The position numbers were made by a program, and so were the translations under genes. Positions 1 through 64,000 of a stretch of 64,000 nt of DNA are shown piece by piece (the stretch's first letter is position 1; each line of letters starts with the position of its first letter). Under the pieces are notes generated by a model. It had not been told where the DNA came from. It saw nothing but the letters and a program-made list of their open reading frames with translations, and ran no database searches. This DNA comes from a virus, in IMG/VR virus record IMGVR_UViG_3300032177_000002, positions 39,084-103,083 of that record. One strand, given 5' to 3'.

Positions 1-123
1 CCCAAGTTTTAGATTAGCTGCAGAAGCTTTTAACTTCTGGAACATACCTTCAGCTTTACCCATTGATGCTATTGCTGCCGAAGAATCAAACCTTAGTACC
101 GCTGATAATGAAAGGTCGGCCAT
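1..123 (-). CDS. Tail tape measure protein, N-terminus (runs off window)
   Basis: Manual translation MADLSLSAVLRFDSSAAIASMGKAEGMFQKLKASAANLKLG; lies directly after tube and chaperone genes. Confidence 0.7.
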   Translation of the reverse strand, partial: MADLSLSAVLRFDSSAAIASMGKAEGMFQKLKASAANLKLG

Positions 124-126
124 TAC

Positions 127-318
127 TTATTTCCTACGCGCCTGTTTGGCGTCTTCCTTATATTGCTTCCCCAGCCGTTTAATAAACCACGCACGCTCTT
201 TCGGTGTCATTTCGAGTATATCCGAAAACGAGAATCCATGGCCATACCACATAAGCAAATGGATCTCCTCCTTCAACGTTTCAGCGCAACCAACGGAACT
301 GAAGAATCGAAGAAAGGG
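127..318 (-). other. -1 frameshift extension of tail assembly chaperone; slippery heptamer CCCTTTC at 318-312
   Basis: In-frame C-CCT-TTC (X XXY YYZ) near chaperone end; -1 frame open to TAA at 127 (..LKEEIHLLMWYGHGFSFSDILEMTPKERAWFIKRLGKQYKEDAKQARRK). Confidence 0.75.
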
Positions 319-1106
319 TCAAAAGCCCAATTTAACGCGTCCTTAATCTGTACGCCACAATCAGCTTTAGGGCAATCTATGGATGTTCGCATATCAGGTC
401 CTGCTGACACGATTGCCGCCTGTCTATCTATTCGCAGCATATCCATCTTCCCGATATCATCTATCTCAGAGTCTTTGATAATATACCCAGGTGGAGTGCC
501 ATCTACTTCGGAGACAGACTCCCGCAATTGAGCGTAAGAAAGCCCACCTGTGCTAGAACCACCGGATCCCGCTGCAAACATAGCCTGGTATTTAACTGGT
601 TGTAGCTTTAACTTCTTGCAGGTTTTGCCGTTCTCTAACTTAAAACCATCTTTTAAATCAACCCAAGTTGATAGCTCATCCACTTTCTCAACTACTTTAA
701 CCTCAGTAGTCCATAAGTCAGCTTTTGAAATACCTTTAGTTCCACACCTCTGGCACCGATATGGTACCTCTATCATCTCAGATACATTTAGGATTCTTGA
801 ATACAGATACACATAAAGCACATCCGCAAAATACCAGTTATAAATTTTAAACTCAGAGTCAGCCGTGGAATCCCCAGACTCGGCTAATGGATATGATACA
901 CCACCTGCGCTTTCTACAATAAGTGATAAGAACTTGGCGGCTAGATGCGCCATAGTCCTTCCCTCATTTGCTTCCCTATAGATATTTAGGAACCTATCTA
1001 CTTTGCTTTTGTAAGGACGTAGAACGAATGATTTGTCAAGCTTCCCATCTTTAAGCACTCCTACAGGAAGTTGCATCCCCAATTCTCTTACAATAGTTTT
1101 TCGCAT
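273..1106 (-). CDS. Tail assembly chaperone / baseplate-hub assembly-like protein (CxxC motifs)
   Basis: Between tube and tape measure; CQRC and CPKADC motifs; ATG at 1106 preferred to TTG at 1121. Confidence 0.65.
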   Translation of the reverse strand: MRKTIVRELGMQLPVGVLKDGKLDKSFVLRPYKSKVDRFLNIYREANEGRTMAHLAAKFLSLIVESAGGVSYPLAESGDSTADSEFKIYNWYFADVLYVYLYSRILNVSEMIEVPYRCQRCGTKGISKADLWTTEVKVVEKVDELSTWVDLKDGFKLENGKTCKKLKLQPVKYQAMFAAGSGGSSTGGLSYAQLRESVSEVDGTPPGYIIKDSEIDDIGKMDMLRIDRQAAIVSAGPDMRTSIDCPKADCGVQIKDALNWAFDPFFDSSVPLVALKR

Positions 1107-1174
1107 TATTATACCTTCCAATTATGCCGTCTAAGGCACTTGTGAAGAATGTGGCGGGTCCACGTACTGAAGTA

Positions 1175-1627
1175 CTATCCTGGCACCATATAAAAAGAAT
1201 CAGCTTTCATCGTCCAGGTTATAATTGCCATATCACCGTCGTTATCCAAATCTAAATCAGACTGGCTTCGTTTGCTAAGCCACAAATTATATAACATGAA
1301 CTTTTGACTACGCCCAGGATATTCGTTTAGTATAAGCAACGTTCCAATTTTTAAGTAAAGTGGCAGAGTGTTCACACATTGCTGCCACCAACCCTCCATT
1401 GCAACAACTTCTATTACATGATGCATAGGTTGATCTACTTCGAATTCAACTTGTTTTTCTCTTCCCCCACTTCTAGTTGTTCTATCAGGAAGGTCAACTG
1501 TATCCAATTCCATTTCCAATCCGCTAATACGTGTAAATAACGGTTTTGGAAATGCCAGTGGTACAATCATCAATTCAAACTTATTTACTTGAACCCTGTT
1601 ACTTTGTAGTACACCTTTAATAGACAT
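1175..1627 (-). CDS. Tail tube protein (gp19-like)
   Basis: 150 aa immediately downstream of sheath; ISGLEMELD..., YNLWLSK...SDLD tube-like motifs. Confidence 0.8.
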   Translation of the reverse strand: MSIKGVLQSNRVQVNKFELMIVPLAFPKPLFTRISGLEMELDTVDLPDRTTRSGGREKQVEFEVDQPMHHVIEVVAMEGWWQQCVNTLPLYLKIGTLLILNEYPGRSQKFMLYNLWLSKRSQSDLDLDNDGDMAIITWTMKADSFYMVPG

Positions 1628-1639
1628 TGGTTACTCCTT

Positions 1640-3991
1640 CTATGCAGCCGCCGAAGCTTCAAAAATACCCATTTTTCCAATCGTGATAATAAATCGTTCT
1701 ACCGTATCAGCTAACCGCAAACTTATTTCTACGTTCAAGTCACCTTCTTCCCGCGTTGCATCCGTATTATTTTCATCATCCAACTTTATCTTACACGCGT
1801 CGTCAAATGTTGTCCCTCTAAGCGCACGCTTTTTCCATTCTGCCATAAAAAATGATTGCAATGTAGCTATCAACATCGGTTGCTCTGACGGGTCATTTAT
1901 AGCGAATATCACCCAGTCAAAACTTTCCTGAAGGACATGCTCATAATAGCTCATTAGTTCCCTATGCTGACAGAACTTCCATGCGCTATCCTGAGATGGT
2001 AACCTAGCCCCCCAGATCACAAAGTTCCCTTGTTTCCGCTCAATACGTTGTAGTCCAGCCGGATTAAGTACTTCCCCATTCAATCTAGTATCCCTAGTAG
2101 GGATCTCTATGATCTTAGGCAATGTAGTATAAATACCAGCAGCTACTTTATGATATCCATTATAATCCTTGGCCGTCTTCGACTCCCTACCATGCACCAT
2201 CCCCATTACGGGTACTAATTTTAGCAGCCCTTCTTTTGTTGGGTCTGCTACAGTAGCGTAACTTGGGAAAATTACCTTTTCATAGTTACTTCGTCCCAGA
2301 GTATCGGTGACATAGGCTTTTGCCACAAACTCATCAGTAACAGTGTCCTGAATCTCAACCCTAAACTGATGGTTCTTATCATCAGCATACGCAACTCCAG
2401 CCTTCTGGACCACGGTTGCATCCACTGCCCCACCATACCTCCACACTCCAGGTACACCGAACTTAATTAAGCCGTAAGCCTGATCCTGCGTCTTATTAAA
2501 TGGGGACGTTCCAGAATCAAATACATCAGTAAAATCCGCTGAATCTAACTTGTAGATCCCATCATACCCTCCACTCAGTGTTTGCCGGTACTGCAGCCGT
2601 ACCTTTATGCCTCCTGCTAAAGTTCCACCACAAGTAAGATCCCCACTACCTATGCTTACTTGCGTTTCAGCGTTGTCTGACATCGAGAACCCGCCCTTAG
2701 GGGCTACACTTACGTCCGGTAAAATAATCTTCCCGTTAATTGCCTCATCTGCAACCAATGGCAACACATAGATTGTAAACTTTTCACCAACTACCGGGGT
2801 CACACCGCTTACCGTAAATCCTATTGAATATACATTGTCAGCCACGTAAGCTACGGCATTTGTAGGAATAGCAAACGTATGACTAGTTTGCTTATTAACA
2901 GAAGATAATTTCCAAACTGCGGGAGGACCGGCACTAGTTACTTCCAACACATACGTATCCGGGATTACTTTCGACCCAAAAGTAAATGCGGTAAGCGTAT
3001 TGTCACTCGCCAACGAGGCATCTACTTTTACACATGCTGTGCTCAGTGTAGCCACGCTAGAAGTTATTGCTGTATGGGCAACTACACCAAACCAGTTAGC
3101 GGGTCGTACATCCGCAGTTGCAGCACCCGACCACAAATCCGTCACTACGATGTAATAATTACTTGTGTCTTTGTTAATTACTCCTACGTAATAGTTAGCT
3201 GCTGATGGATCAGATGATAGGTCTGGGTATATTTTCACCAAGGAATCATCTACATATACTTTTAATCCCCATTCGGTGCTTGGTTTAAGTTGACCATCCA
3301 TTACCTCTACCGCCAGCTTCTTTTCACGCCCCCACTCATCCGTATTTTCCAGCACTAGGATAACTTCTTTATCCGTGGATACCCCAAAATCTGTTAGTGC
3401 CTTGCTGTCTGCCGCCAATGTGATTTCGCATCTTGCACTTACGGTTCCTTCTGTGTTCGACACGATACTGTAAGTCTTGGATGCCCCTGTTAGAGTTAAT
3501 TGGCTACCCTTCCATTTGTTTTTCGGTACGAGGAACCCTGTTGGTAGCGTTATTACTGTGTTTGTAATGTCAGTAGGAACAGCTGTAAGATCTACAACTA
3601 CAGTATCCTTCTTTCCTCCCCATTTCCCCACATTATTAGCATCCACCTTAACTACTTTGTTACGCGGTGTTTTCCTATCCCACAAAGTCAAAGTTGATGC
3701 AACACCCGATCCGTCGTCTAGCCTATCCAAGAATAGAACACCTGCTCCATTACCGTGATCCCAAAAATCCTGGCAGACATCAGGCAGCAATGAATCAGGC
3801 GTCAAACCACCTGTTTTTGTAAACAAATCCTTTTTTCCAGACGTGATAATCAAATCGCCAACTTTACCGCGTTCTAGTACGCCCACGTAAGCTGTCGATC
3901 CAAGTATGTGCGCCTGAATAGTTTTATCCGCATCCTTCTCGATAATGACCGTTCCTGCATCCAGGGTCGGTCCAAAACGCTTCTGAGACAT
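1640..3991 (-). CDS. Contractile tail sheath protein
   Basis: C-terminal LNPAG..IWGAR..WVIFAIND..ALRG..KLDDENNT..ERFIITI sheath motifs; large beta-rich insertion. Confidence 0.93.
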   Translation of the reverse strand: MSQKRFGPTLDAGTVIIEKDADKTIQAHILGSTAYVGVLERGKVGDLIITSGKKDLFTKTGGLTPDSLLPDVCQDFWDHGNGAGVLFLDRLDDGSGVASTLTLWDRKTPRNKVVKVDANNVGKWGGKKDTVVVDLTAVPTDITNTVITLPTGFLVPKNKWKGSQLTLTGASKTYSIVSNTEGTVSARCEITLAADSKALTDFGVSTDKEVILVLENTDEWGREKKLAVEVMDGQLKPSTEWGLKVYVDDSLVKIYPDLSSDPSAANYYVGVINKDTSNYYIVVTDLWSGAATADVRPANWFGVVAHTAITSSVATLSTACVKVDASLASDNTLTAFTFGSKVIPDTYVLEVTSAGPPAVWKLSSVNKQTSHTFAIPTNAVAYVADNVYSIGFTVSGVTPVVGEKFTIYVLPLVADEAINGKIILPDVSVAPKGGFSMSDNAETQVSIGSGDLTCGGTLAGGIKVRLQYRQTLSGGYDGIYKLDSADFTDVFDSGTSPFNKTQDQAYGLIKFGVPGVWRYGGAVDATVVQKAGVAYADDKNHQFRVEIQDTVTDEFVAKAYVTDTLGRSNYEKVIFPSYATVADPTKEGLLKLVPVMGMVHGRESKTAKDYNGYHKVAAGIYTTLPKIIEIPTRDTRLNGEVLNPAGLQRIERKQGNFVIWGARLPSQDSAWKFCQHRELMSYYEHVLQESFDWVIFAINDPSEQPMLIATLQSFFMAEWKKRALRGTTFDDACKIKLDDENNTDATREEGDLNVEISLRLADTVERFIITIGKMGIFEASAAA

Positions 3992-4020
3992 ATTTATTCT
4001 CCTCTTTTACGGGTTACCTG

Positions 4021-5277
4021 TTATTCGGCCCATAGCGGCCCGCCCCTGTTGCTTTGGCCTATAGCAAGGTTAATTCGCTCAATCAAATGATAATGATCTT
4101 CAGGTAATAACCAGAAATACACATTATCTAATCGTATATTCAACGACGATTCATGCCTATCATTCATGTTTGGTCTGGGAGAGAATGCCATCGGGGATAC
4201 CAGCCTCATAGAAATGTATTGGCAAAGATCTCTCCATAACAACATAGGCGTATTTGCTATATAATGTAATGCCTTATCCATCATGGATAACAAAGTCCTG
4301 TTATTGCCTGCTAACAATACTACATTAAACTGTAGTGTAAGTCTAAACGGCAACTTACGCACGGTAGCCGTGTTATCCGTAATATTTTTTATTTCCTGAT
4401 AAGCCACGTTCTGCACGCTTCGCACGCTTATAGTATCTATAACTATGGATGGTATCCTCTCCACTTCTATATAATCTTGTGATCCCCAGTTTATGTAAAT
4501 TTCTGGTTCTATAGTGAAGTGAATCCATAACGAAGTGCCTCGGGCCACGTCTACCTTAAGTTTTAAATCACGTGCGGTTAGATCCACGGTATCCAGCATA
4601 TTATTCAAATGAAGAGGATCAATCTTATGGTTATACACTCCATCTACAGATACTATCCTAAACATAGTCTCTAAATCAGACAAGCTTACATTGTATCCAC
4701 CAGGCGCGTCTAAAGCAAAATCAATTTGGGATCTTAAGTTATCTTTTAATGATGTTCCAACACTATCAGCTATAAGTGAATATAAATATTCAATATCGCA
4801 GTCCATAAGTAAATCTATATTACTAAGATACGGTGTATAAGCAGAATCAGAAGTTGCTAAATTTACCACCACCGCTATAGCCCTACTTCCCGCAGGAAAA
4901 GTTGCTATATGATCATTCATTTCAGATACTGTATTCCAATTAGACGTTCCAGCAGTTGCCCAAACAGTTCCGTTCCAATACTTGTTAGTTGTTCCGTCAT
5001 TCAATTTGAATTTTACAGAAGTACCATCTGGTTGTATTAACGGATCTGCACAAAAGTTTAGCCAACCCCTTACTGCCTGCGGTGTTGCAACCCACGTTTT
5101 AACCCATAGGTCTACATCCGTCGGGTATACAAGCTCATTTGTTACGTAATCCCTGCTCTGCGCGATTAACTCGATCCTGTTCGTTGATGGATTCAATCGT
5201 ACTTTTGTATTGTCGCTAAATGTTAATCTGCTTCTGTTACTTTCTTCGAATACGAATGGGTAAACAAGTTTCTGCAT
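4021..5277 (-). CDS. Tail completion/terminator-like structural protein
   Basis: Upstream of sheath; start at 5277 overlaps previous stop (TAATG). Confidence 0.5.
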   Translation of the reverse strand: MQKLVYPFVFEESNRSRLTFSDNTKVRLNPSTNRIELIAQSRDYVTNELVYPTDVDLWVKTWVATPQAVRGWLNFCADPLIQPDGTSVKFKLNDGTTNKYWNGTVWATAGTSNWNTVSEMNDHIATFPAGSRAIAVVVNLATSDSAYTPYLSNIDLLMDCDIEYLYSLIADSVGTSLKDNLRSQIDFALDAPGGYNVSLSDLETMFRIVSVDGVYNHKIDPLHLNNMLDTVDLTARDLKLKVDVARGTSLWIHFTIEPEIYINWGSQDYIEVERIPSIVIDTISVRSVQNVAYQEIKNITDNTATVRKLPFRLTLQFNVVLLAGNNRTLLSMMDKALHYIANTPMLLWRDLCQYISMRLVSPMAFSPRPNMNDRHESSLNIRLDNVYFWLLPEDHYHLIERINLAIGQSNRGGPLWAE

Positions 5278-5822
5278 TATTTTCCCCCACGCAATGCGGA
5301 TAGTACTGCCGCTTCCCAATTCTTCCTATATTCTAGCTGCATATTATGCGTTAATGCGGATTCCATAAATGGCCTAGGTGGTATTACTATAACAGTCGTT
5401 GTTTTCTTAAGCGGTTTAACTTTAGGGTTCTTGCTAGCTAGCCAGTGAAAATACCTACGCATCTTATCTGTAACAGGTACCTTTGCGCCGAAATGCAAAA
5501 TAACAGCTATATTTCGCGTGTGAGGCCCTTTTCTAAGTACTCCTATTTCTCCTACATTCCATGCTAACGTCCTGCCTATAAGAGACCCGACTAGTGCCCC
5601 AGTATCAACAAGTGGCCTGCTACTTCCTTTAATTGCGACAGTTAGCCACGAATTTTTAAGGAATTTGTTGCTGTAAATATCCTTTTTTACCTGATCCGCA
5701 CCAGAAATAACATTTAGACCTGTTGCTTTTTTTACATGATATCTAAGTCTGCGCTTAAAATTCTTTTTTGAAAGAAGTTCCTCTAACTTGTCAAATCCTG
5801 TTATTTCTAAATCAATTTTCAT
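5277..5822 (-). CDS. Neck/tail-completion (virion morphogenesis) protein
   Basis: PLVDTGAL and IPPRPFM motifs. Confidence 0.75.
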   Translation of the reverse strand: MKIDLEITGFDKLEELLSKKNFKRRLRYHVKKATGLNVISGADQVKKDIYSNKFLKNSWLTVAIKGSSRPLVDTGALVGSLIGRTLAWNVGEIGVLRKGPHTRNIAVILHFGAKVPVTDKMRRYFHWLASKNPKVKPLKKTTTVIVIPPRPFMESALTHNMQLEYRKNWEAAVLSALRGGK

Positions 5823-6239
5823 TTACCGTTGCCTGGATGGGCTTCGATCAGCAAAGTAAGACCTTACTAAAGTTGGGCCTCGCTGATCAGGGTAATGCCC
5901 CATCCACCTAAATGAAACTATATATAAATCAACATCCAGCGCGACTACTCCCTCTCCTATTTTTATTATCCTATCACCTATGTTTAACGTCACATGCGCT
6001 ACTGCTAAGTCAGAAGTCAAAAATAATAGATATCCATCAGACGATGCTTCTACTGTCATATCGGACGACTGCTGCGTCCTGTCTAACCCCCATTGTACCT
6101 GCGCCCGAAGCTTTATCGACGTCTCTCTTCTTACTTGTCCTACTGGCTCATGAAGAATAGGATCCATTACTGCCGTATTTACCTTATCAGACTTACGAAG
6201 GTAAACAGGTATTGGATGAATAAGTGTAGGTATCGGCAT
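5823..6239 (-). CDS. Head closure / head-tail adaptor
   Basis: 138 aa; D.ILHEP and GDRI motifs; position in neck cluster. Confidence 0.6.
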   Translation of the reverse strand: MPIPTLIHPIPVYLRKSDKVNTAVMDPILHEPVGQVRRETSIKLRAQVQWGLDRTQQSSDMTVEASSDGYLLFLTSDLAVAHVTLNIGDRIIKIGEGVVALDVDLYIVSFRWMGHYPDQRGPTLVRSYFADRSPSRQR

Positions 6240-6242
6240 TCA

Positions 6243-6977
6243 TCACCAAGCAGAAACGTACATCGGATAATAAGTCTCTGGCATTAAATCTAATGCTGTT
6301 ATTCCTTGCGGTGAATCAACTATCCATGGTCTCCTGTAAATACCCAGTACATCCATTATTCTTCTAGGTACCATCTCGTATGCTGACTGCGATGATGCGC
6401 TGTAATCATACTCCATAGAATGCCCGTCCGTAGTCTCCTTGCTCACGTGCCCATACTTGCTAGACGACTCAAAGTAACTATCCAAATCTAAACAAACCAA
6501 CTCGATAATAGCAGCCTTAATAGGTACCGGAGTAATATAGGTTCCAGGCGTAAGACCATCATCCACGAATCCCCATTTTGCTGTAATATACTGGTTTAAC
6601 CCGTTCGCAAATACTCCTGGGATTGTCCTAAAAATTGCAGAAGTACCAGTAGGAGTAAGCATAATTTTTGGGTTACGCCTATCATCCTGCATCGGTGTCC
6701 TGCCAGTATATGCCGTAAATTCCGTGCTTGCTAACGGGGCATCTTGCGAATTAGTTCGCACGGAAGAAACCTCTATTAAGGGCAAATTGAAATGCATTAT
6801 CCTAGAATTATTACCGTTAAATACAAGTTCTCCAGGCTCCATAACACGAAACACGTTTCCGGTTATTTGCTCAACTATTTTCTCCCATTTAGCTATCCTG
6901 GCTTCTATCCTAACAGCAGAGGCTGACGCTGGTGCGCCTTCAGCTTTTATATCTGCTATAGTGGCATAATTACCCAT
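6243..6977 (-). CDS. Head-tail connector (head completion) protein
   Basis: YATIADIK N-terminus; P.PIKAAIIEL; KETTDGHS..Y; VLGIYRR. Confidence 0.75.
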   Translation of the reverse strand: MGNYATIADIKAEGAPASASAVRIEARIAKWEKIVEQITGNVFRVMEPGELVFNGNNSRIMHFNLPLIEVSSVRTNSQDAPLASTEFTAYTGRTPMQDDRRNPKIMLTPTGTSAIFRTIPGVFANGLNQYITAKWGFVDDGLTPGTYITPVPIKAAIIELVCLDLDSYFESSSKYGHVSKETTDGHSMEYDYSASSQSAYEMVPRRIMDVLGIYRRPWIVDSPQGITALDLMPETYYPMYVSAW

Positions 6978-6980
6978 CTG

Positions 6981-7397
6981 TTATGTCCTACCTGCCCCCG
7001 GTACTCCCGGCATGGTTTCTGCACCGGCGATAAAAATCTCCACCTGTGTCGGGTTATTTGCAACCGTATTTATGCGAAGGAATAAAAAGGCTCCATTTAC
7101 GGTCGCGTCGAATGCGTCACCACTAGATAACGCAGCAGTATTAGCTCCTGCAACAGCTAAATGCTGCCCACTGTCGTACTTCAAAAGTTCAAGTGGCTGA
7201 AGAACTATTGTAGGAGAAGCTCCACCTGTTAGTTTAACAAACCCTTTAACAGTCTTGTATCCAGCACAATCCACGGTACTTCTAGGATTGCTTGCTAGCA
7301 GAACTACCAAATCGGTAGCATCAGCCGCTACCGGTGCCCCATAAATACCTCTATGAATTATATAAAACGGCTTACTTTTTAATTGCGCGTTGTTCAT
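6981..7397 (-). CDS. Putative virion structural protein
   Basis: Beta-rich 138-aa ORF in structural operon. Confidence 0.5.
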   Translation of the reverse strand: MNNAQLKSKPFYIIHRGIYGAPVAADATDLVVLLASNPRSTVDCAGYKTVKGFVKLTGGASPTIVLQPLELLKYDSGQHLAVAGANTAALSSGDAFDATVNGAFLFLRINTVANNPTQVEIFIAGAETMPGVPGAGRT

Positions 7398-7407
7398 TCA
7401 TTTTCTC

Positions 7408-7812
7408 CTACGTTGTTGCCCTGGTTATGTTCGGCAAGAATTCTATAATGCCCCAAGCCACAGTTATTATTTTTGTCTCACCATCCATCAACGCTTTTAC
7501 CTGCAAATCATAACCCCATTGCCCCTCCAAATCCGATGTTTTATCTTTTGTAAATTTTACTACGAACTCACCGTAAGTCGCATTCGTGATCTCGATCTCG
7601 GTTGGTACTGCACTACTTAGCTGCAATTTTGCTTCCGCATCCGTCTTTATTGATACCTCCTTTATCGTCATCCAAATCTTACTGCCGGTTAGGTTTAACG
7701 GTGCATCTCCGATAGTAACATAGAACTTGTAATAGTAGTCATCACCAGCATGAAGTGTTCTGTAACTCAAAGATCTTAAGTACTCTGCAGTAATATCCAG
7801 TTCGTTACTCAC
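7408..7812 (-). CDS. BppU-like Ig-fold virion protein
   Basis: GD...PLNLTG..IWMTIK...T..L.G.WGYDLQV pattern. Confidence 0.6.
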   Translation of the reverse strand: MSNELDITAEYLRSLSYRTLHAGDDYYYKFYVTIGDAPLNLTGSKIWMTIKEVSIKTDAEAKLQLSSAVPTEIEITNATYGEFVVKFTKDKTSDLEGQWGYDLQVKALMDGETKIITVAWGIIEFLPNITRATT

Positions 7813-8045
7813 GACAGTATCCTTCCAGTGTATTTTTTGACATCTATTGCTACTTCTGCATCCCTACCCATACTTATCGATGTTTCCCCATCTATACCTA
7901 ACATCAAAGCAGCATACGCGTCACTAGGTACTTCCATAATCCAAAGTGGCTGAGAACCTTCGTCCCCTATAGACATAAATTTCGGGCGTCTACCAGATAA
8001 ATGGATCCCTTGTGATGATCTATCACCGTATACTGCTATGAACAT
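7809..8045 (-). CDS. Hypothetical protein
   Basis: Tightly packed 78-aa ORF. Confidence 0.5.
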   Translation of the reverse strand: MFIAVYGDRSSQGIHLSGRRPKFMSIGDEGSQPLWIMEVPSDAYAALMLGIDGETSISMGRDAEVAIDVKKYTGRILS

Positions 8046-8048
8046 CTT

Positions 8049-8732
8049 TTATCCAACAGTGAATATGCCCTTACCACTTGATATTATACCAACCCCAGTA
8101 ACTGTGACCTGTGATATAGAATAATACGACTTATTAGTTACTAAAACTGTAGCTTTTTCTATTTTACAGAATCCATTAGTGTCTGGTGATAAATCAGATA
8201 TCTCAAATAATTGAACTCCTGCGTCAGAATACCATGTTACAGAAACCGAAACCGGAGTCCTAAGTAAAGTGTTACCGTATTCTATCCATACTAGACCAGT
8301 TAATAAGCCATTAAATGTATCGTAGCTATACGACTGCATAACGGTATATGATCCACTTCCAATCTTGTCTACCCATTGCCCTACTCTAATTTCACCAGCT
8401 TGTGGAACATTAGATGCCCCATTTACGCCATCCTGCAAAACAATTACTTGGTACGCGTCATTACCTTCTGCGTTTACTATAGTAGATGTATCAAAATCTA
8501 ATCTATACTCGCCCGGAGAGTACGTCGGGTTCACCTCACCCATCATTTTTAAAAGTGCTCCTACGTTAGCCGGCTCTTTAAATTCCATATCATTCCAGTC
8601 AAGGTACTTTCCGTCAGATATTCTCCATATTTTAGCCTTTATGTTCGTTCTATACGTCAACGGCTGGCCAAATTGATCCAGCAGCATTGCTACTATCGGC
8701 TCTGTGCTTCCTGTTTCAATACGTTCACTCAT
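8049..8732 (-). CDS. Structural protein, short paralogue of 12724-14772
   Basis: Shares C-terminal domain YTVxQSYSY..GLVWxE..GKGIFTVG. Confidence 0.65.
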   Translation of the reverse strand: MSERIETGSTEPIVAMLLDQFGQPLTYRTNIKAKIWRISDGKYLDWNDMEFKEPANVGALLKMMGEVNPTYSPGEYRLDFDTSTIVNAEGNDAYQVIVLQDGVNGASNVPQAGEIRVGQWVDKIGSGSYTVMQSYSYDTFNGLLTGLVWIEYGNTLLRTPVSVSVTWYSDAGVQLFEISDLSPDTNGFCKIEKATVLVTNKSYYSISQVTVTGVGIISSGKGIFTVG

Positions 8733-8848
8733 TGATACTAATTCACTTTTATCTGAAAAGTAATGGCTGCGTAAGAATTATATATAAATTGCGGTATAGT
8801 CACTGTATTCACTAATCTCCACCTAAAAATCTACTTTTTATAGCCGTA

Positions 8849-9847
8849 TTAAAGATACTCATCGACCCAACTTTTTACTCCATATATAATCCAATTTAGA
8901 TCTAAGGCACCAGATGATCTATACCGTTTTCGCCAAATATTTTTAGTACTCCCTAGAGGCGCGTAAAATATTATAATGCCTTTTGCATTACCAGAATTAA
9001 CTGCGCCTGATAGATACAATCCCTGATAGGTACTTGTACCATTTATGCTCCAAAAAATTTGCCAATAACAATTCTCTTGTTTTAAATCTAAATAACTACT
9101 CCATTGCATTGATGACGCAGTAGCAGGAACATAACTAGTTAAAGAAAGTTCTGTAAGGCTAGCCTCTGGCTCTATATAGCCTGCTCCACCACCATCGTAG
9201 ACTATTCCCTCAGATACGATCACGTAAAAGAACTCATTCCCGCGTTGATGGACTGTCTTTAAATTACTACTGCTATTATTCCTAATAGCACCTATATATT
9301 TCCAAAGCGGCCATCCAGTAGGCCCAGTTGGCGGAGCAGTAACTGAGCAAATAGCACCCAATTCTCCTGCAGCTACAGCAGGGACTAGATAACAATAATA
9401 CCATTTATCAGAAGCTTCACTTCCAGTATCTATACCACCTCTGCCACTAACCGCTAAATTTATAGTCAATGGGCTCGTAATAGTATAAATCAATCCACCC
9501 TGAAGAATTGCTTTTAGTGTAGAACTGGCCCCAGGTTTAGATTTCACATTAACTGTACTGGCACTACTATACTCTAAAATGGGTATATTTTCTGTCGCTA
9601 TAGACACAAGATCACTAAGCGTATAAGGTCCGCAAGTAGCATCTTGCAATTTAAGATTATCACCATCCCTCCAAACCAATACTGATTCATCGGCCGACCC
9701 AGTTGCTGGTTGAAAATAAAATCCTCTACCAGATAAAGCATCTTCTGTTTCATTCATGCCTACAGGTTGAATGTCTTCTTCAGTGCCTCCCTTAGCGGAG
9801 CTTTCCCATTTAACAGCTTGTACTCTATCTATATTTGGTGGTGGCAT
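8849..9847 (-). CDS. Putative tail fibre / receptor-binding protein
   Basis: GGIDTGSEASDKWYY..Y and YIGAIRNNSS motifs typical of fibre domains. Confidence 0.6.
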   Translation of the reverse strand: MPPPNIDRVQAVKWESSAKGGTEEDIQPVGMNETEDALSGRGFYFQPATGSADESVLVWRDGDNLKLQDATCGPYTLSDLVSIATENIPILEYSSASTVNVKSKPGASSTLKAILQGGLIYTITSPLTINLAVSGRGGIDTGSEASDKWYYCYLVPAVAAGELGAICSVTAPPTGPTGWPLWKYIGAIRNNSSSNLKTVHQRGNEFFYVIVSEGIVYDGGGAGYIEPEASLTELSLTSYVPATASSMQWSSYLDLKQENCYWQIFWSINGTSTYQGLYLSGAVNSGNAKGIIIFYAPLGSTKNIWRKRYRSSGALDLNWIIYGVKSWVDEYL

Positions 9848-9922
9848 ACCTTAGCATACCAAATATTAGGGGTAATGAGAAGAAGACGAGCGGGTTACAA
9901 CTACGCGGATACTTTCGGGATA

Positions 9923-11590
9923 CTATGCCTTTTGTCCGAAATCATGGATCAAAACAAACAAATCGTTTGTATTCACGGCAAAACCAACCATTACGATTCG
10001 CTTCCCACTACCTGGGATAGTAGTTGTAAGTCCACCACCATCCTTAAGATAATACTTTGTACCAGCAACCCCAGCAGTAGCCAGTATACCAGCGCACATA
10101 CCAACCGTAACTACTTCAGTGTTACCTCCAGGAGTCCCCTGTGCAGTTCTTGCCAAACCAATAACGTAACTTTTAGCTACTGTCCCAGCGTCTGCGAGGT
10201 CCGCTTTATTATTAGTAGAACTCTGGTACAGCGGATCTCCAAGCGCGCACGTAACACCAGACGCAAGTGCCATCGTATTTTCTACTTTAGGAGCCTCAGA
10301 AGCAGGAGAAGAAGCATGTGTGTGAAGTGCATCTGCATTTGAGCTTGTTCCTGCAGTTAATGTATCAAGATTAGCTGCAGATACGTTACCAGTACCAGCA
10401 TCGTCGTAGTGAGTCGCCGTTCCACTAATCGTAAAATCAGCAGGCACACCAAGCGCCGATAAGCCACCAGATGCCAATTGCAACGTAGCGCCATCCAGAT
10501 CGATCTGCAAACCTGTGGCAGTTTTCTCGATACCACCAGCACCAGCGCCATTGCTTACGACAGCAACTTCAAGAGTTTTATTAGGCGACGTTCCTACCAA
10601 CGCTAAGCTGGGATTAGTAGCGGATAGATCCACATTTGTGTATCCACCAGTGGTGTTAATACCATCACCCTTGTTTAACTGGATATCATTTCCTGATTTT
10701 TTTACACCTGTGCTAGCGGTAATAATCCCAGCAGCAGAGAACTGCACAAACGCCAATGCATTCGTGCCAATTACATCCGTTGGTGAATCCGTAGTGCATA
10801 CCCACCCTGTATCTTTATAAAGAGTACCCTGATCAATAAAGCAAAATGAACCAGTAGCATGCATAGCAGCCGCAAAGTCCGTAGGCCTGGTCCATGCCGT
10901 GTCTAAACCACCAGCAAGACTCGTAGCACCAAATGTATCCGCAGGATTAGTAAGCGCATAAGTTGGCGTAGTACAAATCGTTTTAACACGAATTAGTTTG
11001 TTCCCACCAGTCAAAGCACCAATCAATGTTTCTACAGCAGAAGCAGTAGTTATTCCATCTTTGTATTTTAAAGTAAAAACGCCCGCTGCCTGGGTTAATT
11101 CCGCATCACCTGCCGTGGTTTCAGTTTGAAATGTGTAAGCATTTCCTGCAACGCCACCAGCAATAGACTCAATAACTGTATTCCAAGTTGCTGCGCCAGG
11201 TACAGATAGATCCAAAGATGCACGAGCACCTTTAGCTACCCAAATACCATTTTCTATTCCATCAGTCTGCGCAGTAAGTAATACCCTATCCAAATTTGCC
11301 AGTTCAACCCCCTCAATGTCTGGCAACCCGGCTAGGGTTACATTAGTGGTTATTTTTACTGCCTTACAAACTTCTTTTGGTTTGAGCCCTTGGGCTACGG
11401 CATCTACGTAAGCCTGGTTTACGCCGTCAGTCGTAGCAGTAGGATTTGTTGGAACGTTAGTAATACGGTAAGTCTGCATATTGATTCCGCTAGATCCTAC
11501 AGTCACTCCAGCGAAAGTTGCAGTATCCGTGGTGGCCATTTCTTGCGAAAAGCCTGCATCCGACATAAAAAGTGGTTTACGCTCTGCCAT
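9923..11590 (-). CDS. Fibre/decoration protein with C-terminal capsid-cement-like domain
   Basis: D.VNQAYVD, DRVLLTAQT..ENGIW, F.QFS motifs; C-terminal cement-like domain. Confidence 0.65.
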   Translation of the reverse strand: MAERKPLFMSDAGFSQEMATTDTATFAGVTVGSSGINMQTYRITNVPTNPTATTDGVNQAYVDAVAQGLKPKEVCKAVKITTNVTLAGLPDIEGVELANLDRVLLTAQTDGIENGIWVAKGARASLDLSVPGAATWNTVIESIAGGVAGNAYTFQTETTAGDAELTQAAGVFTLKYKDGITTASAVETLIGALTGGNKLIRVKTICTTPTYALTNPADTFGATSLAGGLDTAWTRPTDFAAAMHATGSFCFIDQGTLYKDTGWVCTTDSPTDVIGTNALAFVQFSAAGIITASTGVKKSGNDIQLNKGDGINTTGGYTNVDLSATNPSLALVGTSPNKTLEVAVVSNGAGAGGIEKTATGLQIDLDGATLQLASGGLSALGVPADFTISGTATHYDDAGTGNVSAANLDTLTAGTSSNADALHTHASSPASEAPKVENTMALASGVTCALGDPLYQSSTNNKADLADAGTVAKSYVIGLARTAQGTPGGNTEVVTVGMCAGILATAGVAGTKYYLKDGGGLTTTIPGSGKRIVMVGFAVNTNDLFVLIHDFGQKA

Positions 11591-11635
11591 GATTTACCCT
11601 TATACTTCCTTTAGTTACGACACTTTAACCAGTGT

Positions 11636-12163
11636 CTATGCCCTTAAATCCCGAAGCACACCCGTGTCGGGGTCATAAGTAAACTTCCCTATATCTAAAT
11701 TATATTTGTTTGCGATAGCGCTAACTTCCGCCTTATACTCTGCATGTTTGTTATTAAATAACGCAATCGTTCCTTTCTTTTCTTCTGCCTTACGATCCTT
11801 GAAGTTCTTTAATGTTTCTTCAAGCCCCCTAATCTGATCCCTTATTTGCATCTCAGATATAGTAACAGATTGATCAATGCCACAAATAATCTGCTGCAAT
11901 TTTTGAACTTCCGCATCCAATTTTCCTAATCGCAACGACTCTATGTTTGTCATGCATAATAGTCCGCCTACAGTATTACTAATCGATGTCTGGCTAGGTA
12001 CGTCTGCTATAGGTACTACATTCTTCTTTTTTGTATACGCCCTTTTTGGCTTAGGAACATCGAGTGAAGTATCTATACTTTCATTTCCTGTATTCATTAC
12101 TTTTTTTCTTGCCATTTTTTCTATTCCTTTTGTTACACGGCTATTATTCGTGTAGGCGTACAT
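11636..12163 (-). CDS. Coiled-coil hypothetical protein
   Basis: Helical charged ORF; likely true start at MARKK. Confidence 0.55.
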   Translation of the reverse strand: MYAYTNNSRVTKGIEKMARKKVMNTGNESIDTSLDVPKPKRAYTKKKNVVPIADVPSQTSISNTVGGLLCMTNIESLRLGKLDAEVQKLQQIICGIDQSVTISEMQIRDQIRGLEETLKNFKDRKAEEKKGTIALFNNKHAEYKAEVSAIANKYNLDIGKFTYDPDTGVLRDLRA

Positions 12164-12714
12164 GATCTTACTAAAATTGTGTCTGATGCCATTGCGCTAG
12201 CAATAAATTGTATCATTTTCGTGCCTGATATAGGTCTGATTGGTGGCACATTATACAAATAACTATCATCTCCTATAAATAATGGTATACCATAATCTAA
12301 TCCACTGTAAACACCTGTAAGCAAACCACTAAGTACTACTACGCACGTAGATGCAGATGCCTTCGATGCAATAATACCTACTGCTACTGATTCTGTATGG
12401 TTCAAACTTGCTATATTCACTTTAGTTACTTGAAACAGCCCACCTACTTTATTTCCTAGAATTCTGACAGCATGCCCAGGCAAATCAGAGTTAAAGCAGT
12501 AAGCTTTAACTGCACTAGATCCTTGACCAGGCATCCCTGATCCTACTGGTATCGTTCTCATCCTGGCCTCACTTACTATATTATGCGGTAATTTTACGCC
12601 TGGTATATCCCACTCGTATGTAGCAAACAAAAACCTAGCAAAAGTTACCAATGCTATTATAGCTACTAGTACCATGCATTTTTTGCTGCCTATGTGTTTT
12701 ATTACTCCTTGCAC
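12133..12714 (-). CDS. Capsid-cement-like domain protein
   Basis: Resembles C-terminal domain of 9923-11590; start uncertain. Confidence 0.5.
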   Translation of the reverse strand: MQGVIKHIGSKKCMVLVAIIALVTFARFLFATYEWDIPGVKLPHNIVSEARMRTIPVGSGMPGQGSSAVKAYCFNSDLPGHAVRILGNKVGGLFQVTKVNIASLNHTESVAVGIIASKASASTCVVVLSGLLTGVYSGLDYGIPLFIGDDSYLYNVPPIRPISGTKMIQFIASAMASDTILVRSCTPTRIIAV

Positions 12715-12723
12715 AATGTTTCC

Positions 12724-14772
12724 TTATCCGACAGTGAATATACCTTTTCCGCCAGATACCACACCTATTCCTGGCAACGTTATAACAGCCACGGCATAAT
12801 ATGAAGTATCCATACTTAATGTTATATTACCACTCACCTTAAAAAACCCCTGCGCATCTGGTTCAGAGTCAGTCAAAGATAACAATTCTACCCCATCTAC
12901 AGAATACCATGTCACTGTAACATGCGTCGGGTTATCAATAATCAACCCGGCATGCTCTACCCATACTAGCCCTTTTAATGCGCTGTCATCGTTTCGGTAA
13001 CTATAACTTTGCAGCACCGTGTAATAATTGCTTATTGTTTCTTCAGCATTTGCTAAACGATTACCTGCACTGCCAACCGGGTAAGAACCTGGCAAATCCT
13101 TACCCCATACCGCACTAGCAACATCAGATGCGCTAGAACCTACCCAACTACCACTTCCATGAGTAGCTGACAACCCTTCATCTATCTTTGTAACCGCACT
13201 ACCCGCAACAGTTACCGAGTTAATCGAGTCATCAATTAACCCCATGGCATCCCCCGGAGCCGCCCTAGTTGCTACTTGCGTTCCTGTAGACACATCATAA
13301 TCTGTGAGACCCGTGCTAACTTGTACTAAAACCTCTGCCGGCGTCGCATGAGACTGGACTTCCTCCCCGAAGCTTCCTGCGCCTATATGCGTGGTTTTTA
13401 CCTCGTCCCACACAGCAGACGCAATAGCAGAAGAACTCAATCCTTCCCAGCTTCCAGCACCGTGAATACCAGACAATCCCGTGTTTATTTCTATAACAGC
13501 GTTATCTGCTAACGATGTTGAATTAACTGCGTCCTCTACCAAATCCATGGCGTCTCCCGGAACAGCTCTAGTCGCCACTTGAGCACTGGTAGATACCCCA
13601 TACGTTGTCAGCCCTGAACTTACCTGCGTTAAAACTTCTGCTGGCGTAGCGTGCCCCTGCACTTCTTCTCCAAAACTACCAGATGCAACATGCGATGTTT
13701 TAGTTTCATCCCATACGGCATCCGCAATAATTTCTGCACTAATACCTTCCCAACTACCACTCCCATGATCTGAAGACAAACTAGCTCCGATCTCATCTAC
13801 AGCACTAACTGCTAAAGAACCCGCATTAACAGCATCCGTAACCAAACTCATTGCATCCCCAGGTGCAGCTCGGGTAGCCACCTGGGTACTAGTAGCAGCC
13901 CCATACGTCGCTAAGCCTGATCCCACCTGCGCTAGTACTTCTGACGGTGTGGCGTGAGATTGCACCTCTTCACCGAAACTTCCAGATAATGCATGAGATG
14001 CTTTGTCTTCGTTCCAAACTGCGTCTGCAGTCGCATCAGAATCAAGCCCAACCCAGCTCCCAACCCCATGCGTAACAGCTAAAGCTGAGTCTATAGCTGC
14101 CCTTTCATTTGTAGTCAGTGCCATAGAGTCTCCTGGGACAGCTCTAGACGCAACAGAAGCATCGATCCTTGCACCCTGGAATGGAGTCGCATCACTAAGG
14201 ATCTGCGCCTGAGTAGCTCTGCTACTAACCGTAGCATCCAGGTTGGCTAACAGTGGCGCTTCGCTTGCTCCTATGGATCCTGCTGCTATCTGTGATGCGC
14301 CAATCACATCCGTATCCATAATCTCAACATGTGCTCGTATTCTTCCAGAATTAAGTGTTGCGGGTAATCTCGACTGAAGATCACTAGTTCCATTGTCTAT
14401 GCTAGCAATGTCAGCGGATATAGATGCACCTACAGGACTACCTATTCTGTTATATGTATCCGCTTCTAAGTTGGCTCTAACTTCCAACAGCCCAAAATAA
14501 GGATCACACCAAAATGAGTTAACCGTGTACTTTATATATCCAAGTGTATCTGTATCTGATGCTGATAGTAATACATCATAAACACCAGGCATCCACACAG
14601 CATCTACTTCAAACCAGTCACTTACGCTTAAAGTTTTAACTACAGAAGTACCAGCTTGCTTTTGAATAGAAACAGTCACATCAGAATTAGAAAGGCCTGT
14701 CTTCCCTCTGCCATCCGCAGAAAAAACAAGTCTTACAGGCGCACGAAACGCCACTGATTGCTTTAATTCCAT
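12724..14772 (-). CDS. Repeat-containing structural protein (~100-aa repeats)
   Basis: Units AVW.E.K..H...GSFGEEVQ.HATP.EVL.QV..GL..Y....QVATRA.PGDAM.L...HG.GSW.G, three full and partial extra copies. Confidence 0.8.
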   Translation of the reverse strand: MELKQSVAFRAPVRLVFSADGRGKTGLSNSDVTVSIQKQAGTSVVKTLSVSDWFEVDAVWMPGVYDVLLSASDTDTLGYIKYTVNSFWCDPYFGLLEVRANLEADTYNRIGSPVGASISADIASIDNGTSDLQSRLPATLNSGRIRAHVEIMDTDVIGASQIAAGSIGASEAPLLANLDATVSSRATQAQILSDATPFQGARIDASVASRAVPGDSMALTTNERAAIDSALAVTHGVGSWVGLDSDATADAVWNEDKASHALSGSFGEEVQSHATPSEVLAQVGSGLATYGAATSTQVATRAAPGDAMSLVTDAVNAGSLAVSAVDEIGASLSSDHGSGSWEGISAEIIADAVWDETKTSHVASGSFGEEVQGHATPAEVLTQVSSGLTTYGVSTSAQVATRAVPGDAMDLVEDAVNSTSLADNAVIEINTGLSGIHGAGSWEGLSSSAIASAVWDEVKTTHIGAGSFGEEVQSHATPAEVLVQVSTGLTDYDVSTGTQVATRAAPGDAMGLIDDSINSVTVAGSAVTKIDEGLSATHGSGSWVGSSASDVASAVWGKDLPGSYPVGSAGNRLANAEETISNYYTVLQSYSYRNDDSALKGLVWVEHAGLIIDNPTHVTVTWYSVDGVELLSLTDSEPDAQGFFKVSGNITLSMDTSYYAVAVITLPGIGVVSGGKGIFTVG

Positions 14773-15011
14773 GTTGTATTAAACTTATTACTAGGTCTCC
14801 ATTCAGAAAATTCTTTCACAACTTTAAATCTCATTTGATGCAGTATCTCAATAATGACTAAAAGTTCTAATGTAACAGGTACATGCACGGAACCAACCAA
14901 CGGAAGCGTTATATCATCTACAGATGGAGACCTCAATCTAGGTGAGTCTACTGTTGTCACTTCTAATACAAATAAACTCGGCATAATTCTGTGCCTCTAA
15001 CCAAACTACAG

Positions 15012-15167
15012 TTATTCTGGAACCTCATCAGTACCTGTGTCGTATACATAACCCCTATATATGTCATAACACGTTTGACACAAGTATTCCCCGGATCCGC
15101 TAGGGTAATCATAATACCCCATTGTTACATCTGGTATATCATTGCCACATACACTACACTTCATCAT
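15012..15167 (-). CDS. Small zinc-finger protein (51 aa)
   Basis: Manual translation MMKCSVCG...YLCQTCY; coupled to upstream stop; below ORF track cutoff. Confidence 0.55.
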   Translation of the reverse strand: MMKCSVCGNDIPDVTMGYYDYPSGSGEYLCQTCYDIYRGYVYDTGTDEVPE

Positions 15168-16087
15168 TATGTTCTCCGTACCCAGTAAGTAATTATTTTA
15201 TCTATCCCTTTTGATGAAGGAGCAATAGTCGAATTAAAATTAGAAGTCTTATCACATAACAGCATCAAATGAGCGGGTGTTAAAGTCGGGTACATACACC
15301 TATAATAATAATCAACACCACCAATAGTAAGCATACATTCATCATTGCTAACCTCTATACCCTGCTGTCTACTACAAAGCACATAAGGAATACCTAAAGG
15401 ATCCTCAAACGATCCTAGTATTGCTGCAGGATTAGTGACATCTGTACCAGTAATACCACCTCTAAAAAAATATAACTTCGACAATCTAGCCTTGCTATCG
15501 AATCCCCATACCCCCAATCCACCAGACTGCAACCCAATAAAGTATGCCAACGCATCCGTAGCGTAAATAAGCCTTGCATTAACCATACGTACAACACCTG
15601 CAGGCATCAGGTCCAACCCCACCAACCTATTAACGCCATCACATCCCTTAGTCACACAAAAGAATATCGGGAACGTTGAACATCCAGAAATTGCTGAGTC
15701 CGGTTTTACATTTCCAAAAATACAATGGCTATCAACCCATCCATCAAATGTAAAATCCCTAGCTGTGCAGTCTTCTGATCTGTTATCCCAATAAACTGGA
15801 TTACCCTGTCCAGTCCAACCCAATCCCATACCAGTATGTGTAACAAGATCATAAGATGCCCTAACTGCCGGTTCAATTATAGTATACAAGTACCCTGTAG
15901 CACTTATATCACTATAAATCCTAATTGCGCCAAGTTGCGCAATTCTGGCCATACATACATTTACAGAGTCTGCAGGCTTAATCCAATTGTATCCAGTTTC
16001 GCATCTAGTCCATCCATTCGTGATTGCTGTTGACGCTAATGTCGCGCTAAACGCGGATCCAGCACAAGTAAATGTCACGAACGCCAT
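15167..16087 (-). CDS. Putative virion protein (beta-rich)
   Basis: 306-aa ORF with SD in structural operon. Confidence 0.55.
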   Translation of the reverse strand: MAFVTFTCAGSAFSATLASTAITNGWTRCETGYNWIKPADSVNVCMARIAQLGAIRIYSDISATGYLYTIIEPAVRASYDLVTHTGMGLGWTGQGNPVYWDNRSEDCTARDFTFDGWVDSHCIFGNVKPDSAISGCSTFPIFFCVTKGCDGVNRLVGLDLMPAGVVRMVNARLIYATDALAYFIGLQSGGLGVWGFDSKARLSKLYFFRGGITGTDVTNPAAILGSFEDPLGIPYVLCSRQQGIEVSNDECMLTIGGVDYYYRCMYPTLTPAHLMLLCDKTSNFNSTIAPSSKGIDKIITYWVRRT

Positions 16088-16130
16088 TAGTATCTCCTAA
16101 ATTCTGCTAATCCAGTTTGAGTATCACTAG

Positions 16131-16484
16131 TCATCTACTATAACCTTCTTTCAGTCTAGGCATGTATCTGCATTCACCTGTTCGTATTAAATCAGATCTA
16201 ACAACTGATCCAGAAAAAGTAGACGACACAATAATCCTGGTGTCGTCTACTTGAACAAATATTCGTTCACCTACTGCGCAATTACCATTACTTATTAACT
16301 CTGCCCCAAATGAAGAGTTTCTGAACCCTTTTGGTAACGATAACGAATGCTGAACGCCAGTACGTAGGATCGCCAATGCTGTTACACTCTTAGATACTAT
16401 CAACTGCTGGAGGGATAACGAGTCTGACGGATTTTGCAGATCAAAAGACTTGGTAATTCCGATTTTGGTGTTTGCTACTACCAT
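16131..16484 (-). CDS. Hypothetical protein
   Basis: 117-aa ORF, operon packing. Confidence 0.5.
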   Translation of the reverse strand: MVVANTKIGITKSFDLQNPSDSLSLQQLIVSKSVTALAILRTGVQHSLSLPKGFRNSSFGAELISNGNCAVGERIFVQVDDTRIIVSSTFSGSVVRSDLIRTGECRYMPRLKEGYSR

Positions 16485-16493
16485 GGCACATGG

Positions 16494-16718
16494 TTAACTG
16501 ATTTTTTCCCCCGAATTCTCCACTTGAACTACTACTTTTTTCTTCTGTTCTACCACATGAACAGAAAACCCAGCAGTAGACTTACATCGGTTAATTAGCC
16601 CTGCATCTGTAGAAACTAAAGTAATCCCTTCTCTAAACTTTACACCAGATAAGGTATACGATTTTCCACCATTATACGTAATTTCCGCCTTTACCATTTT
16701 ATACTCCTGTTTGTTCAC
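16494..16718 (-). CDS. Small protein after major capsid
   Basis: ORF immediately downstream of MCP. Confidence 0.5.
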   Translation of the reverse strand: MNKQEYKMVKAEITYNGGKSYTLSGVKFREGITLVSTDAGLINRCKSTAGFSVHVVEQKKKVVVQVENSGEKIS

Positions 16719-16743
16719 CTAAATTTGCTTATGCTGCTGAATA

Positions 16744-17949
16744 TTATGACGGAACCGCAATATTCTTTACCAAAACAGTAGCATCCGTTTCTTCAATAGC
16801 TGCCCATATTTTAATCGTAACTGCAAACTCCCACACGCCACGAAAAATATTACGATCTTTCTCAATGCGTATATCCCGCCCGATACAGATAATAAGATTT
16901 TGCGGATTCGTTAATAGAATCTGTCCGCCAGTCTTATAGGTAGCCTTAACAGTTGCTCCTGAACCTATAGCGCCACCACCAAGGCGTATCCATGTTCCTG
17001 CGGTAGCATTTACCGAATAATCTACGCCAGAAATGTACGCAGCAGTAGGAACCTTGCCCAAAGTTGTTGGCGTAAGTACCAAATCGGTAATAGGACCGAA
17101 ACTTAAAGCAGTTGCTGTAGTTCCATCTGTATTAGCCACGGAGTTTTCGCAGTGTTGAGGTGCCGAATCCAAAAGGCTCATCGGCACCAACTCAACACCA
17201 AATGCTGGAACATTACCAACCGAAGCAAGCATGTCATCCCCAGATGCTGTAGCCCGAGTGCTTACCTTTTCCCTATAAACTTGCTCATGATCTGGACTCA
17301 AAAAGAACTTCATACTAGCTTTGTTTTTTCGAAATTTGTTAGGCATCGCGTTAAGAGAACGGCTCAAGAGTGACGGAGCCATAGCCTCACCCGCCGCGTC
17401 AACGACATGCCCACTCTCAGCATTCTTTAGGAACCCATTGAACAACGCCAGCAAGCTGTCCTTAACGTACAAACTACCAGATCCGCCCTCGTACAAATCG
17501 CTTTCCAAAGCTGCAGGACCCAACGTATTTCCGTTCCAATACATCTCTTCCATATTATTGGCAGCCCGCGTAGCCATCATCTTGATAACATGCTGCTCAA
17601 TAGAATCCCCTTCGATATTCTCTTCTTTAGTTATGTCAGAAATCTCGAAAGGTACCATAATTTCACGGTGCTCTAGTGTAAGCCTGCTGGCAGTAACACC
17701 ACGCCGAACACCGGGATCTACTGCTTCCTCTTTTGGTACAGCAACACGATTAGCTACATTGATTTTATCAATGTACTTCTGCAATGGCTTAAACTTAATA
17801 ATTCGTGCCATACCCTTAATACCAGTTTCATCAATCACGTAATCGATAAACTGATCTGCCTGTTCCGCATTAAGCATTCCAGCCGCGGCAAGGGCATCGG
17901 TGGTGATCGTTGTTTTTTCGATCAACTCCTTATTTGTCATGCCTCTCAT
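16744..17949 (-). CDS. Major capsid protein (HK97 fold) with beta-rich insertion
   Basis: G.LNAEQADQFI, EENIEG, MPNKF, LTNPQNLI..I.RDIRIE motifs; follows scaffold. Confidence 0.92.
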   Translation of the reverse strand: MRGMTNKELIEKTTITTDALAAAGMLNAEQADQFIDYVIDETGIKGMARIIKFKPLQKYIDKINVANRVAVPKEEAVDPGVRRGVTASRLTLEHREIMVPFEISDITKEENIEGDSIEQHVIKMMATRAANNMEEMYWNGNTLGPAALESDLYEGGSGSLYVKDSLLALFNGFLKNAESGHVVDAAGEAMAPSLLSRSLNAMPNKFRKNKASMKFFLSPDHEQVYREKVSTRATASGDDMLASVGNVPAFGVELVPMSLLDSAPQHCENSVANTDGTTATALSFGPITDLVLTPTTLGKVPTAAYISGVDYSVNATAGTWIRLGGGAIGSGATVKATYKTGGQILLTNPQNLIICIGRDIRIEKDRNIFRGVWEFAVTIKIWAAIEETDATVLVKNIAVPS

Positions 17950-17995
17950 ATCTAATCATCCTTTTCTTTTCGGCGAGGCGGTTGACCGCCCTTAC

Positions 17996-19153
17996 CTATT
18001 GGTTAAAAATATTAGCCCACATGCTAACTTGTTTCTCTACAAGTGCCGGCTGATCTGCATCGGCACCGGCAGGTCTAGTCCCCTCTAAACTATCAAGGCG
18101 CTTATTGACATTAGCTATAGTTTCAGCTAACTCTGCCAGTGCCATTGCCAGTTCTTTCTGTGTATCACCCTCGTCTACTTTAGTACCCTGCTCCTGCGGC
18201 AATAATGGCAAGTCAGCATTGCATTGTTTCTCAACATTTTGTTCCTTATCCTCAATGTTTTTCATTCCAAGTTCCTGTAGTATTTCTTGAAGCATGTCTA
18301 CTGCTTTTTTAAATGATGACAATCGTGCCACCTTCATTTTTCGGCCAACCTTAACCAGCGCCTCTGACCCATTTGTAACACTACTAGCTTTAGCAGTGGC
18401 ATCAGGATCAGCGCATGTATCTTCACGTTTAGCACTTGCTTCTGTACCTTGACTCTCCGCATCATCACTAGCGAATTGACCTATAACTGAATCTAATACA
18501 TCCACCGCGTTTTGAATTTTCGTGGTTACCTGTGGCGGGATCACATTACTAGCTTGATCTAATTTCTTTAACTCATTAGTTGCTTCTGCCAATGATGCAA
18601 CTGCTGCCGTAATACCATCAGCTACATCACTAATTGCCTTTACAGTCGTAGTTTTACTATCTTTAGTACGTTCAAATAACTCAGATAAACTCTTTGAAAT
18701 ACCAGCTATTTCTTCACAAACGCATTTTGGTAAATCACTTGCACCAAATTTTGATTCCTTAGAATCTAATACAATTCGCATCAGCTTGTGCAATGCATTC
18801 TTGGTAACCTCTATAACCTTTTCAACTTTTACTATTGCGACAGGCTCTGTAGTCTCTTCCTCAACCTCTATATCTACGTCTTCCTCCTCCGCCGCAGATA
18901 CAACCGTATCTACTAAGTTACCTGCGTCTTTTTCAACGCCAAAATTTTCCGCGTCTTCACGCGGTATAGCTACTCTTGGCATAGTACTCTCCATCCGTTC
19001 CACTTGTAGCGTTCCGTCATCTCTCTTGATAATAAGGAAGCCACGCTTGTTAGCTGGTCGATCAACAACAGATACCTCGCGCACATCCAACTCGGTAAGA
19101 CGTGCTACTACAGTATCCGTATTATTTTCTTTGTTTTTTTCTTGCATATCCAC
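17996..19153 (-). CDS. Scaffold protein with N-terminal prohead protease fragment
   Basis: LTELDVREVSVVDRPAN motif then acidic coiled coil; directly upstream of MCP. Confidence 0.75.
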   Translation of the reverse strand: MDMQEKNKENNTDTVVARLTELDVREVSVVDRPANKRGFLIIKRDDGTLQVERMESTMPRVAIPREDAENFGVEKDAGNLVDTVVSAAEEEDVDIEVEEETTEPVAIVKVEKVIEVTKNALHKLMRIVLDSKESKFGASDLPKCVCEEIAGISKSLSELFERTKDSKTTTVKAISDVADGITAAVASLAEATNELKKLDQASNVIPPQVTTKIQNAVDVLDSVIGQFASDDAESQGTEASAKREDTCADPDATAKASSVTNGSEALVKVGRKMKVARLSSFKKAVDMLQEILQELGMKNIEDKEQNVEKQCNADLPLLPQEQGTKVDEGDTQKELAMALAELAETIANVNKRLDSLEGTRPAGADADQPALVEKQVSMWANIFNQ

Positions 19154-19168
19154 TTACCTGGTATTGTC

Positions 19169-20089
19169 TCAAACTCTGCCCCGCCTTGCAAATCCGCCAA
19201 TAGAAAAACCCGTAAATTCTCCACGCTTTATCTCCTCCCATAACTCACCATCCTTAACGTGATACATCAAAAGCCAACTCCCTTTTTTTACTTCCTGCCC
19301 ATTAACAACAAAATCCGTAGGTGCCAGATAGCTTTCGTATATATCAAGTTTATCGTTTGCTATGCTCTGATGCATTATACCTCGGTCTTGTAGCTCTGCT
19401 AGCCATGCATGAGCCGCATTGGATATCTCGTCCTCAGATACCACATCTCCCTGACTGTCAACCGTTTCTGGCTCCAAAACAATACCAAACACTACCCTTT
19501 TATCTTCTGCCTTATCTATAGGTAATAACCGTACTTGCTTTTCAACATCACGTTTACCCGTATTTTCTTCTTTTAGCTTACCAACTACCCCCTTTACCCC
19601 GTCAGTTATGCTTATTGTTCTAAAACTTTCTTCCACAAACTCCCCAGGGTCCCTCTGCCTAAATCTCCATGAATTTTCTGTATCATCAGGTGCCCCAGGT
19701 TTAATTTTAAAGTTGTGATTTTTAATCCATAATACAGCATCACCTTTCGTTGCAAACTTTACTTTATCTAAAATCAAAGTTTGCATAACCATTTGCTTCC
19801 TTACTTCTGAAAGTCCTAACAGCGATATTTCAGTATCGCTCAACCCTATAGCAAATGCCTTGCAGCAAGTGTCAAAATCCAAGTCCTCACTCACGTTAAT
19901 GCTATGTTCCATACCTCTATTAGACATTTCCTGCAAAACAAGCAAATGATCTCCTACGGTACACTCCTTTTCAATATTCTGTGTATCAGTATAATCTAAG
20001 TGCATGCTTGCATGTATGCCAAGCAATATCGCACTAGGCATTCTATCTATGCTTATTTTGGATAACCCTTTAGTAAAATCAATGCCCAT
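19169..20089 (-). CDS. XkdF-like prohead serine protease domain protein
   Basis: KRVVFGIVLEP..VDSQGD..MH..ESY..GSW..GEFTGFSIGG. Confidence 0.85.
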   Translation of the reverse strand: MGIDFTKGLSKISIDRMPSAILLGIHASMHLDYTDTQNIEKECTVGDHLLVLQEMSNRGMEHSINVSEDLDFDTCCKAFAIGLSDTEISLLGLSEVRKQMVMQTLILDKVKFATKGDAVLWIKNHNFKIKPGAPDDTENSWRFRQRDPGEFVEESFRTISITDGVKGVVGKLKEENTGKRDVEKQVRLLPIDKAEDKRVVFGIVLEPETVDSQGDVVSEDEISNAAHAWLAELQDRGIMHQSIANDKLDIYESYLAPTDFVVNGQEVKKGSWLLMYHVKDGELWEEIKRGEFTGFSIGGFARRGRV

Positions 20090-20091
20090 AA

Positions 20092-20349
20092 CTATATGGC
20101 TCCCGTAATTTCTATACTATACCCATCCATACAAATTTTGTGAATAAATGCTGTAAAAAATACTGCATGGCTAGGTCTGTATAATACCAAATCATCTTCG
20201 TGCCGATCACACTCGCAGTCCCACTTTTTATTTAATGTTACACCATCAATCACATAATGCCGTAATTTTACATCGTCAGTTGTTATAGACACATTACCAG
20301 CATCGTATTCGGCAACTACTTTTCCGCACTTATAAATGTTCATGATCAT
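20092..20349 (-). CDS. Hypothetical protein
   Basis: 85-aa ORF in head operon. Confidence 0.5.
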   Translation of the reverse strand: MIMNIYKCGKVVAEYDAGNVSITTDDVKLRHYVIDGVTLNKKWDCECDRHEDDLVLYRPSHAVFFTAFIHKICMDGYSIEITGAI

Positions 20350-20352
20350 GTA

Positions 20353-21381
20353 TCACATGCTACCACTAGAAATCATAACAGGTTCTGTTCTGCATCTAGG
20401 ATGGAATGGCGGAAGTACAATATTTCTTCCGGCAAGTTTCTTTGCGGCTTCTGGCGATCCGCGTGGAGAATCACCTATAATACTTTTTACGTCCTTTGCC
20501 GATAACCACGGGGCTGCTTCTTTCACTGCATCAGGCGTATCAGCTGCCACTATCGCTTGTATCTGCGCGGTCCCATAAGCAATAGAAAATGTAGTTCCGT
20601 TAAGCTCTCGGCATATCGGACTAGTGCGTTCATCCATAGGGTTTATAAGTTGAAACGTAACTACCCCAGCTTCGGCAAATTGCGTAATACGCGCGATCAC
20701 CCTTGATTGATGGCCAGATACTGATGCTAGCTGCTGAAAGTACAAATCTGGATTTCCTGCATACCTAGCAGGAAGTTCCGGCGCAAACTGGGACATACCA
20801 GGCGACATCCCCAACCCAAACTCCTGTCTTATGGCATCTCGCAATATAGGCCCTGCTTCCCTGTAAGAAAGTCCCTGATTTAGAAGGACATCGTTAGATA
20901 CTTCTCGTATTCTTTGTGATAAATGCTCATCAAAAAACGAGCCAATCCAAAACTTTTGGTGCCCAGCCACTGCATCCACTGCCTTCTGGTCTATTACAGA
21001 AAAATTAAACCCTACTTTTATTTCCTTTGATGCTTCTTCCTTACTAAAAATATATATAGATTTAAGTCTAGTCTTAATTATTCCTGCTTGCTTATCTGTT
21101 AATGGACTTTTTAGTTTATACCCCAGCATTACCAAAAATGAATCTATAGAATCGCTCGTGTAACCACGCGCATCGAGATCAGCAAGCCCCGTATCTAAAG
21201 CAGTTTTAGCTGATAAGGCCCACGCTTCAGACATTTCTTTTGTCATGCGTGCTTCTAATCCAAGTACTAATCTTTTAATATCTATTTTTAGAATGCTGCA
21301 TACTGCCCCTTCAATACTGCATTGAAGCGTTATTAGATCTTCTAAATCTAAGTTAGATAAATCTAAATAATTCCGCGCCAT
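20353..21381 (-). CDS. Minor head protein (Mu gpF / SPP1 gp7-like)
   Basis: DERTSPICRELNG and LPPFHPRCRT. Confidence 0.9.
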   Translation of the reverse strand: MARNYLDLSNLDLEDLITLQCSIEGAVCSILKIDIKRLVLGLEARMTKEMSEAWALSAKTALDTGLADLDARGYTSDSIDSFLVMLGYKLKSPLTDKQAGIIKTRLKSIYIFSKEEASKEIKVGFNFSVIDQKAVDAVAGHQKFWIGSFFDEHLSQRIREVSNDVLLNQGLSYREAGPILRDAIRQEFGLGMSPGMSQFAPELPARYAGNPDLYFQQLASVSGHQSRVIARITQFAEAGVVTFQLINPMDERTSPICRELNGTTFSIAYGTAQIQAIVAADTPDAVKEAAPWLSAKDVKSIIGDSPRGSPEAAKKLAGRNIVLPPFHPRCRTEPVMISSGSM

Positions 21382-22148
21382 AATAATGCACTTTTATTGC
21401 AATGATACGTAGGTGTCTCAACTCCTACTTGTTTATTTGCGATGTCCTCAATAAGTTTTATGGATCCAGGATCTAGCTTGCAGTCCTCTATCACTAACAT
21501 CAGTGCTGGCATGTTTACTATGCGAATACTATCAATTACGTTTTCACTCTTTGTTGTTACATTTTCCAGCAACTTCTTAGCTTCTGCTTCTAATTTATCT
21601 TTAATAGATTGAGACAAGCTTGATTGAGGTATTCTTGCCAATGCATTTCTCAAATGTGGCAAGTCAATTCCACCATCGGCATTACGAACCGGGAAATGCC
21701 TCAAAGTCCTTGGCACTGTTTTACCGTCTCCATCCTTTGTTCCACCCGGCTCAATATAAAGAAATGCGGAGTCTGGCAAGTCATTAACAAATACCGTAGG
21801 CCATACTGCTTTTTCCCTACGTTCCATCGGCGGTAGCGTAACAAACATTTGACAGACTTCTACTACATCACCAAAAACTACCTCTCCGATATCCGCTTTC
21901 TTCAGTTCAGTACGAAAAAATCTGCCATCACGATCATTTCGTACTATTACATGATCCTTAAACACACCGCACAATACAAACTCTTCACCACCATCAACTT
22001 GTTCTACTATTTCTCTCTGCAGCTCCCTTACATAACTATCAACTCCTCCATAGCAGGTAAACCCGTCATCCAATGCAATCTGAACAAAATACATTTTTGG
22101 CATCCTATCCCTTATTGTCAACATCGTTATGTAAGAAAAATCTGTCAT
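21363..22148 (-). CDS. Head-associated protein
   Basis: NDLPDSAF...RHFP...HLRNALARIPQ domain common in phage head clusters. Confidence 0.65.
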   Translation of the reverse strand: MTDFSYITMLTIRDRMPKMYFVQIALDDGFTCYGGVDSYVRELQREIVEQVDGGEEFVLCGVFKDHVIVRNDRDGRFFRTELKKADIGEVVFGDVVEVCQMFVTLPPMERREKAVWPTVFVNDLPDSAFLYIEPGGTKDGDGKTVPRTLRHFPVRNADGGIDLPHLRNALARIPQSSLSQSIKDKLEAEAKKLLENVTTKSENVIDSIRIVNMPALMLVIEDCKLDPGSIKLIEDIANKQVGVETPTYHCNKSALLWRGII

Positions 22149-23781
22149 CTAATTCTTTTTCTACTCTTCTACGCAAATCTAGCAACCCGTCTATCACATG
22201 CCGTGCTGCCACTTTCGGCTCAGCTACCCCGTTACCAGTGGCTGATCCATTCATACCTTGTTGAGCAGCAGCAAACGTTATAGAGAACGGCGTATCCAAC
22301 GGCACACCCTGCGGCATCGGGCCTATGTCATCTCCAAACACTCCTCTCACTATCCTGTCAGCTCTACGAGGCGTCATACCGCCAGACTTCTCTGCTATCC
22401 CCATAAGCCTTATCAATTCGCTATCGTCTGTAACGTTTGGATGATTAGTCTTTAACGTGTGGAATCTTGCACCCCAACGGGATAAAACATGCCGATTAAA
22501 AAGGAAGTCGTCATCTGCTCGCTCAGGAGCAAATACTTGCTCGTCCGCGACAGCCTTACTTGCATCTGCTGTTGCTCTAGTGTAATCCTCTGTTTTTCCG
22601 ACGAACACAGGCGGCAATCTAAATGAGTATCTTATTTTATCCCTATTGTTAGCATCATACTTTTGAAAAAGTTCATCTGTTTTCTGGTATCCTGCCAAAG
22701 GCTCAATTCTAATTTTAAAACTATTTGGACTTTGAATACCACCTTCAGTCGTATCACCTTCCAACAACAAAAACTTACTGAAGTTCATTGCCCCCTGAAC
22801 CTGTTCTTCTGTCCACTCCTTCAACCTAGCTATAGATCCCTCGGTCAGCGCACCGTTTTCTATGATAACGAACATCGACGGAATACCATTACTAGTTAAT
22901 GTATTATAATTAGTCTCTTCAGCAGCCCTACTTCCATAGATAGAAAACAAGTTACCAACATAATGGGGAACTCCATACGGAGTAGTCGGATGATAAATCC
23001 TGAAATGCATTAAAGCAGTCGCACGCTTATCCACGGGCATCGTGTTAGAGTACTTTCCTGTATACTTATCTAAGTACCTAGGATCTCCAGCTTCTTTAAA
23101 CCATAATAGACTTCCGCCATTCGCCATCGGCATAACAAAACGCCGGAACCTATGCCACATAGCAACCTGAGTTACAGAGTAATCCGACGTAGGGTCCACA
23201 CGTGGAACCATTACCTTTACTGGTTCCACGTCCCTCTTAACTAACCTCACCGCATATCCTGGTATGTGACTCATTCCTACTAAGTCACCATTTATACCAT
23301 CTACCAATTCTATGTACCCATTCCCACATGAATGCTGATCGTCCTTTGTATTTTTTCGTATGGTATCAAACGATTCAGTCGGGTGAACCGTTTCCATCAT
23401 CATTAGGAGCCTTGCTTTTTCCTCCTCTATTTGAGCAACAAGACCTTCCCTAACACCGTCTTTCATCTGACGTTCTCGTAGTTGCCAGCCAAACCCGGTG
23501 GTATTTGTTACTATAGCTTGAATGCATTGCCGTAACTCTGTACTTTGATCTTTCAAAGTTGCTAATTTTATTAAAGAGTAAGGAGGCTCTATTATCTGCT
23601 GACCAATAACATTGCAATCCTGGAATACGTCCTTCTCATCCACATTTGACGCTGTACCGCTAGAATTCTCTTGTTTAAATAAAGTTGATCTACCTATAGG
23701 TATCGCCCTAAGTGTTACACTACGTTTACGACCTTCTTTATCTACTGCGTCTAATGCTATTGTGCTCTCACCAGCCTTCAT
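22105..23781 (-). CDS. Portal protein (PBSX-like)
   Basis: IEPPY, GNGYIE, PYGVP, FRLPPVFVG...YTRATA motifs. Confidence 0.9.
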   Translation of the reverse strand: MKAGESTIALDAVDKEGRKRSVTLRAIPIGRSTLFKQENSSGTASNVDEKDVFQDCNVIGQQIIEPPYSLIKLATLKDQSTELRQCIQAIVTNTTGFGWQLRERQMKDGVREGLVAQIEEEKARLLMMMETVHPTESFDTIRKNTKDDQHSCGNGYIELVDGINGDLVGMSHIPGYAVRLVKRDVEPVKVMVPRVDPTSDYSVTQVAMWHRFRRFVMPMANGGSLLWFKEAGDPRYLDKYTGKYSNTMPVDKRATALMHFRIYHPTTPYGVPHYVGNLFSIYGSRAAEETNYNTLTSNGIPSMFVIIENGALTEGSIARLKEWTEEQVQGAMNFSKFLLLEGDTTEGGIQSPNSFKIRIEPLAGYQKTDELFQKYDANNRDKIRYSFRLPPVFVGKTEDYTRATADASKAVADEQVFAPERADDDFLFNRHVLSRWGARFHTLKTNHPNVTDDSELIRLMGIAEKSGGMTPRRADRIVRGVFGDDIGPMPQGVPLDTPFSITFAAAQQGMNGSATGNGVAEPKVAARHVIDGLLDLRRRVEKELDDRFFLHNDVDNKG

Positions 23782-23782
23782 G

Positions 23783-24034
23783 TTACCCCTTAACGGTAGC
23801 CAAAGCCGTATTCAACTTAGAACGAATCTCATTCACCAGTGTGCGTAACAGAGCCATCTCTGCAGCCGAAGGTGGATCAGTGAAAGCTAAAAGCACGGGT
23901 GCAGCCACAGCAGACCTATTAGTTAGATCATCAGCAATACCCCTCAAAACTGTTGCTAATGAAGGAGTTCCGGCAGCTCCTGATGTTAACTGCGCCCCGC
24001 CCTCACCAAAGTTTGACTTTATAATATTACTCAT
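23783..24034 (-). CDS. Small structural/head-fibre-like protein
   Basis: 83-aa Ala/Thr-rich ORF. Confidence 0.45.
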   Translation of the reverse strand: MSNIIKSNFGEGGAQLTSGAAGTPSLATVLRGIADDLTNRSAVAAPVLLAFTDPPSAAEMALLRTLVNEIRSKLNTALATVKG

Positions 24035-24057
24035 ATCAATCCCCTTATGCTTTTACG

Positions 24058-24411
24058 TTATCCCCAAGCTTCCCATAACAAGAGCTCAGTAGTTGTATCG
24101 TTAACGTCTGCCAACACTGGTATTTTTATCCCGCAATTTCCATTGCTATCTTTTATTGCCTCAATCCCGCCAGACGCCAGAACAGACCGTGTTCCATCTG
24201 CGATGGTTTTAATATTTTGCCCTGTAGCCAAACCGTCTGCAGACTCAACCTTAATACTATTCGTCAGATTACTAACTACTGCCTTTTTTGGCATGAACCC
24301 AACTACCAGAACATTCAACGTAGCATTCGTTGCTTTTACTTGTCCTGATACGTATTTAGACCCAACAGTACTTGACATCTTAAATCTCCTTTGGTTACCT
24401 AGTTGTAACAC
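24058..24411 (-). CDS. Hypothetical (structural-like) protein
   Basis: VGFMPK motif, ends WEAWG; start probably at MSST. Confidence 0.45.
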   Translation of the reverse strand: MLQLGNQRRFKMSSTVGSKYVSGQVKATNATLNVLVVGFMPKKAVVSNLTNSIKVESADGLATGQNIKTIADGTRSVLASGGIEAIKDSNGNCGIKIPVLADVNDTTTELLLWEAWG

Positions 24412-24527
24412 GTATTACGATGATATCATGCAAGTTTATACCTTAGCAACACACGGTATTTCCTGCAATCAAGCCATTTGGTTTTCTTAGTTCCATATTT
24501 TTAAGCTCTAATCTCTACGCATCATCC

Positions 24528-25946
24528 CTATATCAACCCAGGCTCATATTCTCTCTTCTTTCTAACTCCACCTAACCCCATGCCCACGGCAATATCAAAT
24601 GCGTCAAACACGTCCTTCGGTCCATGCGGGAATGAGCAAAGACGGCGCATAAACCTATGATGTCCTGGTTTTATATAAATTGGATGCTCAGTAGCAAACA
24701 ATGCTAACTGCTGGGCCCTAGCCACTTTATCCTTTATGGTCCACCTTGGAACTACCGGAACATGCGGAAAGTCTTGTCTTACCTGCTGCGTAAGAACAAT
24801 TTGGTACGCATTAGCTTCTATTCCAACCCTAACCGTCTCAGGATGCTCATTAAATTTTTCCGCAATAAACGATACCTGCCTAGGGAACAGCATCTTTGCC
24901 TCTGTGTAACTTATCAAGTACACAGAGTGCGTAATCTTTTGTACACCTATGGTCACATGCGCAAAAAAATCATTACGTGCTTTCATTCCAGCAGCTAAGT
25001 CTGCAGCTTGCCATTTCGTAAATGGTTCCGGGATACTTTCATAGTACCTGAAATGATCTTCCTTGAATATCCCTCCCAACGCCCTACCACTCCTGCACAT
25101 TAACTGCAGCTCGAATGCAGATAAAGATCCTTTTCGGATCCTGTGCATTCTTTCTGTAGGGAATTTTTCCTCCCATACTGACATGTCAGTCTCTTCGTCA
25201 AGAACACCTAGCACATACGTTTTGTTCTTGTAGTCTTCCTTCTCTAGGTGGCCGTACAAGTCCTCCTCATGCCACCTAGTCCCAATTACCCACATCTTTC
25301 CACCTGGATCTAAGCAATGCAGCAGTGTCTTATAAAAGTAGTTATATACCCTTTGACGCATTCCATCCGTACCACTATTCTCCTCGGTTACCAAGTCATC
25401 AGCTATAATCACATCGAAATGCTTACCAAGCATAGCTGTATCCATACCAACACACGTTATCGTTCCTTCCTTCATACCTATTGCTGTTCTCTTATTCACT
25501 ATTATTTCAGACTCTGCCCATCTGTCAGCCCCGGTCACATAATCGCCAAATACCTGCAATAATGCGTCATTATGCATAAAATGACTTTTTATACTTCTCA
25601 AAAAAGTTTTTGCCTGGCCTTCCGCATCAGACGCGAATAAAATTCGTATATTAGGATTTCTAATGATTAACATTATTGCCCTGGCAATAGTCAAATATGA
25701 CGTTTTTCGGGCACCTCTAAATGCCAAAATCATTGCTTCATCATATGAATCCTGCCAATCCATCATATCTTGATGAAACCACATAGGTAGCTCCCCCCCT
25801 AAAACATATTCGCAAAATATGTCTATTCTCCCATGATCTATAACTAAGCTTCTAATCATGTCGTTTTTTGCTTCTACCGTTTTTTCGTAATTAGAAACAA
25901 TAGTCTGCCTGGGCATCCGTACCCCGCCCTTACTCTTCATGAACAA
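24528..25946 (-). CDS. terL: Terminase large subunit
   Basis: Walker A AFRGARKTS, Walker B FDVIIADD, IGTRWH..D, nuclease DLA..D..IEAN..D..DA. Confidence 0.93.
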   Translation of the reverse strand: MFMKSKGGVRMPRQTIVSNYEKTVEAKNDMIRSLVIDHGRIDIFCEYVLGGELPMWFHQDMMDWQDSYDEAMILAFRGARKTSYLTIARAIMLIIRNPNIRILFASDAEGQAKTFLRSIKSHFMHNDALLQVFGDYVTGADRWAESEIIVNKRTAIGMKEGTITCVGMDTAMLGKHFDVIIADDLVTEENSGTDGMRQRVYNYFYKTLLHCLDPGGKMWVIGTRWHEEDLYGHLEKEDYKNKTYVLGVLDEETDMSVWEEKFPTERMHRIRKGSLSAFELQLMCRSGRALGGIFKEDHFRYYESIPEPFTKWQAADLAAGMKARNDFFAHVTIGVQKITHSVYLISYTEAKMLFPRQVSFIAEKFNEHPETVRVGIEANAYQIVLTQQVRQDFPHVPVVPRWTIKDKVARAQQLALFATEHPIYIKPGHHRFMRRLCSFPHGPKDVFDAFDIAVGMGLGGVRKKREYEPGLI

Positions 25947-26148
25947 TCTCCGGTTATATAATTGGTGCTACTTGGCAAAAAATAGATTGGGTAACCACAA
26001 AGACCTACGTATAGTTATACGCAATCAATCTGCATCAAAGTAATCGTACATTACTTCAACCATCTCATCCGTATATACGTAATACGGTACAACAGCTTGC
26101 CTGTCGTCTTCGCACTCATTTTCATCTTTCAAATTACCCTCCAGTTTA

Positions 26149-26736
26149 TTAGTCCACTATCATAGATTCAAGAAACTCTATTGCTGCTATCGATGACATG
26201 TTCTCTATTCCTCCACACTTAAGCATATCTGCCCGTATATCCAGGATCCTACGCGCCATCTCTACGTCTTCTTCTCCGCATCCATACGCTACCAATTTAT
26301 TGGCCAGTTCTGCAGAATCCAGGATATTTCCTGTTCTCCAGTACTCCATCTCCATATCGCACCCGTATGCCTCCGCCTCATAGGATGCCCTATGCGTAGG
26401 TGACATCATATATCTCCTGCAGAATGTTATCCAACCGTCTCTGCCTCCCTGAATAACGTGCTGATGCTCATGCACGCAAACTTTTATCTGGCTCCACAAA
26501 TCCCATCCAGTGCTTTCATTTCCTACTTCAAACGTAATATAAATACGCTTACCTATTGTTGTTACGAAGCCATGCAGAAATTTTTCCTTTTCTTGTAGAC
26601 CCGGTATTCCTGAAACGCTCAAAATATCCGCAACTGCCGACATCAGTAATGAATCGTCTTTTTGCAGGGTACTACTACCGAACTTCTTCTCCATGCTACC
26701 CCATAAAGACGTTACTATTTTTGATGTAAGCATCAC
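26149..26736 (-). CDS. HExxH metallopeptidase-like protein
   Basis: VHEHQHVIQ and YEAEAY. Confidence 0.65.
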   Translation of the reverse strand: MMLTSKIVTSLWGSMEKKFGSSTLQKDDSLLMSAVADILSVSGIPGLQEKEKFLHGFVTTIGKRIYITFEVGNESTGWDLWSQIKVCVHEHQHVIQGGRDGWITFCRRYMMSPTHRASYEAEAYGCDMEMEYWRTGNILDSAELANKLVAYGCGEEDVEMARRILDIRADMLKCGGIENMSSIAAIEFLESMIVD

Positions 26737-27044
26737 TTTTTAGACTTTTTTTCCCCCTTTAATTTACTCACAGTTTTTGTTTTCTCTTCTACCTTTTGTT
26801 TTTTGGTTCGTGTCTTTTCAGGCCCGTACTTTGCTTTAGTTCCTGTATTATTCAGTTTAGTCACGCATTGCGCATGCGCACGCAAATTTGTTCCACCGTC
26901 AAGGTATACTTCCCCACTAATAATTGGCTTTTCACAAATTCGGCACATCTCATTCTTTTGAACCCTACACGTCCTGGCCTTATACGTACCCCACTTTATG
27001 TTCTTAGTATCCAATGCTGTTCGCATATTGTCCCTTTCCTGCAT
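26733..27044 (-). CDS. Zn-binding basic protein
   Basis: CRIC...I..GE.Y...HAQC. Confidence 0.55.
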   Translation of the reverse strand: MQERDNMRTALDTKNIKWGTYKARTCRVQKNEMCRICEKPIISGEVYLDGGTNLRAHAQCVTKLNNTGTKAKYGPEKTRTKKQKVEEKTKTVSKLKGEKKSKK

Positions 27045-27207
27045 TATTGGCCGTTACGCCAATACGTAATTCGAATGGTCTAATCTTCTTCAGACTGCAT
27101 TCTACTTTCCGTCTCAATTCCATCCATCTTACATATTTCAAGCAACTCTTCCAAAAGATCTTGATCTATTACTTTAGTTTCAGCTAATTCACGCATAACA
27201 AGCTCCG

Positions 27208-27519
27208 TTATTTCACTTTATGCACGCAAGTCGCACCAAGCTTTGCATTGTCACCACTATCACATACCCATTCCGCCATCTCTGTTACATTTTTATTATC
27301 CCGTATCACGTTACAATCAATCACGCGGTGCCATTCATGGTTACTACCACATATTTCTAAAACAGTACCGTTACACCTGGTATCAAACGCATTTATGCAC
27401 GTAGCACATCCTGAATTCATAATTAGTACCCCATATAAAATGCCAAAAACCACAAAAAAAACAAACAAAGACCAAAAAACCGCCTCGCGTTCACCAAATG
27501 GCTCTTTTAAAAAAAACAT
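27208..27519 (-). CDS. Cys-rich membrane/lipoprotein
   Basis: TM segment then SGC and RCNG..LEIC..W...DC. Confidence 0.55.
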   Translation of the reverse strand: MFFLKEPFGEREAVFWSLFVFFVVFGILYGVLIMNSGCATCINAFDTRCNGTVLEICGSNHEWHRVIDCNVIRDNKNVTEMAEWVCDSGDNAKLGATCVHKVK

Positions 27520-27528
27520 CTTCTTCTC

Positions 27529-27738
27529 CTACTTTACTGCAATCAACTTTTTAAACGCTGATCCGATTTTTGTTTGACTCCCATCAAACGGCTCTACTAC
27601 GGTCACTGACCGCAATATCGTCAAAGCAATCATGTACTTTAGTGACACTGGCGCTTCGCTTTTCAGCTCTAATAAATGTTCGCAAAACTCAACCACATCC
27701 TGCTCTGTGTCCAACAAAAATACCTCCGTGCGATCCAT
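27529..27738 (-). CDS. Hypothetical protein
   Basis: 69-aa ORF. Confidence 0.45.
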   Translation of the reverse strand: MDRTEVFLLDTEQDVVEFCEHLLELKSEAPVSLKYMIALTILRSVTVVEPFDGSQTKIGSAFKKLIAVK

Positions 27739-27809
27739 TTATTTATAATAACATATAAGCATAAAAACACAATACGTATAAGTGTCATATTGCACGCGCA
27801 TTTGCATCC

Positions 27810-28172
27810 ATGTTATATCTAAGTATGCCATATACAAACATTAAAACAAAAAAGAGTTTACAATTCAAGCTGGGATCACCCATATTAAAACTAATAGACA
27901 AGCATAGATCCATATTGAAACTAAGCAGAAACAAGTGGGTAACAGATGCCATAGTGAGCCTTATAGAAAACGGGGATCCAACACCGTGCAGAATAACAGC
28001 AGAGAGTTTGTTTTTAGATAAAACAGCTGTAATGGTAAGATTAGACCCGCTTATTTCTGCATTAGTCAATGATCACAGTCAAGAACGGCATGTAACTAAA
28101 ACTACCTGGCTAACAGACGCTTGTCTTAGCAAACTAGCCGATCCAAAAGCTAGCCTAATAAATGGTCATTAA
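27810..28172 (+). CDS. Tandem ribbon-helix-helix-like regulator
   Basis: Two repeated units (SRNKWVTDAI / TKTTWLTDAC); divergent from late operon. Confidence 0.6.
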   Translation: MLYLSMPYTNIKTKKSLQFKLGSPILKLIDKHRSILKLSRNKWVTDAIVSLIENGDPTPCRITAESLFLDKTAVMVRLDPLISALVNDHSQERHVTKTTWLTDACLSKLADPKASLINGH

Positions 28173-28954
28173 CCTGATAACCTCTTACAAGCACGCTTAC
28201 CTATAAACCTAGTACCAACATTTACATCGTCCCTCTTACCTACAGGTAGCACCCACGTACTATCTGCCCATACAGTGTACTGTTTTAACTTAGTTTTACT
28301 CAATGAATGCACCATATCTACTGGCAAGTCGTACCTTACTAATTCGTCATAAAGCCCTGCCTGATCTTTATACCTGTAAAATGAAACTTTAGACCACACG
28401 TAAAACTGCACAATAAGATCCTCACCTACCGTCCCAACAGACCTAATACCTGGCCCATCTACAAAGCTTCTTTTGTCCATCTTAAATGGCACTTTCATTA
28501 TTTCTGATAATCTATTCATAGCGTTATAGCATCTAAGGCACACCTTTCTCTTTGCCGGATCATAGCCAAATATTAGTCTTAAATTATCTGCTGACCTGTA
28601 CCTCTTTTGCGCCATCACATTTGATTTACAATAAGCATTCTGATCATGCATCCACGGGTCTAAAGGGAACAAATGTAACTTAAACCCCTTCTTCTCATGA
28701 CCAGTAGCATTCCAGCAATATACTCCACGAGCATCTTTCAGCAGCGTGAATAACTCCTCTAATCCTATACTAATTTCCTGTTTGCTATTCTGGACCACTC
28801 CAAATTTAGGAACACATATAAATCCTTGATCATTATGAATCACTGCATCTTTCCGTTTTTCCATGCGCGCTAACCTTATGCCATTTCTGCTACATACCGT
28901 ATACGAATGCTTACCTTTTTCATAAAATCCGTGCATAATTGCAATAACTTGCAC
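28169..28954 (-). CDS. Hypothetical protein, possible C-terminal KTSC-like domain
   Basis: GIRSVG....LIVQF......YRY pattern. Confidence 0.45.
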   Translation of the reverse strand: MQVIAIMHGFYEKGKHSYTVCSRNGIRLARMEKRKDAVIHNDQGFICVPKFGVVQNSKQEISIGLEELFTLLKDARGVYCWNATGHEKKGFKLHLFPLDPWMHDQNAYCKSNVMAQKRYRSADNLRLIFGYDPAKRKVCLRCYNAMNRLSEIMKVPFKMDKRSFVDGPGIRSVGTVGEDLIVQFYVWSKVSFYRYKDQAGLYDELVRYDLPVDMVHSLSKTKLKQYTVWADSTWVLPVGKRDDVNVGTRFIGKRACKRLSG

Positions 28955-28981
28955 ACGTATTTAACAAGGAGATTCCAAAAC

Positions 28982-29596
28982 ATGTGGGAACTAATTAAAT
29001 CCAACCCATGGACCACGGGTATAGGCGCGCTTGGTATCATTGCAGCCATAGTAGGTGTCATCATTGGCATTCTAACAAAAGGAAACTGGCCTGATAATGG
29101 GTTACTTGAAGCAAGTAATAATAAAATCAGGTGGCCTATTTACTACCTACCTATACCAATTTTAGTAAAATCCTCTGTTTCAGTTTTATATTTCAATTGC
29201 ATAACAGCAACTGCTTCAGTTATAAACCAACAAATTAACATGACCTTGTTCAAAGTACCAATATGGATATCGCAATCATTGGAGTACACCGTAACAGATC
29301 TTCCACCTCGCCAATGCATCGTCCAAGTTGGCACTGATCCAACCAAAGGAACCACAGAGCATAAATATGACACAAGAACAGGCATTGTATCCGCTGCCAT
29401 CGTTACGCTACCTCCAGAACTTGATTACAATACACCTAAATTAAACTACGTTATACTACACGAATTACTACATGTTCTCGGGCTAGCTCACGACAATGCA
29501 GCAACAGGATCCATTATGGCACCAACCGCTGAAGACATCTCACACGTAATCACACAAAACGACATAAGCTTACTTCGAACCACATACTCCTCCTAA
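28982..29596 (+). CDS. Membrane-anchored metzincin (matrixin-like) metalloprotease
   Basis: AGGAGA SD before ATG 28982; N-terminal TM; HELLHVLGLAH; SIMAP Met-turn. Confidence 0.85.
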   Translation: MWELIKSNPWTTGIGALGIIAAIVGVIIGILTKGNWPDNGLLEASNNKIRWPIYYLPIPILVKSSVSVLYFNCITATASVINQQINMTLFKVPIWISQSLEYTVTDLPPRQCIVQVGTDPTKGTTEHKYDTRTGIVSAAIVTLPPELDYNTPKLNYVILHELLHVLGLAHDNAATGSIMAPTAEDISHVITQNDISLLRTTYSS

Positions 29597-29874
29597 ACTA
29601 CTACTACTACGTAAAACATCTCCACAGTATCCAAGTCCTCGTAAGAAATACTCTTAGCTTCAGTAAACGTCCCGTAAACCCTAACAAACTTCCGCTCAAC
29701 AACATTCCTACCACTCCTTTTTATCGCCTCCTCATAAGCCCTCAGCGAGTCATAACCAGTATCCATGTATAAAGGAACAACCCCAACCTTGAATGAGAAT
29801 AGTCCTAAAGAAAACTTCTCTGTACTAGCTATAAGTACCGTTGCAATTTCCCCCAAAAACATCAATCTAACCAA
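29593..29874 (-). CDS. Hypothetical protein
   Basis: Coupled small ORF. Confidence 0.45.
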   Translation of the reverse strand: MVRLMFLGEIATVLIASTEKFSLGLFSFKVGVVPLYMDTGYDSLRAYEEAIKRSGRNVVERKFVRVYGTFTEAKSISYEDLDTVEMFYVVVVV

Positions 29875-30139
29875 ATTGCGTCAACACTGCAGGCGGCTGC
29901 GGGACCGGTGCAGACCACCAGTAACCTCCCCATCCAGTGCTTGACCCACCAAAATGCCTAGACCTAGCTTGATTTTCATCCAAAAATACACCGTTTATTC
30001 TAAAAACATATAAAGGTCTAGAATGCTCCATCCTATCCGTCAATGTCAAAAACAATCCTTCTTGCAATGGTCTGATCTTTGTCCAACATCCATTGGTAAA
30101 AGCTTCACAACTTTCATTAAAATCGTATTCCTGCCTCAT
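29867..30139 (-). CDS. Hypothetical Trp-rich protein
   Basis: Coupled small ORF. Confidence 0.5.
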   Translation of the reverse strand: MRQEYDFNESCEAFTNGCWTKIRPLQEGLFLTLTDRMEHSRPLYVFRINGVFLDENQARSRHFGGSSTGWGGYWWSAPVPQPPAVLTQFG

Positions 30140-30336
30140 AATCCATCTCCTGCAAGCATAACTGACATTGCTTTCGCCTTCTGCTCCATAATAAGTTTCG
30201 TAAGCTCATCCCGCTCCTTCCCTGAACGGGCTTTCTTTAGCACATCCAATGCGTATTTTTCTGCGGTCTCATAATGAACAGCCGAAAAATAATCTATAAT
30301 AGCTTTTGCTCGTTCTTTCTTAGTTCGCAACGTCAT
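30136..30336 (-). CDS. Small helical protein, ARS.xExDEL family
   Basis: Similar to 38578-38799 and 39365-39583. Confidence 0.65.
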   Translation of the reverse strand: MTLRTKKERAKAIIDYFSAVHYETAEKYALDVLKKARSGKERDELTKLIMEQKAKAMSVMLAGDGL

Positions 30337-30544
30337 TTAACGGCATCCGATCCTTTCGTACTATTTACAATATATTCCACAGTAGCACAAAATTCTCCGC
30401 ACCAGTCCTGCTCCAACACACTTGGCCAGTATGCACGCGCATAAGCATCCCTATGATCCACATTACACACTATAGGTGGGTACCTTCTGCATTCTGAATG
30501 TCTACCTGCCTCAGCATAATAATAAAATATACAATCATGGCATC

Positions 30545-31420
30545 TCACACTCGCACCTCTTCCCCACGATAAATAGCAATTAGCTTTCTGGCCTCCCCGC
30601 GTACTGACTCCTTGGCCTCTTCCGGTAAATCCATATATGCTACTTCCGTTCGCTTGATCCACAACTGCATTAACTCGTCCGGTATTGCCAAATCGCCGGG
30701 TATCGACGCATCTGCCACCTTACACCTACGCAATAAATACAACACCCAACCCGACAAAGCCCCGTGAGCATAAGCAGCAAGTTCCTCTATAGGATCTTTG
30801 CATACTTGATCTAGTTTAAGATCTGTCACCTTCTTTAAATGGGATAATAACCTAATCGCTACTTCCACTACTAACCCACTTTTACACGGAGCAGAACATA
30901 ACCCGTCAGGCTGACCTCGTCCTAATTCGTTTGGGAAATTAGACAATATATACTCAGCAAGACTAGCTATCTGTTCGTTACAAGTTAATACTGAACCAAA
31001 ATACGCATTATTAACTTTCTTATTAGTAATACATCCACACCGCGAATCCTGCACTTTAACCCCACTTACATGCCCTGCCACCCCAACCACCAAATCAAAA
31101 TTCATAACTCCTACCTCTAACACTTGGTACGCATTACCTATATCTGACAGTTTCTCCAAAATACGCCTCATCTCGAACATTGCTGTAGAAGGCACTATAT
31201 ATCCCCCACTACTTGCAGCCGTATATGTGCTTAGCCCGGCAGGTACCTCTGTCACCATTATATATAACTTTGCCGCCATATACTTTCGCCGTTGCGTTAC
31301 GCTAACCCCCAACCCTGACGGCAATTCCCCCGCCTTTAATGCGGTACGTATATCCTTTCTAACTAACCCTGCTATTTCTATTATTCCTCGTCCTTCTTTA
31401 TACTTTGATCCTGCGCTCAT
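30545..31420 (-). CDS. LPD29-like domain protein
   Basis: GSKY..GR.I.EIA.LVRKDI N-terminus shared with neighbour. Confidence 0.55.
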   Translation of the reverse strand: MSAGSKYKEGRGIIEIAGLVRKDIRTALKAGELPSGLGVSVTQRRKYMAAKLYIMVTEVPAGLSTYTAASSGGYIVPSTAMFEMRRILEKLSDIGNAYQVLEVGVMNFDLVVGVAGHVSGVKVQDSRCGCITNKKVNNAYFGSVLTCNEQIASLAEYILSNFPNELGRGQPDGLCSAPCKSGLVVEVAIRLLSHLKKVTDLKLDQVCKDPIEELAAYAHGALSGWVLYLLRRCKVADASIPGDLAIPDELMQLWIKRTEVAYMDLPEEAKESVRGEARKLIAIYRGEEVRV

Positions 31421-31815
31421 TTTATTTCCTGTAACATTACTGCTTCTTTATCCTTGATGGCCCGTTCCAATATAGGATCAATACCCACATAGCTATAAAA
31501 ATTTGACTCGCACTCACAATCAATGTTTAATTTATACGCGTTGACTATTGCTGACAATTTATCCAAAACCCCTTGCATCCTAGTAGTTTTCTTCCGAAAC
31601 TCATACGGATTAGTAGTAAATACCCTGAACCCATACGGAACATTAACTAGTTCTATATCGATATAATTTTTTCCAGACTGGCAAACAGATCTTACACGTA
31701 CATCTATTCCTGCCTCTATATACCCAATCTTTTGGGCTTCTTTAATGTCTTTCCGGATAAGGACTGCTATGTCCTTAATTTTTCTTCCATCCTCATACTT
31801 TGATCCTTTAGTCAT
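31417..31815 (-). CDS. LPD29-like domain protein (paralogue)
   Basis: GSKY..GR.IKDIA.LIRKDI..VRVRS..IDI..AY..NFY. Confidence 0.6.
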   Translation of the reverse strand: MTKGSKYEDGRKIKDIAVLIRKDIKEAQKIGYIEAGIDVRVRSVCQSGKNYIDIELVNVPYGFRVFTTNPYEFRKKTTRMQGVLDKLSAIVNAYKLNIDCECESNFYSYVGIDPILERAIKDKEAVMLQEIK

Positions 31816-31827
31816 TGTGTCCTCCGA

Positions 31828-32331
31828 TCATAAATTAGCATAGTAATTTGCTTTACGATCGGTATGCTCCTGCAAATCAAACGCATATGATAACTGCATT
31901 GACCACCAAGAGCATCCTGTTATCGATACCTTAAAATCCACCGCCTCTATAACAGCCTCGTAATCACCTCGTACATACAACACAGGTTTAATCTCGCACC
32001 TAACAGGTACATCGTCCGTCAATTTATCTACAGCTTCCCGCAATTGTTTCATAACCCAGTACTGCTCCGCTGAACATCCAGGGAACGCATCCTCACTACA
32101 ATGTTCTGGGTCTATCTTAACAAATTGTGCGCCTCCATTTGCTAATTCTCCTACATCAATACGGTGCAATCCTAAAACCCCCGCGTCTACCAATACTGAC
32201 CATACACGTTGCTCCACATACCGAGTAGCCTCTACAAAAGCCTCTCCATACGGGAAGCACCCATCTACAAATCTATCCGTAGAGAGCCCTTTTTCCTTTA
32301 TTGCCTTCTTTGCAATCCATTTTATAGACAT
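31828..32331 (-). CDS. Hypothetical protein
   Basis: 167-aa ORF with SD. Confidence 0.55.
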   Translation of the reverse strand: MSIKWIAKKAIKEKGLSTDRFVDGCFPYGEAFVEATRYVEQRVWSVLVDAGVLGLHRIDVGELANGGAQFVKIDPEHCSEDAFPGCSAEQYWVMKQLREAVDKLTDDVPVRCEIKPVLYVRGDYEAVIEAVDFKVSITGCSWWSMQLSYAFDLQEHTDRKANYYANL

Positions 32332-32358
32332 TCCTGTTTCTCCTTTCTTTTTCTTTTC

Positions 32359-32748
32359 CTACTCGTACTTTGCATATTCCCGGAATCTAACGAACCGGAA
32401 AACTGATTCTTTCTTCACACTGCCATCCAATTGTACTATCTCTGCAGACTCCCTATTCGTTGTCGCTGCCAAACAAAGGCAGCCTTTTTTCTGCAATAAA
32501 TTAACCATCGTATGCGTCAATGTGCATTCTCCTTGCACTAAGCAACAGCCATCAGACGCACCTATTTTTCGTAGTGTTTCCTTCAACAAATCAGTTGCTA
32601 ACAGTAATACTTCATATGAGGAAGCCTCCGGTGGAACCATAGGCATATACGCTGCCATGCATACTACTTCTCCAGCTAGTAACCCTGCAGCCCATTTCTG
32701 CTCAAGACTCCACTTGCTAACTGGGTGATTTGTTAAATTAACAAACAT
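32359..32748 (-). CDS. Csx20-like protein (putative cyclic oligoadenylate ring nuclease)
   Basis: MFVNLTNHP..KWS.EQ, P.VPP, VQGE.TLT, ATT.R, K.SVF.FVRFREY motifs recalled from type III CRISPR ancillary family. Confidence 0.7.
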   Translation of the reverse strand: MFVNLTNHPVSKWSLEQKWAAGLLAGEVVCMAAYMPMVPPEASSYEVLLLATDLLKETLRKIGASDGCCLVQGECTLTHTMVNLLQKKGCLCLAATTNRESAEIVQLDGSVKKESVFRFVRFREYAKYE

Positions 32749-32760
32749 CTATTTCCTCCT

Positions 32761-32850
32761 TTTGCTTATACTACTACTTCTTCTTCGCCTTCTTTTATAT
32801 TAACAACTTATTTTATAATTTCAATACTTATTTTTTATTAAAATGAATAC
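32761..32850 (-). promoter_or_regulatory. Sigma70-like promoter upstream of Csx20-like gene
   Basis: A-rich UP tract, TTGAAA-16nt-TAATAT with TGn extension; AGGAGG SD just downstream. Confidence 0.5.
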
Positions 32851-33090
32851 CTACTTTAACTCTAAGTGTGCTACATGAGCTACATAGTATGGAGCATATT
32901 GCAAGAAATCATTATATGCATAACTAAGCATCAAAACCAAAAAGTCTCCTGCCTTTAGTCCTCTCACAACATACTCATCAAACGGAACTATCGGCTTCGG
33001 ATCCAAGTGTTCCCAATCCATCACCGTAGCCTCTGGGTAACAGTTGAAGCAACTTTTAAATCTTACTTTGTCACCTGGCCTAAGTACCAT
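32851..33090 (-). CDS. SH3/KOW-like small protein, paralogue 1
   Basis: LRPGDKVRF..ATVMDW..L.P.P..PYY. Confidence 0.7.
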   Translation of the reverse strand: MVLRPGDKVRFKSCFNCYPEATVMDWEHLDPKPIVPFDEYVVRGLKAGDFLVLMLSYAYNDFLQYAPYYVAHVAHLELK

Positions 33091-33495
33091 CTTTCTACTT
33101 CTCCTTTGTCGCAACATAGCCCATTTTAGTTTCCATAAATGCCTCCTTAATAATGCTAAGAATTCTTTCTAAACGTTCATACAGCACCGTGGAATCCTCA
33201 TCATACTTAAACCCTTGCAATACCTCCTGTAGCTTCTTCAGTATCTCTGCATCTGTTTTCATACTACTGCTCCTGTTCGTTTATTGCCGTCTAAAAGTTA
33301 CTCGCTAACCATTGTAATCTGCATTCATAAGACAACTTATTTTTAAATTCTAGCAATTTCTCAAACTAATCTTCACTTATGCAACCGTAAACCTCATCTA
33401 AACTATTTTCTGTTAATACCTCAACCAATATTAGAACACCAAAAAACATAACTAAAAAAGCGTTAATGATCCTTTTTATTACTTCGGTTTCTTTG

Positions 33496-34032
33496 TCACC
33501 CGTTGGTTTCATGCTCATATATCCTTTCGCAACGCTGCGTACGTACCATGTAGTATGGGTCCAAATACCATACTTGATCCCTAACACGGTATGAATAATT
33601 ATCATCCACAAGTACTAGCGTATACTCACCACTCTCCAACCGGTCTTCTGCCGTTTCATCGAATACGCACTTCATAGGTATTTCCAAATTCTGCCAATCC
33701 GCCACCGTACCCGTTACTGGTACGATAAAAAATCCACGTGGAACAAATGATACCCTATCACCAGGCTTAAACCCTCTATCTATATTCACGCTCAACTCCT
33801 TTGGATACACGCCATTCTTCTCTTCTTTTATTACATTGATTACCATAGGAGCACACTCATCATATAAGATACTTTTAAATTCCTGCAACTGCTTATACTC
33901 CTCTCTGGTTACCTCATCTTCCACTTCCTCTAGTATGTTCTCTGATAGTACATCCTCCCATATTGGCAGATCCCAATACGTTACAAATATTTTAGCAATC
34001 CTATATTCTGCTTCTACAATTTTACTTGCCAT
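33496..34032 (-). CDS. Two-domain protein with C-terminal SH3/KOW-like paralogue 2
   Basis: FKPGDRVSF..GTVADW..L..VLVD..PYY; GAGG SD before ATG 34032. Confidence 0.7.
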   Translation of the reverse strand: MASKIVEAEYRIAKIFVTYWDLPIWEDVLSENILEEVEDEVTREEYKQLQEFKSILYDECAPMVINVIKEEKNGVYPKELSVNIDRGFKPGDRVSFVPRGFFIVPVTGTVADWQNLEIPMKCVFDETAEDRLESGEYTLVLVDDNYSYRVRDQVWYLDPYYMVRTQRCERIYEHETNG

Positions 34033-34043
34033 TACCTCACCTG

Positions 34044-34286
34044 TTATCGTAGTTCCAAAAGCCACGTGTATGCCAAGTAGTATGGACTGTATTTCCATTT
34101 GGGGTTATCGTGATTATCTATCAACACAACCGTGCATTCCCCGCTCTTTAAGTCTGCTATTACGTCTTCAGCAAACGGCACTACCGGAGGTGGGCTCAGC
34201 TTCCCCCAATCCATCACAGTAGCATTCGAGCTATATGCCTCAAAACACGATATAAATCTGACTCTATCTCCCGGTTTAAAGTTCAT
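34044..34286 (-). CDS. SH3/KOW-like small protein, paralogue 3
   Basis: MNFKPGDRVRF..ATVMDW..SPYY; GGAG SD before ATG 34286. Confidence 0.7.
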   Translation of the reverse strand: MNFKPGDRVRFISCFEAYSSNATVMDWGKLSPPPVVPFAEDVIADLKSGECTVVLIDNHDNPKWKYSPYYLAYTWLLELR

Positions 34287-34546
34287 TCTTCTTCTCCCGT
34301 TACCCTGAATTCCTGGCCAACCGAAAACCGAGGTTGAAGCTGCGGTCCGCCGGGGCGACGTGGTCGCGGTAAGTCGCACGCAGGTTCCTCGCATTGCTGA
34401 GCCAGGACCCGCCGCGACACGCCTTATACACTCTTGATACGGGGCCTATAGGGTCTATTACCTTCCCTTCTGGGTAATCTCCATACCAATCCGAGCACCA
34501 CTCCCACACGTTCCCATGCATTTGGTATAAACCCCATCCGTTTGGC
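34284..34546 (-). repeat. Copy A of ~260-bp near-identical 3' segment containing DGR-like variable repeat (~34310-34422)
   Basis: Matches 35978-36240 (offset 1694); mismatches clustered in the VR. Confidence 0.9.
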
Positions 34547-35019
34547 GGAAACTTCTTAACCTCTACCAGTTCTATTCCACCATAATTAGCTTGCTCTTTT
34601 GATATCACATCCCCAAATGAATACGCGGTCGTAGTTCCTGCTCTGCAGGCATATTCCCACTCGGCTTCTGTAGGGAGCCTCAATCCCATTCCTGCCCTCT
34701 TCAAAAACTCCTTGCAGTCCTCAAATGACACGCTGTCCACGGGCTTATCATTCCCTTCAAATCGTGATGGGTTATTACCTATCACCGCCTCCCATAATTC
34801 TTGTGTGCAAACGGTATCCGCTAACCAAAACGCTTTCGTGAGCTCTACTTCGTGCTGTATTTCGTCCTGGTAACGTCCTGGTTCCTGGCTTGGAGAGCCC
34901 ATCGTAAACGTTCCTGCAGGAATAAAACGGAATCGTTGGACCACCCCATTAAAAGCTAGTTCCGTCCATATCCCATACTCGTCCGTCCCCACGTTTGGCC
35001 ATTCTACGGTTGCTTTCAT
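34300..35019 (-). CDS. FGE-sulfatase (CLec-fold) protein, DGR-type target A
   Basis: IPAGTF.MGS, LRLPTEAEWEYACRAG, GLYQMHGNVWEW, RGGSW...GFRLAR. Confidence 0.92.
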   Translation of the reverse strand: MKATVEWPNVGTDEYGIWTELAFNGVVQRFRFIPAGTFTMGSPSQEPGRYQDEIQHEVELTKAFWLADTVCTQELWEAVIGNNPSRFEGNDKPVDSVSFEDCKEFLKRAGMGLRLPTEAEWEYACRAGTTTAYSFGDVISKEQANYGGIELVEVKKFPPNGWGLYQMHGNVWEWCSDWYGDYPEGKVIDPIGPVSRVYKACRGGSWLSNARNLRATYRDHVAPADRSFNLGFRLARNSG

Positions 35020-35035
35020 GTCTCATCTCCTATTT

Positions 35036-35266
35036 TTATTGCATCAATCCGCAATGCTTCGCCCATACTAAAAAATAGGGGCTATGAATCCACATGGAAT
35101 TCTCCCAGTCATCCAGCAATACGACCAATAATCGGTCATTATCTGCTGTTATTGGTTTTGCCGGTAATGGATCTAAATTATTCCGGTCCATTACGGTTCC
35201 TGTTCCTCTACAGCCTTTGAAGAGATCTAAAGATATTATTATCCTATCCCCTGGTTTAAAGTTCAT
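35036..35266 (-). CDS. SH3/KOW-like small protein, paralogue 4
   Basis: MNFKPGDRII..GTVMD..LDP.P..SPYF. Confidence 0.7.
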   Translation of the reverse strand: MNFKPGDRIIISLDLFKGCRGTGTVMDRNNLDPLPAKPITADNDRLLVVLLDDWENSMWIHSPYFLVWAKHCGLMQ

Positions 35267-35332
35267 CGGGTTCTCCTTGCTTAATTTACAGGTATGTATA
35301 TTGTCATTTTTGGTTTTCTCTAAGATCAGTAT

Positions 35333-35980
35333 TTATACCGGAATTCCCATCCAAACACTACCTAAACTAGAACTATCCCTCATAATACCTATCTTAGAGC
35401 TCCCCACCATGGTCTCTATCTTAGAATTATCCCACATAATCCTTATCTCAGAATTCTCCTCCATAATCCCTATACAAGAACTCCCATACATGGTCCACAC
35501 TGTAGAATTCCATTCTATAGTCCCTATACTCGAATTCCTTCTCATAACCTTTACGATGGAGTTCCCTCGTAGAAATGTTATCTTAGAATTTCCTAGCATA
35601 TATTGAATTCTACAATTCTTAACCTCTCCAATTTCAGCTCCATCAAGAAGGATGAAACATCCATTTTGAAGGGTTTCTCGTTTATCTTGGACAAACATAT
35701 CGGAGATAATAGTCCATAATTTATTTGTTACTATTTCCTCGTTGAACCAGCTCGGAATAGAAGATTCATCAACATCCAATCTCCAATTATTTATATCGTT
35801 TAAATTCTTATTAAAGTCTGTAGGAGTAAACTCGACTCTACAAAATTTTTCTAAATAGAACCCCTTCTCATCGTCTGTTAAATTACATTTTTTTAGTAGT
35901 TCCTCATGTCGATCAGGATATCCGGGATCCCAAATAACATCTAAATTTTTTAACACAATAGCACTCAGAAAGTTACACAT
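35333..35980 (-). CDS. Beta-solenoid protein with 9-aa repeats
   Basis: Start MCNFLS at 35980; repeats (N/S)SxIxxMxx about eight times at C-terminus. Confidence 0.7.
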   Translation of the reverse strand: MCNFLSAIVLKNLDVIWDPGYPDRHEELLKKCNLTDDEKGFYLEKFCRVEFTPTDFNKNLNDINNWRLDVDESSIPSWFNEEIVTNKLWTIISDMFVQDKRETLQNGCFILLDGAEIGEVKNCRIQYMLGNSKITFLRGNSIVKVMRRNSSIGTIEWNSTVWTMYGSSCIGIMEENSEIRIMWDNSKIETMVGSSKIGIMRDSSSLGSVWMGIPV

Positions 35981-36240
35981 TCTTCTTCTCCCGTTACCCT
36001 GAATTCCTGGCCAACCGAAAACCGAGGTAGTTGTAGCGGGCCGCCGGGGCGAAGCTGTCGCGGTACGCCGCACGCAGGATCCTCGCATAGTCGCCCCAGG
36101 ACCCGCCGCGACACACCTTATACACTCTTGATACGGGGCCTATAGGGTCTATTACCTTCCCTTCTGGGTAATCTCCATACCAATCCGAGCACCACTCCCA
36201 CACGTTCCCATGCATTTGGTATAACCCCCATCCGTTTGGC
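35978..36240 (-). repeat. Copy B of 3' segment containing DGR-like variable repeat (~36004-36116)
   Basis: Matches 34284-34546. Confidence 0.9.
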
Positions 36241-36713
36241 TGGAACGCCTTAACTTCCACCGTTTTGGTTCCACCGTAGTTAGCTTGCTTTTTGGATATC
36301 GTACCCCCAAACGAATAAGCGGGTTGAGTCCCTGCTCGACAAGCGTATTCCCACTCCGCTTCCGTAGGGAGCCTCAACCCCGTCCCTACCGTTTCTAAAA
36401 ATACTTGGCAATCTTCAAACGCTACACTGTCTACAGGTTTATTTTTTCCTATAAATCGTGATGGATTATTCCCCATCACTGCTTCCCATAGTTCTTGGGT
36501 GCATACGGTATCCGCTAACCAAAACGCCTTCGTTAGTTCCACTTCGTGCTGTATTTCGTCTTCATAATAGCCCGGCTCATCTTTTGGCGAACCCATCAAA
36601 AATGTTCCTGCAGGGATACAACGGAACCGTTGGATCACCCTATTTATAGCTATATCTATCCAATTCCCGTATCTATCCGTCCCTGTGTTCAACCCTTTTA
36701 TGATCTCTTTCAT
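35994..36713 (-). CDS. FGE-sulfatase (CLec-fold) protein, DGR-type target B
   Basis: Same motifs and same length (239 aa) as target A. Confidence 0.92.
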   Translation of the reverse strand: MKEIIKGLNTGTDRYGNWIDIAINRVIQRFRCIPAGTFLMGSPKDEPGYYEDEIQHEVELTKAFWLADTVCTQELWEAVMGNNPSRFIGKNKPVDSVAFEDCQVFLETVGTGLRLPTEAEWEYACRAGTQPAYSFGGTISKKQANYGGTKTVEVKAFQPNGWGLYQMHGNVWEWCSDWYGDYPEGKVIDPIGPVSRVYKVCRGGSWGDYARILRAAYRDSFAPAARYNYLGFRLARNSG

Positions 36714-37316
36714 GTTTCATCCCCTATTTTTATTATTCATCATTTTTATGACTTGTGCAATGTAAGTAATTTGCCTTTTTTCACCTTTTTCAAGATCCAA
36801 ACTCTGGATCTTGGTCTACCTTTCTACCCGGAATCATTCATATACTTACATCCACCTACTCCACGACCCTCCAGAATACATCGTTTTTATACCTTTTAAA
36901 AGAAGACAAAAACACCCCCTGCAAGAAAAAACAAACATCCTCCTCTTAGGCTACCAATTCATCGTCTTGCTACCACCAGCAAAACGATGGTATCAATGCT
37001 TCCTGCAAATCTAGAAAGACAACCTACTAACACCCTTTAAATACGCCATATATAGCTAAGGTAAAACTTTTTACCTTATTTCTCCTGCAGGAATAAAAAG
37101 ACTCCTAATAACTCCCTGTAAAAGGAAACTAACTAGAAATAAGCCCAACTAAGAAAGGAAACTAATCAAACCCTACCCGTATGAGTAAGCTGAATCTGTA
37201 TTGGGAGATCTAATCCTTATGGGTATGGGCTTATTCCTGTCCGTATCCGTAGGTCGAATCTGTATCCATAGAGAGCTGTAAATGGAACCCAATGCCCTAT
37301 TCCCGATAGTTATTGG

Positions 37317-37524
37317 TAGTTATAATTTCTACTCTGTACCAAAAATTAGATACGTATCCTGAGGGACTTGTAAATGGAACTCCATATCCTAATCCTAATA
37401 GTTATAGGTAGTTATAATTTCTACTCTGTACGAAAAATTACAAACGTATCCGTATAGAGCGGTGGTCAATGTAAGTTCAGTTAGTTATAATTTCTACTCT
37501 GTACGAAAAATTACAAACGTATCC
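37317..37524 (+). repeat. Three 43-bp direct repeats (iteron-like)
   Basis: TAGTTATAATTTCTACTCTGTAC(C/G)AAAAATTA(G/C)A(T/A)ACGTATCC at 37317, 37409, 37482. Confidence 0.9.
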
Positions 37525-37766
37525 GGAGGGACCTAACCCCGACCCGCATCCCCCTCGGCTTCAGTATTTTCCTACCCCCCACCCCGTCTACGCATACGTA
37601 CCCCACTTTACCCCATTCCACTGCATTCCACTTCACTCTACCCCACTCTATCTACGCATGTGTACCCCACTTTACTTCACTCTACTTTACTTGTTTAGGG
37701 TACGAAGTATATACGGTAGATGTGGCGTAACTACACTGACGGGGGGGTGTGATCAATGACGGTATA

Positions 37767-37834
37767 CCACTAGATATGGGGGTGGTGGGATAATTATCCC
37801 ACTAGATATGGGGGTGGTGGGATAAAAGTCCCAC
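37767..37834. repeat. Tandem repeat CCACTAGATATGGGGGTGGTGGGATAA x2 with 18-bp palindrome
   Basis: Copies at 37767 and 37799; GTGGGATAATTATCCCAC at 37785-37802. Confidence 0.9.
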
Positions 37835-37940
37835 TACCTACCCAAAAATGTTCGTTAGGGTTACGTAGCACGATTTCTAGATTCGTATGCACTATTCTTA
37901 CTTATCCCTTATCCTCTTTATATTCCTGCAATGTAATAAT

Positions 37941-38094
37941 GTTCGGGTTAGTGTTCGTCCTCGGGTTAGGGTTCGGGTTCGTCCTCGGGTTAGGGTTCGT
38001 TCTCGGGTTAGGGTTCGTTCTCGGGTTAGGGTTCGGATTAGTTCTAGGGTTAGGGCTAGGGTTCGGGGTAGGGTTCGGGTTCGTGTTCGGGGTA
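37941..38094 (+). repeat. Telomere-like hexamer tract (TTAGGG/TTCGGG variants)
   Basis: Five exact TTAGGG plus TTCGGG, CTAGGG, GTAGGG, CTCGGG in hexamer register. Confidence 0.85.
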
Positions 38095-38537
38095 GTAGAT
38101 ATACGGTATTAAAGTTCTTTTGTATACACCTTTAGACTTTTCTCCATATTGTAGTAAATGTACAAAAACCTATAATAGCTTTGAATTGAATTGAATTGAA
38201 TTAAGGGTTCGGTCTCCCGTCTCTTGTTCTTGTGAGTTTTCTTTTAGTTTTATTTTATGTTTGGTAGGTTGAGCCAGGATCGGCTTTTGTTTTTGATTGA
38301 TTTGAACATCTTTTTATTTTGTTGGTGGTTGTTGTTTAGTGTTGGTTATTCGGTACTCGTTTGAAGATCAGGCTGGCGATATTGAATCGTGTATCTGTTC
38401 CTGTGCATATTTGAATAGTTGGCGTGGGATTGTTTTTTTGAGGGGCAAGTAGGTTACTCCTCGTTCGAGTAACCTGTCGGTATCTGGTCCAGCGACAGCA
38501 GGTAATCGGTTAGGATCATCTGCATCACACTAGCGAG

Positions 38538-38561
38538 GATGAGGTCAGCGCTGACCTCATC
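38538..38561. terminator. 24-bp perfect palindrome (terminator or operator)
   Basis: GATGAGGTCAGCGCTGACCTCATC just downstream of last early-module gene. Confidence 0.5.
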
Positions 38562-38577
38562 TTTCCTGATCTCGTTA

Positions 38578-38799
38578 TCATTCATTCTTGAACTCCACAT
38601 ATTCTCGCTCTACCCCCTCTTCAATATGCTCCAGCGCCTGCTCGTACAAAGTTTGGACTAGTGCCTCTAGCTCGTCTCGCTCTCGTTGCGAGCGAGCTTT
38701 AGCGATCACATATTTCGCGCGCGATCGCGCGAAATAGGGATCGTTACGATTGTCAAAGAAACACGCGAACACATGATCCCTACGCTCCTGCTTAGTCAT
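38578..38799 (-). CDS. Small helical protein, ARS.xExDEL family
   Basis: Paralogue of 39365-39583. Confidence 0.75.
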   Translation of the reverse strand: MTKQERRDHVFACFFDNRNDPYFARSRAKYVIAKARSQRERDELEALVQTLYEQALEHIEEGVEREYVEFKNE

Positions 38800-39001
38800 T
38801 TTTTTTCTCCTTTACTGGCTGGAATACTACTTCATTATCGATATGACCTAGCACCGAGTATCGTCCTAGGTACCACATTCTAAGCTGGCCCCATGACCCG
38901 ACGGAGTCAGCTATTTTCAGGTAGCGTAGTTGGTGCGTTCTGAGGTAGCAGCACGTGGCTACCTTTTTTACCTCATAAGCTAGTGACATTCTTCTATGCA
39001 T
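38792..39001 (-). CDS. Small hypothetical protein (KKVAT..YL..RYLKIAD family)
   Basis: GGAGG SD; paralogue of 39561-39785. Confidence 0.7.
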   Translation of the reverse strand: MHRRMSLAYEVKKVATCCYLRTHQLRYLKIADSVGSWGQLRMWYLGRYSVLGHIDNEVVFQPVKEKKND

Positions 39002-39076
39002 CGGTATCCTCCACCAAGGCTTATTTGCCCTTGCTGCGTGGTATTGTTTGTTGTAGATGTTTGGATCTACCCTCAG

Positions 39077-39256
39077 TCATGACTTTCCTCCATTTTCTTG
39101 CGCGAGCGCCATTGAAACGGCGCTCGAGGTCTGCTGCAACATCATTTTTTTGAGCTTCTCGGACCGAATACGGTCCGAGGCTTTCCGCTCGACTATGATC
39201 GAGCGGAAATTTATCTGATTCGTTGCTTGTTTTTGTTGGTTTTGTGTTTGGTTCAT
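39077..39256 (-). CDS. Leaderless 59-aa protein MNQTQNQQKQ..., copy 1
   Basis: Manual translation; paralogue of 40620-40802 with many synonymous differences. Confidence 0.75.
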   Translation of the reverse strand: MNQTQNQQKQATNQINFRSIIVERKASDRIRSEKLKKMMLQQTSSAVSMALAQENGGKS

Positions 39257-39310
39257 GATCAGATAGTAGCTTGACTAGCATTTAAAATCGGTGCGCTACC
39301 TTACAATTAT
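39254..39310 (-). promoter_or_regulatory. Conserved early promoter P1
   Basis: ATAATTGTAAG..CACCGATTTTAA..GCTACTATCTGATC-ATG. Confidence 0.8.
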
Positions 39311-39364
39311 GATGATTTATTTTTATTTATTTTTTGGTAGGGATTGAAAATGAGAGAGGGTAGG

Positions 39365-39583
39365 TTACTGGTCCATCGAGCGCACGTATTCCAGCTCTAT
39401 CCCCTCTTCTATCCTCGCTAGTGCTTTCTCGTAAAGGCGCTGGACGAGCGTATCCAACTCATCCTTTTCCTTTTGCGAGCGAGCTCGCTTGAAAACGAAA
39501 TAAGAGCGAAATCTAGCATCGACAGGATCCAGCGCCTCGAATAGCCCGAACACCTTATTCCTACGGTCCTGTTTCGTTTTCAT
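39365..39583 (-). CDS. Small helical protein, ARS.xExDEL family
   Basis: Paralogue of 38578-38799. Confidence 0.75.
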   Translation of the reverse strand: MKTKQDRRNKVFGLFEALDPVDARFRSYFVFKRARSQKEKDELDTLVQRLYEKALARIEEGIELEYVRSMDQ

Positions 39584-39785
39584 TTTTTGTCTCCTTCACT
39601 GACTGGAATACTACTTCATTTTCAGCGTGACTCAACACCGAGTAATTACCTCAGTACCACGTTCTCAGCTGTCCACAACTACTAATTTCATCAGCTATTT
39701 TAAGATAACGAATATCACCACTTTCCAGGTAGCACACCGTCGCTACCTTTTTTATTTCATCACTAAGCATCATCCTCCTATACAT
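39561..39785 (-). pseudogene. Paralogue of 38792-39001 interrupted by in-frame TGA (39651-39653)
   Basis: Homology continues in frame past TGA (GNYSVLSHAENEVVFQSVKE vs GRYSVLGHIDNEVVFQPVKE). Confidence 0.7.
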
Positions 39786-40623
39786 CGCTATCCTCCTCCA
39801 TACAATCCACCACATAATTATAGTTAAGTATGATCTCACTAAACGCCATAAATGTCCTTAAACTTAACTTTGATACTTTATCCTTTATTTTTTGTTGATC
39901 GAGGGATAACCCCTCAATTTTCTTATCATCTTGATATAATTCATATTTTTTATCTTTAAGCCTCAGCTCCACATTACTATGTAAGTCCACATTCCCACAC
40001 ATATTACCTTTTAGGAGTGTCTCGGTGCACTCCTCGCACATCTCATACCCCCCCTCCGCTATGTCGCTATTGTAATGCATAGGATCATCATCCTCGCAAC
40101 CAACACACAACCCATTATGTATGCAAGACGGACACATAGGATCCAGCATGAATACACCCACGCCTCCATTCCCTTTATATCCCGTGAACTCTGGTAAGTC
40201 TTCGTTGCTATAAGCAACGTCACAAATAGGACAACGCCATGTAAGAGATATCCCCTGATCGTGGGCGCTCTTTACACCTTGTACCCAATAGTGCTCATCA
40301 ATACCCAACGCGTCGTTTATCGGTGCATCGCCTACTAGCGTGCACTCGATATCGCTGATCTTGTGCTGGATTGATCCAGCGTCCAATAGCTGGATTAACC
40401 TGGCAGGGCCCATAGGTGACTCTAGACCACATAGCATCCCACTAAACTTGCCAGTGACATACAATGGGCGTATTGGTGTTACCTTATCGACGGGATCCAC
40501 GTATAAAATATTAGGTTCATAGTAACACCCTGCATAGGGCGCGTTTACCTGAAAAGTAAGGTAAAATCTTACCTTACCTTGATAAAACTTGGTGATACTT
40601 TCACTGGTGTCACTATCTATCAC
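39778..40623 (-). CDS. Cys-rich (multi-CxxC) hypothetical protein
   Basis: CPIC, CPSC, CVGC, CEEC. Confidence 0.65.
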   Translation of the reverse strand: MIDSDTSESITKFYQGKVRFYLTFQVNAPYAGCYYEPNILYVDPVDKVTPIRPLYVTGKFSGMLCGLESPMGPARLIQLLDAGSIQHKISDIECTLVGDAPINDALGIDEHYWVQGVKSAHDQGISLTWRCPICDVAYSNEDLPEFTGYKGNGGVGVFMLDPMCPSCIHNGLCVGCEDDDPMHYNSDIAEGGYEMCEECTETLLKGNMCGNVDLHSNVELRLKDKKYELYQDDKKIEGLSLDQQKIKDKVSKLSLRTFMAFSEIILNYNYVVDCMEEDSDV

Positions 40624-40802
40624 GATTGTCCTCCATTTTTTTCACTGGCGAGCGCCATTGATATAGCGTCCTCTGTCTGAGACAACATCATTTTCTTCAA
40701 CTTCTCGGATCTAACTCGATCCGTGGCTTTACGCTCGACTATGATCGAGCGGAAATTTATCTGATTCGTTTCTTGTTTTTGTTGGTTTTGTGTTTGGTTC
40801 AT
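40620..40802 (-). CDS. Leaderless 60-aa protein MNQTQNQQKQ..., copy 2
   Basis: ATG 6 nt after TACTAT. Confidence 0.75.
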   Translation of the reverse strand: MNQTQNQQKQETNQINFRSIIVERKATDRVRSEKLKKMMLSQTEDAISMALASEKNGGQS

Positions 40803-40856
40803 GATCAGATAGTAGCTTGACTAGCATTTAAAATCGGTGCGCTACCTTACAATTAT
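40800..40856 (-). promoter_or_regulatory. Conserved early promoter P2 (identical to P1)
   Basis: Exact copy of 39254-39310. Confidence 0.8.
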
Positions 40857-41029
40857 GATGATTATTTTTATCTCAATGTCGATTTACATCTACCCACAGG
40901 CGGTATGGCCGATGACATCGAGCTCATCTTACAGGTAGGATACCGCGTTAAACCGCGTACAAGGCGGTTTAAGCTAGGTGGACATTGAATGTGGGGGGAT
41001 TTATGAGGTAGTAAGTTGAAGTCGGCTTA

Positions 41030-41302
41030 CTAGGCGTTAGGTGCCGTACTGGCTCCCTCCAAGCCTAGTCGACCACCTAGGCCTACCTGATCCGCCTGCA
41101 ATTGAGCCCACACCAATGGGCCACGGTCCTCGAGCCCTAATGACTCGAGGTGATTGAGTGCGACAGCCAACGTCTTGGCCACCCGCCACAGATGACGGCG
41201 CGCGCCAGCTGCCTTCAAAACAAACTCCCGCCCCACTTCAGATAAGCTGCTAAGTCTTTCCGATAACTGTGCTTTGGTTTCGACAGTTTTAATTTCGTAC
41301 AT
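41030..41302 (-). CDS. Hypothetical protein
   Basis: AGGAGA SD; 90 aa. Confidence 0.6.
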   Translation of the reverse strand: MYEIKTVETKAQLSERLSSLSEVGREFVLKAAGARRHLWRVAKTLAVALNHLESLGLEDRGPLVWAQLQADQVGLGGRLGLEGASTAPNA

Positions 41303-41350
41303 TGTGTTCTCCTGTTTGTGTGGGCCTAATGTAGGCCCCTGTGTGTTTGG

Positions 41351-41614
41351 TTACTCGAGCTCGATCTCCTCGAGCTCTAACGCTTGATGCATATCAAGCT
41401 GTAACGCGTCTGTTACAGCCTGAAGGGGACGTAGGTGCCCCTCAGTGGATGTCGGCTTAAGTACCGACATTGCTTGGCGTATCGTTAGCCCGACGCCTAC
41501 CGACATATAGGCGTCGAACATGCATTTTACAACTACAATCTTTTTGTTGTATCTATAAGCCCTCATGCTACCTCCACTCTGTACGCGGTAAGCGTATGAA
41601 GTGAAAGGTAGCAT
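41351..41614 (-). CDS. Hypothetical protein (likely start MRAY)
   Basis: GGAGG SD before internal ATG. Confidence 0.55.
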   Translation of the reverse strand: MLPFTSYAYRVQSGGSMRAYRYNKKIVVVKCMFDAYMSVGVGLTIRQAMSVLKPTSTEGHLRPLQAVTDALQLDMHQALELEEIELE

Positions 41615-41924
41615 TGAGGTAAGGAGTGGCCGAAGATATTACATCATCAGAGGGAAGCCGATCCGGCAAGTCTGCTTGACTTAGGGTAAGATAGTCAGCT
41701 TGGTTTGCTTCTAGGAGTCTCTGCTTAAACTCCTCTAAGCTCATACCCTGCAGCAGGCCACAGGCGTTGCCGTGTTGCCACAAATGGGAAATAAAAACTT
41801 TATCTAAGCCAAAGTGACCGGTAGGCGCTTGGGCGGCCACCTTCATCACGGTCTGAGCAAAGGTCTCTAGAGATACAGTCTTGCTTGTCTGCATTCTCGC
41901 CGCTATTTCTTTTATAGTTGCCAT
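41568..41924 (-). CDS. Leaderless protein with GxFGxxKVFISH..EFKQRLLEAN..L.LS.ADL..ATFHFI domain
   Basis: ATG 6 nt after TGcTACTAT; conserved-looking domain. Confidence 0.7.
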   Translation of the reverse strand: MATIKEIAARMQTSKTVSLETFAQTVMKVAAQAPTGHFGLDKVFISHLWQHGNACGLLQGMSLEEFKQRLLEANQADYLTLSQADLPDRLPSDDVISSATPYLNATFHFIRLPRTEWR

Positions 41925-41978
41925 GATCAGATAGTAGCACCGTCAAATATTAAAATCCGTGGGGTAGCTTACAATTAT
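41922..41978 (-). promoter_or_regulatory. Conserved early promoter P3
   Basis: Same motif as P1, with extended -10 TGcTACTAT. Confidence 0.8.
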
Positions 41979-42060
41979 GTCACTTTTTTTTTATTTATTT
42001 TTTGCACACATTGAGCCCTATGCAAGTAGGTGTGATCGATTTACGGGTTCTAATCACAAT

Positions 42061-42588
42061 TCATTTCGACTGCTTAGCAGGTACCAACTCCCCTGTCGCA
42101 ACACTGTACACAGGGTACGGAGCTTCCACATCTTCGAACCAATCGTGCCCGAAACAATACGCCTTATTACACTCATTTGGCTTGTCCAATGGATTCATAA
42201 GATAACACACGCCAGGAGCACGTGGTGAACATAAATGTGCATAGGTGTAATATGGACTCCTCATTACGTATATATCTCCTCTTTCACCACACTCCGCAAA
42301 GTACTCGTTATCTTCGATGTAATACCTAAGAGCCTCGGCATTCTCATCCATCTCGATGTCAAATATCTCTCCACATTCACACTCTACTTCACTATCTATC
42401 TGACCATAGTGTACCTTTCCACATTTACATTCCGTCTCACTCTCATCCCCATACCAAGCCTCACTCCTATCAGCCCATGCCTGCAATACCTCACGTTGTT
42501 GGATAACACCGTATCGAATACCAGTTTGTGGGTTCGTATAAGCTAACCGCAAAAAATCACTCCAATCGATTCCTATATGACTAGTCAT
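42061..42588 (-). CDS. Cys-rich phage hypothetical protein
   Basis: AGGAGA SD before ATG 42588; TGIRYGVI, SPYYT...CSP.APG. Confidence 0.65.
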   Translation of the reverse strand: MTSHIGIDWSDFLRLAYTNPQTGIRYGVIQQREVLQAWADRSEAWYGDESETECKCGKVHYGQIDSEVECECGEIFDIEMDENAEALRYYIEDNEYFAECGERGDIYVMRSPYYTYAHLCSPRAPGVCYLMNPLDKPNECNKAYCFGHDWFEDVEAPYPVYSVATGELVPAKQSK

Positions 42589-42645
42589 TCTGTTTCTCCT
42601 TATTTCATCGGTACTCATCTTGAGGGCCCGTTCTGTTTTTTGCTT

Positions 42646-42701
42646 CTGATCAGATAATAGCAAGGTTAAAAAATTAAATCGGTGGGGTAGCTTACAATTA
42701 T
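42646..42701 (-). promoter_or_regulatory. Conserved early promoter P4 (leadered)
   Basis: Same motif with TGcTATTATCTGATCA; upstream A-tract shared with P3. Confidence 0.75.
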
Positions 42702-43127
42702 GTCACTTTTTTTTTATTTATTTTTTGCACACATTGCAATAGTATAGAAACCGGAACATCATAAAATGAGTGGACCCACATCCAAAAACTGTAAGTATTA
42801 CAGCAACATGTAAGTATAAATTATATATTAGGTTGTCTTGTGGAAACGTAACCTACAGGAGGAAGCATGATCTGATATAAGAAATAACATACATATAGGT
42901 TTATAGAATACGCGTAATCTATAAGATTATCGATAGGTTACGGTGCTACTACGCCCATATACGCTATGGTTGCATGCATGTGTACGCGTATAATGTACGT
43001 GCGCGGATGTGCGATGTACCACGGATAGGGTTACGTGTAGTATACGTACCACACCTCCTACATTGCCTACAACTCGTACATGTAGCATGAGGTGTGTGGT
43101 CCTGGTGTGGGCTACATCCCCAAAGAT

Positions 43128-43193
43128 ATAGGGCCCTTTTTTCAGCCGATTTTCTGGTAGGCATAGGGCCCTTTTTTCAGCCGATTTCCTGGT
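43128..43193 (+). repeat. 31-bp direct repeat x2
   Basis: ATAGGGCCCTTTTTTCAGCCGATTT(T/C)CTGGT at 43128 and 43163. Confidence 0.9.
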
Positions 43194-43194
43194 T

Positions 43195-43476
43195 CTAATC
43201 CCATTTACGATTCCACGAAGCTTTAACCACAAGATGAAACCCTCCACCAACATCCTGAAGCACAGTTCCAGGAACAAACACTAGCATCACGTCTCCTAGT
43301 ACACTAGAATCAAGAATCTCCTGATGCTGCACTATTCTAACAACGCAGCCTACTCCTGGTATTTCCATAGCTTGCGTAAGCATAAGAGGCTCTTCGCAAA
43401 CCATACGCCACGGCGAAAGCGTTACTGTTTTATTGCTAGATTTGTTAACTTCGGTAACATCATGCATTTCGGCCAT
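43195..43476 (-). CDS. Hypothetical protein
   Basis: TQAMEIPGVGCVVR..FVPG motif. Confidence 0.6.
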   Translation of the reverse strand: MAEMHDVTEVNKSSNKTVTLSPWRMVCEEPLMLTQAMEIPGVGCVVRIVQHQEILDSSVLGDVMLVFVPGTVLQDVGGGFHLVVKASWNRKWD

Positions 43477-43496
43477 TTACCTATGCTCTCCGAGTT

Positions 43497-43521
43497 TCAA
43501 GTTCCAGAGTCTGGAACTTGA
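43497..43521. promoter_or_regulatory. 25-bp palindrome (operator or terminator)
   Basis: TCAAGTTCCAGA-G-TCTGGAACTTGA downstream of dUTPase. Confidence 0.45.
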
Positions 43522-43557
43522 CCAGTTAACTACTTGTAATTGTTGATGTTCATTTTA

Positions 43558-44013
43558 TTAGGTTCCTGTATGACCAAATCCACCGTCATTACGGCAAGTT
43601 ATATCGAGATTACGTACTTCTTCTATAGAAACCGATGGTATTGGCACGATTATTAACTGCGCAATTCGCATCCCTGGCTCGACAGTAAATCTGATTTGGC
43701 TCAAATTTATAAGTCCCACCTTTATTTCCCCCCTATAATCACTGTCAATAGTCCCTGGAGAATTTACCACCGTTATCCCATGCTTACATGCTAATCCAGA
43801 TCTTGACCGTATTTGACCTTCGCACCCTTTAGGTACCCCCACAGCTAATCCTGTAGGAACAATTACAATTCTGGATGGCCAAATAAATAATGGCTCCAAA
43901 ATATCTGCTACCAAATCCATACCAGCAGATCCATCCGTTAAATATTTAGGCAACTCCGCGCTTTCTGTTAACCGTTTAACCTGCAAAAACACATTATTTC
44001 CGCTTACGTGCAT
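43558..44013 (-). CDS. dut: Trimeric dUTPase
   Basis: AGMDL, RSGLA, GTIDSDYRGEI, RIAQL, R..GGFGHTG. Confidence 0.97.
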   Translation of the reverse strand: MHVSGNNVFLQVKRLTESAELPKYLTDGSAGMDLVADILEPLFIWPSRIVIVPTGLAVGVPKGCEGQIRSRSGLACKHGITVVNSPGTIDSDYRGEIKVGLINLSQIRFTVEPGMRIAQLIIVPIPSVSIEEVRNLDITCRNDGGFGHTGT

Positions 44014-44973
44014 CTAACTATTTCTCCTTGATGGATGAATTAAAAACTTACCGTCTTTAGTAGTTTTGCCATCCTCGTTGTCATTATTACGATCTGATTG
44101 GGTTATCTCACTAGTCTTTATAGAAACAACTTCTTCATAATACCGGGCACGCGGTTGTTGTTCTTTTGTCACACTAGAACTATGCCGTTCTTCCATTAAC
44201 AGCGCTTCATGCAACTCCATAGCTTCAGGGTCATAATTATATTTCTGTAATTTTTCCTTCTGTTCTGGCGTCATATCCTGCTTATAGATTACTGGACACG
44301 TACCATCTGGTAACGATTCTGCAAGCTCCCGTCTGTATTTCCAGTCAGTTGTGGCTCTAACGATGCCGTACGCGTTGCGAAGGGGCTTTCGAATGATAAC
44401 TGTGTACTTTTCCCTTTTGCTGCGAATACCCTTAGCTTGAGTCGGATCGTCTATCTCATCTAATAATCTAGTAAGTATGGTTATTTCTGACCTAAGCTCC
44501 TTCCGTAAGTCTTTCGGTTCCTGCCGAATGGACTTTGAAGCCTGTTTACGCTGCACCACACCGTACTCTACCCCCTTCTCCAGAATCTTATCGTAAGTAT
44601 CAGACTGAACCCTTAAAGCAGATACAGCGGCACTGTATTGAATAGTGTTCTCATTCTGCAGGAAATTATCTGACAAATTTCGCAGTTTATTTATGATATC
44701 AAACTGGAACACCGCGTATCGGATAAACGTAGTTTGAGGAGATGCCGCGTAATGCCGTATTAACCTGTCAATCGCAGAGTCTATGTCCTTGGTAACATCC
44801 CGCACCATCATCCCTAGCTTTGCGGCTATTTCGTCGTTAGTTTTACCGGCTGCATGGAGCCTTAACACCTCCGTTTGTCTAGATCTAATTACAGAGTCCT
44901 CTTTTCTCTTATGCTCAAACGGCTTAAGCGTAAGCTTTGGCTCATCTTTAGACATAATAATCACTTTTATCAA
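44014..44973 (-). CDS. HTH DNA-binding protein (possible terminase small subunit)
   Basis: VLRL...GKTNDEIAAKLG....V.KDI helix-turn-helix. Confidence 0.55.
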   Translation of the reverse strand: MIKVIIMSKDEPKLTLKPFEHKRKEDSVIRSRQTEVLRLHAAGKTNDEIAAKLGMMVRDVTKDIDSAIDRLIRHYAASPQTTFIRYAVFQFDIINKLRNLSDNFLQNENTIQYSAAVSALRVQSDTYDKILEKGVEYGVVQRKQASKSIRQEPKDLRKELRSEITILTRLLDEIDDPTQAKGIRSKREKYTVIIRKPLRNAYGIVRATTDWKYRRELAESLPDGTCPVIYKQDMTPEQKEKLQKYNYDPEAMELHEALLMEERHSSSVTKEQQPRARYYEEVVSIKTSEITQSDRNNDNEDGKTTKDGKFLIHPSRRNS

Positions 44974-44982
44974 TTAGCAAAA

Positions 44983-45417
44983 TTACGCATCTTTATGGGT
45001 AGATGGGTGCGGAAGGACTCCCCTTATGTACGCCATCCCCCAAAGAATAAACAGGTAGTTTATAGCGTCCATTAACCTATTATCCAAACCTTCACTTTCC
45101 AAGTCTCCAGTATCTATCCAATTGAATATGGAAACCATATGCTTCGAGAACAATACAGCCCACACATCATACGCGCCAATTCTACATCCGGTCAAACTAG
45201 ATATTTTGGAAAAGTATTCATCTATATTCTCCTTCTTCGAATCACTTACCTTGTAATCCCTCCCTTTTTTACATAAAACTGGCAACAAATAATTTTTGAG
45301 TATGTCCTCTACAAACTTTGCCAAATCATCCCTTGTTAACCCTGCAGGCTCCTGTATCACAAGTTCTGCGTACTCAGTAACAGTCTCTTTACATTCATCC
45401 ATTATGTTGTCCTTCAT
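44983..45417 (-). CDS. MazG-like nucleotide-modification-associated protein
   Basis: KGRDY, W.VL..KH, E.L..RLMDAINYL. Confidence 0.6.
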   Translation of the reverse strand: MKDNIMDECKETVTEYAELVIQEPAGLTRDDLAKFVEDILKNYLLPVLCKKGRDYKVSDSKKENIDEYFSKISSLTGCRIGAYDVWAVLFSKHMVSIFNWIDTGDLESEGLDNRLMDAINYLFILWGMAYIRGVLPHPSTHKDA

Positions 45418-45757
45418 GTTCTTGTTCTTGAGTTACAATTCCACCAGCCGTTTCATCTATCACGCATCCGCATTTATCTTTCTCTTTCAATCGTTTCACA
45501 AAATCAATACCGATATCCTTTATTTTGTACGCGCGCGTTTTTCCCTTACACCCAACAGCCCACCCTATATCCACCATTCCAAGCACGTAAAGATGCTTCA
45601 TATGGGCGGCTATATTACGTGGAACACTGTTCATAACAACAGCTATATCACTAGCTTTAATATTAGAACTCTCACGCGACAAAAAATACAGAGTAACAAG
45701 TGCTAATAACTGATTATCATTCATGTTCTTGTACCATCCCAGCATTATTACCAGCAC
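45395..45757 (-). CDS. Winged-helix DNA-binding protein
   Basis: ASDIA......NIAAHMKHL...GMV..YKI...G. Confidence 0.6.
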   Translation of the reverse strand: MLVIMLGWYKNMNDNQLLALVTLYFLSRESSNIKASDIAVVMNSVPRNIAAHMKHLYVLGMVDIGWAVGCKGKTRAYKIKDIGIDFVKRLKEKDKCGCVIDETAGGIVTQEQEHEGQHNG

Positions 45758-46151
45758 TAAATTTAGTTATCGGCGTTTTATACGTGCGATCATATATTAC
45801 TGTCACTATATTCCTCATTCTGCCTAGCACCCTATCCACTACGCCATCTTTATCTTTCGTTACTTCATATTGCAACATTTCTAGAATAACAGTTTGCCAT
45901 ACTAAACTAACTATTACTTCAGGCAAAGCAAACTTGTATCCGCATTCCCCCCATACAATACATGTATCACGCTTAATACATTCTATAAGTTTTGTCTTCC
46001 ATCTCTTTAAATGCAAAACAGCATTCTTTTTACACAACTCATTGTCGGTTTCATTATTGTCTACAATTTCATTGCTATTCCCCTCTGCTATATTTCCAAC
46101 TCGCTCTTCTATATTCATAATATCTACACCTTTCTGATTATTCTTGTCCAA
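45717..46151 (-). CDS. Hypothetical protein
   Basis: ORF in packed operon. Confidence 0.45.
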   Translation of the reverse strand: MDKNNQKGVDIMNIEERVGNIAEGNSNEIVDNNETDNELCKKNAVLHLKRWKTKLIECIKRDTCIVWGECGYKFALPEVIVSLVWQTVILEMLQYEVTKDKDGVVDRVLGRMRNIVTVIYDRTYKTPITKFSAGNNAGMVQEHE

Positions 46152-46360
46152 ATATCAAAAAATTTATCGTAAACTTGGCACTCAATACATGTGAGCCCAT
46201 TCCATTTATTTTTGCATGCTACAAATAAACATGCGCTATAACCTGGGCAATTATAACACCGGGTTGCTATCACTTTAGCTGTTACGAATTTTGATTCTGT
46301 AGGATTAGGCATAAAGCCCAGAACTTTTTCCATTGGCCACCTAATAAACATACAGTTCAA
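46124..46360 (-). CDS. Small Cys-rich protein
   Basis: C..C..Y..CL..A....W....C..C. Confidence 0.5.
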   Translation of the reverse strand: MNCMFIRWPMEKVLGFMPNPTESKFVTAKVIATRCYNCPGYSACLFVACKNKWNGLTCIECQVYDKFFDIWTRIIRKV

Positions 46361-46989
46361 AACACAGTTTTTATAACCATATCAAGAAACTTATCCCATT
46401 GTGTATCTATAGAATAACCTATACCTTTTAATACTTTAAGTGTCTTTGGTCCAACACATCCATCTATATCTATCGAACTCTTACCAAAAATATAAACTAG
46501 CGCTGCCTGCAAAAATAACGATCTAGATCTAGTCATCTCATCACCTCTAAGCATTTTATTATCTACATGCCAATGGTCCTTATGAGCCCTATTATACCAA
46601 TGATTAAGTACCAAATCAAAATGCTTACGTAACACAGCTTCCGCACCAAGATAGTAACCAGGATCTTTTTCCGCATCACGTGTTATTATATTTTTACCAC
46701 TAGCCCACCAAATAGAATCAATATCTATTGCGGTACCTTGCGCATGCCTACCTGCCTTCTCCACATAGCACCCACTAGTTACTAATATTGACGGAGTACA
46801 TCCAAACTTTTTTTCGCATACTTTCCACAAATCTTTAAGACATATCTCCAACTTGTCTTTAAATTCCTTGTTTAATCTTACTTTCCTAGGACCAACACCT
46901 ATAGTTCCATAATGAGCTACTGGATACCTAGCGTAATGTACAGCCGCTCCCGCAATATGGTCAAACTCGACTAAATTTAATTCTGGCAT
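46357..46989 (-). CDS. M15/extensin-like cell-wall peptidase with PG-binding motif (probable endolysin)
   Basis: RHAQGTAIDID, HKDHWHVD, LQAAL...IDGCVGPKT. Confidence 0.75.
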   Translation of the reverse strand: MPELNLVEFDHIAGAAVHYARYPVAHYGTIGVGPRKVRLNKEFKDKLEICLKDLWKVCEKKFGCTPSILVTSGCYVEKAGRHAQGTAIDIDSIWWASGKNIITRDAEKDPGYYLGAEAVLRKHFDLVLNHWYNRAHKDHWHVDNKMLRGDEMTRSRSLFLQAALVYIFGKSSIDIDGCVGPKTLKVLKGIGYSIDTQWDKFLDMVIKTVF

Positions 46990-47256
46990 TTAATCACCTC
47001 CATCACACGCAACAACCTTCTGTTCTGCAATTTCCAATATTATACGGTACCCATACTTTGCCGCTATTGCCTCTAAAATTGTTCTGATCGCATAAGCAGT
47101 TTTCCCTTTTTTTCCTATAATTTTCCCCATATCATAAGCTGCAGTTCGTACTGTAAGCACAACTGTATTCCCTCCATCAGATACAGTTTTAGACACAGTA
47201 ATATTATCCGGCGCATCAACAAGTTCTTCTACTATATTTTTCAACAAGTCCTGCAT
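46990..47256 (-). CDS. khpA: KH-domain RNA-binding protein, KhpA-like
   Basis: LL..IV..LVD.PD.I.V; DMGKIIGKKGKTA.AIRTIL; LEI. Confidence 0.88.
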   Translation of the reverse strand: MQDLLKNIVEELVDAPDNITVSKTVSDGGNTVVLTVRTAAYDMGKIIGKKGKTAYAIRTILEAIAAKYGYRIILEIAEQKVVACDGGD

Positions 47257-47323
47257 ACTAAGTCTCCTTTAGTAATCATAATATCACACAAGCATCAGAA
47301 AATGCATATACGTGCATTGCCAT

Positions 47324-48025
47324 CTACAAACTAACCATGTGCATTCCTTTGCCAAACTCTACGTTGTTTGTTATAAGATCCCGTGTGGTCAAAGCTTCTG
47401 GCTCCGATTTTGTAACACGAATCATTACCCTTCTCATCCCTTCACTTGCGGTTTCTACTGATTTTTTTCCACTCTTAAAGGCCATTTCTTCATTTAACAA
47501 CGCAGCTATTAGTACAGCATCGGCCACATCCTCTGCCGATTCACCTAAGTCATTAAGATCCAAGTCGAACAATACAGACGCTGCGTCAACCATTACGTCC
47601 TTCCCGGCAGCACCTGATCCTGTCCATGCTAATTTCACAGTTGCAGGACTATAAATTCGGAAAGGTATACCCTGTTTGAATAAATAATTCTTAACAATTC
47701 CACTAAGTTCATATAAACTGCTTGCACCTCTACTGTTTTTTGCGTACGCTGGCCCTTCCATAGATACCGTCAAATTACTATAATCATGCATCAACCCCAT
47801 CATGTTCCACATAATCCAATAACTTATTGCATTCATTCTGTGTTGCCTACACGATTCTGAATTGTTCTTTAATTTGTAGTAACACAACACATTCTTATTT
47901 TTATTATAAAGGTACTTTTTGTCCGTCCAACCGAAGTAATTTCTCAATCCACCGTTTACCAGTATCGCCATACCAGTACCACGCAACGATAAGTCAAGAC
48001 CTACTATAACTGCATCCTCTCTCAT
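47324..48025 (-). CDS. RuvC-like Holliday junction resolvase
   Basis: VGLDLSL.GTG, MEG, PATVK...TGSG.A.K, DVADA. Confidence 0.85.
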   Translation of the reverse strand: MREDAVIVGLDLSLRGTGMAILVNGGLRNYFGWTDKKYLYNKNKNVLCYYKLKNNSESCRQHRMNAISYWIMWNMMGLMHDYSNLTVSMEGPAYAKNSRGASSLYELSGIVKNYLFKQGIPFRIYSPATVKLAWTGSGAAGKDVMVDAASVLFDLDLNDLGESAEDVADAVLIAALLNEEMAFKSGKKSVETASEGMRRVMIRVTKSEPEALTTRDLITNNVEFGKGMHMVSL

Positions 48026-50247
48026 TTTATAGCCCCCAACCTAGCCCTGGCTTGTTTAGCGAACTTCTCATCTATTTCGCAACCAACGCATTCTAGTTCT
48101 AGTTCCGCGCATGCTACGAGCGTCGTACCCGTCCCAGCAAACGGGTCAAAAATACGGCATTTAGACACAGTATGCCTATCCAGCAACTTTTTCATGAGCC
48201 AAACTGGTTTCTGGGCAGGATGATCCAGCCTCTCGTTACCTCCGCATACGGGACCTTCAAAGTAATTGTGCGCCTCCTTAGTACCAGCATTTACCCATGG
48301 CTTAAATGCATATTTATCTCCCTTTGTCGCCCAAAATAATGCTTCACAACTTGGCATGTAAGCCGCTCGATGCACAGGAGCTGGATTGCTATTAAGAACA
48401 AACATCCCATTATCAACTGCGAACAAATGAGAGTCGCTATCCACTGATACATGCCACACGCACTTCCCAGGAACAACTTTTACGCTTTTTACCTTTACTG
48501 AAGAAAATCCCTCTCTACTACACATATTACTCCTGTTAAATTTGACTACGTAGCATTTCGTATTTTCATCTATAGTAACAATTACTCCTTTTACACCAGC
48601 AACCTTCAATAACCAATATATATCGTACAGCAACTCTTTATTACTAATGCTTAATTCTAATTCTTCTTTTCCGCCTTCTCTTATTGCTACTAAATGATCA
48701 CACACCTCATCTAGTATTCCTCGTATAAATTCATATCCTCTAAAATATACGTCAGGTTCTAGCATCATGTTAATATTGGTTTCTAAATCGAATGCATAAC
48801 TAACAGCGCTACTACGTATTATGTCTAGCATATCTTTTTTGTTGCTATGCATACCTGCTATTAAATGCGTACCTACTGATCTACCTTCAGTATAGGTACC
48901 TTCTTGCATTAAATTAGTGCCAATACTAATTTTATCTGCAACTAGAATACTATCATTAGATGTGATATCCATTGCTTCTTTTAAATGAAGCGTATTATCT
49001 GCATTCATAACAATAGGCAACTTATGATCCTGCGTGACTACTACCGAATTACCATCCTCTAAAGTAATTTGTATAAGATTTGATCTGTACCCTACATTTT
49101 CAGTACCGACAACATTAGCTAAACACGTGATGCCTTTGTTAATACTTACTACTTTATCTCCTCTCCTTAATTCCTTTGGTGTAAACCTATGAATACCATA
49201 ATCATCAACAACTGGTATGCGGGTATCTTCACTTATACATTTATGCCACACCATAGATCCCCGGTAAACCAAGTCAGACTTCTCACACATAACCTTGCAT
49301 GCACCAAGCATTTCCAATGATGTAAATGCCACTATCGATCCACCTTCGTCCAATAATTGCGCGACATCCGAAATCCACACAGTATCAAGCTTGTCCCAAT
49401 CAACTATGCCATCATCATTTATGCAAGACCGATCATTATGCGCAATTGTAGATCTTTCCAACCCGTATGGAGGGTCAGTTAGTACAAGGTCGAAAAGTTC
49501 TCCATTCTCTTTCATTATACTAATTATTTCTTTATAATCAGTATCATAAAGTACGCATGACACTGAAACGTCAAACCCGCTTCCGTTCTCTTTAGGCTCT
49601 TCTTTTTTACGTTTCTCTGCCCTATTTTCCGCTACCTCTTCTAGCTTAGCCAACTTTTTTTGCTTCTTAATTTTTGACAGAGCTTTCGATGCTTCAACAT
49701 TCCTCTTCTTTACAGTATTCTCATTGGATATCTTATCTTTATCTTCTTCTCCTAACGAAGCTATACTAATAAGATCATAAATGTATGATTTACTAACGCC
49801 TAATACTTTTGAGATATCCCCAACAAAATTTTCAGCACCTGTATCCGTCATATTTCCATGATGCCCTCCCCATTTCACCTCCGGGTGCTGTTTTTCGTAA
49901 ACCTGTTTTAACCTCTTTAAACCCTCTCCAATTTCTAATTTATCAAAATCCTTCCTTTTTATGTTCTCCTCTAACTGCAAAATAAGTGCGGTAGATTCAT
50001 CAGTATCAGGTATAACAACTGCATTAACATTTATCCCCAATTTCCTACACGCCCTAACACGCCTCAACCCAGCCACTATTATTGGTTCCCCTTTTTGGTT
50101 TAACCTGACCAGCACAGGCTGTAACTGCCCTATTCGTTGTATAGATTCCACTAACACATCAATGTCCCCATCTTCCTTCCTTACCCGCCATCCTACTTTT
50201 ATTTTCTTTGGATCAAATACTGTTTGTTTCCCGCTTTGTGTTTCCAT
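48022..50247 (-). CDS. ParB-N fused N6A/N4C DNA methyltransferase, intein-containing
   Basis: G.LQPV..AGLRR..EENIKRKD (ParB); TDPPY; HPAQKP; DPFAGTGTT. Confidence 0.92.
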   Translation of the reverse strand: METQSGKQTVFDPKKIKVGWRVRKEDGDIDVLVESIQRIGQLQPVLVRLNQKGEPIIVAGLRRVRACRKLGINVNAVVIPDTDESTALILQLEENIKRKDFDKLEIGEGLKRLKQVYEKQHPEVKWGGHHGNMTDTGAENFVGDISKVLGVSKSYIYDLISIASLGEEDKDKISNENTVKKRNVEASKALSKIKKQKKLAKLEEVAENRAEKRKKEEPKENGSGFDVSVSCVLYDTDYKEIISIMKENGELFDLVLTDPPYGLERSTIAHNDRSCINDDGIVDWDKLDTVWISDVAQLLDEGGSIVAFTSLEMLGACKVMCEKSDLVYRGSMVWHKCISEDTRIPVVDDYGIHRFTPKELRRGDKVVSINKGITCLANVVGTENVGYRSNLIQITLEDGNSVVVTQDHKLPIVMNADNTLHLKEAMDITSNDSILVADKISIGTNLMQEGTYTEGRSVGTHLIAGMHSNKKDMLDIIRSSAVSYAFDLETNINMMLEPDVYFRGYEFIRGILDEVCDHLVAIREGGKEELELSISNKELLYDIYWLLKVAGVKGVIVTIDENTKCYVVKFNRSNMCSREGFSSVKVKSVKVVPGKCVWHVSVDSDSHLFAVDNGMFVLNSNPAPVHRAAYMPSCEALFWATKGDKYAFKPWVNAGTKEAHNYFEGPVCGGNERLDHPAQKPVWLMKKLLDRHTVSKCRIFDPFAGTGTTLVACAELELECVGCEIDEKFAKQARARLGAIK
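48391..49239 (-). mobile_element. Intein in methyltransferase (283 aa, degenerate endonuclease)
   Basis: WHK|CISEDT...VTQDHK...FVLN|S junctions. Confidence 0.85.
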
Positions 50248-50266
50248 TATAGTTTCCTTTTGTGTA

Positions 50267-52084
50267 TTACGCCCAAACTGCTACTGATGATCCACCGACT
50301 TTACTAACTATCAATAAATCATCTACTGCGTTGACTACATCATCATGATGCGATACAACAAACTGCTGCTCTATACCGAACTCAGTTGATAATCTACCAA
50401 TTATCAATTCCATCAATTTCTTTCTATTATTAGAATCCAACATAGCAAATATTTCATCTAGCATAATCATCTTTATCCGAGTACCTGTCATCCCAGCTAC
50501 AAACATGCTGCATGCTAATCTAACTGCAAACGACTGAAGTACCTTTGCACCTCCTGACTCTAAATTAAACGCCCGTTCTGCTACGCCATCAAATACAGTA
50601 ACCACCGGATCATCCTTTCGTTTTCTTGGCCTAGGCAACTTGCATGACGCGCATACATCTGAAAACCACCTCTCTCCCCCGCACCTAGGGCATACAACCT
50701 CAAACCCTACAAGCTCCTTATAGGCACAAAACTTTATTCGTTTAGGATAATCTAAACGTTCTAGGATCCAATTACATTGCTCCTCTACAACATCCAATTC
50801 ATTCTTTATTATTCCTATAGGTATACCGCTTTTGCCACACATAAACTTCAGGAACTGCGTTCTTCTAGCCAATTCCAAATTGGCGGTTACCTTACTCTTT
50901 ATATCCTTCAATTCATTACTAGCCTTAACACGTGATTTAATCTTTTCTTCCGACCTAACCATTACCTCCTGTGCATACTTTGCTTTTCCTCTCCATTCCG
51001 CCAAATATTGTTTTGTTTCAGATAACTCCGCATCTCGTATAGACTCTTCCTCTTTTGTTTCCTTTGTATCTCCGAGTACCTTTAATTTTTTAATAAGTTC
51101 ATTCTTTTCCAGTAATTCAGAATTATACTTAACCTTTAATTTTTCAACTTTCTCCACGATCTTTTTTTGTCTGCATACCGAATTACCCCTTAATGATTCA
51201 CAATACTTTCCAAGCACAGGACACAAACATTCATCAAGATCTGTTATTTCATCCTCTAATTCTTTAATTCTATCCTTAATACTTATAATTGTTTCACCAA
51301 TATTACGTATATCTTTCTTTACACTATCTGCATTAGCTTTAGCAGTATTTATTCTAAGCGCGTATTTGTTATTACTATCTAACAGGTTTTCAATATTTTG
51401 TTCAAAGAATTTTACTTTATTGTTAGTAAAATTCAAAGATGCTTTTACTGCAACAAAGTCTATACTTTTGGTATCCTCTACTTCTTCATTAAGAATACAT
51501 TCTAACCTTTTTTCTTCCTCCAATAAGTACTTAATTTCAATTTGTATTTTCGTATAATCATCGTGTAACTTTAACGCATAACCATCCCATACAGAGAGTG
51601 ATTCTGCCCATCTAGAAAAATATGATCGTTTATCACCAGACAAAAACTGATGAATATCACCCTGCACAAAATAAGATAATGCAATGAAATCATTAAAAGG
51701 GAGTTTTAATCTATGTTCTATCTCTTCGTCTAAGTCAGTAGGCTTTCCTCCACAGCTACCAGCCAATTTAAGAACAGCTTTATTACTCCTGGTTCTTCCG
51801 CGTGTGATCTTTAGTACGTCACCTCCTACATCAACTTCTTCTTCTATAATCATGTCAGCAGTTGATGGTCCAGACGTTATCATGGATACTTCCCTTGTAT
51901 CCCCTTGATTTGGGATCCTCCCATACATTCCATAAGCTATTGCCATAAGAATAGAGGATTTTCCTGCTTCGTTTTGACCAACAATCCCTATCGTTTTTCT
52001 GTTACCGAAATCTAAGTTACACCGCTTTGAGTACCCCAAAAAATTTGATATAGAAAGTGATTTTACAATCATGGGATCTTCCAA
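50267..52084 (-). CDS. SbcC/Rad50-like ATPase
   Basis: GQNEAGKSS, Q-loop, CPVL hook, ESGG signature, LDE, SH. Confidence 0.92.
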   Translation of the reverse strand: MEDPMIVKSLSISNFLGYSKRCNLDFGNRKTIGIVGQNEAGKSSILMAIAYGMYGRIPNQGDTREVSMITSGPSTADMIIEEEVDVGGDVLKITRGRTRSNKAVLKLAGSCGGKPTDLDEEIEHRLKLPFNDFIALSYFVQGDIHQFLSGDKRSYFSRWAESLSVWDGYALKLHDDYTKIQIEIKYLLEEEKRLECILNEEVEDTKSIDFVAVKASLNFTNNKVKFFEQNIENLLDSNNKYALRINTAKANADSVKKDIRNIGETIISIKDRIKELEDEITDLDECLCPVLGKYCESLRGNSVCRQKKIVEKVEKLKVKYNSELLEKNELIKKLKVLGDTKETKEEESIRDAELSETKQYLAEWRGKAKYAQEVMVRSEEKIKSRVKASNELKDIKSKVTANLELARRTQFLKFMCGKSGIPIGIIKNELDVVEEQCNWILERLDYPKRIKFCAYKELVGFEVVCPRCGGERWFSDVCASCKLPRPRKRKDDPVVTVFDGVAERAFNLESGGAKVLQSFAVRLACSMFVAGMTGTRIKMIMLDEIFAMLDSNNRKKLMELIIGRLSTEFGIEQQFVVSHHDDVVNAVDDLLIVSKVGGSSVAVWA

Positions 52085-52332
52085 GATGCTACTAACTCTT
52101 CTTTTTCAGCGTGGGATAACGTCTTGATATACGCCTCTTCTTTCTGTGCTTCCCCGCGGGTCCTTCCAGCCTCGTACAATGCACGAAGCTTCAATGGCCT
52201 TCTTCCTCGTGCCCATTTAGACCCATTAGAGCTCGAATTATGCTCTTTTACCCTTCGCTCTGGATCCTTGGATACCCCGGTATAAAAGGACCCATCATTT
52301 CCTTCCGCTATGTAGACGTACCATGCAGTCAT
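52069..52332 (-). CDS. GIY-YIG nuclease family protein
   Basis: YVYI....DGSFYTG...D.ERR..EHN. Confidence 0.9.
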   Translation of the reverse strand: MTAWYVYIAEGNDGSFYTGVSKDPERRVKEHNSSSNGSKWARGRRPLKLRALYEAGRTRGEAQKEEAYIKTLSHAEKEELVASWKIP

Positions 52333-53240
52333 TTTCCTGTCCTACACATAAATTTGACTTTTTCCTCTATTCTCTTAGCTGCTACTGGGCTATACACATA
52401 ACTTGTCACTGTTTTATTGCTGCTTTTTGACTTGTTCAGCACACATTTAGCAAGATCTGGAATTTCACCGCGCAGCCCCAAACTCGTAATAGCCAACCCT
52501 ACCCTCATCGGGGTTACGCCTAACCGCTTAGCTATCTCTGTTTGGGACTCCCATGCATCACCCATAGGCGGCTTCAACCCACTAAAATCGCTTCCTAATG
52601 CCTCCTCTACTGATGCTATTTCATACGACGCAACGACATCCTCAGCAACGTGCTTGATCTTCTTTAACACCTTCACGAGGAACCGAAGCGCTTGACTGCG
52701 CATATGTCTATCCAACCTACTCTCCTTCGCTTCGTCAAGCAGCAACCGCCTCCCAGCCAGTGACTCGCTTATACCTTCTTTCTTTGCTTCGTTGTCCACG
52801 CCGCTAGGCATGTACATCCCTTTCCTAGCAAGTTGCGGCATTACTTCATCTGCTATAAACCTTCGCAGCCTTTTCCCAATAGGTTTTTCTGTTTTTATTG
52901 AAGCTAAATGCACACCAGACTCAAAAAGCAGCATCAAGCTATTTGCGTATTTATACGCTGAATTAGATTCCGTACAGGAATGTCGGTAATCCCCACCTTC
53001 CTTAAAAACTCTTTTTAATTCAGCTAGTTCCTTACCTTTAAGAATCACGAAATCACGCCCTACCTCAAATTCATACTTCCATTCTCGGCTTATGAGATCT
53101 ACAAATCCCTTACCCCCATTGCCGTACTCAAGAACAACTCCCACCTGCCTTGCAATCCAGCATGGTCTTCCTTTGTACATAATCGTTGGTAATGGATTCC
53201 CCTCGAAATCACCGTTAATAAACCTTACTAGTTCCTTCAT
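52329..53240 (-). CDS. Bro-N / antirepressor-like protein
   Basis: PCWIARQVG..LEY, L.ESG......KT.KP....LRRFIADEVMPQL. Confidence 0.8.
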   Translation of the reverse strand: MKELVRFINGDFEGNPLPTIMYKGRPCWIARQVGVVLEYGNGGKGFVDLISREWKYEFEVGRDFVILKGKELAELKRVFKEGGDYRHSCTESNSAYKYANSLMLLFESGVHLASIKTEKPIGKRLRRFIADEVMPQLARKGMYMPSGVDNEAKKEGISESLAGRRLLLDEAKESRLDRHMRSQALRFLVKVLKKIKHVAEDVVASYEIASVEEALGSDFSGLKPPMGDAWESQTEIAKRLGVTPMRVGLAITSLGLRGEIPDLAKCVLNKSKSSNKTVTSYVYSPVAAKRIEEKVKFMCRTGK

Positions 53241-54330
53241 GTTCTACCTCTTTCTGCATGTCTTTAAACATCTGCAACAAAACGCTACGTTCTTCTCTGC
53301 TTTTTATTTTTGATTTGATAAATGCTGCGGCTTCCTGCATCGGATCACTTGTTTTTCTTTCTTGTTTGTATTTCTTATCTTCCTTAGATACCTTTATTCT
53401 TGGCATTACAAATACGTGCTTTGCTCCTTTTTCGTAAAGACGACCTTCTACTTCCTTCCAGTCAACAATAGTGGATTCGTCAACAAACGACTTTACTCTT
53501 ACTACCTTGTTAACAAGATCTTTTTTAGAAATAACGCATACTACATCAGAAGTTGTACACCCAACTCTACCAGAACCCCATTGCGTAACGTCAATCTCTA
53601 AAGTCAATAACTCTATAGCTTGTCTAGCCACAAATTTTGATTCAGCGTGATCACTATATCGGTCATGTAGCAGGAATCTCTTACAGTCGTTTTCCTCGTC
53701 AAACGTCATTCTCTCAGCAGATCCCACTATGACCACGTTAGAACCCACTTTCTGCGGCTTATGAATATGTCCTCCTATTACCACACAGGCATCATCAATC
53801 ACCCTGGATGGGACGTAGTGAGCCGCTGCTCTGTATGAATTACCTTCTTCCCCAACCTTCGAACCAATTACATTTAGATGCGTACAGACTGTATCCGTTT
53901 CACATACATGTATGTCCCTATCGTACGCATCCTGAGACTCGTATAACCCCGGTGAAGGAAACGGAAGCATTACTACACCCCTAGATAGCCTGAGTGGCCT
54001 ATCGACTACCCTGACCCGTTTAAACGGCGATACGCGTATACATTCTAAAGCAGATGGAACCTCTACCTTATTCGTAACATCGTGGTTACCTACCATGATA
54101 TACAACGGTATACCAGCTCTCTCGAACTCGTTACACCACTGTAGTACTAATTTTTCCTGCGCAATTGTAGGAGAACATTTGTCAAACAGATCACCAAGAT
54201 GAATTGCGTACCCTACTTTCATCCTTACGCACACATTGAAGAACTCGTACATTGCGCATCGTATACTTTGTGTTAAGTCGAACCCGTACAAAGACCTACC
54301 AATATGCGTGTCACCTATTACTGCTATCAT
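53215..54330 (-). CDS. SbcD/Mre11-like nuclease
   Basis: DTH, GDLFD, GNHD, GHIH metallophosphoesterase motifs. Confidence 0.92.
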   Translation of the reverse strand: MIAVIGDTHIGRSLYGFDLTQSIRCAMYEFFNVCVRMKVGYAIHLGDLFDKCSPTIAQEKLVLQWCNEFERAGIPLYIMVGNHDVTNKVEVPSALECIRVSPFKRVRVVDRPLRLSRGVVMLPFPSPGLYESQDAYDRDIHVCETDTVCTHLNVIGSKVGEEGNSYRAAAHYVPSRVIDDACVVIGGHIHKPQKVGSNVVIVGSAERMTFDEENDCKRFLLHDRYSDHAESKFVARQAIELLTLEIDVTQWGSGRVGCTTSDVVCVISKKDLVNKVVRVKSFVDESTIVDWKEVEGRLYEKGAKHVFVMPRIKVSKEDKKYKQERKTSDPMQEAAAFIKSKIKSREERSVLLQMFKDMQKEVEHEGTSKVY

Positions 54331-56450
54331 TATTCGTCGCCCTTTGACTTTTTTAATGGCAACAAACCATTTTCAAAATCCAACATTATTAGCGCTGATT
54401 GGTACGGTTTTGCCAACCTATTTTTTACTGCTGTTATTTTTATTTTAAATCCAGCTACGTACGGCTTTCCTGCAGAAGTCCTGGTTACCTTCCCCAGTAA
54501 CTCTAATTTGAGCCTAACAGAGGCATAAAATTTAAGCGCCATACCACCTGGCGGTTTCTTTTTCTCTCCATACATCACATCTGGATTTTCCCGTACCTGA
54601 TTAACACAGAACAATAACGTCTTAGTACGTGGTATTTCCGCGCCCATCTTTCTTAGCGCAGAACTTATCATCATTGCGCGTATCTGCGCAGATCTACCTC
54701 GCTTTAATTCTTCCTCTTCTAATTCCGCTCTAGTTGTCATTCCAGCTATAGAATCGATCATCCCTATTACCACGGTACCTCTTCCAACAGCTTTCATAAC
54801 CTTTGTCCACGAAGAAAATATTCCTTCCACTGTTTCATCGTCTCCAACCACCAATTTAGAAAGATCTATTCCGTATTTTTCAGCTAACCACGCGTCATAA
54901 TTTCCTTCGCAAGGGTACAGTACTCCTGATCCACCAGCCTTTTGGGCTTGCGCGATAAGAGAATACCCTAAACCTGTTTTGCATGTATTATGGAGAACTA
55001 ATCCCTCAGCCACAAATGAATGCGTCATAGGCATTCTAACGTCATAAGTCTTTTCTTTTGCCCATTGGTATACTTCTGTTACCTTAACAAAATCATATTT
55101 ACACAAATCTAATATGTGGTTTACTAACAGATTATTATTCCATTCCACTTTTAACAATGCATCTTTTAAACATACTATTTTTCTTTCCGCGCCACTCACA
55201 GCTATACTACTCATACACTCATAATGATCTTCAGACTTCTCAGTAGAATTAAATAACGACTTTATTATAGGCAACATATTTTCTGGAATAATATTATCAT
55301 CAACAGAAAAAAATCCAGGTACCCACATTTTTATTCTAGTTCCTACTCGTATCATATATCTATTAGTATTACATTCTGATAATCTTAGTCTCCATCCGTC
55401 TATCCCCAATTCTTCCAGCTTAGATTTTATTCCAAACACCTTAAGCATAAGTCTTATTTGATTAAGTACTGTTCTACTCATGCTTTTAACTTGCACTATA
55501 TGGCCGTCATTCTCGCCTACCCTATCTATGTATCCATGCAAGAAGGCCTTTATTGCCATTTTGTTTCCCATTCTAATACGTTTAGGCACACTCTTTTCGC
55601 GTTCCATACACGGCGTTAAATCCCACCTTGCATAAAACCCGCTTAAATCGCCTACAAAATCGAACCGACTAAGTATCCTAAACACATCTTCTAGTATTTC
55701 TTCTTCCGGCCTGACACCAATTTCATCTACCGCCACAGATCTTAATAACTTAGTCGTTACCTCATTATCACTTGAAATAGATATACGTCCAGCATATAGG
55801 ACACCATCGGCTATAAGCATTCCAATAAAATATGCTACATCCGGATCAATATATAACGTCCCAGTAGTCATATTTGGCACTGAGACTAAATAGTCTCCCA
55901 CTTTAATAATCTCAGCTTCCATCCACGATAAAAACCCAGCCGAGTCTAATACTAAGTACTTGTGATTTGACGTCGATCTTATACTAGCTCCATCATCAGT
56001 AGTTATTTTGTAAGTATCTTGTAGTCCGTTAAAAAAAAACGCATCAGTAAGCTCTACTCCCCCATATCTATTCAGTAATGGAGCAGCCCTACGCATCATT
56101 TTTTTTTCATTGCATGATGTACTCAATCCGTACATTGCAAATAACTCATTAACAGTTAATAAACCAAAATCCGTAAATAATAACGTATCCTCTGGTATGC
56201 ACGCCTCACCGCCATAAATTTCTACTATTCTTCCTACAGGCCATCCTCTACCTTTTCTATCCAATACAAGATCTAACTCCGGTACACCAGATGGTATGAA
56301 CGCTTTTGGTTCCCCCATATCACTGTCGCTACCCAAATGAACTGCATCTGAACCAATAGATGCCTTTAGAGCTTCAACTGTTATGGCTATACTCCTACTG
56401 ATTTGGTCTTTTGCTGGTTCTACTACTTTTCTTTTTCTACTTTCGGCCAT
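54330..56450 (-). CDS. recA: RecA-like recombinase with intein
   Basis: G.PVGRIVEIYG, DSIA, QIRA, NQVRE, PGG.ALKFYASVR, KNRLA.PY. Confidence 0.93.
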   Translation of the reverse strand: MAESRKRKVVEPAKDQISRSIAITVEALKASIGSDAVHLGSDSDMGEPKAFIPSGVPELDLVLDRKGRGWPVGRIVEIYGGEACIPEDTLLFTDFGLLTVNELFAMYGLSTSCNEKKMMRRAAPLLNRYGGVELTDAFFFNGLQDTYKITTDDGASIRSTSNHKYLVLDSAGFLSWMEAEIIKVGDYLVSVPNMTTGTLYIDPDVAYFIGMLIADGVLYAGRISISSDNEVTTKLLRSVAVDEIGVRPEEEILEDVFRILSRFDFVGDLSGFYARWDLTPCMEREKSVPKRIRMGNKMAIKAFLHGYIDRVGENDGHIVQVKSMSRTVLNQIRLMLKVFGIKSKLEELGIDGWRLRLSECNTNRYMIRVGTRIKMWVPGFFSVDDNIIPENMLPIIKSLFNSTEKSEDHYECMSSIAVSGAERKIVCLKDALLKVEWNNNLLVNHILDLCKYDFVKVTEVYQWAKEKTYDVRMPMTHSFVAEGLVLHNTCKTGLGYSLIAQAQKAGGSGVLYPCEGNYDAWLAEKYGIDLSKLVVGDDETVEGIFSSWTKVMKAVGRGTVVIGMIDSIAGMTTRAELEEEELKRGRSAQIRAMMISSALRKMGAEIPRTKTLLFCVNQVRENPDVMYGEKKKPPGGMALKFYASVRLKLELLGKVTRTSAGKPYVAGFKIKITAVKNRLAKPYQSALIMLDFENGLLPLKKSKGDE
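54987..56201 (-). mobile_element. LAGLIDADG intein in RecA Walker A (405 aa)
   Basis: GEA|CIPEDT...STSNHK...FIGMLIADG...FLHGYID...VLHN|T. Confidence 0.92.
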
Positions 56451-56496
56451 CTTTTTTCCTGTTTTGTATTATCTGTTTTTTAATCTAAGAATACAA

Positions 56497-56733
56497 TTAT
56501 TCACCTTTTACAAATTTCAGCGCTTTAAAATAATCTAACAAACATTGAATAGAACAAAAGTGCATTTCGCCAGACGGTATATTAACAAATTTAGTATTAG
56601 CCATCCCATCATATTTACGCCCTCCAGTAATAGAAATACTCGACCCACTAATTATAATCCATCCAATATAATTATATACGTTATCAACTTCTTTTTCACA
56701 ACTATCACATGCTACTTTAAATAAACGCGCCAT
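56497..56733 (-). CDS. Small zinc-binding protein
   Basis: CDSC...HFCS..CL. Confidence 0.6.
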   Translation of the reverse strand: MARLFKVACDSCEKEVDNVYNYIGWIIISGSSISITGGRKYDGMANTKFVNIPSGEMHFCSIQCLLDYFKALKFVKGE

Positions 56734-57971
56734 CAGTTTTTGCTCCTACAAGGTACAAGCATCCACTCTGGTGGATCACTTAGATACTCGTCGTATATTT
56801 TTTCAACAAATTCTATATCATTCACTGTCATTTTCTTTCTTTGTACTATGTCTTGTATTCTTTGCACAATAAACTTCGGCTTGTTAGACAACCACTCCTT
56901 CACGTCCGATTTTTTAAACAATTTAATAATTTCCACTGCGTATTTGAATCTAGTCCTAATTAAATGATCATCATTCAATTTACACAAGGCTTTTTTATTA
57001 TTCTCCTTTACTAGTTGAGCAGCAAGTATCACTGGGTTACTTTTTTGTTCATTACCATCTATAACAACTACGTTTCTTTTTATTTTAATTTTACCACCAC
57101 ATTTAGTTCTAACCATCTTTCTAAACGGTGCCAAAAATCCACTCAGCCTAGAAACCAACGATACGAATCCTAAATCCATCATACTTTTTCTAACATTAAC
57201 CTCGTCAATTTCTCTACTTAATCTTCCTGCCTTATACTGTTCTAATATATTATCTTTCTCAACTTTTGATAACAAACATCCTACAGTCATTAGTTCCATA
57301 TTCCTTCTTATGATCTCTTCTGCCTCAAGATATTTCATAGAACCCAAAACCCCAAGTTCCTTGGCAGCAAATAATATACTAGCTAGGGACCCGTACTCCT
57401 TTAACAACCGCTTAGCTCTTACATCTCCTATCCCATCAATCCCTTTTATATTATCTGATGGATCGCCGACCAGTACCTTATACGCAAGGTACTGGTGCGA
57501 CTCCATCTCTAATTCCACTACATTACCCTTAGTCGTAATTATTAAGTGATTCGGGCAATTAGCTAACTGGTATAAATCCTTATCTCCAGTCACAATCCCT
57601 ACTTTCTCCAGAGCTAAAAATTTGGTTATTACAGCAATACAATCATCCGCCTCTACTCCGCACAAAGACACGTGAGTTACTGGCAAACTATCTAAAATAC
57701 TTCTTAGCAAAATCTTTTGCCGGTCCAAGTCTGCCAAAAACTCCTTGTCTTTTTTTCTGTTCTCTTTGTACAGCGGATAAATAGCGCTACGCTTATCATG
57801 CCCACTGTCCCACGCAATAATCATTTCATCAGGTTCATAGATCTCTGCTAAATTAGACAGAGACTTTAACGCTCCAAAAATAATCCCTGTCTTAACACCA
57901 TTATTAGTCAATTCATTAAGCTTATATGCAGATTTATAAAGTATTGCACTTATGTCTATAACTAATCTCAT
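56733..57971 (-). CDS. 5'-3' exonuclease / flap endonuclease
   Basis: YKENR, EADD, GDKDLYQL, GDPSDNIKGI.GIG. Confidence 0.93.
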   Translation of the reverse strand: MRLVIDISAILYKSAYKLNELTNNGVKTGIIFGALKSLSNLAEIYEPDEMIIAWDSGHDKRSAIYPLYKENRKKDKEFLADLDRQKILLRSILDSLPVTHVSLCGVEADDCIAVITKFLALEKVGIVTGDKDLYQLANCPNHLIITTKGNVVELEMESHQYLAYKVLVGDPSDNIKGIDGIGDVRAKRLLKEYGSLASILFAAKELGVLGSMKYLEAEEIIRRNMELMTVGCLLSKVEKDNILEQYKAGRLSREIDEVNVRKSMMDLGFVSLVSRLSGFLAPFRKMVRTKCGGKIKIKRNVVVIDGNEQKSNPVILAAQLVKENNKKALCKLNDDHLIRTRFKYAVEIIKLFKKSDVKEWLSNKPKFIVQRIQDIVQRKKMTVNDIEFVEKIYDEYLSDPPEWMLVPCRSKN

Positions 57972-57979
57972 AACTTAAT

Positions 57980-58870
57980 CTATTTTTTTAAGCTTAATGA
58001 TTTCTTTACTTTTAATGGTAATGACTCTAATTCTTGTATGTCTTTTTGACCTTCATCATCCTGTTGTTGGTCTTCCGGCTCACTGCCACTTTGTTCACAG
58101 AACGTAAATTCGTCATCTGCTTCTACGTCCATATCATCGTTATCTTGCTCCTCAACATCTTCCTCTACATCTACTGCATCCTCTTCAATGTCCTCTTCAT
58201 CATCCTCGTCTTCTTCATCAGCAGCACCACGAATAGCTTTACGAAGATCCTTAATTCCGGCTGGCTGCGCAGCCCTTATAGAATCCAAATCATACAATCC
58301 CTCTATTACACTATCAGTTACATATTTGCTTATATCTACTGGCAACCCAAATTTTATAGTATACCTGGTCCTCATGGCCTTACCCTTACGCTTTATCGCT
58401 AAACACACCGCAGCGGTTGGATCCGATATATCTCTATCTTCTTCGGTAATAAACGATATTACCTCCTCAAAAATACTAGGAGATAATGCTAATATTTTTA
58501 CACAAGACGGATCGCATTTTTTGATATCGTCTTTTTTTATAGCATTAAAAAATGCCCTCGATCGCAATTTATTGTTATCAGCAAAATCGGTATCCCCCTT
58601 GCGAATTCTCTTTTTTATTTCTTCGCATAGAATACACTCCTTTTTCACCGCTGCTTTAGGGCATACTCCAACCGTTCCATGTTGCTGCACTTCTTTCCAG
58701 ATTACCCCCTCGTCCGACCACGGTGGCATTATGTAATAGTAATTAAACCCTTCTTTTATCTCATGAAAGTCAGATGTACTCCTATTATCAAGTTCCTCCT
58801 GTTTCTTTTTTACCTTGCTCAAATCCAACTTATTTACTGATTTACTCTTTGGCTCTTTTTTTATTACCAT
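57980..58870 (-). CDS. Single-stranded DNA-binding protein (gp32-like)
   Basis: MPPW..H..CP..C..C core, DISDP, TRY, long acidic tail. Confidence 0.75.
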   Translation of the reverse strand: MVIKKEPKSKSVNKLDLSKVKKKQEELDNRSTSDFHEIKEGFNYYYIMPPWSDEGVIWKEVQQHGTVGVCPKAAVKKECILCEEIKKRIRKGDTDFADNNKLRSRAFFNAIKKDDIKKCDPSCVKILALSPSIFEEVISFITEEDRDISDPTAAVCLAIKRKGKAMRTRYTIKFGLPVDISKYVTDSVIEGLYDLDSIRAAQPAGIKDLRKAIRGAADEEDEDDEEDIEEDAVDVEEDVEEQDNDDMDVEADDEFTFCEQSGSEPEDQQQDDEGQKDIQELESLPLKVKKSLSLKK

Positions 58871-58871
58871 T

Positions 58872-59357
58872 CTACTGTCCTTTCTTCTTATCCAACGTTT
58901 TTCTTATTATTTTTGTAGCCGATTCCGTCCTAATTTTCATGTCGGTACTATCATATTCTGATCTCCTTGCTGCGCCCAATTGCATAAGCATACTTGCACG
59001 CATCTCAAATGCCTTTACGGCAGCCTTTAACACATCCGCATTATGCTGTGCATCCCTCAAATTAGCAGTAATCCTCTGATGATCTGCATGCGTCCTTACA
59101 AAAGACTTACATTCATTCTCTTTCGCATCATGATGATCCTGCCGGTACTCATCATATAGCTCATAAAAACTTATTTCTACCTGTTCTTCAAGTCCTCTAA
59201 CAACATCCTGCGTTCTAGCAGACAAAAAGGACCACCTTGCAAACAACGATGATTGTCGCGTAAATTCCATTTCCAAGTTGGATGTGATTGCTATTTGCTC
59301 CATCACCTCCAATTCTTTCTCTCCAAATTCATCCGGATTTTTTTCTATCTGTTTCAT
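58872..59357 (-). CDS. UvsY-like recombination mediator
   Basis: Helical; AFEMR..ML.QLG...R.E; next to SSB. Confidence 0.6.
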   Translation of the reverse strand: MKQIEKNPDEFGEKELEVMEQIAITSNLEMEFTRQSSLFARWSFLSARTQDVVRGLEEQVEISFYELYDEYRQDHHDAKENECKSFVRTHADHQRITANLRDAQHNADVLKAAVKAFEMRASMLMQLGAARRSEYDSTDMKIRTESATKIIRKTLDKKKGQ

Positions 59358-59370
59358 TTTTCCTTCCTAG

Positions 59371-62004
59371 TTACTTTGAACTTTCACCCCAATAATTTTC
59401 TACCTTACAGTCCACTTTAATTGGCATTGCGTACTTATGCTCCTTATCCTTTGGCAGTTCTGTCTCCATCCACTGCTTTATATACTTTATTGACTCCTCT
59501 ACATACTTCTTATTTACATTAAAAATAAGCGCATCATGCAATGACATCACCATTCTTAACGCAGGGATCCTTACTTTCTCAATCCCTATATAACACCTTG
59601 CCGTCGCCTCGCTTAAGAAGTCACTTCCTATACTCTGAATCTTACAGTTCAATGCCTCTCGCTTTATATGGGAAAAGTCTATATCATACCTTGCGGTTTG
59701 TTCCCCCCATTTTGACGTGAACCAATCAACACCGTGCAACCTACGTACTCTATTGTGCGTGTTTGTTATAAGTTCCATTTTGCATAACGCCTCTGATATC
59801 TGCTTCTCTCTAAATTCTGCTATCTTCCAGTATTTTGCGAAATACGCGTTCAATATCACCTGAACTTTTGCTACGCGCTCGACTCTTGGCATAGTTATAG
59901 GGAAAGCTTCTGGATTAGCGTCAGCAATCGCGCCAGAACCCCTACCGTAAGGAACACCAAAATTTACTCCTTTCGCTATAGCTCTTTCATCCTGCCCAAC
60001 CAAAGGTGATATTTTATCCAGTTCCTCTTGTGTTGGCATCCGCATCAACCTTGCTGTCACAGCCATAGATGTATGCAAATCCGCACCAGACAGCAATTCC
60101 TTGATCATTACTGTGTCATTACTTAACCATGCCATTATGCAGAGCTCTAACTTCGCGTAATCTGCTGATACAAGAACATCTCTGCCAGGAACGTCTGGTA
60201 CCAATATAGACCTTATACCGCCCGTCCTAGGTGCGGTTTGCAATGGCGGATCATCAGCAGATAATCGTCCTGTTCTAGTCTTTGTTAAGTTGTAGTTTGT
60301 ATGGATCCTATCGTATTCCTGAACCCATTGAAGGAATCCGCCTTTTGACTTTTTATTTTCTTCCGGTGATACACCATCCAAATAAACAGTTATAAACCTT
60401 TCTAGCTTACGTATTGTCAATACAGCTCTAGATAACGTAGCAGGTCTATCCTTACCCATCATAAGTGATCTAAGAACAAACTTATTTACGGATATTCTTC
60501 CTCCGGCTGTCTTTTTCGACAGATGCGCACCCATCTTTTTTAAAATAGCTCCAAGTTGCTGTGAACTATTATAATTAAATTTTTCTCCTTCCTCCTCTCC
60601 TAAAGTCCTATTTGCAATCCTACGAACTAACTTTACCTTTTTTCTTACATCTTTCCTATACGTATCAGCCAATTCCACTATCCGCTTCGTATCTATATGC
60701 ACTCCACGAAATTCCATATCAGCTATAGGCAAAATTAACCCTTCCTCTACCTTGTACACCTTGTCTAACTCCTTATCTTTTATCATCTTACTAAATAGCT
60801 GTTTCAACCTAAAGCATCCATCAACGTCATAACCGCAATACTTCCATAGAAGTTCGTCTGGCATCTCCCACGTTTTGAACTGCTTGTCAATCTTGTATTG
60901 ATCTGTCAACACGTCATAACGCATCCACCCTAAATACCATTGGCATAAAAATGTCAAATTATTCGGCTTGTTTTCGTCAATCACATAATGTGCTAGCATC
61001 GTATCAAAACCAATATTATATGGCCATATTCCGAGCAGTTTCCTTAAATGCTTGATATCAAACTTTAAATTTTGTCCATATAATACCGATTCCTGCAACG
61101 TTATTGCCAACTCATACAATATTTCTTTCTTTTCCGTTATCGACCAATATTGCAGTTTATTTTTAGCTAAAACAGGAAGAATTACTGCTAATCCTGATTT
61201 AAAACAAAATCCTATGCACATAACCTCAGCATTATGCGGATTAAGCGATGTTGTTTCTAAGTCAATTGCAAACCCGACTTTTCTTCTCAATCCAACTAAA
61301 AATTCTATGGTCTCGTCACGCGTTTTAAGTACTCTCACCTCCGTATCCGGCCATTTTAATGGCTCTTTACCACTTGCTAATTCTTTTGCAAGTAATAAGT
61401 CATAGACCATTAAGTCATCTAGTTCCCATGCCCTCAAACACGCAGCAGGATGATAAGTTGGTATTACATAACATGTATGCTCTAAATAATTGTCGTTATC
61501 TTCTGTATCTACAAACCAAAACGTTTTTCTTTCATAAAATCCTCTTGCTCTATAAACCCCGCTATTCTTTTTTATTGAGGAATCTCCTAACAGCGCATCT
61601 TTTGCAGTAGCCCCCATAGCTACTATTACTTTTGGTTTAAACTCAAGTATAACTTGAAGTAGATACGGCCAACATGCTTCTACTTCTTTCTTAGATGGTT
61701 TCTTATTTTTAGTAGGTCTACATCTTACCGCGTTCTCTATTCTAGATTCCTTCCTTTTCAACCCAGCACGATGCAGAATATAATTTAATTTATATCCTGC
61801 ATCTCCAACGAAAACCCTCCCGCATTCAGCCTCTCCTTCCCCAAGCGCCTCACCAACCAGCATGATCCCAGACTTACCAGTTCCGCTTCCTTCGCAGCAT
61901 ACTGTGCGGGAAAATGCGTGTAGTTTACACCTTTTGCATGTTTGGTTTGCATTTAACATTTTTTTATTAAAGGACGGTACGTTTCCCAGCTGCGGAGAGA
62001 GCAA
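59371..62004 (-). CDS. Family A DNA polymerase with N-terminal family-4 uracil-DNA glycosylase domain
   Basis: CxxC..GEALG..FVG.AG..CRP..YHP (UDG); DLETT (exo); TGRLS, DY..LEL, K..NFG..YG, HD. Confidence 0.95.
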   Translation of the reverse strand: MLSPQLGNVPSFNKKMLNANQTCKRCKLHAFSRTVCCEGSGTGKSGIMLVGEALGEGEAECGRVFVGDAGYKLNYILHRAGLKRKESRIENAVRCRPTKNKKPSKKEVEACWPYLLQVILEFKPKVIVAMGATAKDALLGDSSIKKNSGVYRARGFYERKTFWFVDTEDNDNYLEHTCYVIPTYHPAACLRAWELDDLMVYDLLLAKELASGKEPLKWPDTEVRVLKTRDETIEFLVGLRRKVGFAIDLETTSLNPHNAEVMCIGFCFKSGLAVILPVLAKNKLQYWSITEKKEILYELAITLQESVLYGQNLKFDIKHLRKLLGIWPYNIGFDTMLAHYVIDENKPNNLTFLCQWYLGWMRYDVLTDQYKIDKQFKTWEMPDELLWKYCGYDVDGCFRLKQLFSKMIKDKELDKVYKVEEGLILPIADMEFRGVHIDTKRIVELADTYRKDVRKKVKLVRRIANRTLGEEEGEKFNYNSSQQLGAILKKMGAHLSKKTAGGRISVNKFVLRSLMMGKDRPATLSRAVLTIRKLERFITVYLDGVSPEENKKSKGGFLQWVQEYDRIHTNYNLTKTRTGRLSADDPPLQTAPRTGGIRSILVPDVPGRDVLVSADYAKLELCIMAWLSNDTVMIKELLSGADLHTSMAVTARLMRMPTQEELDKISPLVGQDERAIAKGVNFGVPYGRGSGAIADANPEAFPITMPRVERVAKVQVILNAYFAKYWKIAEFREKQISEALCKMELITNTHNRVRRLHGVDWFTSKWGEQTARYDIDFSHIKREALNCKIQSIGSDFLSEATARCYIGIEKVRIPALRMVMSLHDALIFNVNKKYVEESIKYIKQWMETELPKDKEHKYAMPIKVDCKVENYWGESSK

Positions 62005-62080
62005 CGATAGTTTCCTCCCACTATAGGATAGGAGGCATATTTATCTCCCTTATGGGACTTATACACTGGGAAACGTACCG
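61975..62080 (-). promoter_or_regulatory. Structured 5' leader of DNA polymerase
   Basis: 15-bp inverted repeat enclosing hairpins that cover the GGAGG SD. Confidence 0.6.
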
Positions 62081-62321
62081 ATAAATTTTCTTCTTTGTCA
62101 TCGTGCTCTAATCATATTTTTAGCATAAGTATAAAAAAAATCAATAGCAAACCGACATCATAATCTATATTTTTTCATTTATAAAAAATACACTGACCAA
62201 CAGCCTTTTGTTTTTGGTATTACAATGTAGTAGAATTCCAGTATTTACACACTAAATATTTCAGTGTCTAACATATTCGTACATAAGCAACAAACATTAT
62301 CACAAAGTAAAGGGCCAACGA

Positions 62322-63188
62322 ATGCAAGCATATTTGGATATAGTAAATTACGTGCTACAAAATGGTAAATTTAAAAATAATCGTACAGGTATTGGCACAT
62401 ACACAGTAACCGGATACATGTTCCAACATGATATGCAAATAGGATTCCCTTTACTCACAACAAAACAAGTCGGATTTTGCACCGTCGCATCAGAATTAGA
62501 ATTTTTCATTAAAGGATTAACCGATAAAAGATGGCTTCAAAAACGAAATAATCACATCTGGGATGAATGGGCAACTCCAACAAAAGCTGCCTACGGAAAC
62601 AGTGATATCGATAAATCAATCATGGCAAAAGAAACAGACTTAGGTCCAATCTACGGCTACCAGTGGCGGTACTGGGGTACTAAGTACACCAACAGTACTA
62701 CTAGATACTACGATACTGGTATAGACCAGCTAACATGGGTAGTAGCGGAGCTGAAGCGTAATCCCGAGTCCAGGCGTATGCTGGTATCCGCATGGAATGT
62801 AGACGATATACCTAGTATGGCTCTACCACCATGCCACTACGCATGGCAGGTTACCGTAGTAGATGGGAAGCTGAATCTGTTATGGAATCAACGTTCAGTT
62901 GACACAATGCTAGGGTTACCATTCAACATAGCTAGCTATGGATTATTATTGCACTTACTATCAAAAGAAACTCGCATTCCTGCAGGTAAGCTTGTAGGAT
63001 TTCTTGCGGATACCCACGTGTACGAGAACCACGTAGATGGGGCTAGGGAGCAGTTGTCACGAAACGTAAGACAATTACCTACAATCTCAACTCCTGAATT
63101 TAAATCAATTTTTGACTGGGAGTACAAGCATTCGAAAATACACGACTATAACCCGCATCCACGTATAAAATTTGACGTTGCAGTGTAG
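62322..63188 (+). CDS. thyA: Thymidylate synthase
   Basis: RTG, FPLLTTK, LGPIYGYQWR, MALPPCH, QRSVD..LGLPFN, HVY.NH. Confidence 0.97.
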   Translation: MQAYLDIVNYVLQNGKFKNNRTGIGTYTVTGYMFQHDMQIGFPLLTTKQVGFCTVASELEFFIKGLTDKRWLQKRNNHIWDEWATPTKAAYGNSDIDKSIMAKETDLGPIYGYQWRYWGTKYTNSTTRYYDTGIDQLTWVVAELKRNPESRRMLVSAWNVDDIPSMALPPCHYAWQVTVVDGKLNLLWNQRSVDTMLGLPFNIASYGLLLHLLSKETRIPAGKLVGFLADTHVYENHVDGAREQLSRNVRQLPTISTPEFKSIFDWEYKHSKIHDYNPHPRIKFDVAV

Positions 63189-63246
63189 ACTTTTCTTCAA
63201 ATTTCCTAATAAAACATAATAAATCCAATTTAAGACGTCTGTGATA

Positions 63247-63315
63247 CTCAAGAAGGTGCCTTAAATTATTTTAAGCTTCATTATAAGGGTTACCCATTTA
63301 AGGCACCTTCTTGAG
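63247..63315. repeat. 20-bp perfect inverted repeat, 29-nt spacer
   Basis: CTCAAGAAGGTGCCTTAAAT / ATTTAAGGCACCTTCTTGAG. Confidence 0.9.
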
Positions 63316-63457
63316 CCGTATACGAATCGTAGAAGGTATCGCAGAACTTTTTTGAGGCTTGAGATCGTTCTGGGGCGGAGCCCCATTTTTTACATCCTGC
63401 AGTAGTGGTAGTAGTGCAGTACCAAGTATATACTACCACTACAGAGTAAGTATTACC

Positions 63458-63925
63458 ATGATAACGATTATAGCAGCTGTATCCAGCAATTGGTGTATAG
63501 GTCTTGATGGGAAGATACCATGGAGTATCCCTGATGATATGAAACACTTCCGGGATACTACTACTGGTGGAGTTGTAGTTATGGGTAGGAAAACATGGGA
63601 GTTCCTGCCAAGTAAACATAAACCCCTACCTATGCGTACCAACGTAGTACTAACACGTACTAGTGAGTATATACTACCAGTAGGAGTTATACGTGCTGAG
63701 TCTCTACACGAAGTAAGTACTATGTATAAGCATATATTCGTAATAGGTGGTGCTAACGTGTACAAGCAAGCTCTAAGTACTGCTACAAGCATGATACTCA
63801 CTATAGTAAATGCAGTAGTACATGGTGACACGTACTTTCCTGTAGTAGATTGGAATACTTGGGTACTATTATCTGAGCAGCACTATAGTACGTACTCCAT
63901 AAGATCGTATGCGCGCGCATTGTAG
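63458..63925 (+). CDS. folA: Dihydrofolate reductase
   Basis: IG..GKIPW.IP.DMKHF, MGRKTW, PLP.R.N.V, IGGA.VY, GDTYFP. Confidence 0.96.
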   Translation: MITIIAAVSSNWCIGLDGKIPWSIPDDMKHFRDTTTGGVVVMGRKTWEFLPSKHKPLPMRTNVVLTRTSEYILPVGVIRAESLHEVSTMYKHIFVIGGANVYKQALSTATSMILTIVNAVVHGDTYFPVVDWNTWVLLSEQHYSTYSIRSYARAL

Positions 63926-63932
63926 TACTTAC

Positions 63933-64000
63933 TATACCTATATTAGTATTATATATTAGTACGTTAGTATATACCTATATTAGTATTATATATTAGTACG
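63933..64000 (+). repeat. 31-bp AT-rich direct repeat x2 (may continue past window)
   Basis: TATACCTATATTAGTATTATATATTAGTACG at 63933 and 63970. Confidence 0.85.

Follow-up and report, generated by a model that had tools for sequence, protein, structure and literature searches.

In Bordetella phage BPP-1, a full cis cassette (mtd VR, avd, TR, brt) lies beside the tail fiber gene together with an IMH and a cruciform, and the tip of the gene is diversified at template adenines in AAY-type codons that avoid stop codons. The avd-TR-brt part works in trans from a plasmid (PMC5758913). In Treponema denticola, the variable protein TvpA (PDB 2Y3C; PMC4891356) is a bacterial surface lipoprotein with an FGE-type CLec fold and a VR at its C-terminal RGGSW...GFR; its DGR is found in the same genome, and in this species one template has several targets and targets persist without RT or TR (PMC4891356). 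Cellular DGRs with remote FGE-domain targets have been described in multicellular bacteria, cyanobacteria among them (PMC7517822, PMC10907252, PMC7159879), where small, stand-alone FGE proteins in tandem serve as targets and distant targets are natural. Finally, the cultured Microcystis phages Ma-LMM01 and MaMV (Fukuivirus) are RT-less myoviruses with two to four FGE genes (gp062-type "kinase"). The tip of Ma-LMM01 gp062 differs from the TR beside the RT on a plasmid of the host species (p1FD4 of Microcystis aeruginosa FD4) by 21 mismatches in 113 nt, 18 of them at TR adenines.

The two paralogous genes described here, A and B, are found in a virulent-looking 103-kb myovirus. They share with TvpA the fold and the position of the VR, with the T. 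denticola DGR the plurality of targets and their persistence without RT or TR, and with BPP-1 the codon design and what is probably adenine-directed diversification of the tip. However, unlike TvpA, they have no lipobox or signal peptide and their template is in no known genome of the lineage, and unlike BPP-1, the phage has no RT, Avd, TR, or recognizable hairpin, and both genes are outside the tail module. The DGRs of A. marina pREC1 and Anabaena sp. 90 pANA02 have the same template layout, codon for codon, although the targets of cyanobacterial DGRs are on replicons of the same cell and their gene bodies are only 39 to 44% identical to the phage proteins. The proteins of Ma-LMM01 and MaMV are also distant (about 40% identity to A and B), and, unlike in our phage, a candidate template is known for them; the gp062/p1FD4 pair is a precedent that supports the trans action proposed for A and B.

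Two stand-alone FGE-fold genes outside the tail module

The window, i.e., the whole stretch of DNA that was analyzed, comprises 64,000 nt (positions 39,084 to 103,083 of the IMG/VR record IMGVR_UViG_3300032177_000002), and all coordinates refer to it unless CDS positions are given. The genes considered are the following (evidence in parentheses):

34300..35019, minus strand: gene A, stand-alone FGE/CLec-fold (TvpA-like) variable protein, 239 aa (ORF, Pfam, PDB, AF2)
35994..36713, minus strand: gene B, 239-aa paralogue of A (ORF, Pfam PF03781)
34044..34283, minus strand: putative 79-aa ORF starting 13 nt past the stop of A (ORF)
35333..35977, minus strand: 214-aa ORF starting 13 nt past the stop of B, not an RT or Avd (ORF)

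The A and B proteins share 77% amino acid identity, and proteins identical to each of them are on record. Both match the Pfam family FGE-sulfatase PF03781 (E values of 8e-41 for A and 3e-41 for B). The top PDB match of A was TvpA (2Y3C, E 1e-28, HMMER), which was also the best fold found by Foldseek (TM 0.83) with the AF2 model of A (pLDDT 89.9). The assignment of A and B to the DGR-type variable proteins is supported. The C-terminal copper-binding cysteine pair of catalytic FGE is missing: in the HMMER alignment the segment LCHDSYCNRY of the FGE 6muj stands opposite L---SNARNL in A, with gaps or residues other than Cys opposite LCHDSYC, and the variable segments of A and B contain no cysteine. 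Each protein consists of the FGE domain plus about 30 aa. Phage copies of such domains lack an effector.

Both genes are located between the replication genes (44 to 62 kb) and TerL (24.5 to 25.9 kb), amid small ORFs without assigned function, while the sheath and fiber genes are found at other sites. This location outside the tail module, together with the absence of any fused fiber or anchor domain, agrees with the original prediction that these are not tail proteins. The N termini have no hydrophobic stretch, signal peptide, or lipobox. Given where the genes lie and the absence of a hydrophobic N-terminal segment, A and B may be intracellular binders involved in anti-defense or takeover, as suggested at the outset. 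Among the neighbors, the ORF at 34044 to 34283 belongs to a family of four small paralogues that share a KPGDR...VMDW motif (the others are at 35036 to 35266, 33496 to 34098 [C terminus], and 32851 to 33117). Neither this ORF nor that at 35333 to 35977 had a match in Pfam or PHROG.

Identical gene ends and the mutation footprint

Comparison of A and B defined the following segments:

34284..34530, minus strand: block of A, identical to that of B except for the variable sites (starts at CDS 490 and runs 16 nt beyond the stop, with the SD and the next ATG inside)
35978..36224, minus strand: corresponding block of B (DNA alignment)
34312..34422, minus strand: variable region of A, from codon 200 through RGGSW...GFRLAR (CDS 598 to 708; GC island)
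34335 to 34401 (core) plus one at 34421, minus strand: variable sites of A (comparison with B)
36006..36116, minus strand: variable region of B (CDS 598 to 708)
36029 to 36095 (core) plus one at 36115, minus strand: variable sites of B (comparison with A)

As had been noticed at the outset, the paralogues diverge in their 5' parts and are nearly identical at their 3' ends. In the DNA alignment, CDS nt 1 to 489 had 117 differences (76% identity), 66 of them at codon position 3, and 49 of the 91 changed codons were synonymous, whereas the 247-nt block formed by CDS nt 490 to 720 and the 16 nt after the stop differed at just 18 sites. The flanks of the variable stretch (109 nt upstream and 51 nt downstream) are 100% identical. 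The upstream flank contains about 30 adenines, all unchanged, indicating that this flank is not template derived. Recent gene conversion is the most likely origin of the identical block. A B-like relative, P0121, has another 3' end, starting near aa 186, which suggests that the 3' end of B may have been overwritten by that of A. The diversification of the tips is either younger than this very recent homogenization of the gene ends or has survived it.

The counts of the original prediction for the variable stretch were reproduced. One of the 18 sites is at CDS 599 and the other 17 fall within CDS 619 to 685; they affect 12 codons (nine, eight, and one site at codon positions 1, 2, and 3, respectively), and every one changes the amino acid. 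Ten of the 12 variable codons keep a C or T at the third position (CTC/GGC, AGC/GAC, AAT/TAT, AAC/ATC, CAC/AGC, GTC/TTC, GAC/GCC, AGC/TAC, TTC/AAC, and AAC/TAC). One copy has an A at 13 of the 18 sites, compared with 40% expected from the local composition (p=0.006). The variable codons follow an AAY design without stops. When A and B are taken together with a relative, P0002, the 33 residues at the 11 core variable codons are all NNY encoded, with no K, E, Q, M, or W (P=7e-5). The tips of P0002 and P0121 vary at the same codons as those of A and B (at least two assemblies), and judging from these four tips, the diversification appears to have been repeated. Furthermore, when set against the TRs of the DGRs on A. 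marina pREC1 and Anabaena sp. 90 pANA02, 15 of the 17 core variable sites coincide with adenines (Fisher, p=5e-7 and 2e-6, respectively).

The variable tract also differs in composition. GC is 0.68 to 0.69 and GC3 is 0.84 to 0.86 in CDS 598 to 708, versus 0.46 to 0.49 and 0.45 to 0.53 in the remainder of the genes and a GC of 0.41 in the whole phage genome, in line with the early estimate of a ~68% GC tract in a ~40% GC genome. The edges of this island are sharp, and its length, ~110 nt, is that of a TR. However, low-GC phage homologues have a GC-rich variable tract too, so that the island is a family trait and GC content alone is weak evidence, rather than proof, of a GC-rich donor. No hairpin or cruciform was detected after the VR, as the 116 nt spanning its end folded no better than shuffled sequences (z of −0.19 and +1.25); hairpins are not universal.

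Absence of DGR machinery in the phage and its relatives

The phage genome has 103,083 bp and is circularly closed, with a 64-nt terminal overlap. A six-frame search with PF00078 gave no RT candidate in the whole genome at E<=10, with positive results in the control genomes, and a PF05635 search gave no Avd, so that a divergent RT or Avd within the phage was rejected. Using blastn-short on both strands, the two VRs matched only each other and themselves in the whole genome, while the same procedure recovered the TR in a canonical DGR locus; a template concealed within the phage was also rejected. The lack of RT and Avd first noticed in the window thus extends to the rest of the genome, and the view that neither copy is the template is supported, as there is no third VR- or TR-like copy.

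Relatives retrieved with TerL, including two complete genomes, had neither RT nor FGE genes, and the nearest FGE-bearing viral contigs had no RT, which led us to reject a cis DGR in these relatives; a sister phage, such as those with P0121 (contig of 4,896 bp) or P0002 (contig of 1,771 bp), may still carry one. Among viral records with homologues, an RT was present in 1 of 43 and in none of the 5 that were at least 91% complete, indicating that phage members of this gene family do not as a rule have a cis DGR.

Search for the cognate template and the host

The template deduced at first, TGG AAC AAC AAT GCG AGG AAC CTG CGT GCG..AAC CGC AAC AAC AAC CTC GGT TTT CGG, was essentially right; P0002 suggests about six more adenine positions. 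No cognate TR was found in viral contigs with two long IUPAC patterns and an anchor of 22 nt (exact matches) or in GTDB genomes with an exact pattern. In JGI metagenomes, one exact pattern gave two matches, both noncognate: one was a GC-rich MoxR-target-TR locus, whose TR was rejected because it had too many nonadenine mismatches, and the other was another VR. BLAST of the inferred TR retrieved noncognate cyanobacterial plasmids only and no phage record; the A. marina and Anabaena TRs were discarded as cognate templates since 18 to 27 of 67 constant positions differ. As for the genes themselves, a recent cellular donor was rejected, as nothing with >58% identity, near-length or longer, was present among 5.8 billion proteins.

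The phage CarB is 72 to 74% identical to that of Thermoanaerobaculia/Acidobacteriota, making a GC-rich host plausible; judging from this protein, the phage probably infects a Thermoanaerobaculia-like bacterium of high GC content. Of the initial suggestion that a GC-rich host DGR acts in trans, the GC-rich host is therefore plausible, while the action in trans stays inferential, with no cognate template in the collections scanned. A GC-rich patch of defense genes in the phage allowed no host assignment, because its best matches (82 to 85% nucleotide identity) were split over three phyla. The TR pattern was absent from the three genomes best matching this patch, even with 3 mismatches allowed.

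Origin of the variable tips

In the model that we put forward, A and B would be small soluble binding proteins with a TvpA-like C-type-lectin/FGE fold, in which the C-terminal ~37 codons would form a variable ligand-binding face. Both tips would derive, through adenine-specific mutagenic retrohoming, from a single DGR template with the layout W-NNN-A-R-N-(L/M)-R-A-x-Y-R-NNNN-P-A-N-(R/S)-NNN-(L/I)-G-F-R. Since the phage has no template, RT, or Avd, the most likely source of the cDNA would be a DGR carried by a different replicon of the infected cell (host chromosome, host plasmid, or co-resident element). That the tips were written in trans in this way, probably by a DGR of the host, is a proposition that we judge to be evenly poised. 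Against it stand the absence of a cognate template in the scans, the absence of a hairpin after the VR, and the tips of many RT-less phage homologues, which are the same across samples and thus frozen. A tentative extension is that the phage borrows the mutator: A and B would retain sequences recognized by a DGR of the host or of a host plasmid, and cDNA homing at the time of infection would generate a standing library of binders in the phage population. These phage copies might decoy or block sensors, as the closest relatives of these domains in cells are sensors of antiphage conflict systems that DGRs diversify.

An unlikely but not negligible alternative is that the lineage lost its own RT-Avd-TR cassette very recently, after diversifying A and B, and that the tips are now static. 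In T. denticola isolates, target genes left without RT or TR are known as remnants (PMC4891356), in many RT-less phage FGE genes the same tip recurs in several independent contigs, and the viral, metagenome, and GTDB scans gave no cognate TR. But with no changes in the 160 flanking nt, the loss must postdate the homogenization of the gene ends, and there is no RT or Avd remnant in the whole genome; moreover, neither RT nor FGE genes exist in the two complete relatives, and RT is scarce among homologue records (1/43, and 0/5 of the most complete ones), so that a cis cassette is not usual in the family. Quite unlikely, in our opinion, is that the tips were diversified in host targets or in alleles of a coinfecting phage and reached A and B by homologous recombination or gene conversion rather than by retrohoming into the phage genome. 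The gene ends have clearly been converted (the identical 247-nt block), B-like P0121 has a different 3' end, and foreign GC-rich DNA has been acquired elsewhere in the genome, all compatible with such import. Nevertheless, the GC-rich tract spans just ~110 nt and has phage-like composition directly on either side, so that crossovers no more than a few bases from its ends would be needed, twice, per gene, and the protein search provided no donor gene above 58% identity in short or long forms.

An origin without any DGR, by point mutation and strong diversifying selection on the binding loops with the ends homogenized by conversion, is very unlikely and was already disfavored. CLec binding loops evolve fast in general, and paralogues in other phages differ throughout, indels included; here, however, 18 nonsynonymous changes contrast with 0 synonymous or flanking ones, the variable sites coincide with adenines of real DGR templates, the residues are limited to the NNY set, and the codon composition of the tract is foreign. 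As the record was assembled from a metagenome and contains a 247-nt repeat, population variants of one hypervariable gene end might have been joined to two loci, but we consider such an artifact extremely improbable: the 5' parts of the loci have diverged and the genes downstream are not the same, proteins identical to A and to B are on record, and the B-like relative is independent. Even stitched variants would still amount to DGR-type diversity in an RT-less phage.

Significance

DGR surveys start at the RT and are blind to remote targets, as stated by Roux et al. 2021 (PMC8144416), and targets on genomes other than that of the mutator are therefore invisible to them. Our full-text searches yielded no paper in which genes of a phage are written from a template of its host; only the reverse case is discussed by Wu et al. 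2018. The A/B locus provides an unusually clean internal clock, with identical flanks and differences only at putative template-adenine positions, in nonstructural genes of a closed genome devoid of DGR machinery. If phages routinely borrow host DGRs, DGR targets are undercounted, TR/VR matching could link phage-host pairs, and a bacterial "adaptive" mutator could serve a virus. If the reading of a borrowed mutator and sensor decoys is true, bacterial hypermutation would be coupled across genomes to a viral countermeasure.

Genome and gene setting

The virus record has 103,083 bp in total (40.8% GC), with the window taking up its bases 39084-103083. It contains no N and is closed by an exact 64-nt terminal repeat. 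PHROGs matches to a tail sheath, portal, TerL, family-A-like DNA polymerase and UvsX-like recombinase identify a myovirus-type phage, for which we found no close cultured relative (TerL identity of <30%). Two of its genes are considered here:

Gene A, 34300-35019, minus strand: 239-aa ORF with a single Pfam FGE-sulfatase domain (E ~1e-41)
Gene B, 35994-36713, minus strand: 239-aa ORF with a single Pfam FGE-sulfatase domain (E ~1e-41)

Their neighbors are small unknown ORFs, and both lie between the terminase and replication genes, with the sheath and fiber genes located elsewhere. Four small paralogous ORFs or domains with KPGDR...VMDW-type motifs, lacking any Pfam or PHROG match, are interleaved with A and B (32851-35266). 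Farther along are a run of TTAGGG/TTCGGG-like hexamers (37925-38104, repeat family D1), weakly matching low-complexity stretches of Nodularia and Pseudomonas phages, and a 90-nt repeat in four copies upstream of genes (39256-42736, family D3) that starts with TGATCAGATAGTAGC and ends in an ATG-proximal T-rich sequence.

Divergence between the two copies

Over their first 489 nt, A and B differ at 117 sites (76% identity). This is ordinary divergence: third codon positions account for 66 of the 117 differences, and of the 91 changed codons 49 are synonymous. Starting at nt 490 and continuing until 16 nt beyond the stop, the two are identical except for 18 sites (one at nt 599, 17 in nt 619-685), which affect 12 codons and fall 9/8/1 at codon positions 1/2/3, none of them synonymous. 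Perfect identity flanks the variable sites, extending for 109 nt on the upstream side and 51 nt on the downstream side. One copy has an A at 13 of the 18, a share that local composition would put at 40% (p=0.006). In composition the variable tract stands out as an island, with GC of 0.68 and GC3 of 0.84-0.86 compared to 0.46-0.49 and 0.45-0.53 in the remainder of each gene. Both the nonsynonymous divergence in otherwise identical ends, 17 of 18 sites being at codon positions 1-2, and the GC richness relative to the genome had been noticed originally and are borne out.

A and B as probable DGR targets

DGRs are retroelements that hypermutate a target variable region (VR) at the adenines of a template repeat (TR), with a reverse transcriptase (RT) and Avd. 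The best solved relative of A and B is TvpA, a DGR variable protein of Treponema denticola (HMMER, E 1e-28), and an AlphaFold model (mean pLDDT 89.9) matched it by Foldseek with a TM of 0.83 (E 1e-19). Because the catalytic cysteine-pair segment of FGE aligns to their cysteine-free variable segment, A and B are probably binders rather than enzymes.

Among 5.8 billion proteins there were two close relatives, P0002 (79% identity to A, with the same C-terminal end) and P0121 (~99% identity to B as far as ~residue 185, then a different end). The same codons vary in the C-terminal tips of all four. Across A, B and P0002, the 11 core variable codons give 33 residues, among which K, E, Q, M and W never occur (P=7e-5). 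Such a restriction is expected if position 1-2 changes generated all these codons from AAY.

A template deduced from the tips and used as a BLAST query against 72,556 plasmids matched only five, all cyanobacterial. The two matches examined are true TRs, those of Acaryochloris marina pREC1 and Anabaena sp. 90 pANA02, adjoining annotated RT and Avd genes at loci that both have small tandem FGE targets. Their codons line up one to one with those of the phage tips, and their adenines coincide with 15 of the 17 core variable nucleotides in A/B (Fisher p=5e-7 and 2e-6). Since 18 to 27 of 67 constant positions differ, these TRs are homologous only and not the cognate templates. With TvpA the best relative by both sequence and fold, A and B are very probably DGR-written variable proteins, in line with the original prediction.

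The ~30 adenines in the 109-nt upstream flank are all the same in A and B, so this flank is not template derived. Its perfect identity, compared to 76% farther upstream, indicates a probable very recent gene conversion between the two ends, and P0121, with a different flank and a tip of the same layout, would show the end of B before conversion. The 18 tip differences would thus postdate the conversion or have survived it. Tips in this small phage group come in no fewer than four independent versions, and their diversification has been both repeated and recent.

Source of the tips

The absence of RT, Avd and template, originally reported for the window, extends to the whole genome. A six-frame RVT_1 search gave no candidates even at E<=10, an Avd family search gave none, and blastn-short with both tips returned only the tips themselves. 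In a canonical DGR locus used as a control, the same procedure recovered the TR 190 nt after the VR, and an RT was also present. RT and FGE genes are both missing from two complete phage relatives (TerL identities of 64% and 55%), so A and B are accessory in this lineage.

We also looked for a cognate template, agreeing with the tips everywhere except at TR adenines, by exact IUPAC patterns with N at each possible template adenine. There were no matches in IMG/VR or in one genome per GTDB species, and the two in JGI metagenomes were non-cognate. One of these two, on metagenome contig Ga0335395_10008156 (1-6573), lies in a GC-rich region that carries a MoxR ATPase, FGE targets of 895 and 259 aa and a template-like repeat at ~1700-1830; this repeat agrees with the tip backbone at just 55 of 67 constant positions and was rejected as the cognate template.

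Homologues of A and B are common in viral contigs, and a bona fide RT was found in 1 of 43 examined records and in none of the five that were at least 91% complete. Most low-GC homologues also have a GC3-rich tip, and several of these tips are static, being the same across many samples. One complete 121,016-bp IMG/VR phage with terminal repeats and no RT has about ten tandem FGE/CLec paralogues (4545-11389). Among cultured phages, homologues occur only in the Microcystis phages Ma-LMM01, MaMV and Mic1; Ma-LMM01 and the MaMV isolates have two to four each, and no RT is present in the four of these Ma-LMM01/MaMV genomes that were searched. Between Ma-LMM01 gp062 and its MaMV orthologue, 22 of 87 nt differ in the tip and 17 of 243 in the flank. 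The Ma-LMM01 tip (6620-6770) matches a TR directly adjoining an RT gene on plasmid p1FD4 of Microcystis aeruginosa FD4 (26811-26923), with 21 mismatches in 113 nt, 18 of them at template adenines (16 of 23 for the MaMV-CH01 tip). For at least one cultured RT-less phage, a DGR of the host species therefore appears to be cognate to the tip.

The best-supported reading, with roughly an even chance of being right, is that a DGR outside the phage wrote the tips in trans. According to PMC5758913 (citing Guo et al.), avd-TR-brt on a plasmid is able to diversify a target at another place in the cell. It seems rather unlikely that a cis cassette was recently lost; bacterial isolates do retain orphan targets after loss of the DGR core (PMC4891356). 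Import of ready-made tips by recombination is slightly less likely again.

Selection without any DGR is improbable, set beside the restricted residues at the core codons and the sites on homologous TR adenines. We give hardly any weight to an assembly artefact.

Host clues

For writing in trans, the host had been suggested to be GC rich. The phage CarB (whole genome 4100-7315) is 72-74% identical to the CarB of Thermoanaerobaculales and other Acidobacteriota MAGs; all named matches at 67-74% are Acidobacteriota, with ~60% identity lower in the list, making it a clue to host or donor. A 1.2-kb patch of 60-67% GC (whole genome 7500-8800) holds defense-type gene fragments. Together, these make a GC-rich host plausible, although the patch assigns no phylum: its ATPase fragment matches Binatia, Planctomycetota and delta-proteobacterial MAGs equally (87-88% aa, 82-85% nt identity), so that no single donor can be named.

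Possible function

A and B have no N-terminal hydrophobic stretch and no fiber or anchor domain, and they lie outside the tail module, features compatible with a soluble intracellular binder that also allow for a particle-associated one. Among their nearest cellular relatives are FGE proteins fused to TIR or kinase domains, and such FGE domains have been proposed to be the sensors of anti-phage conflict systems (PMC10907252, PMC7159879). It is therefore conceivable, as a speculation, that A and B may act as decoys.
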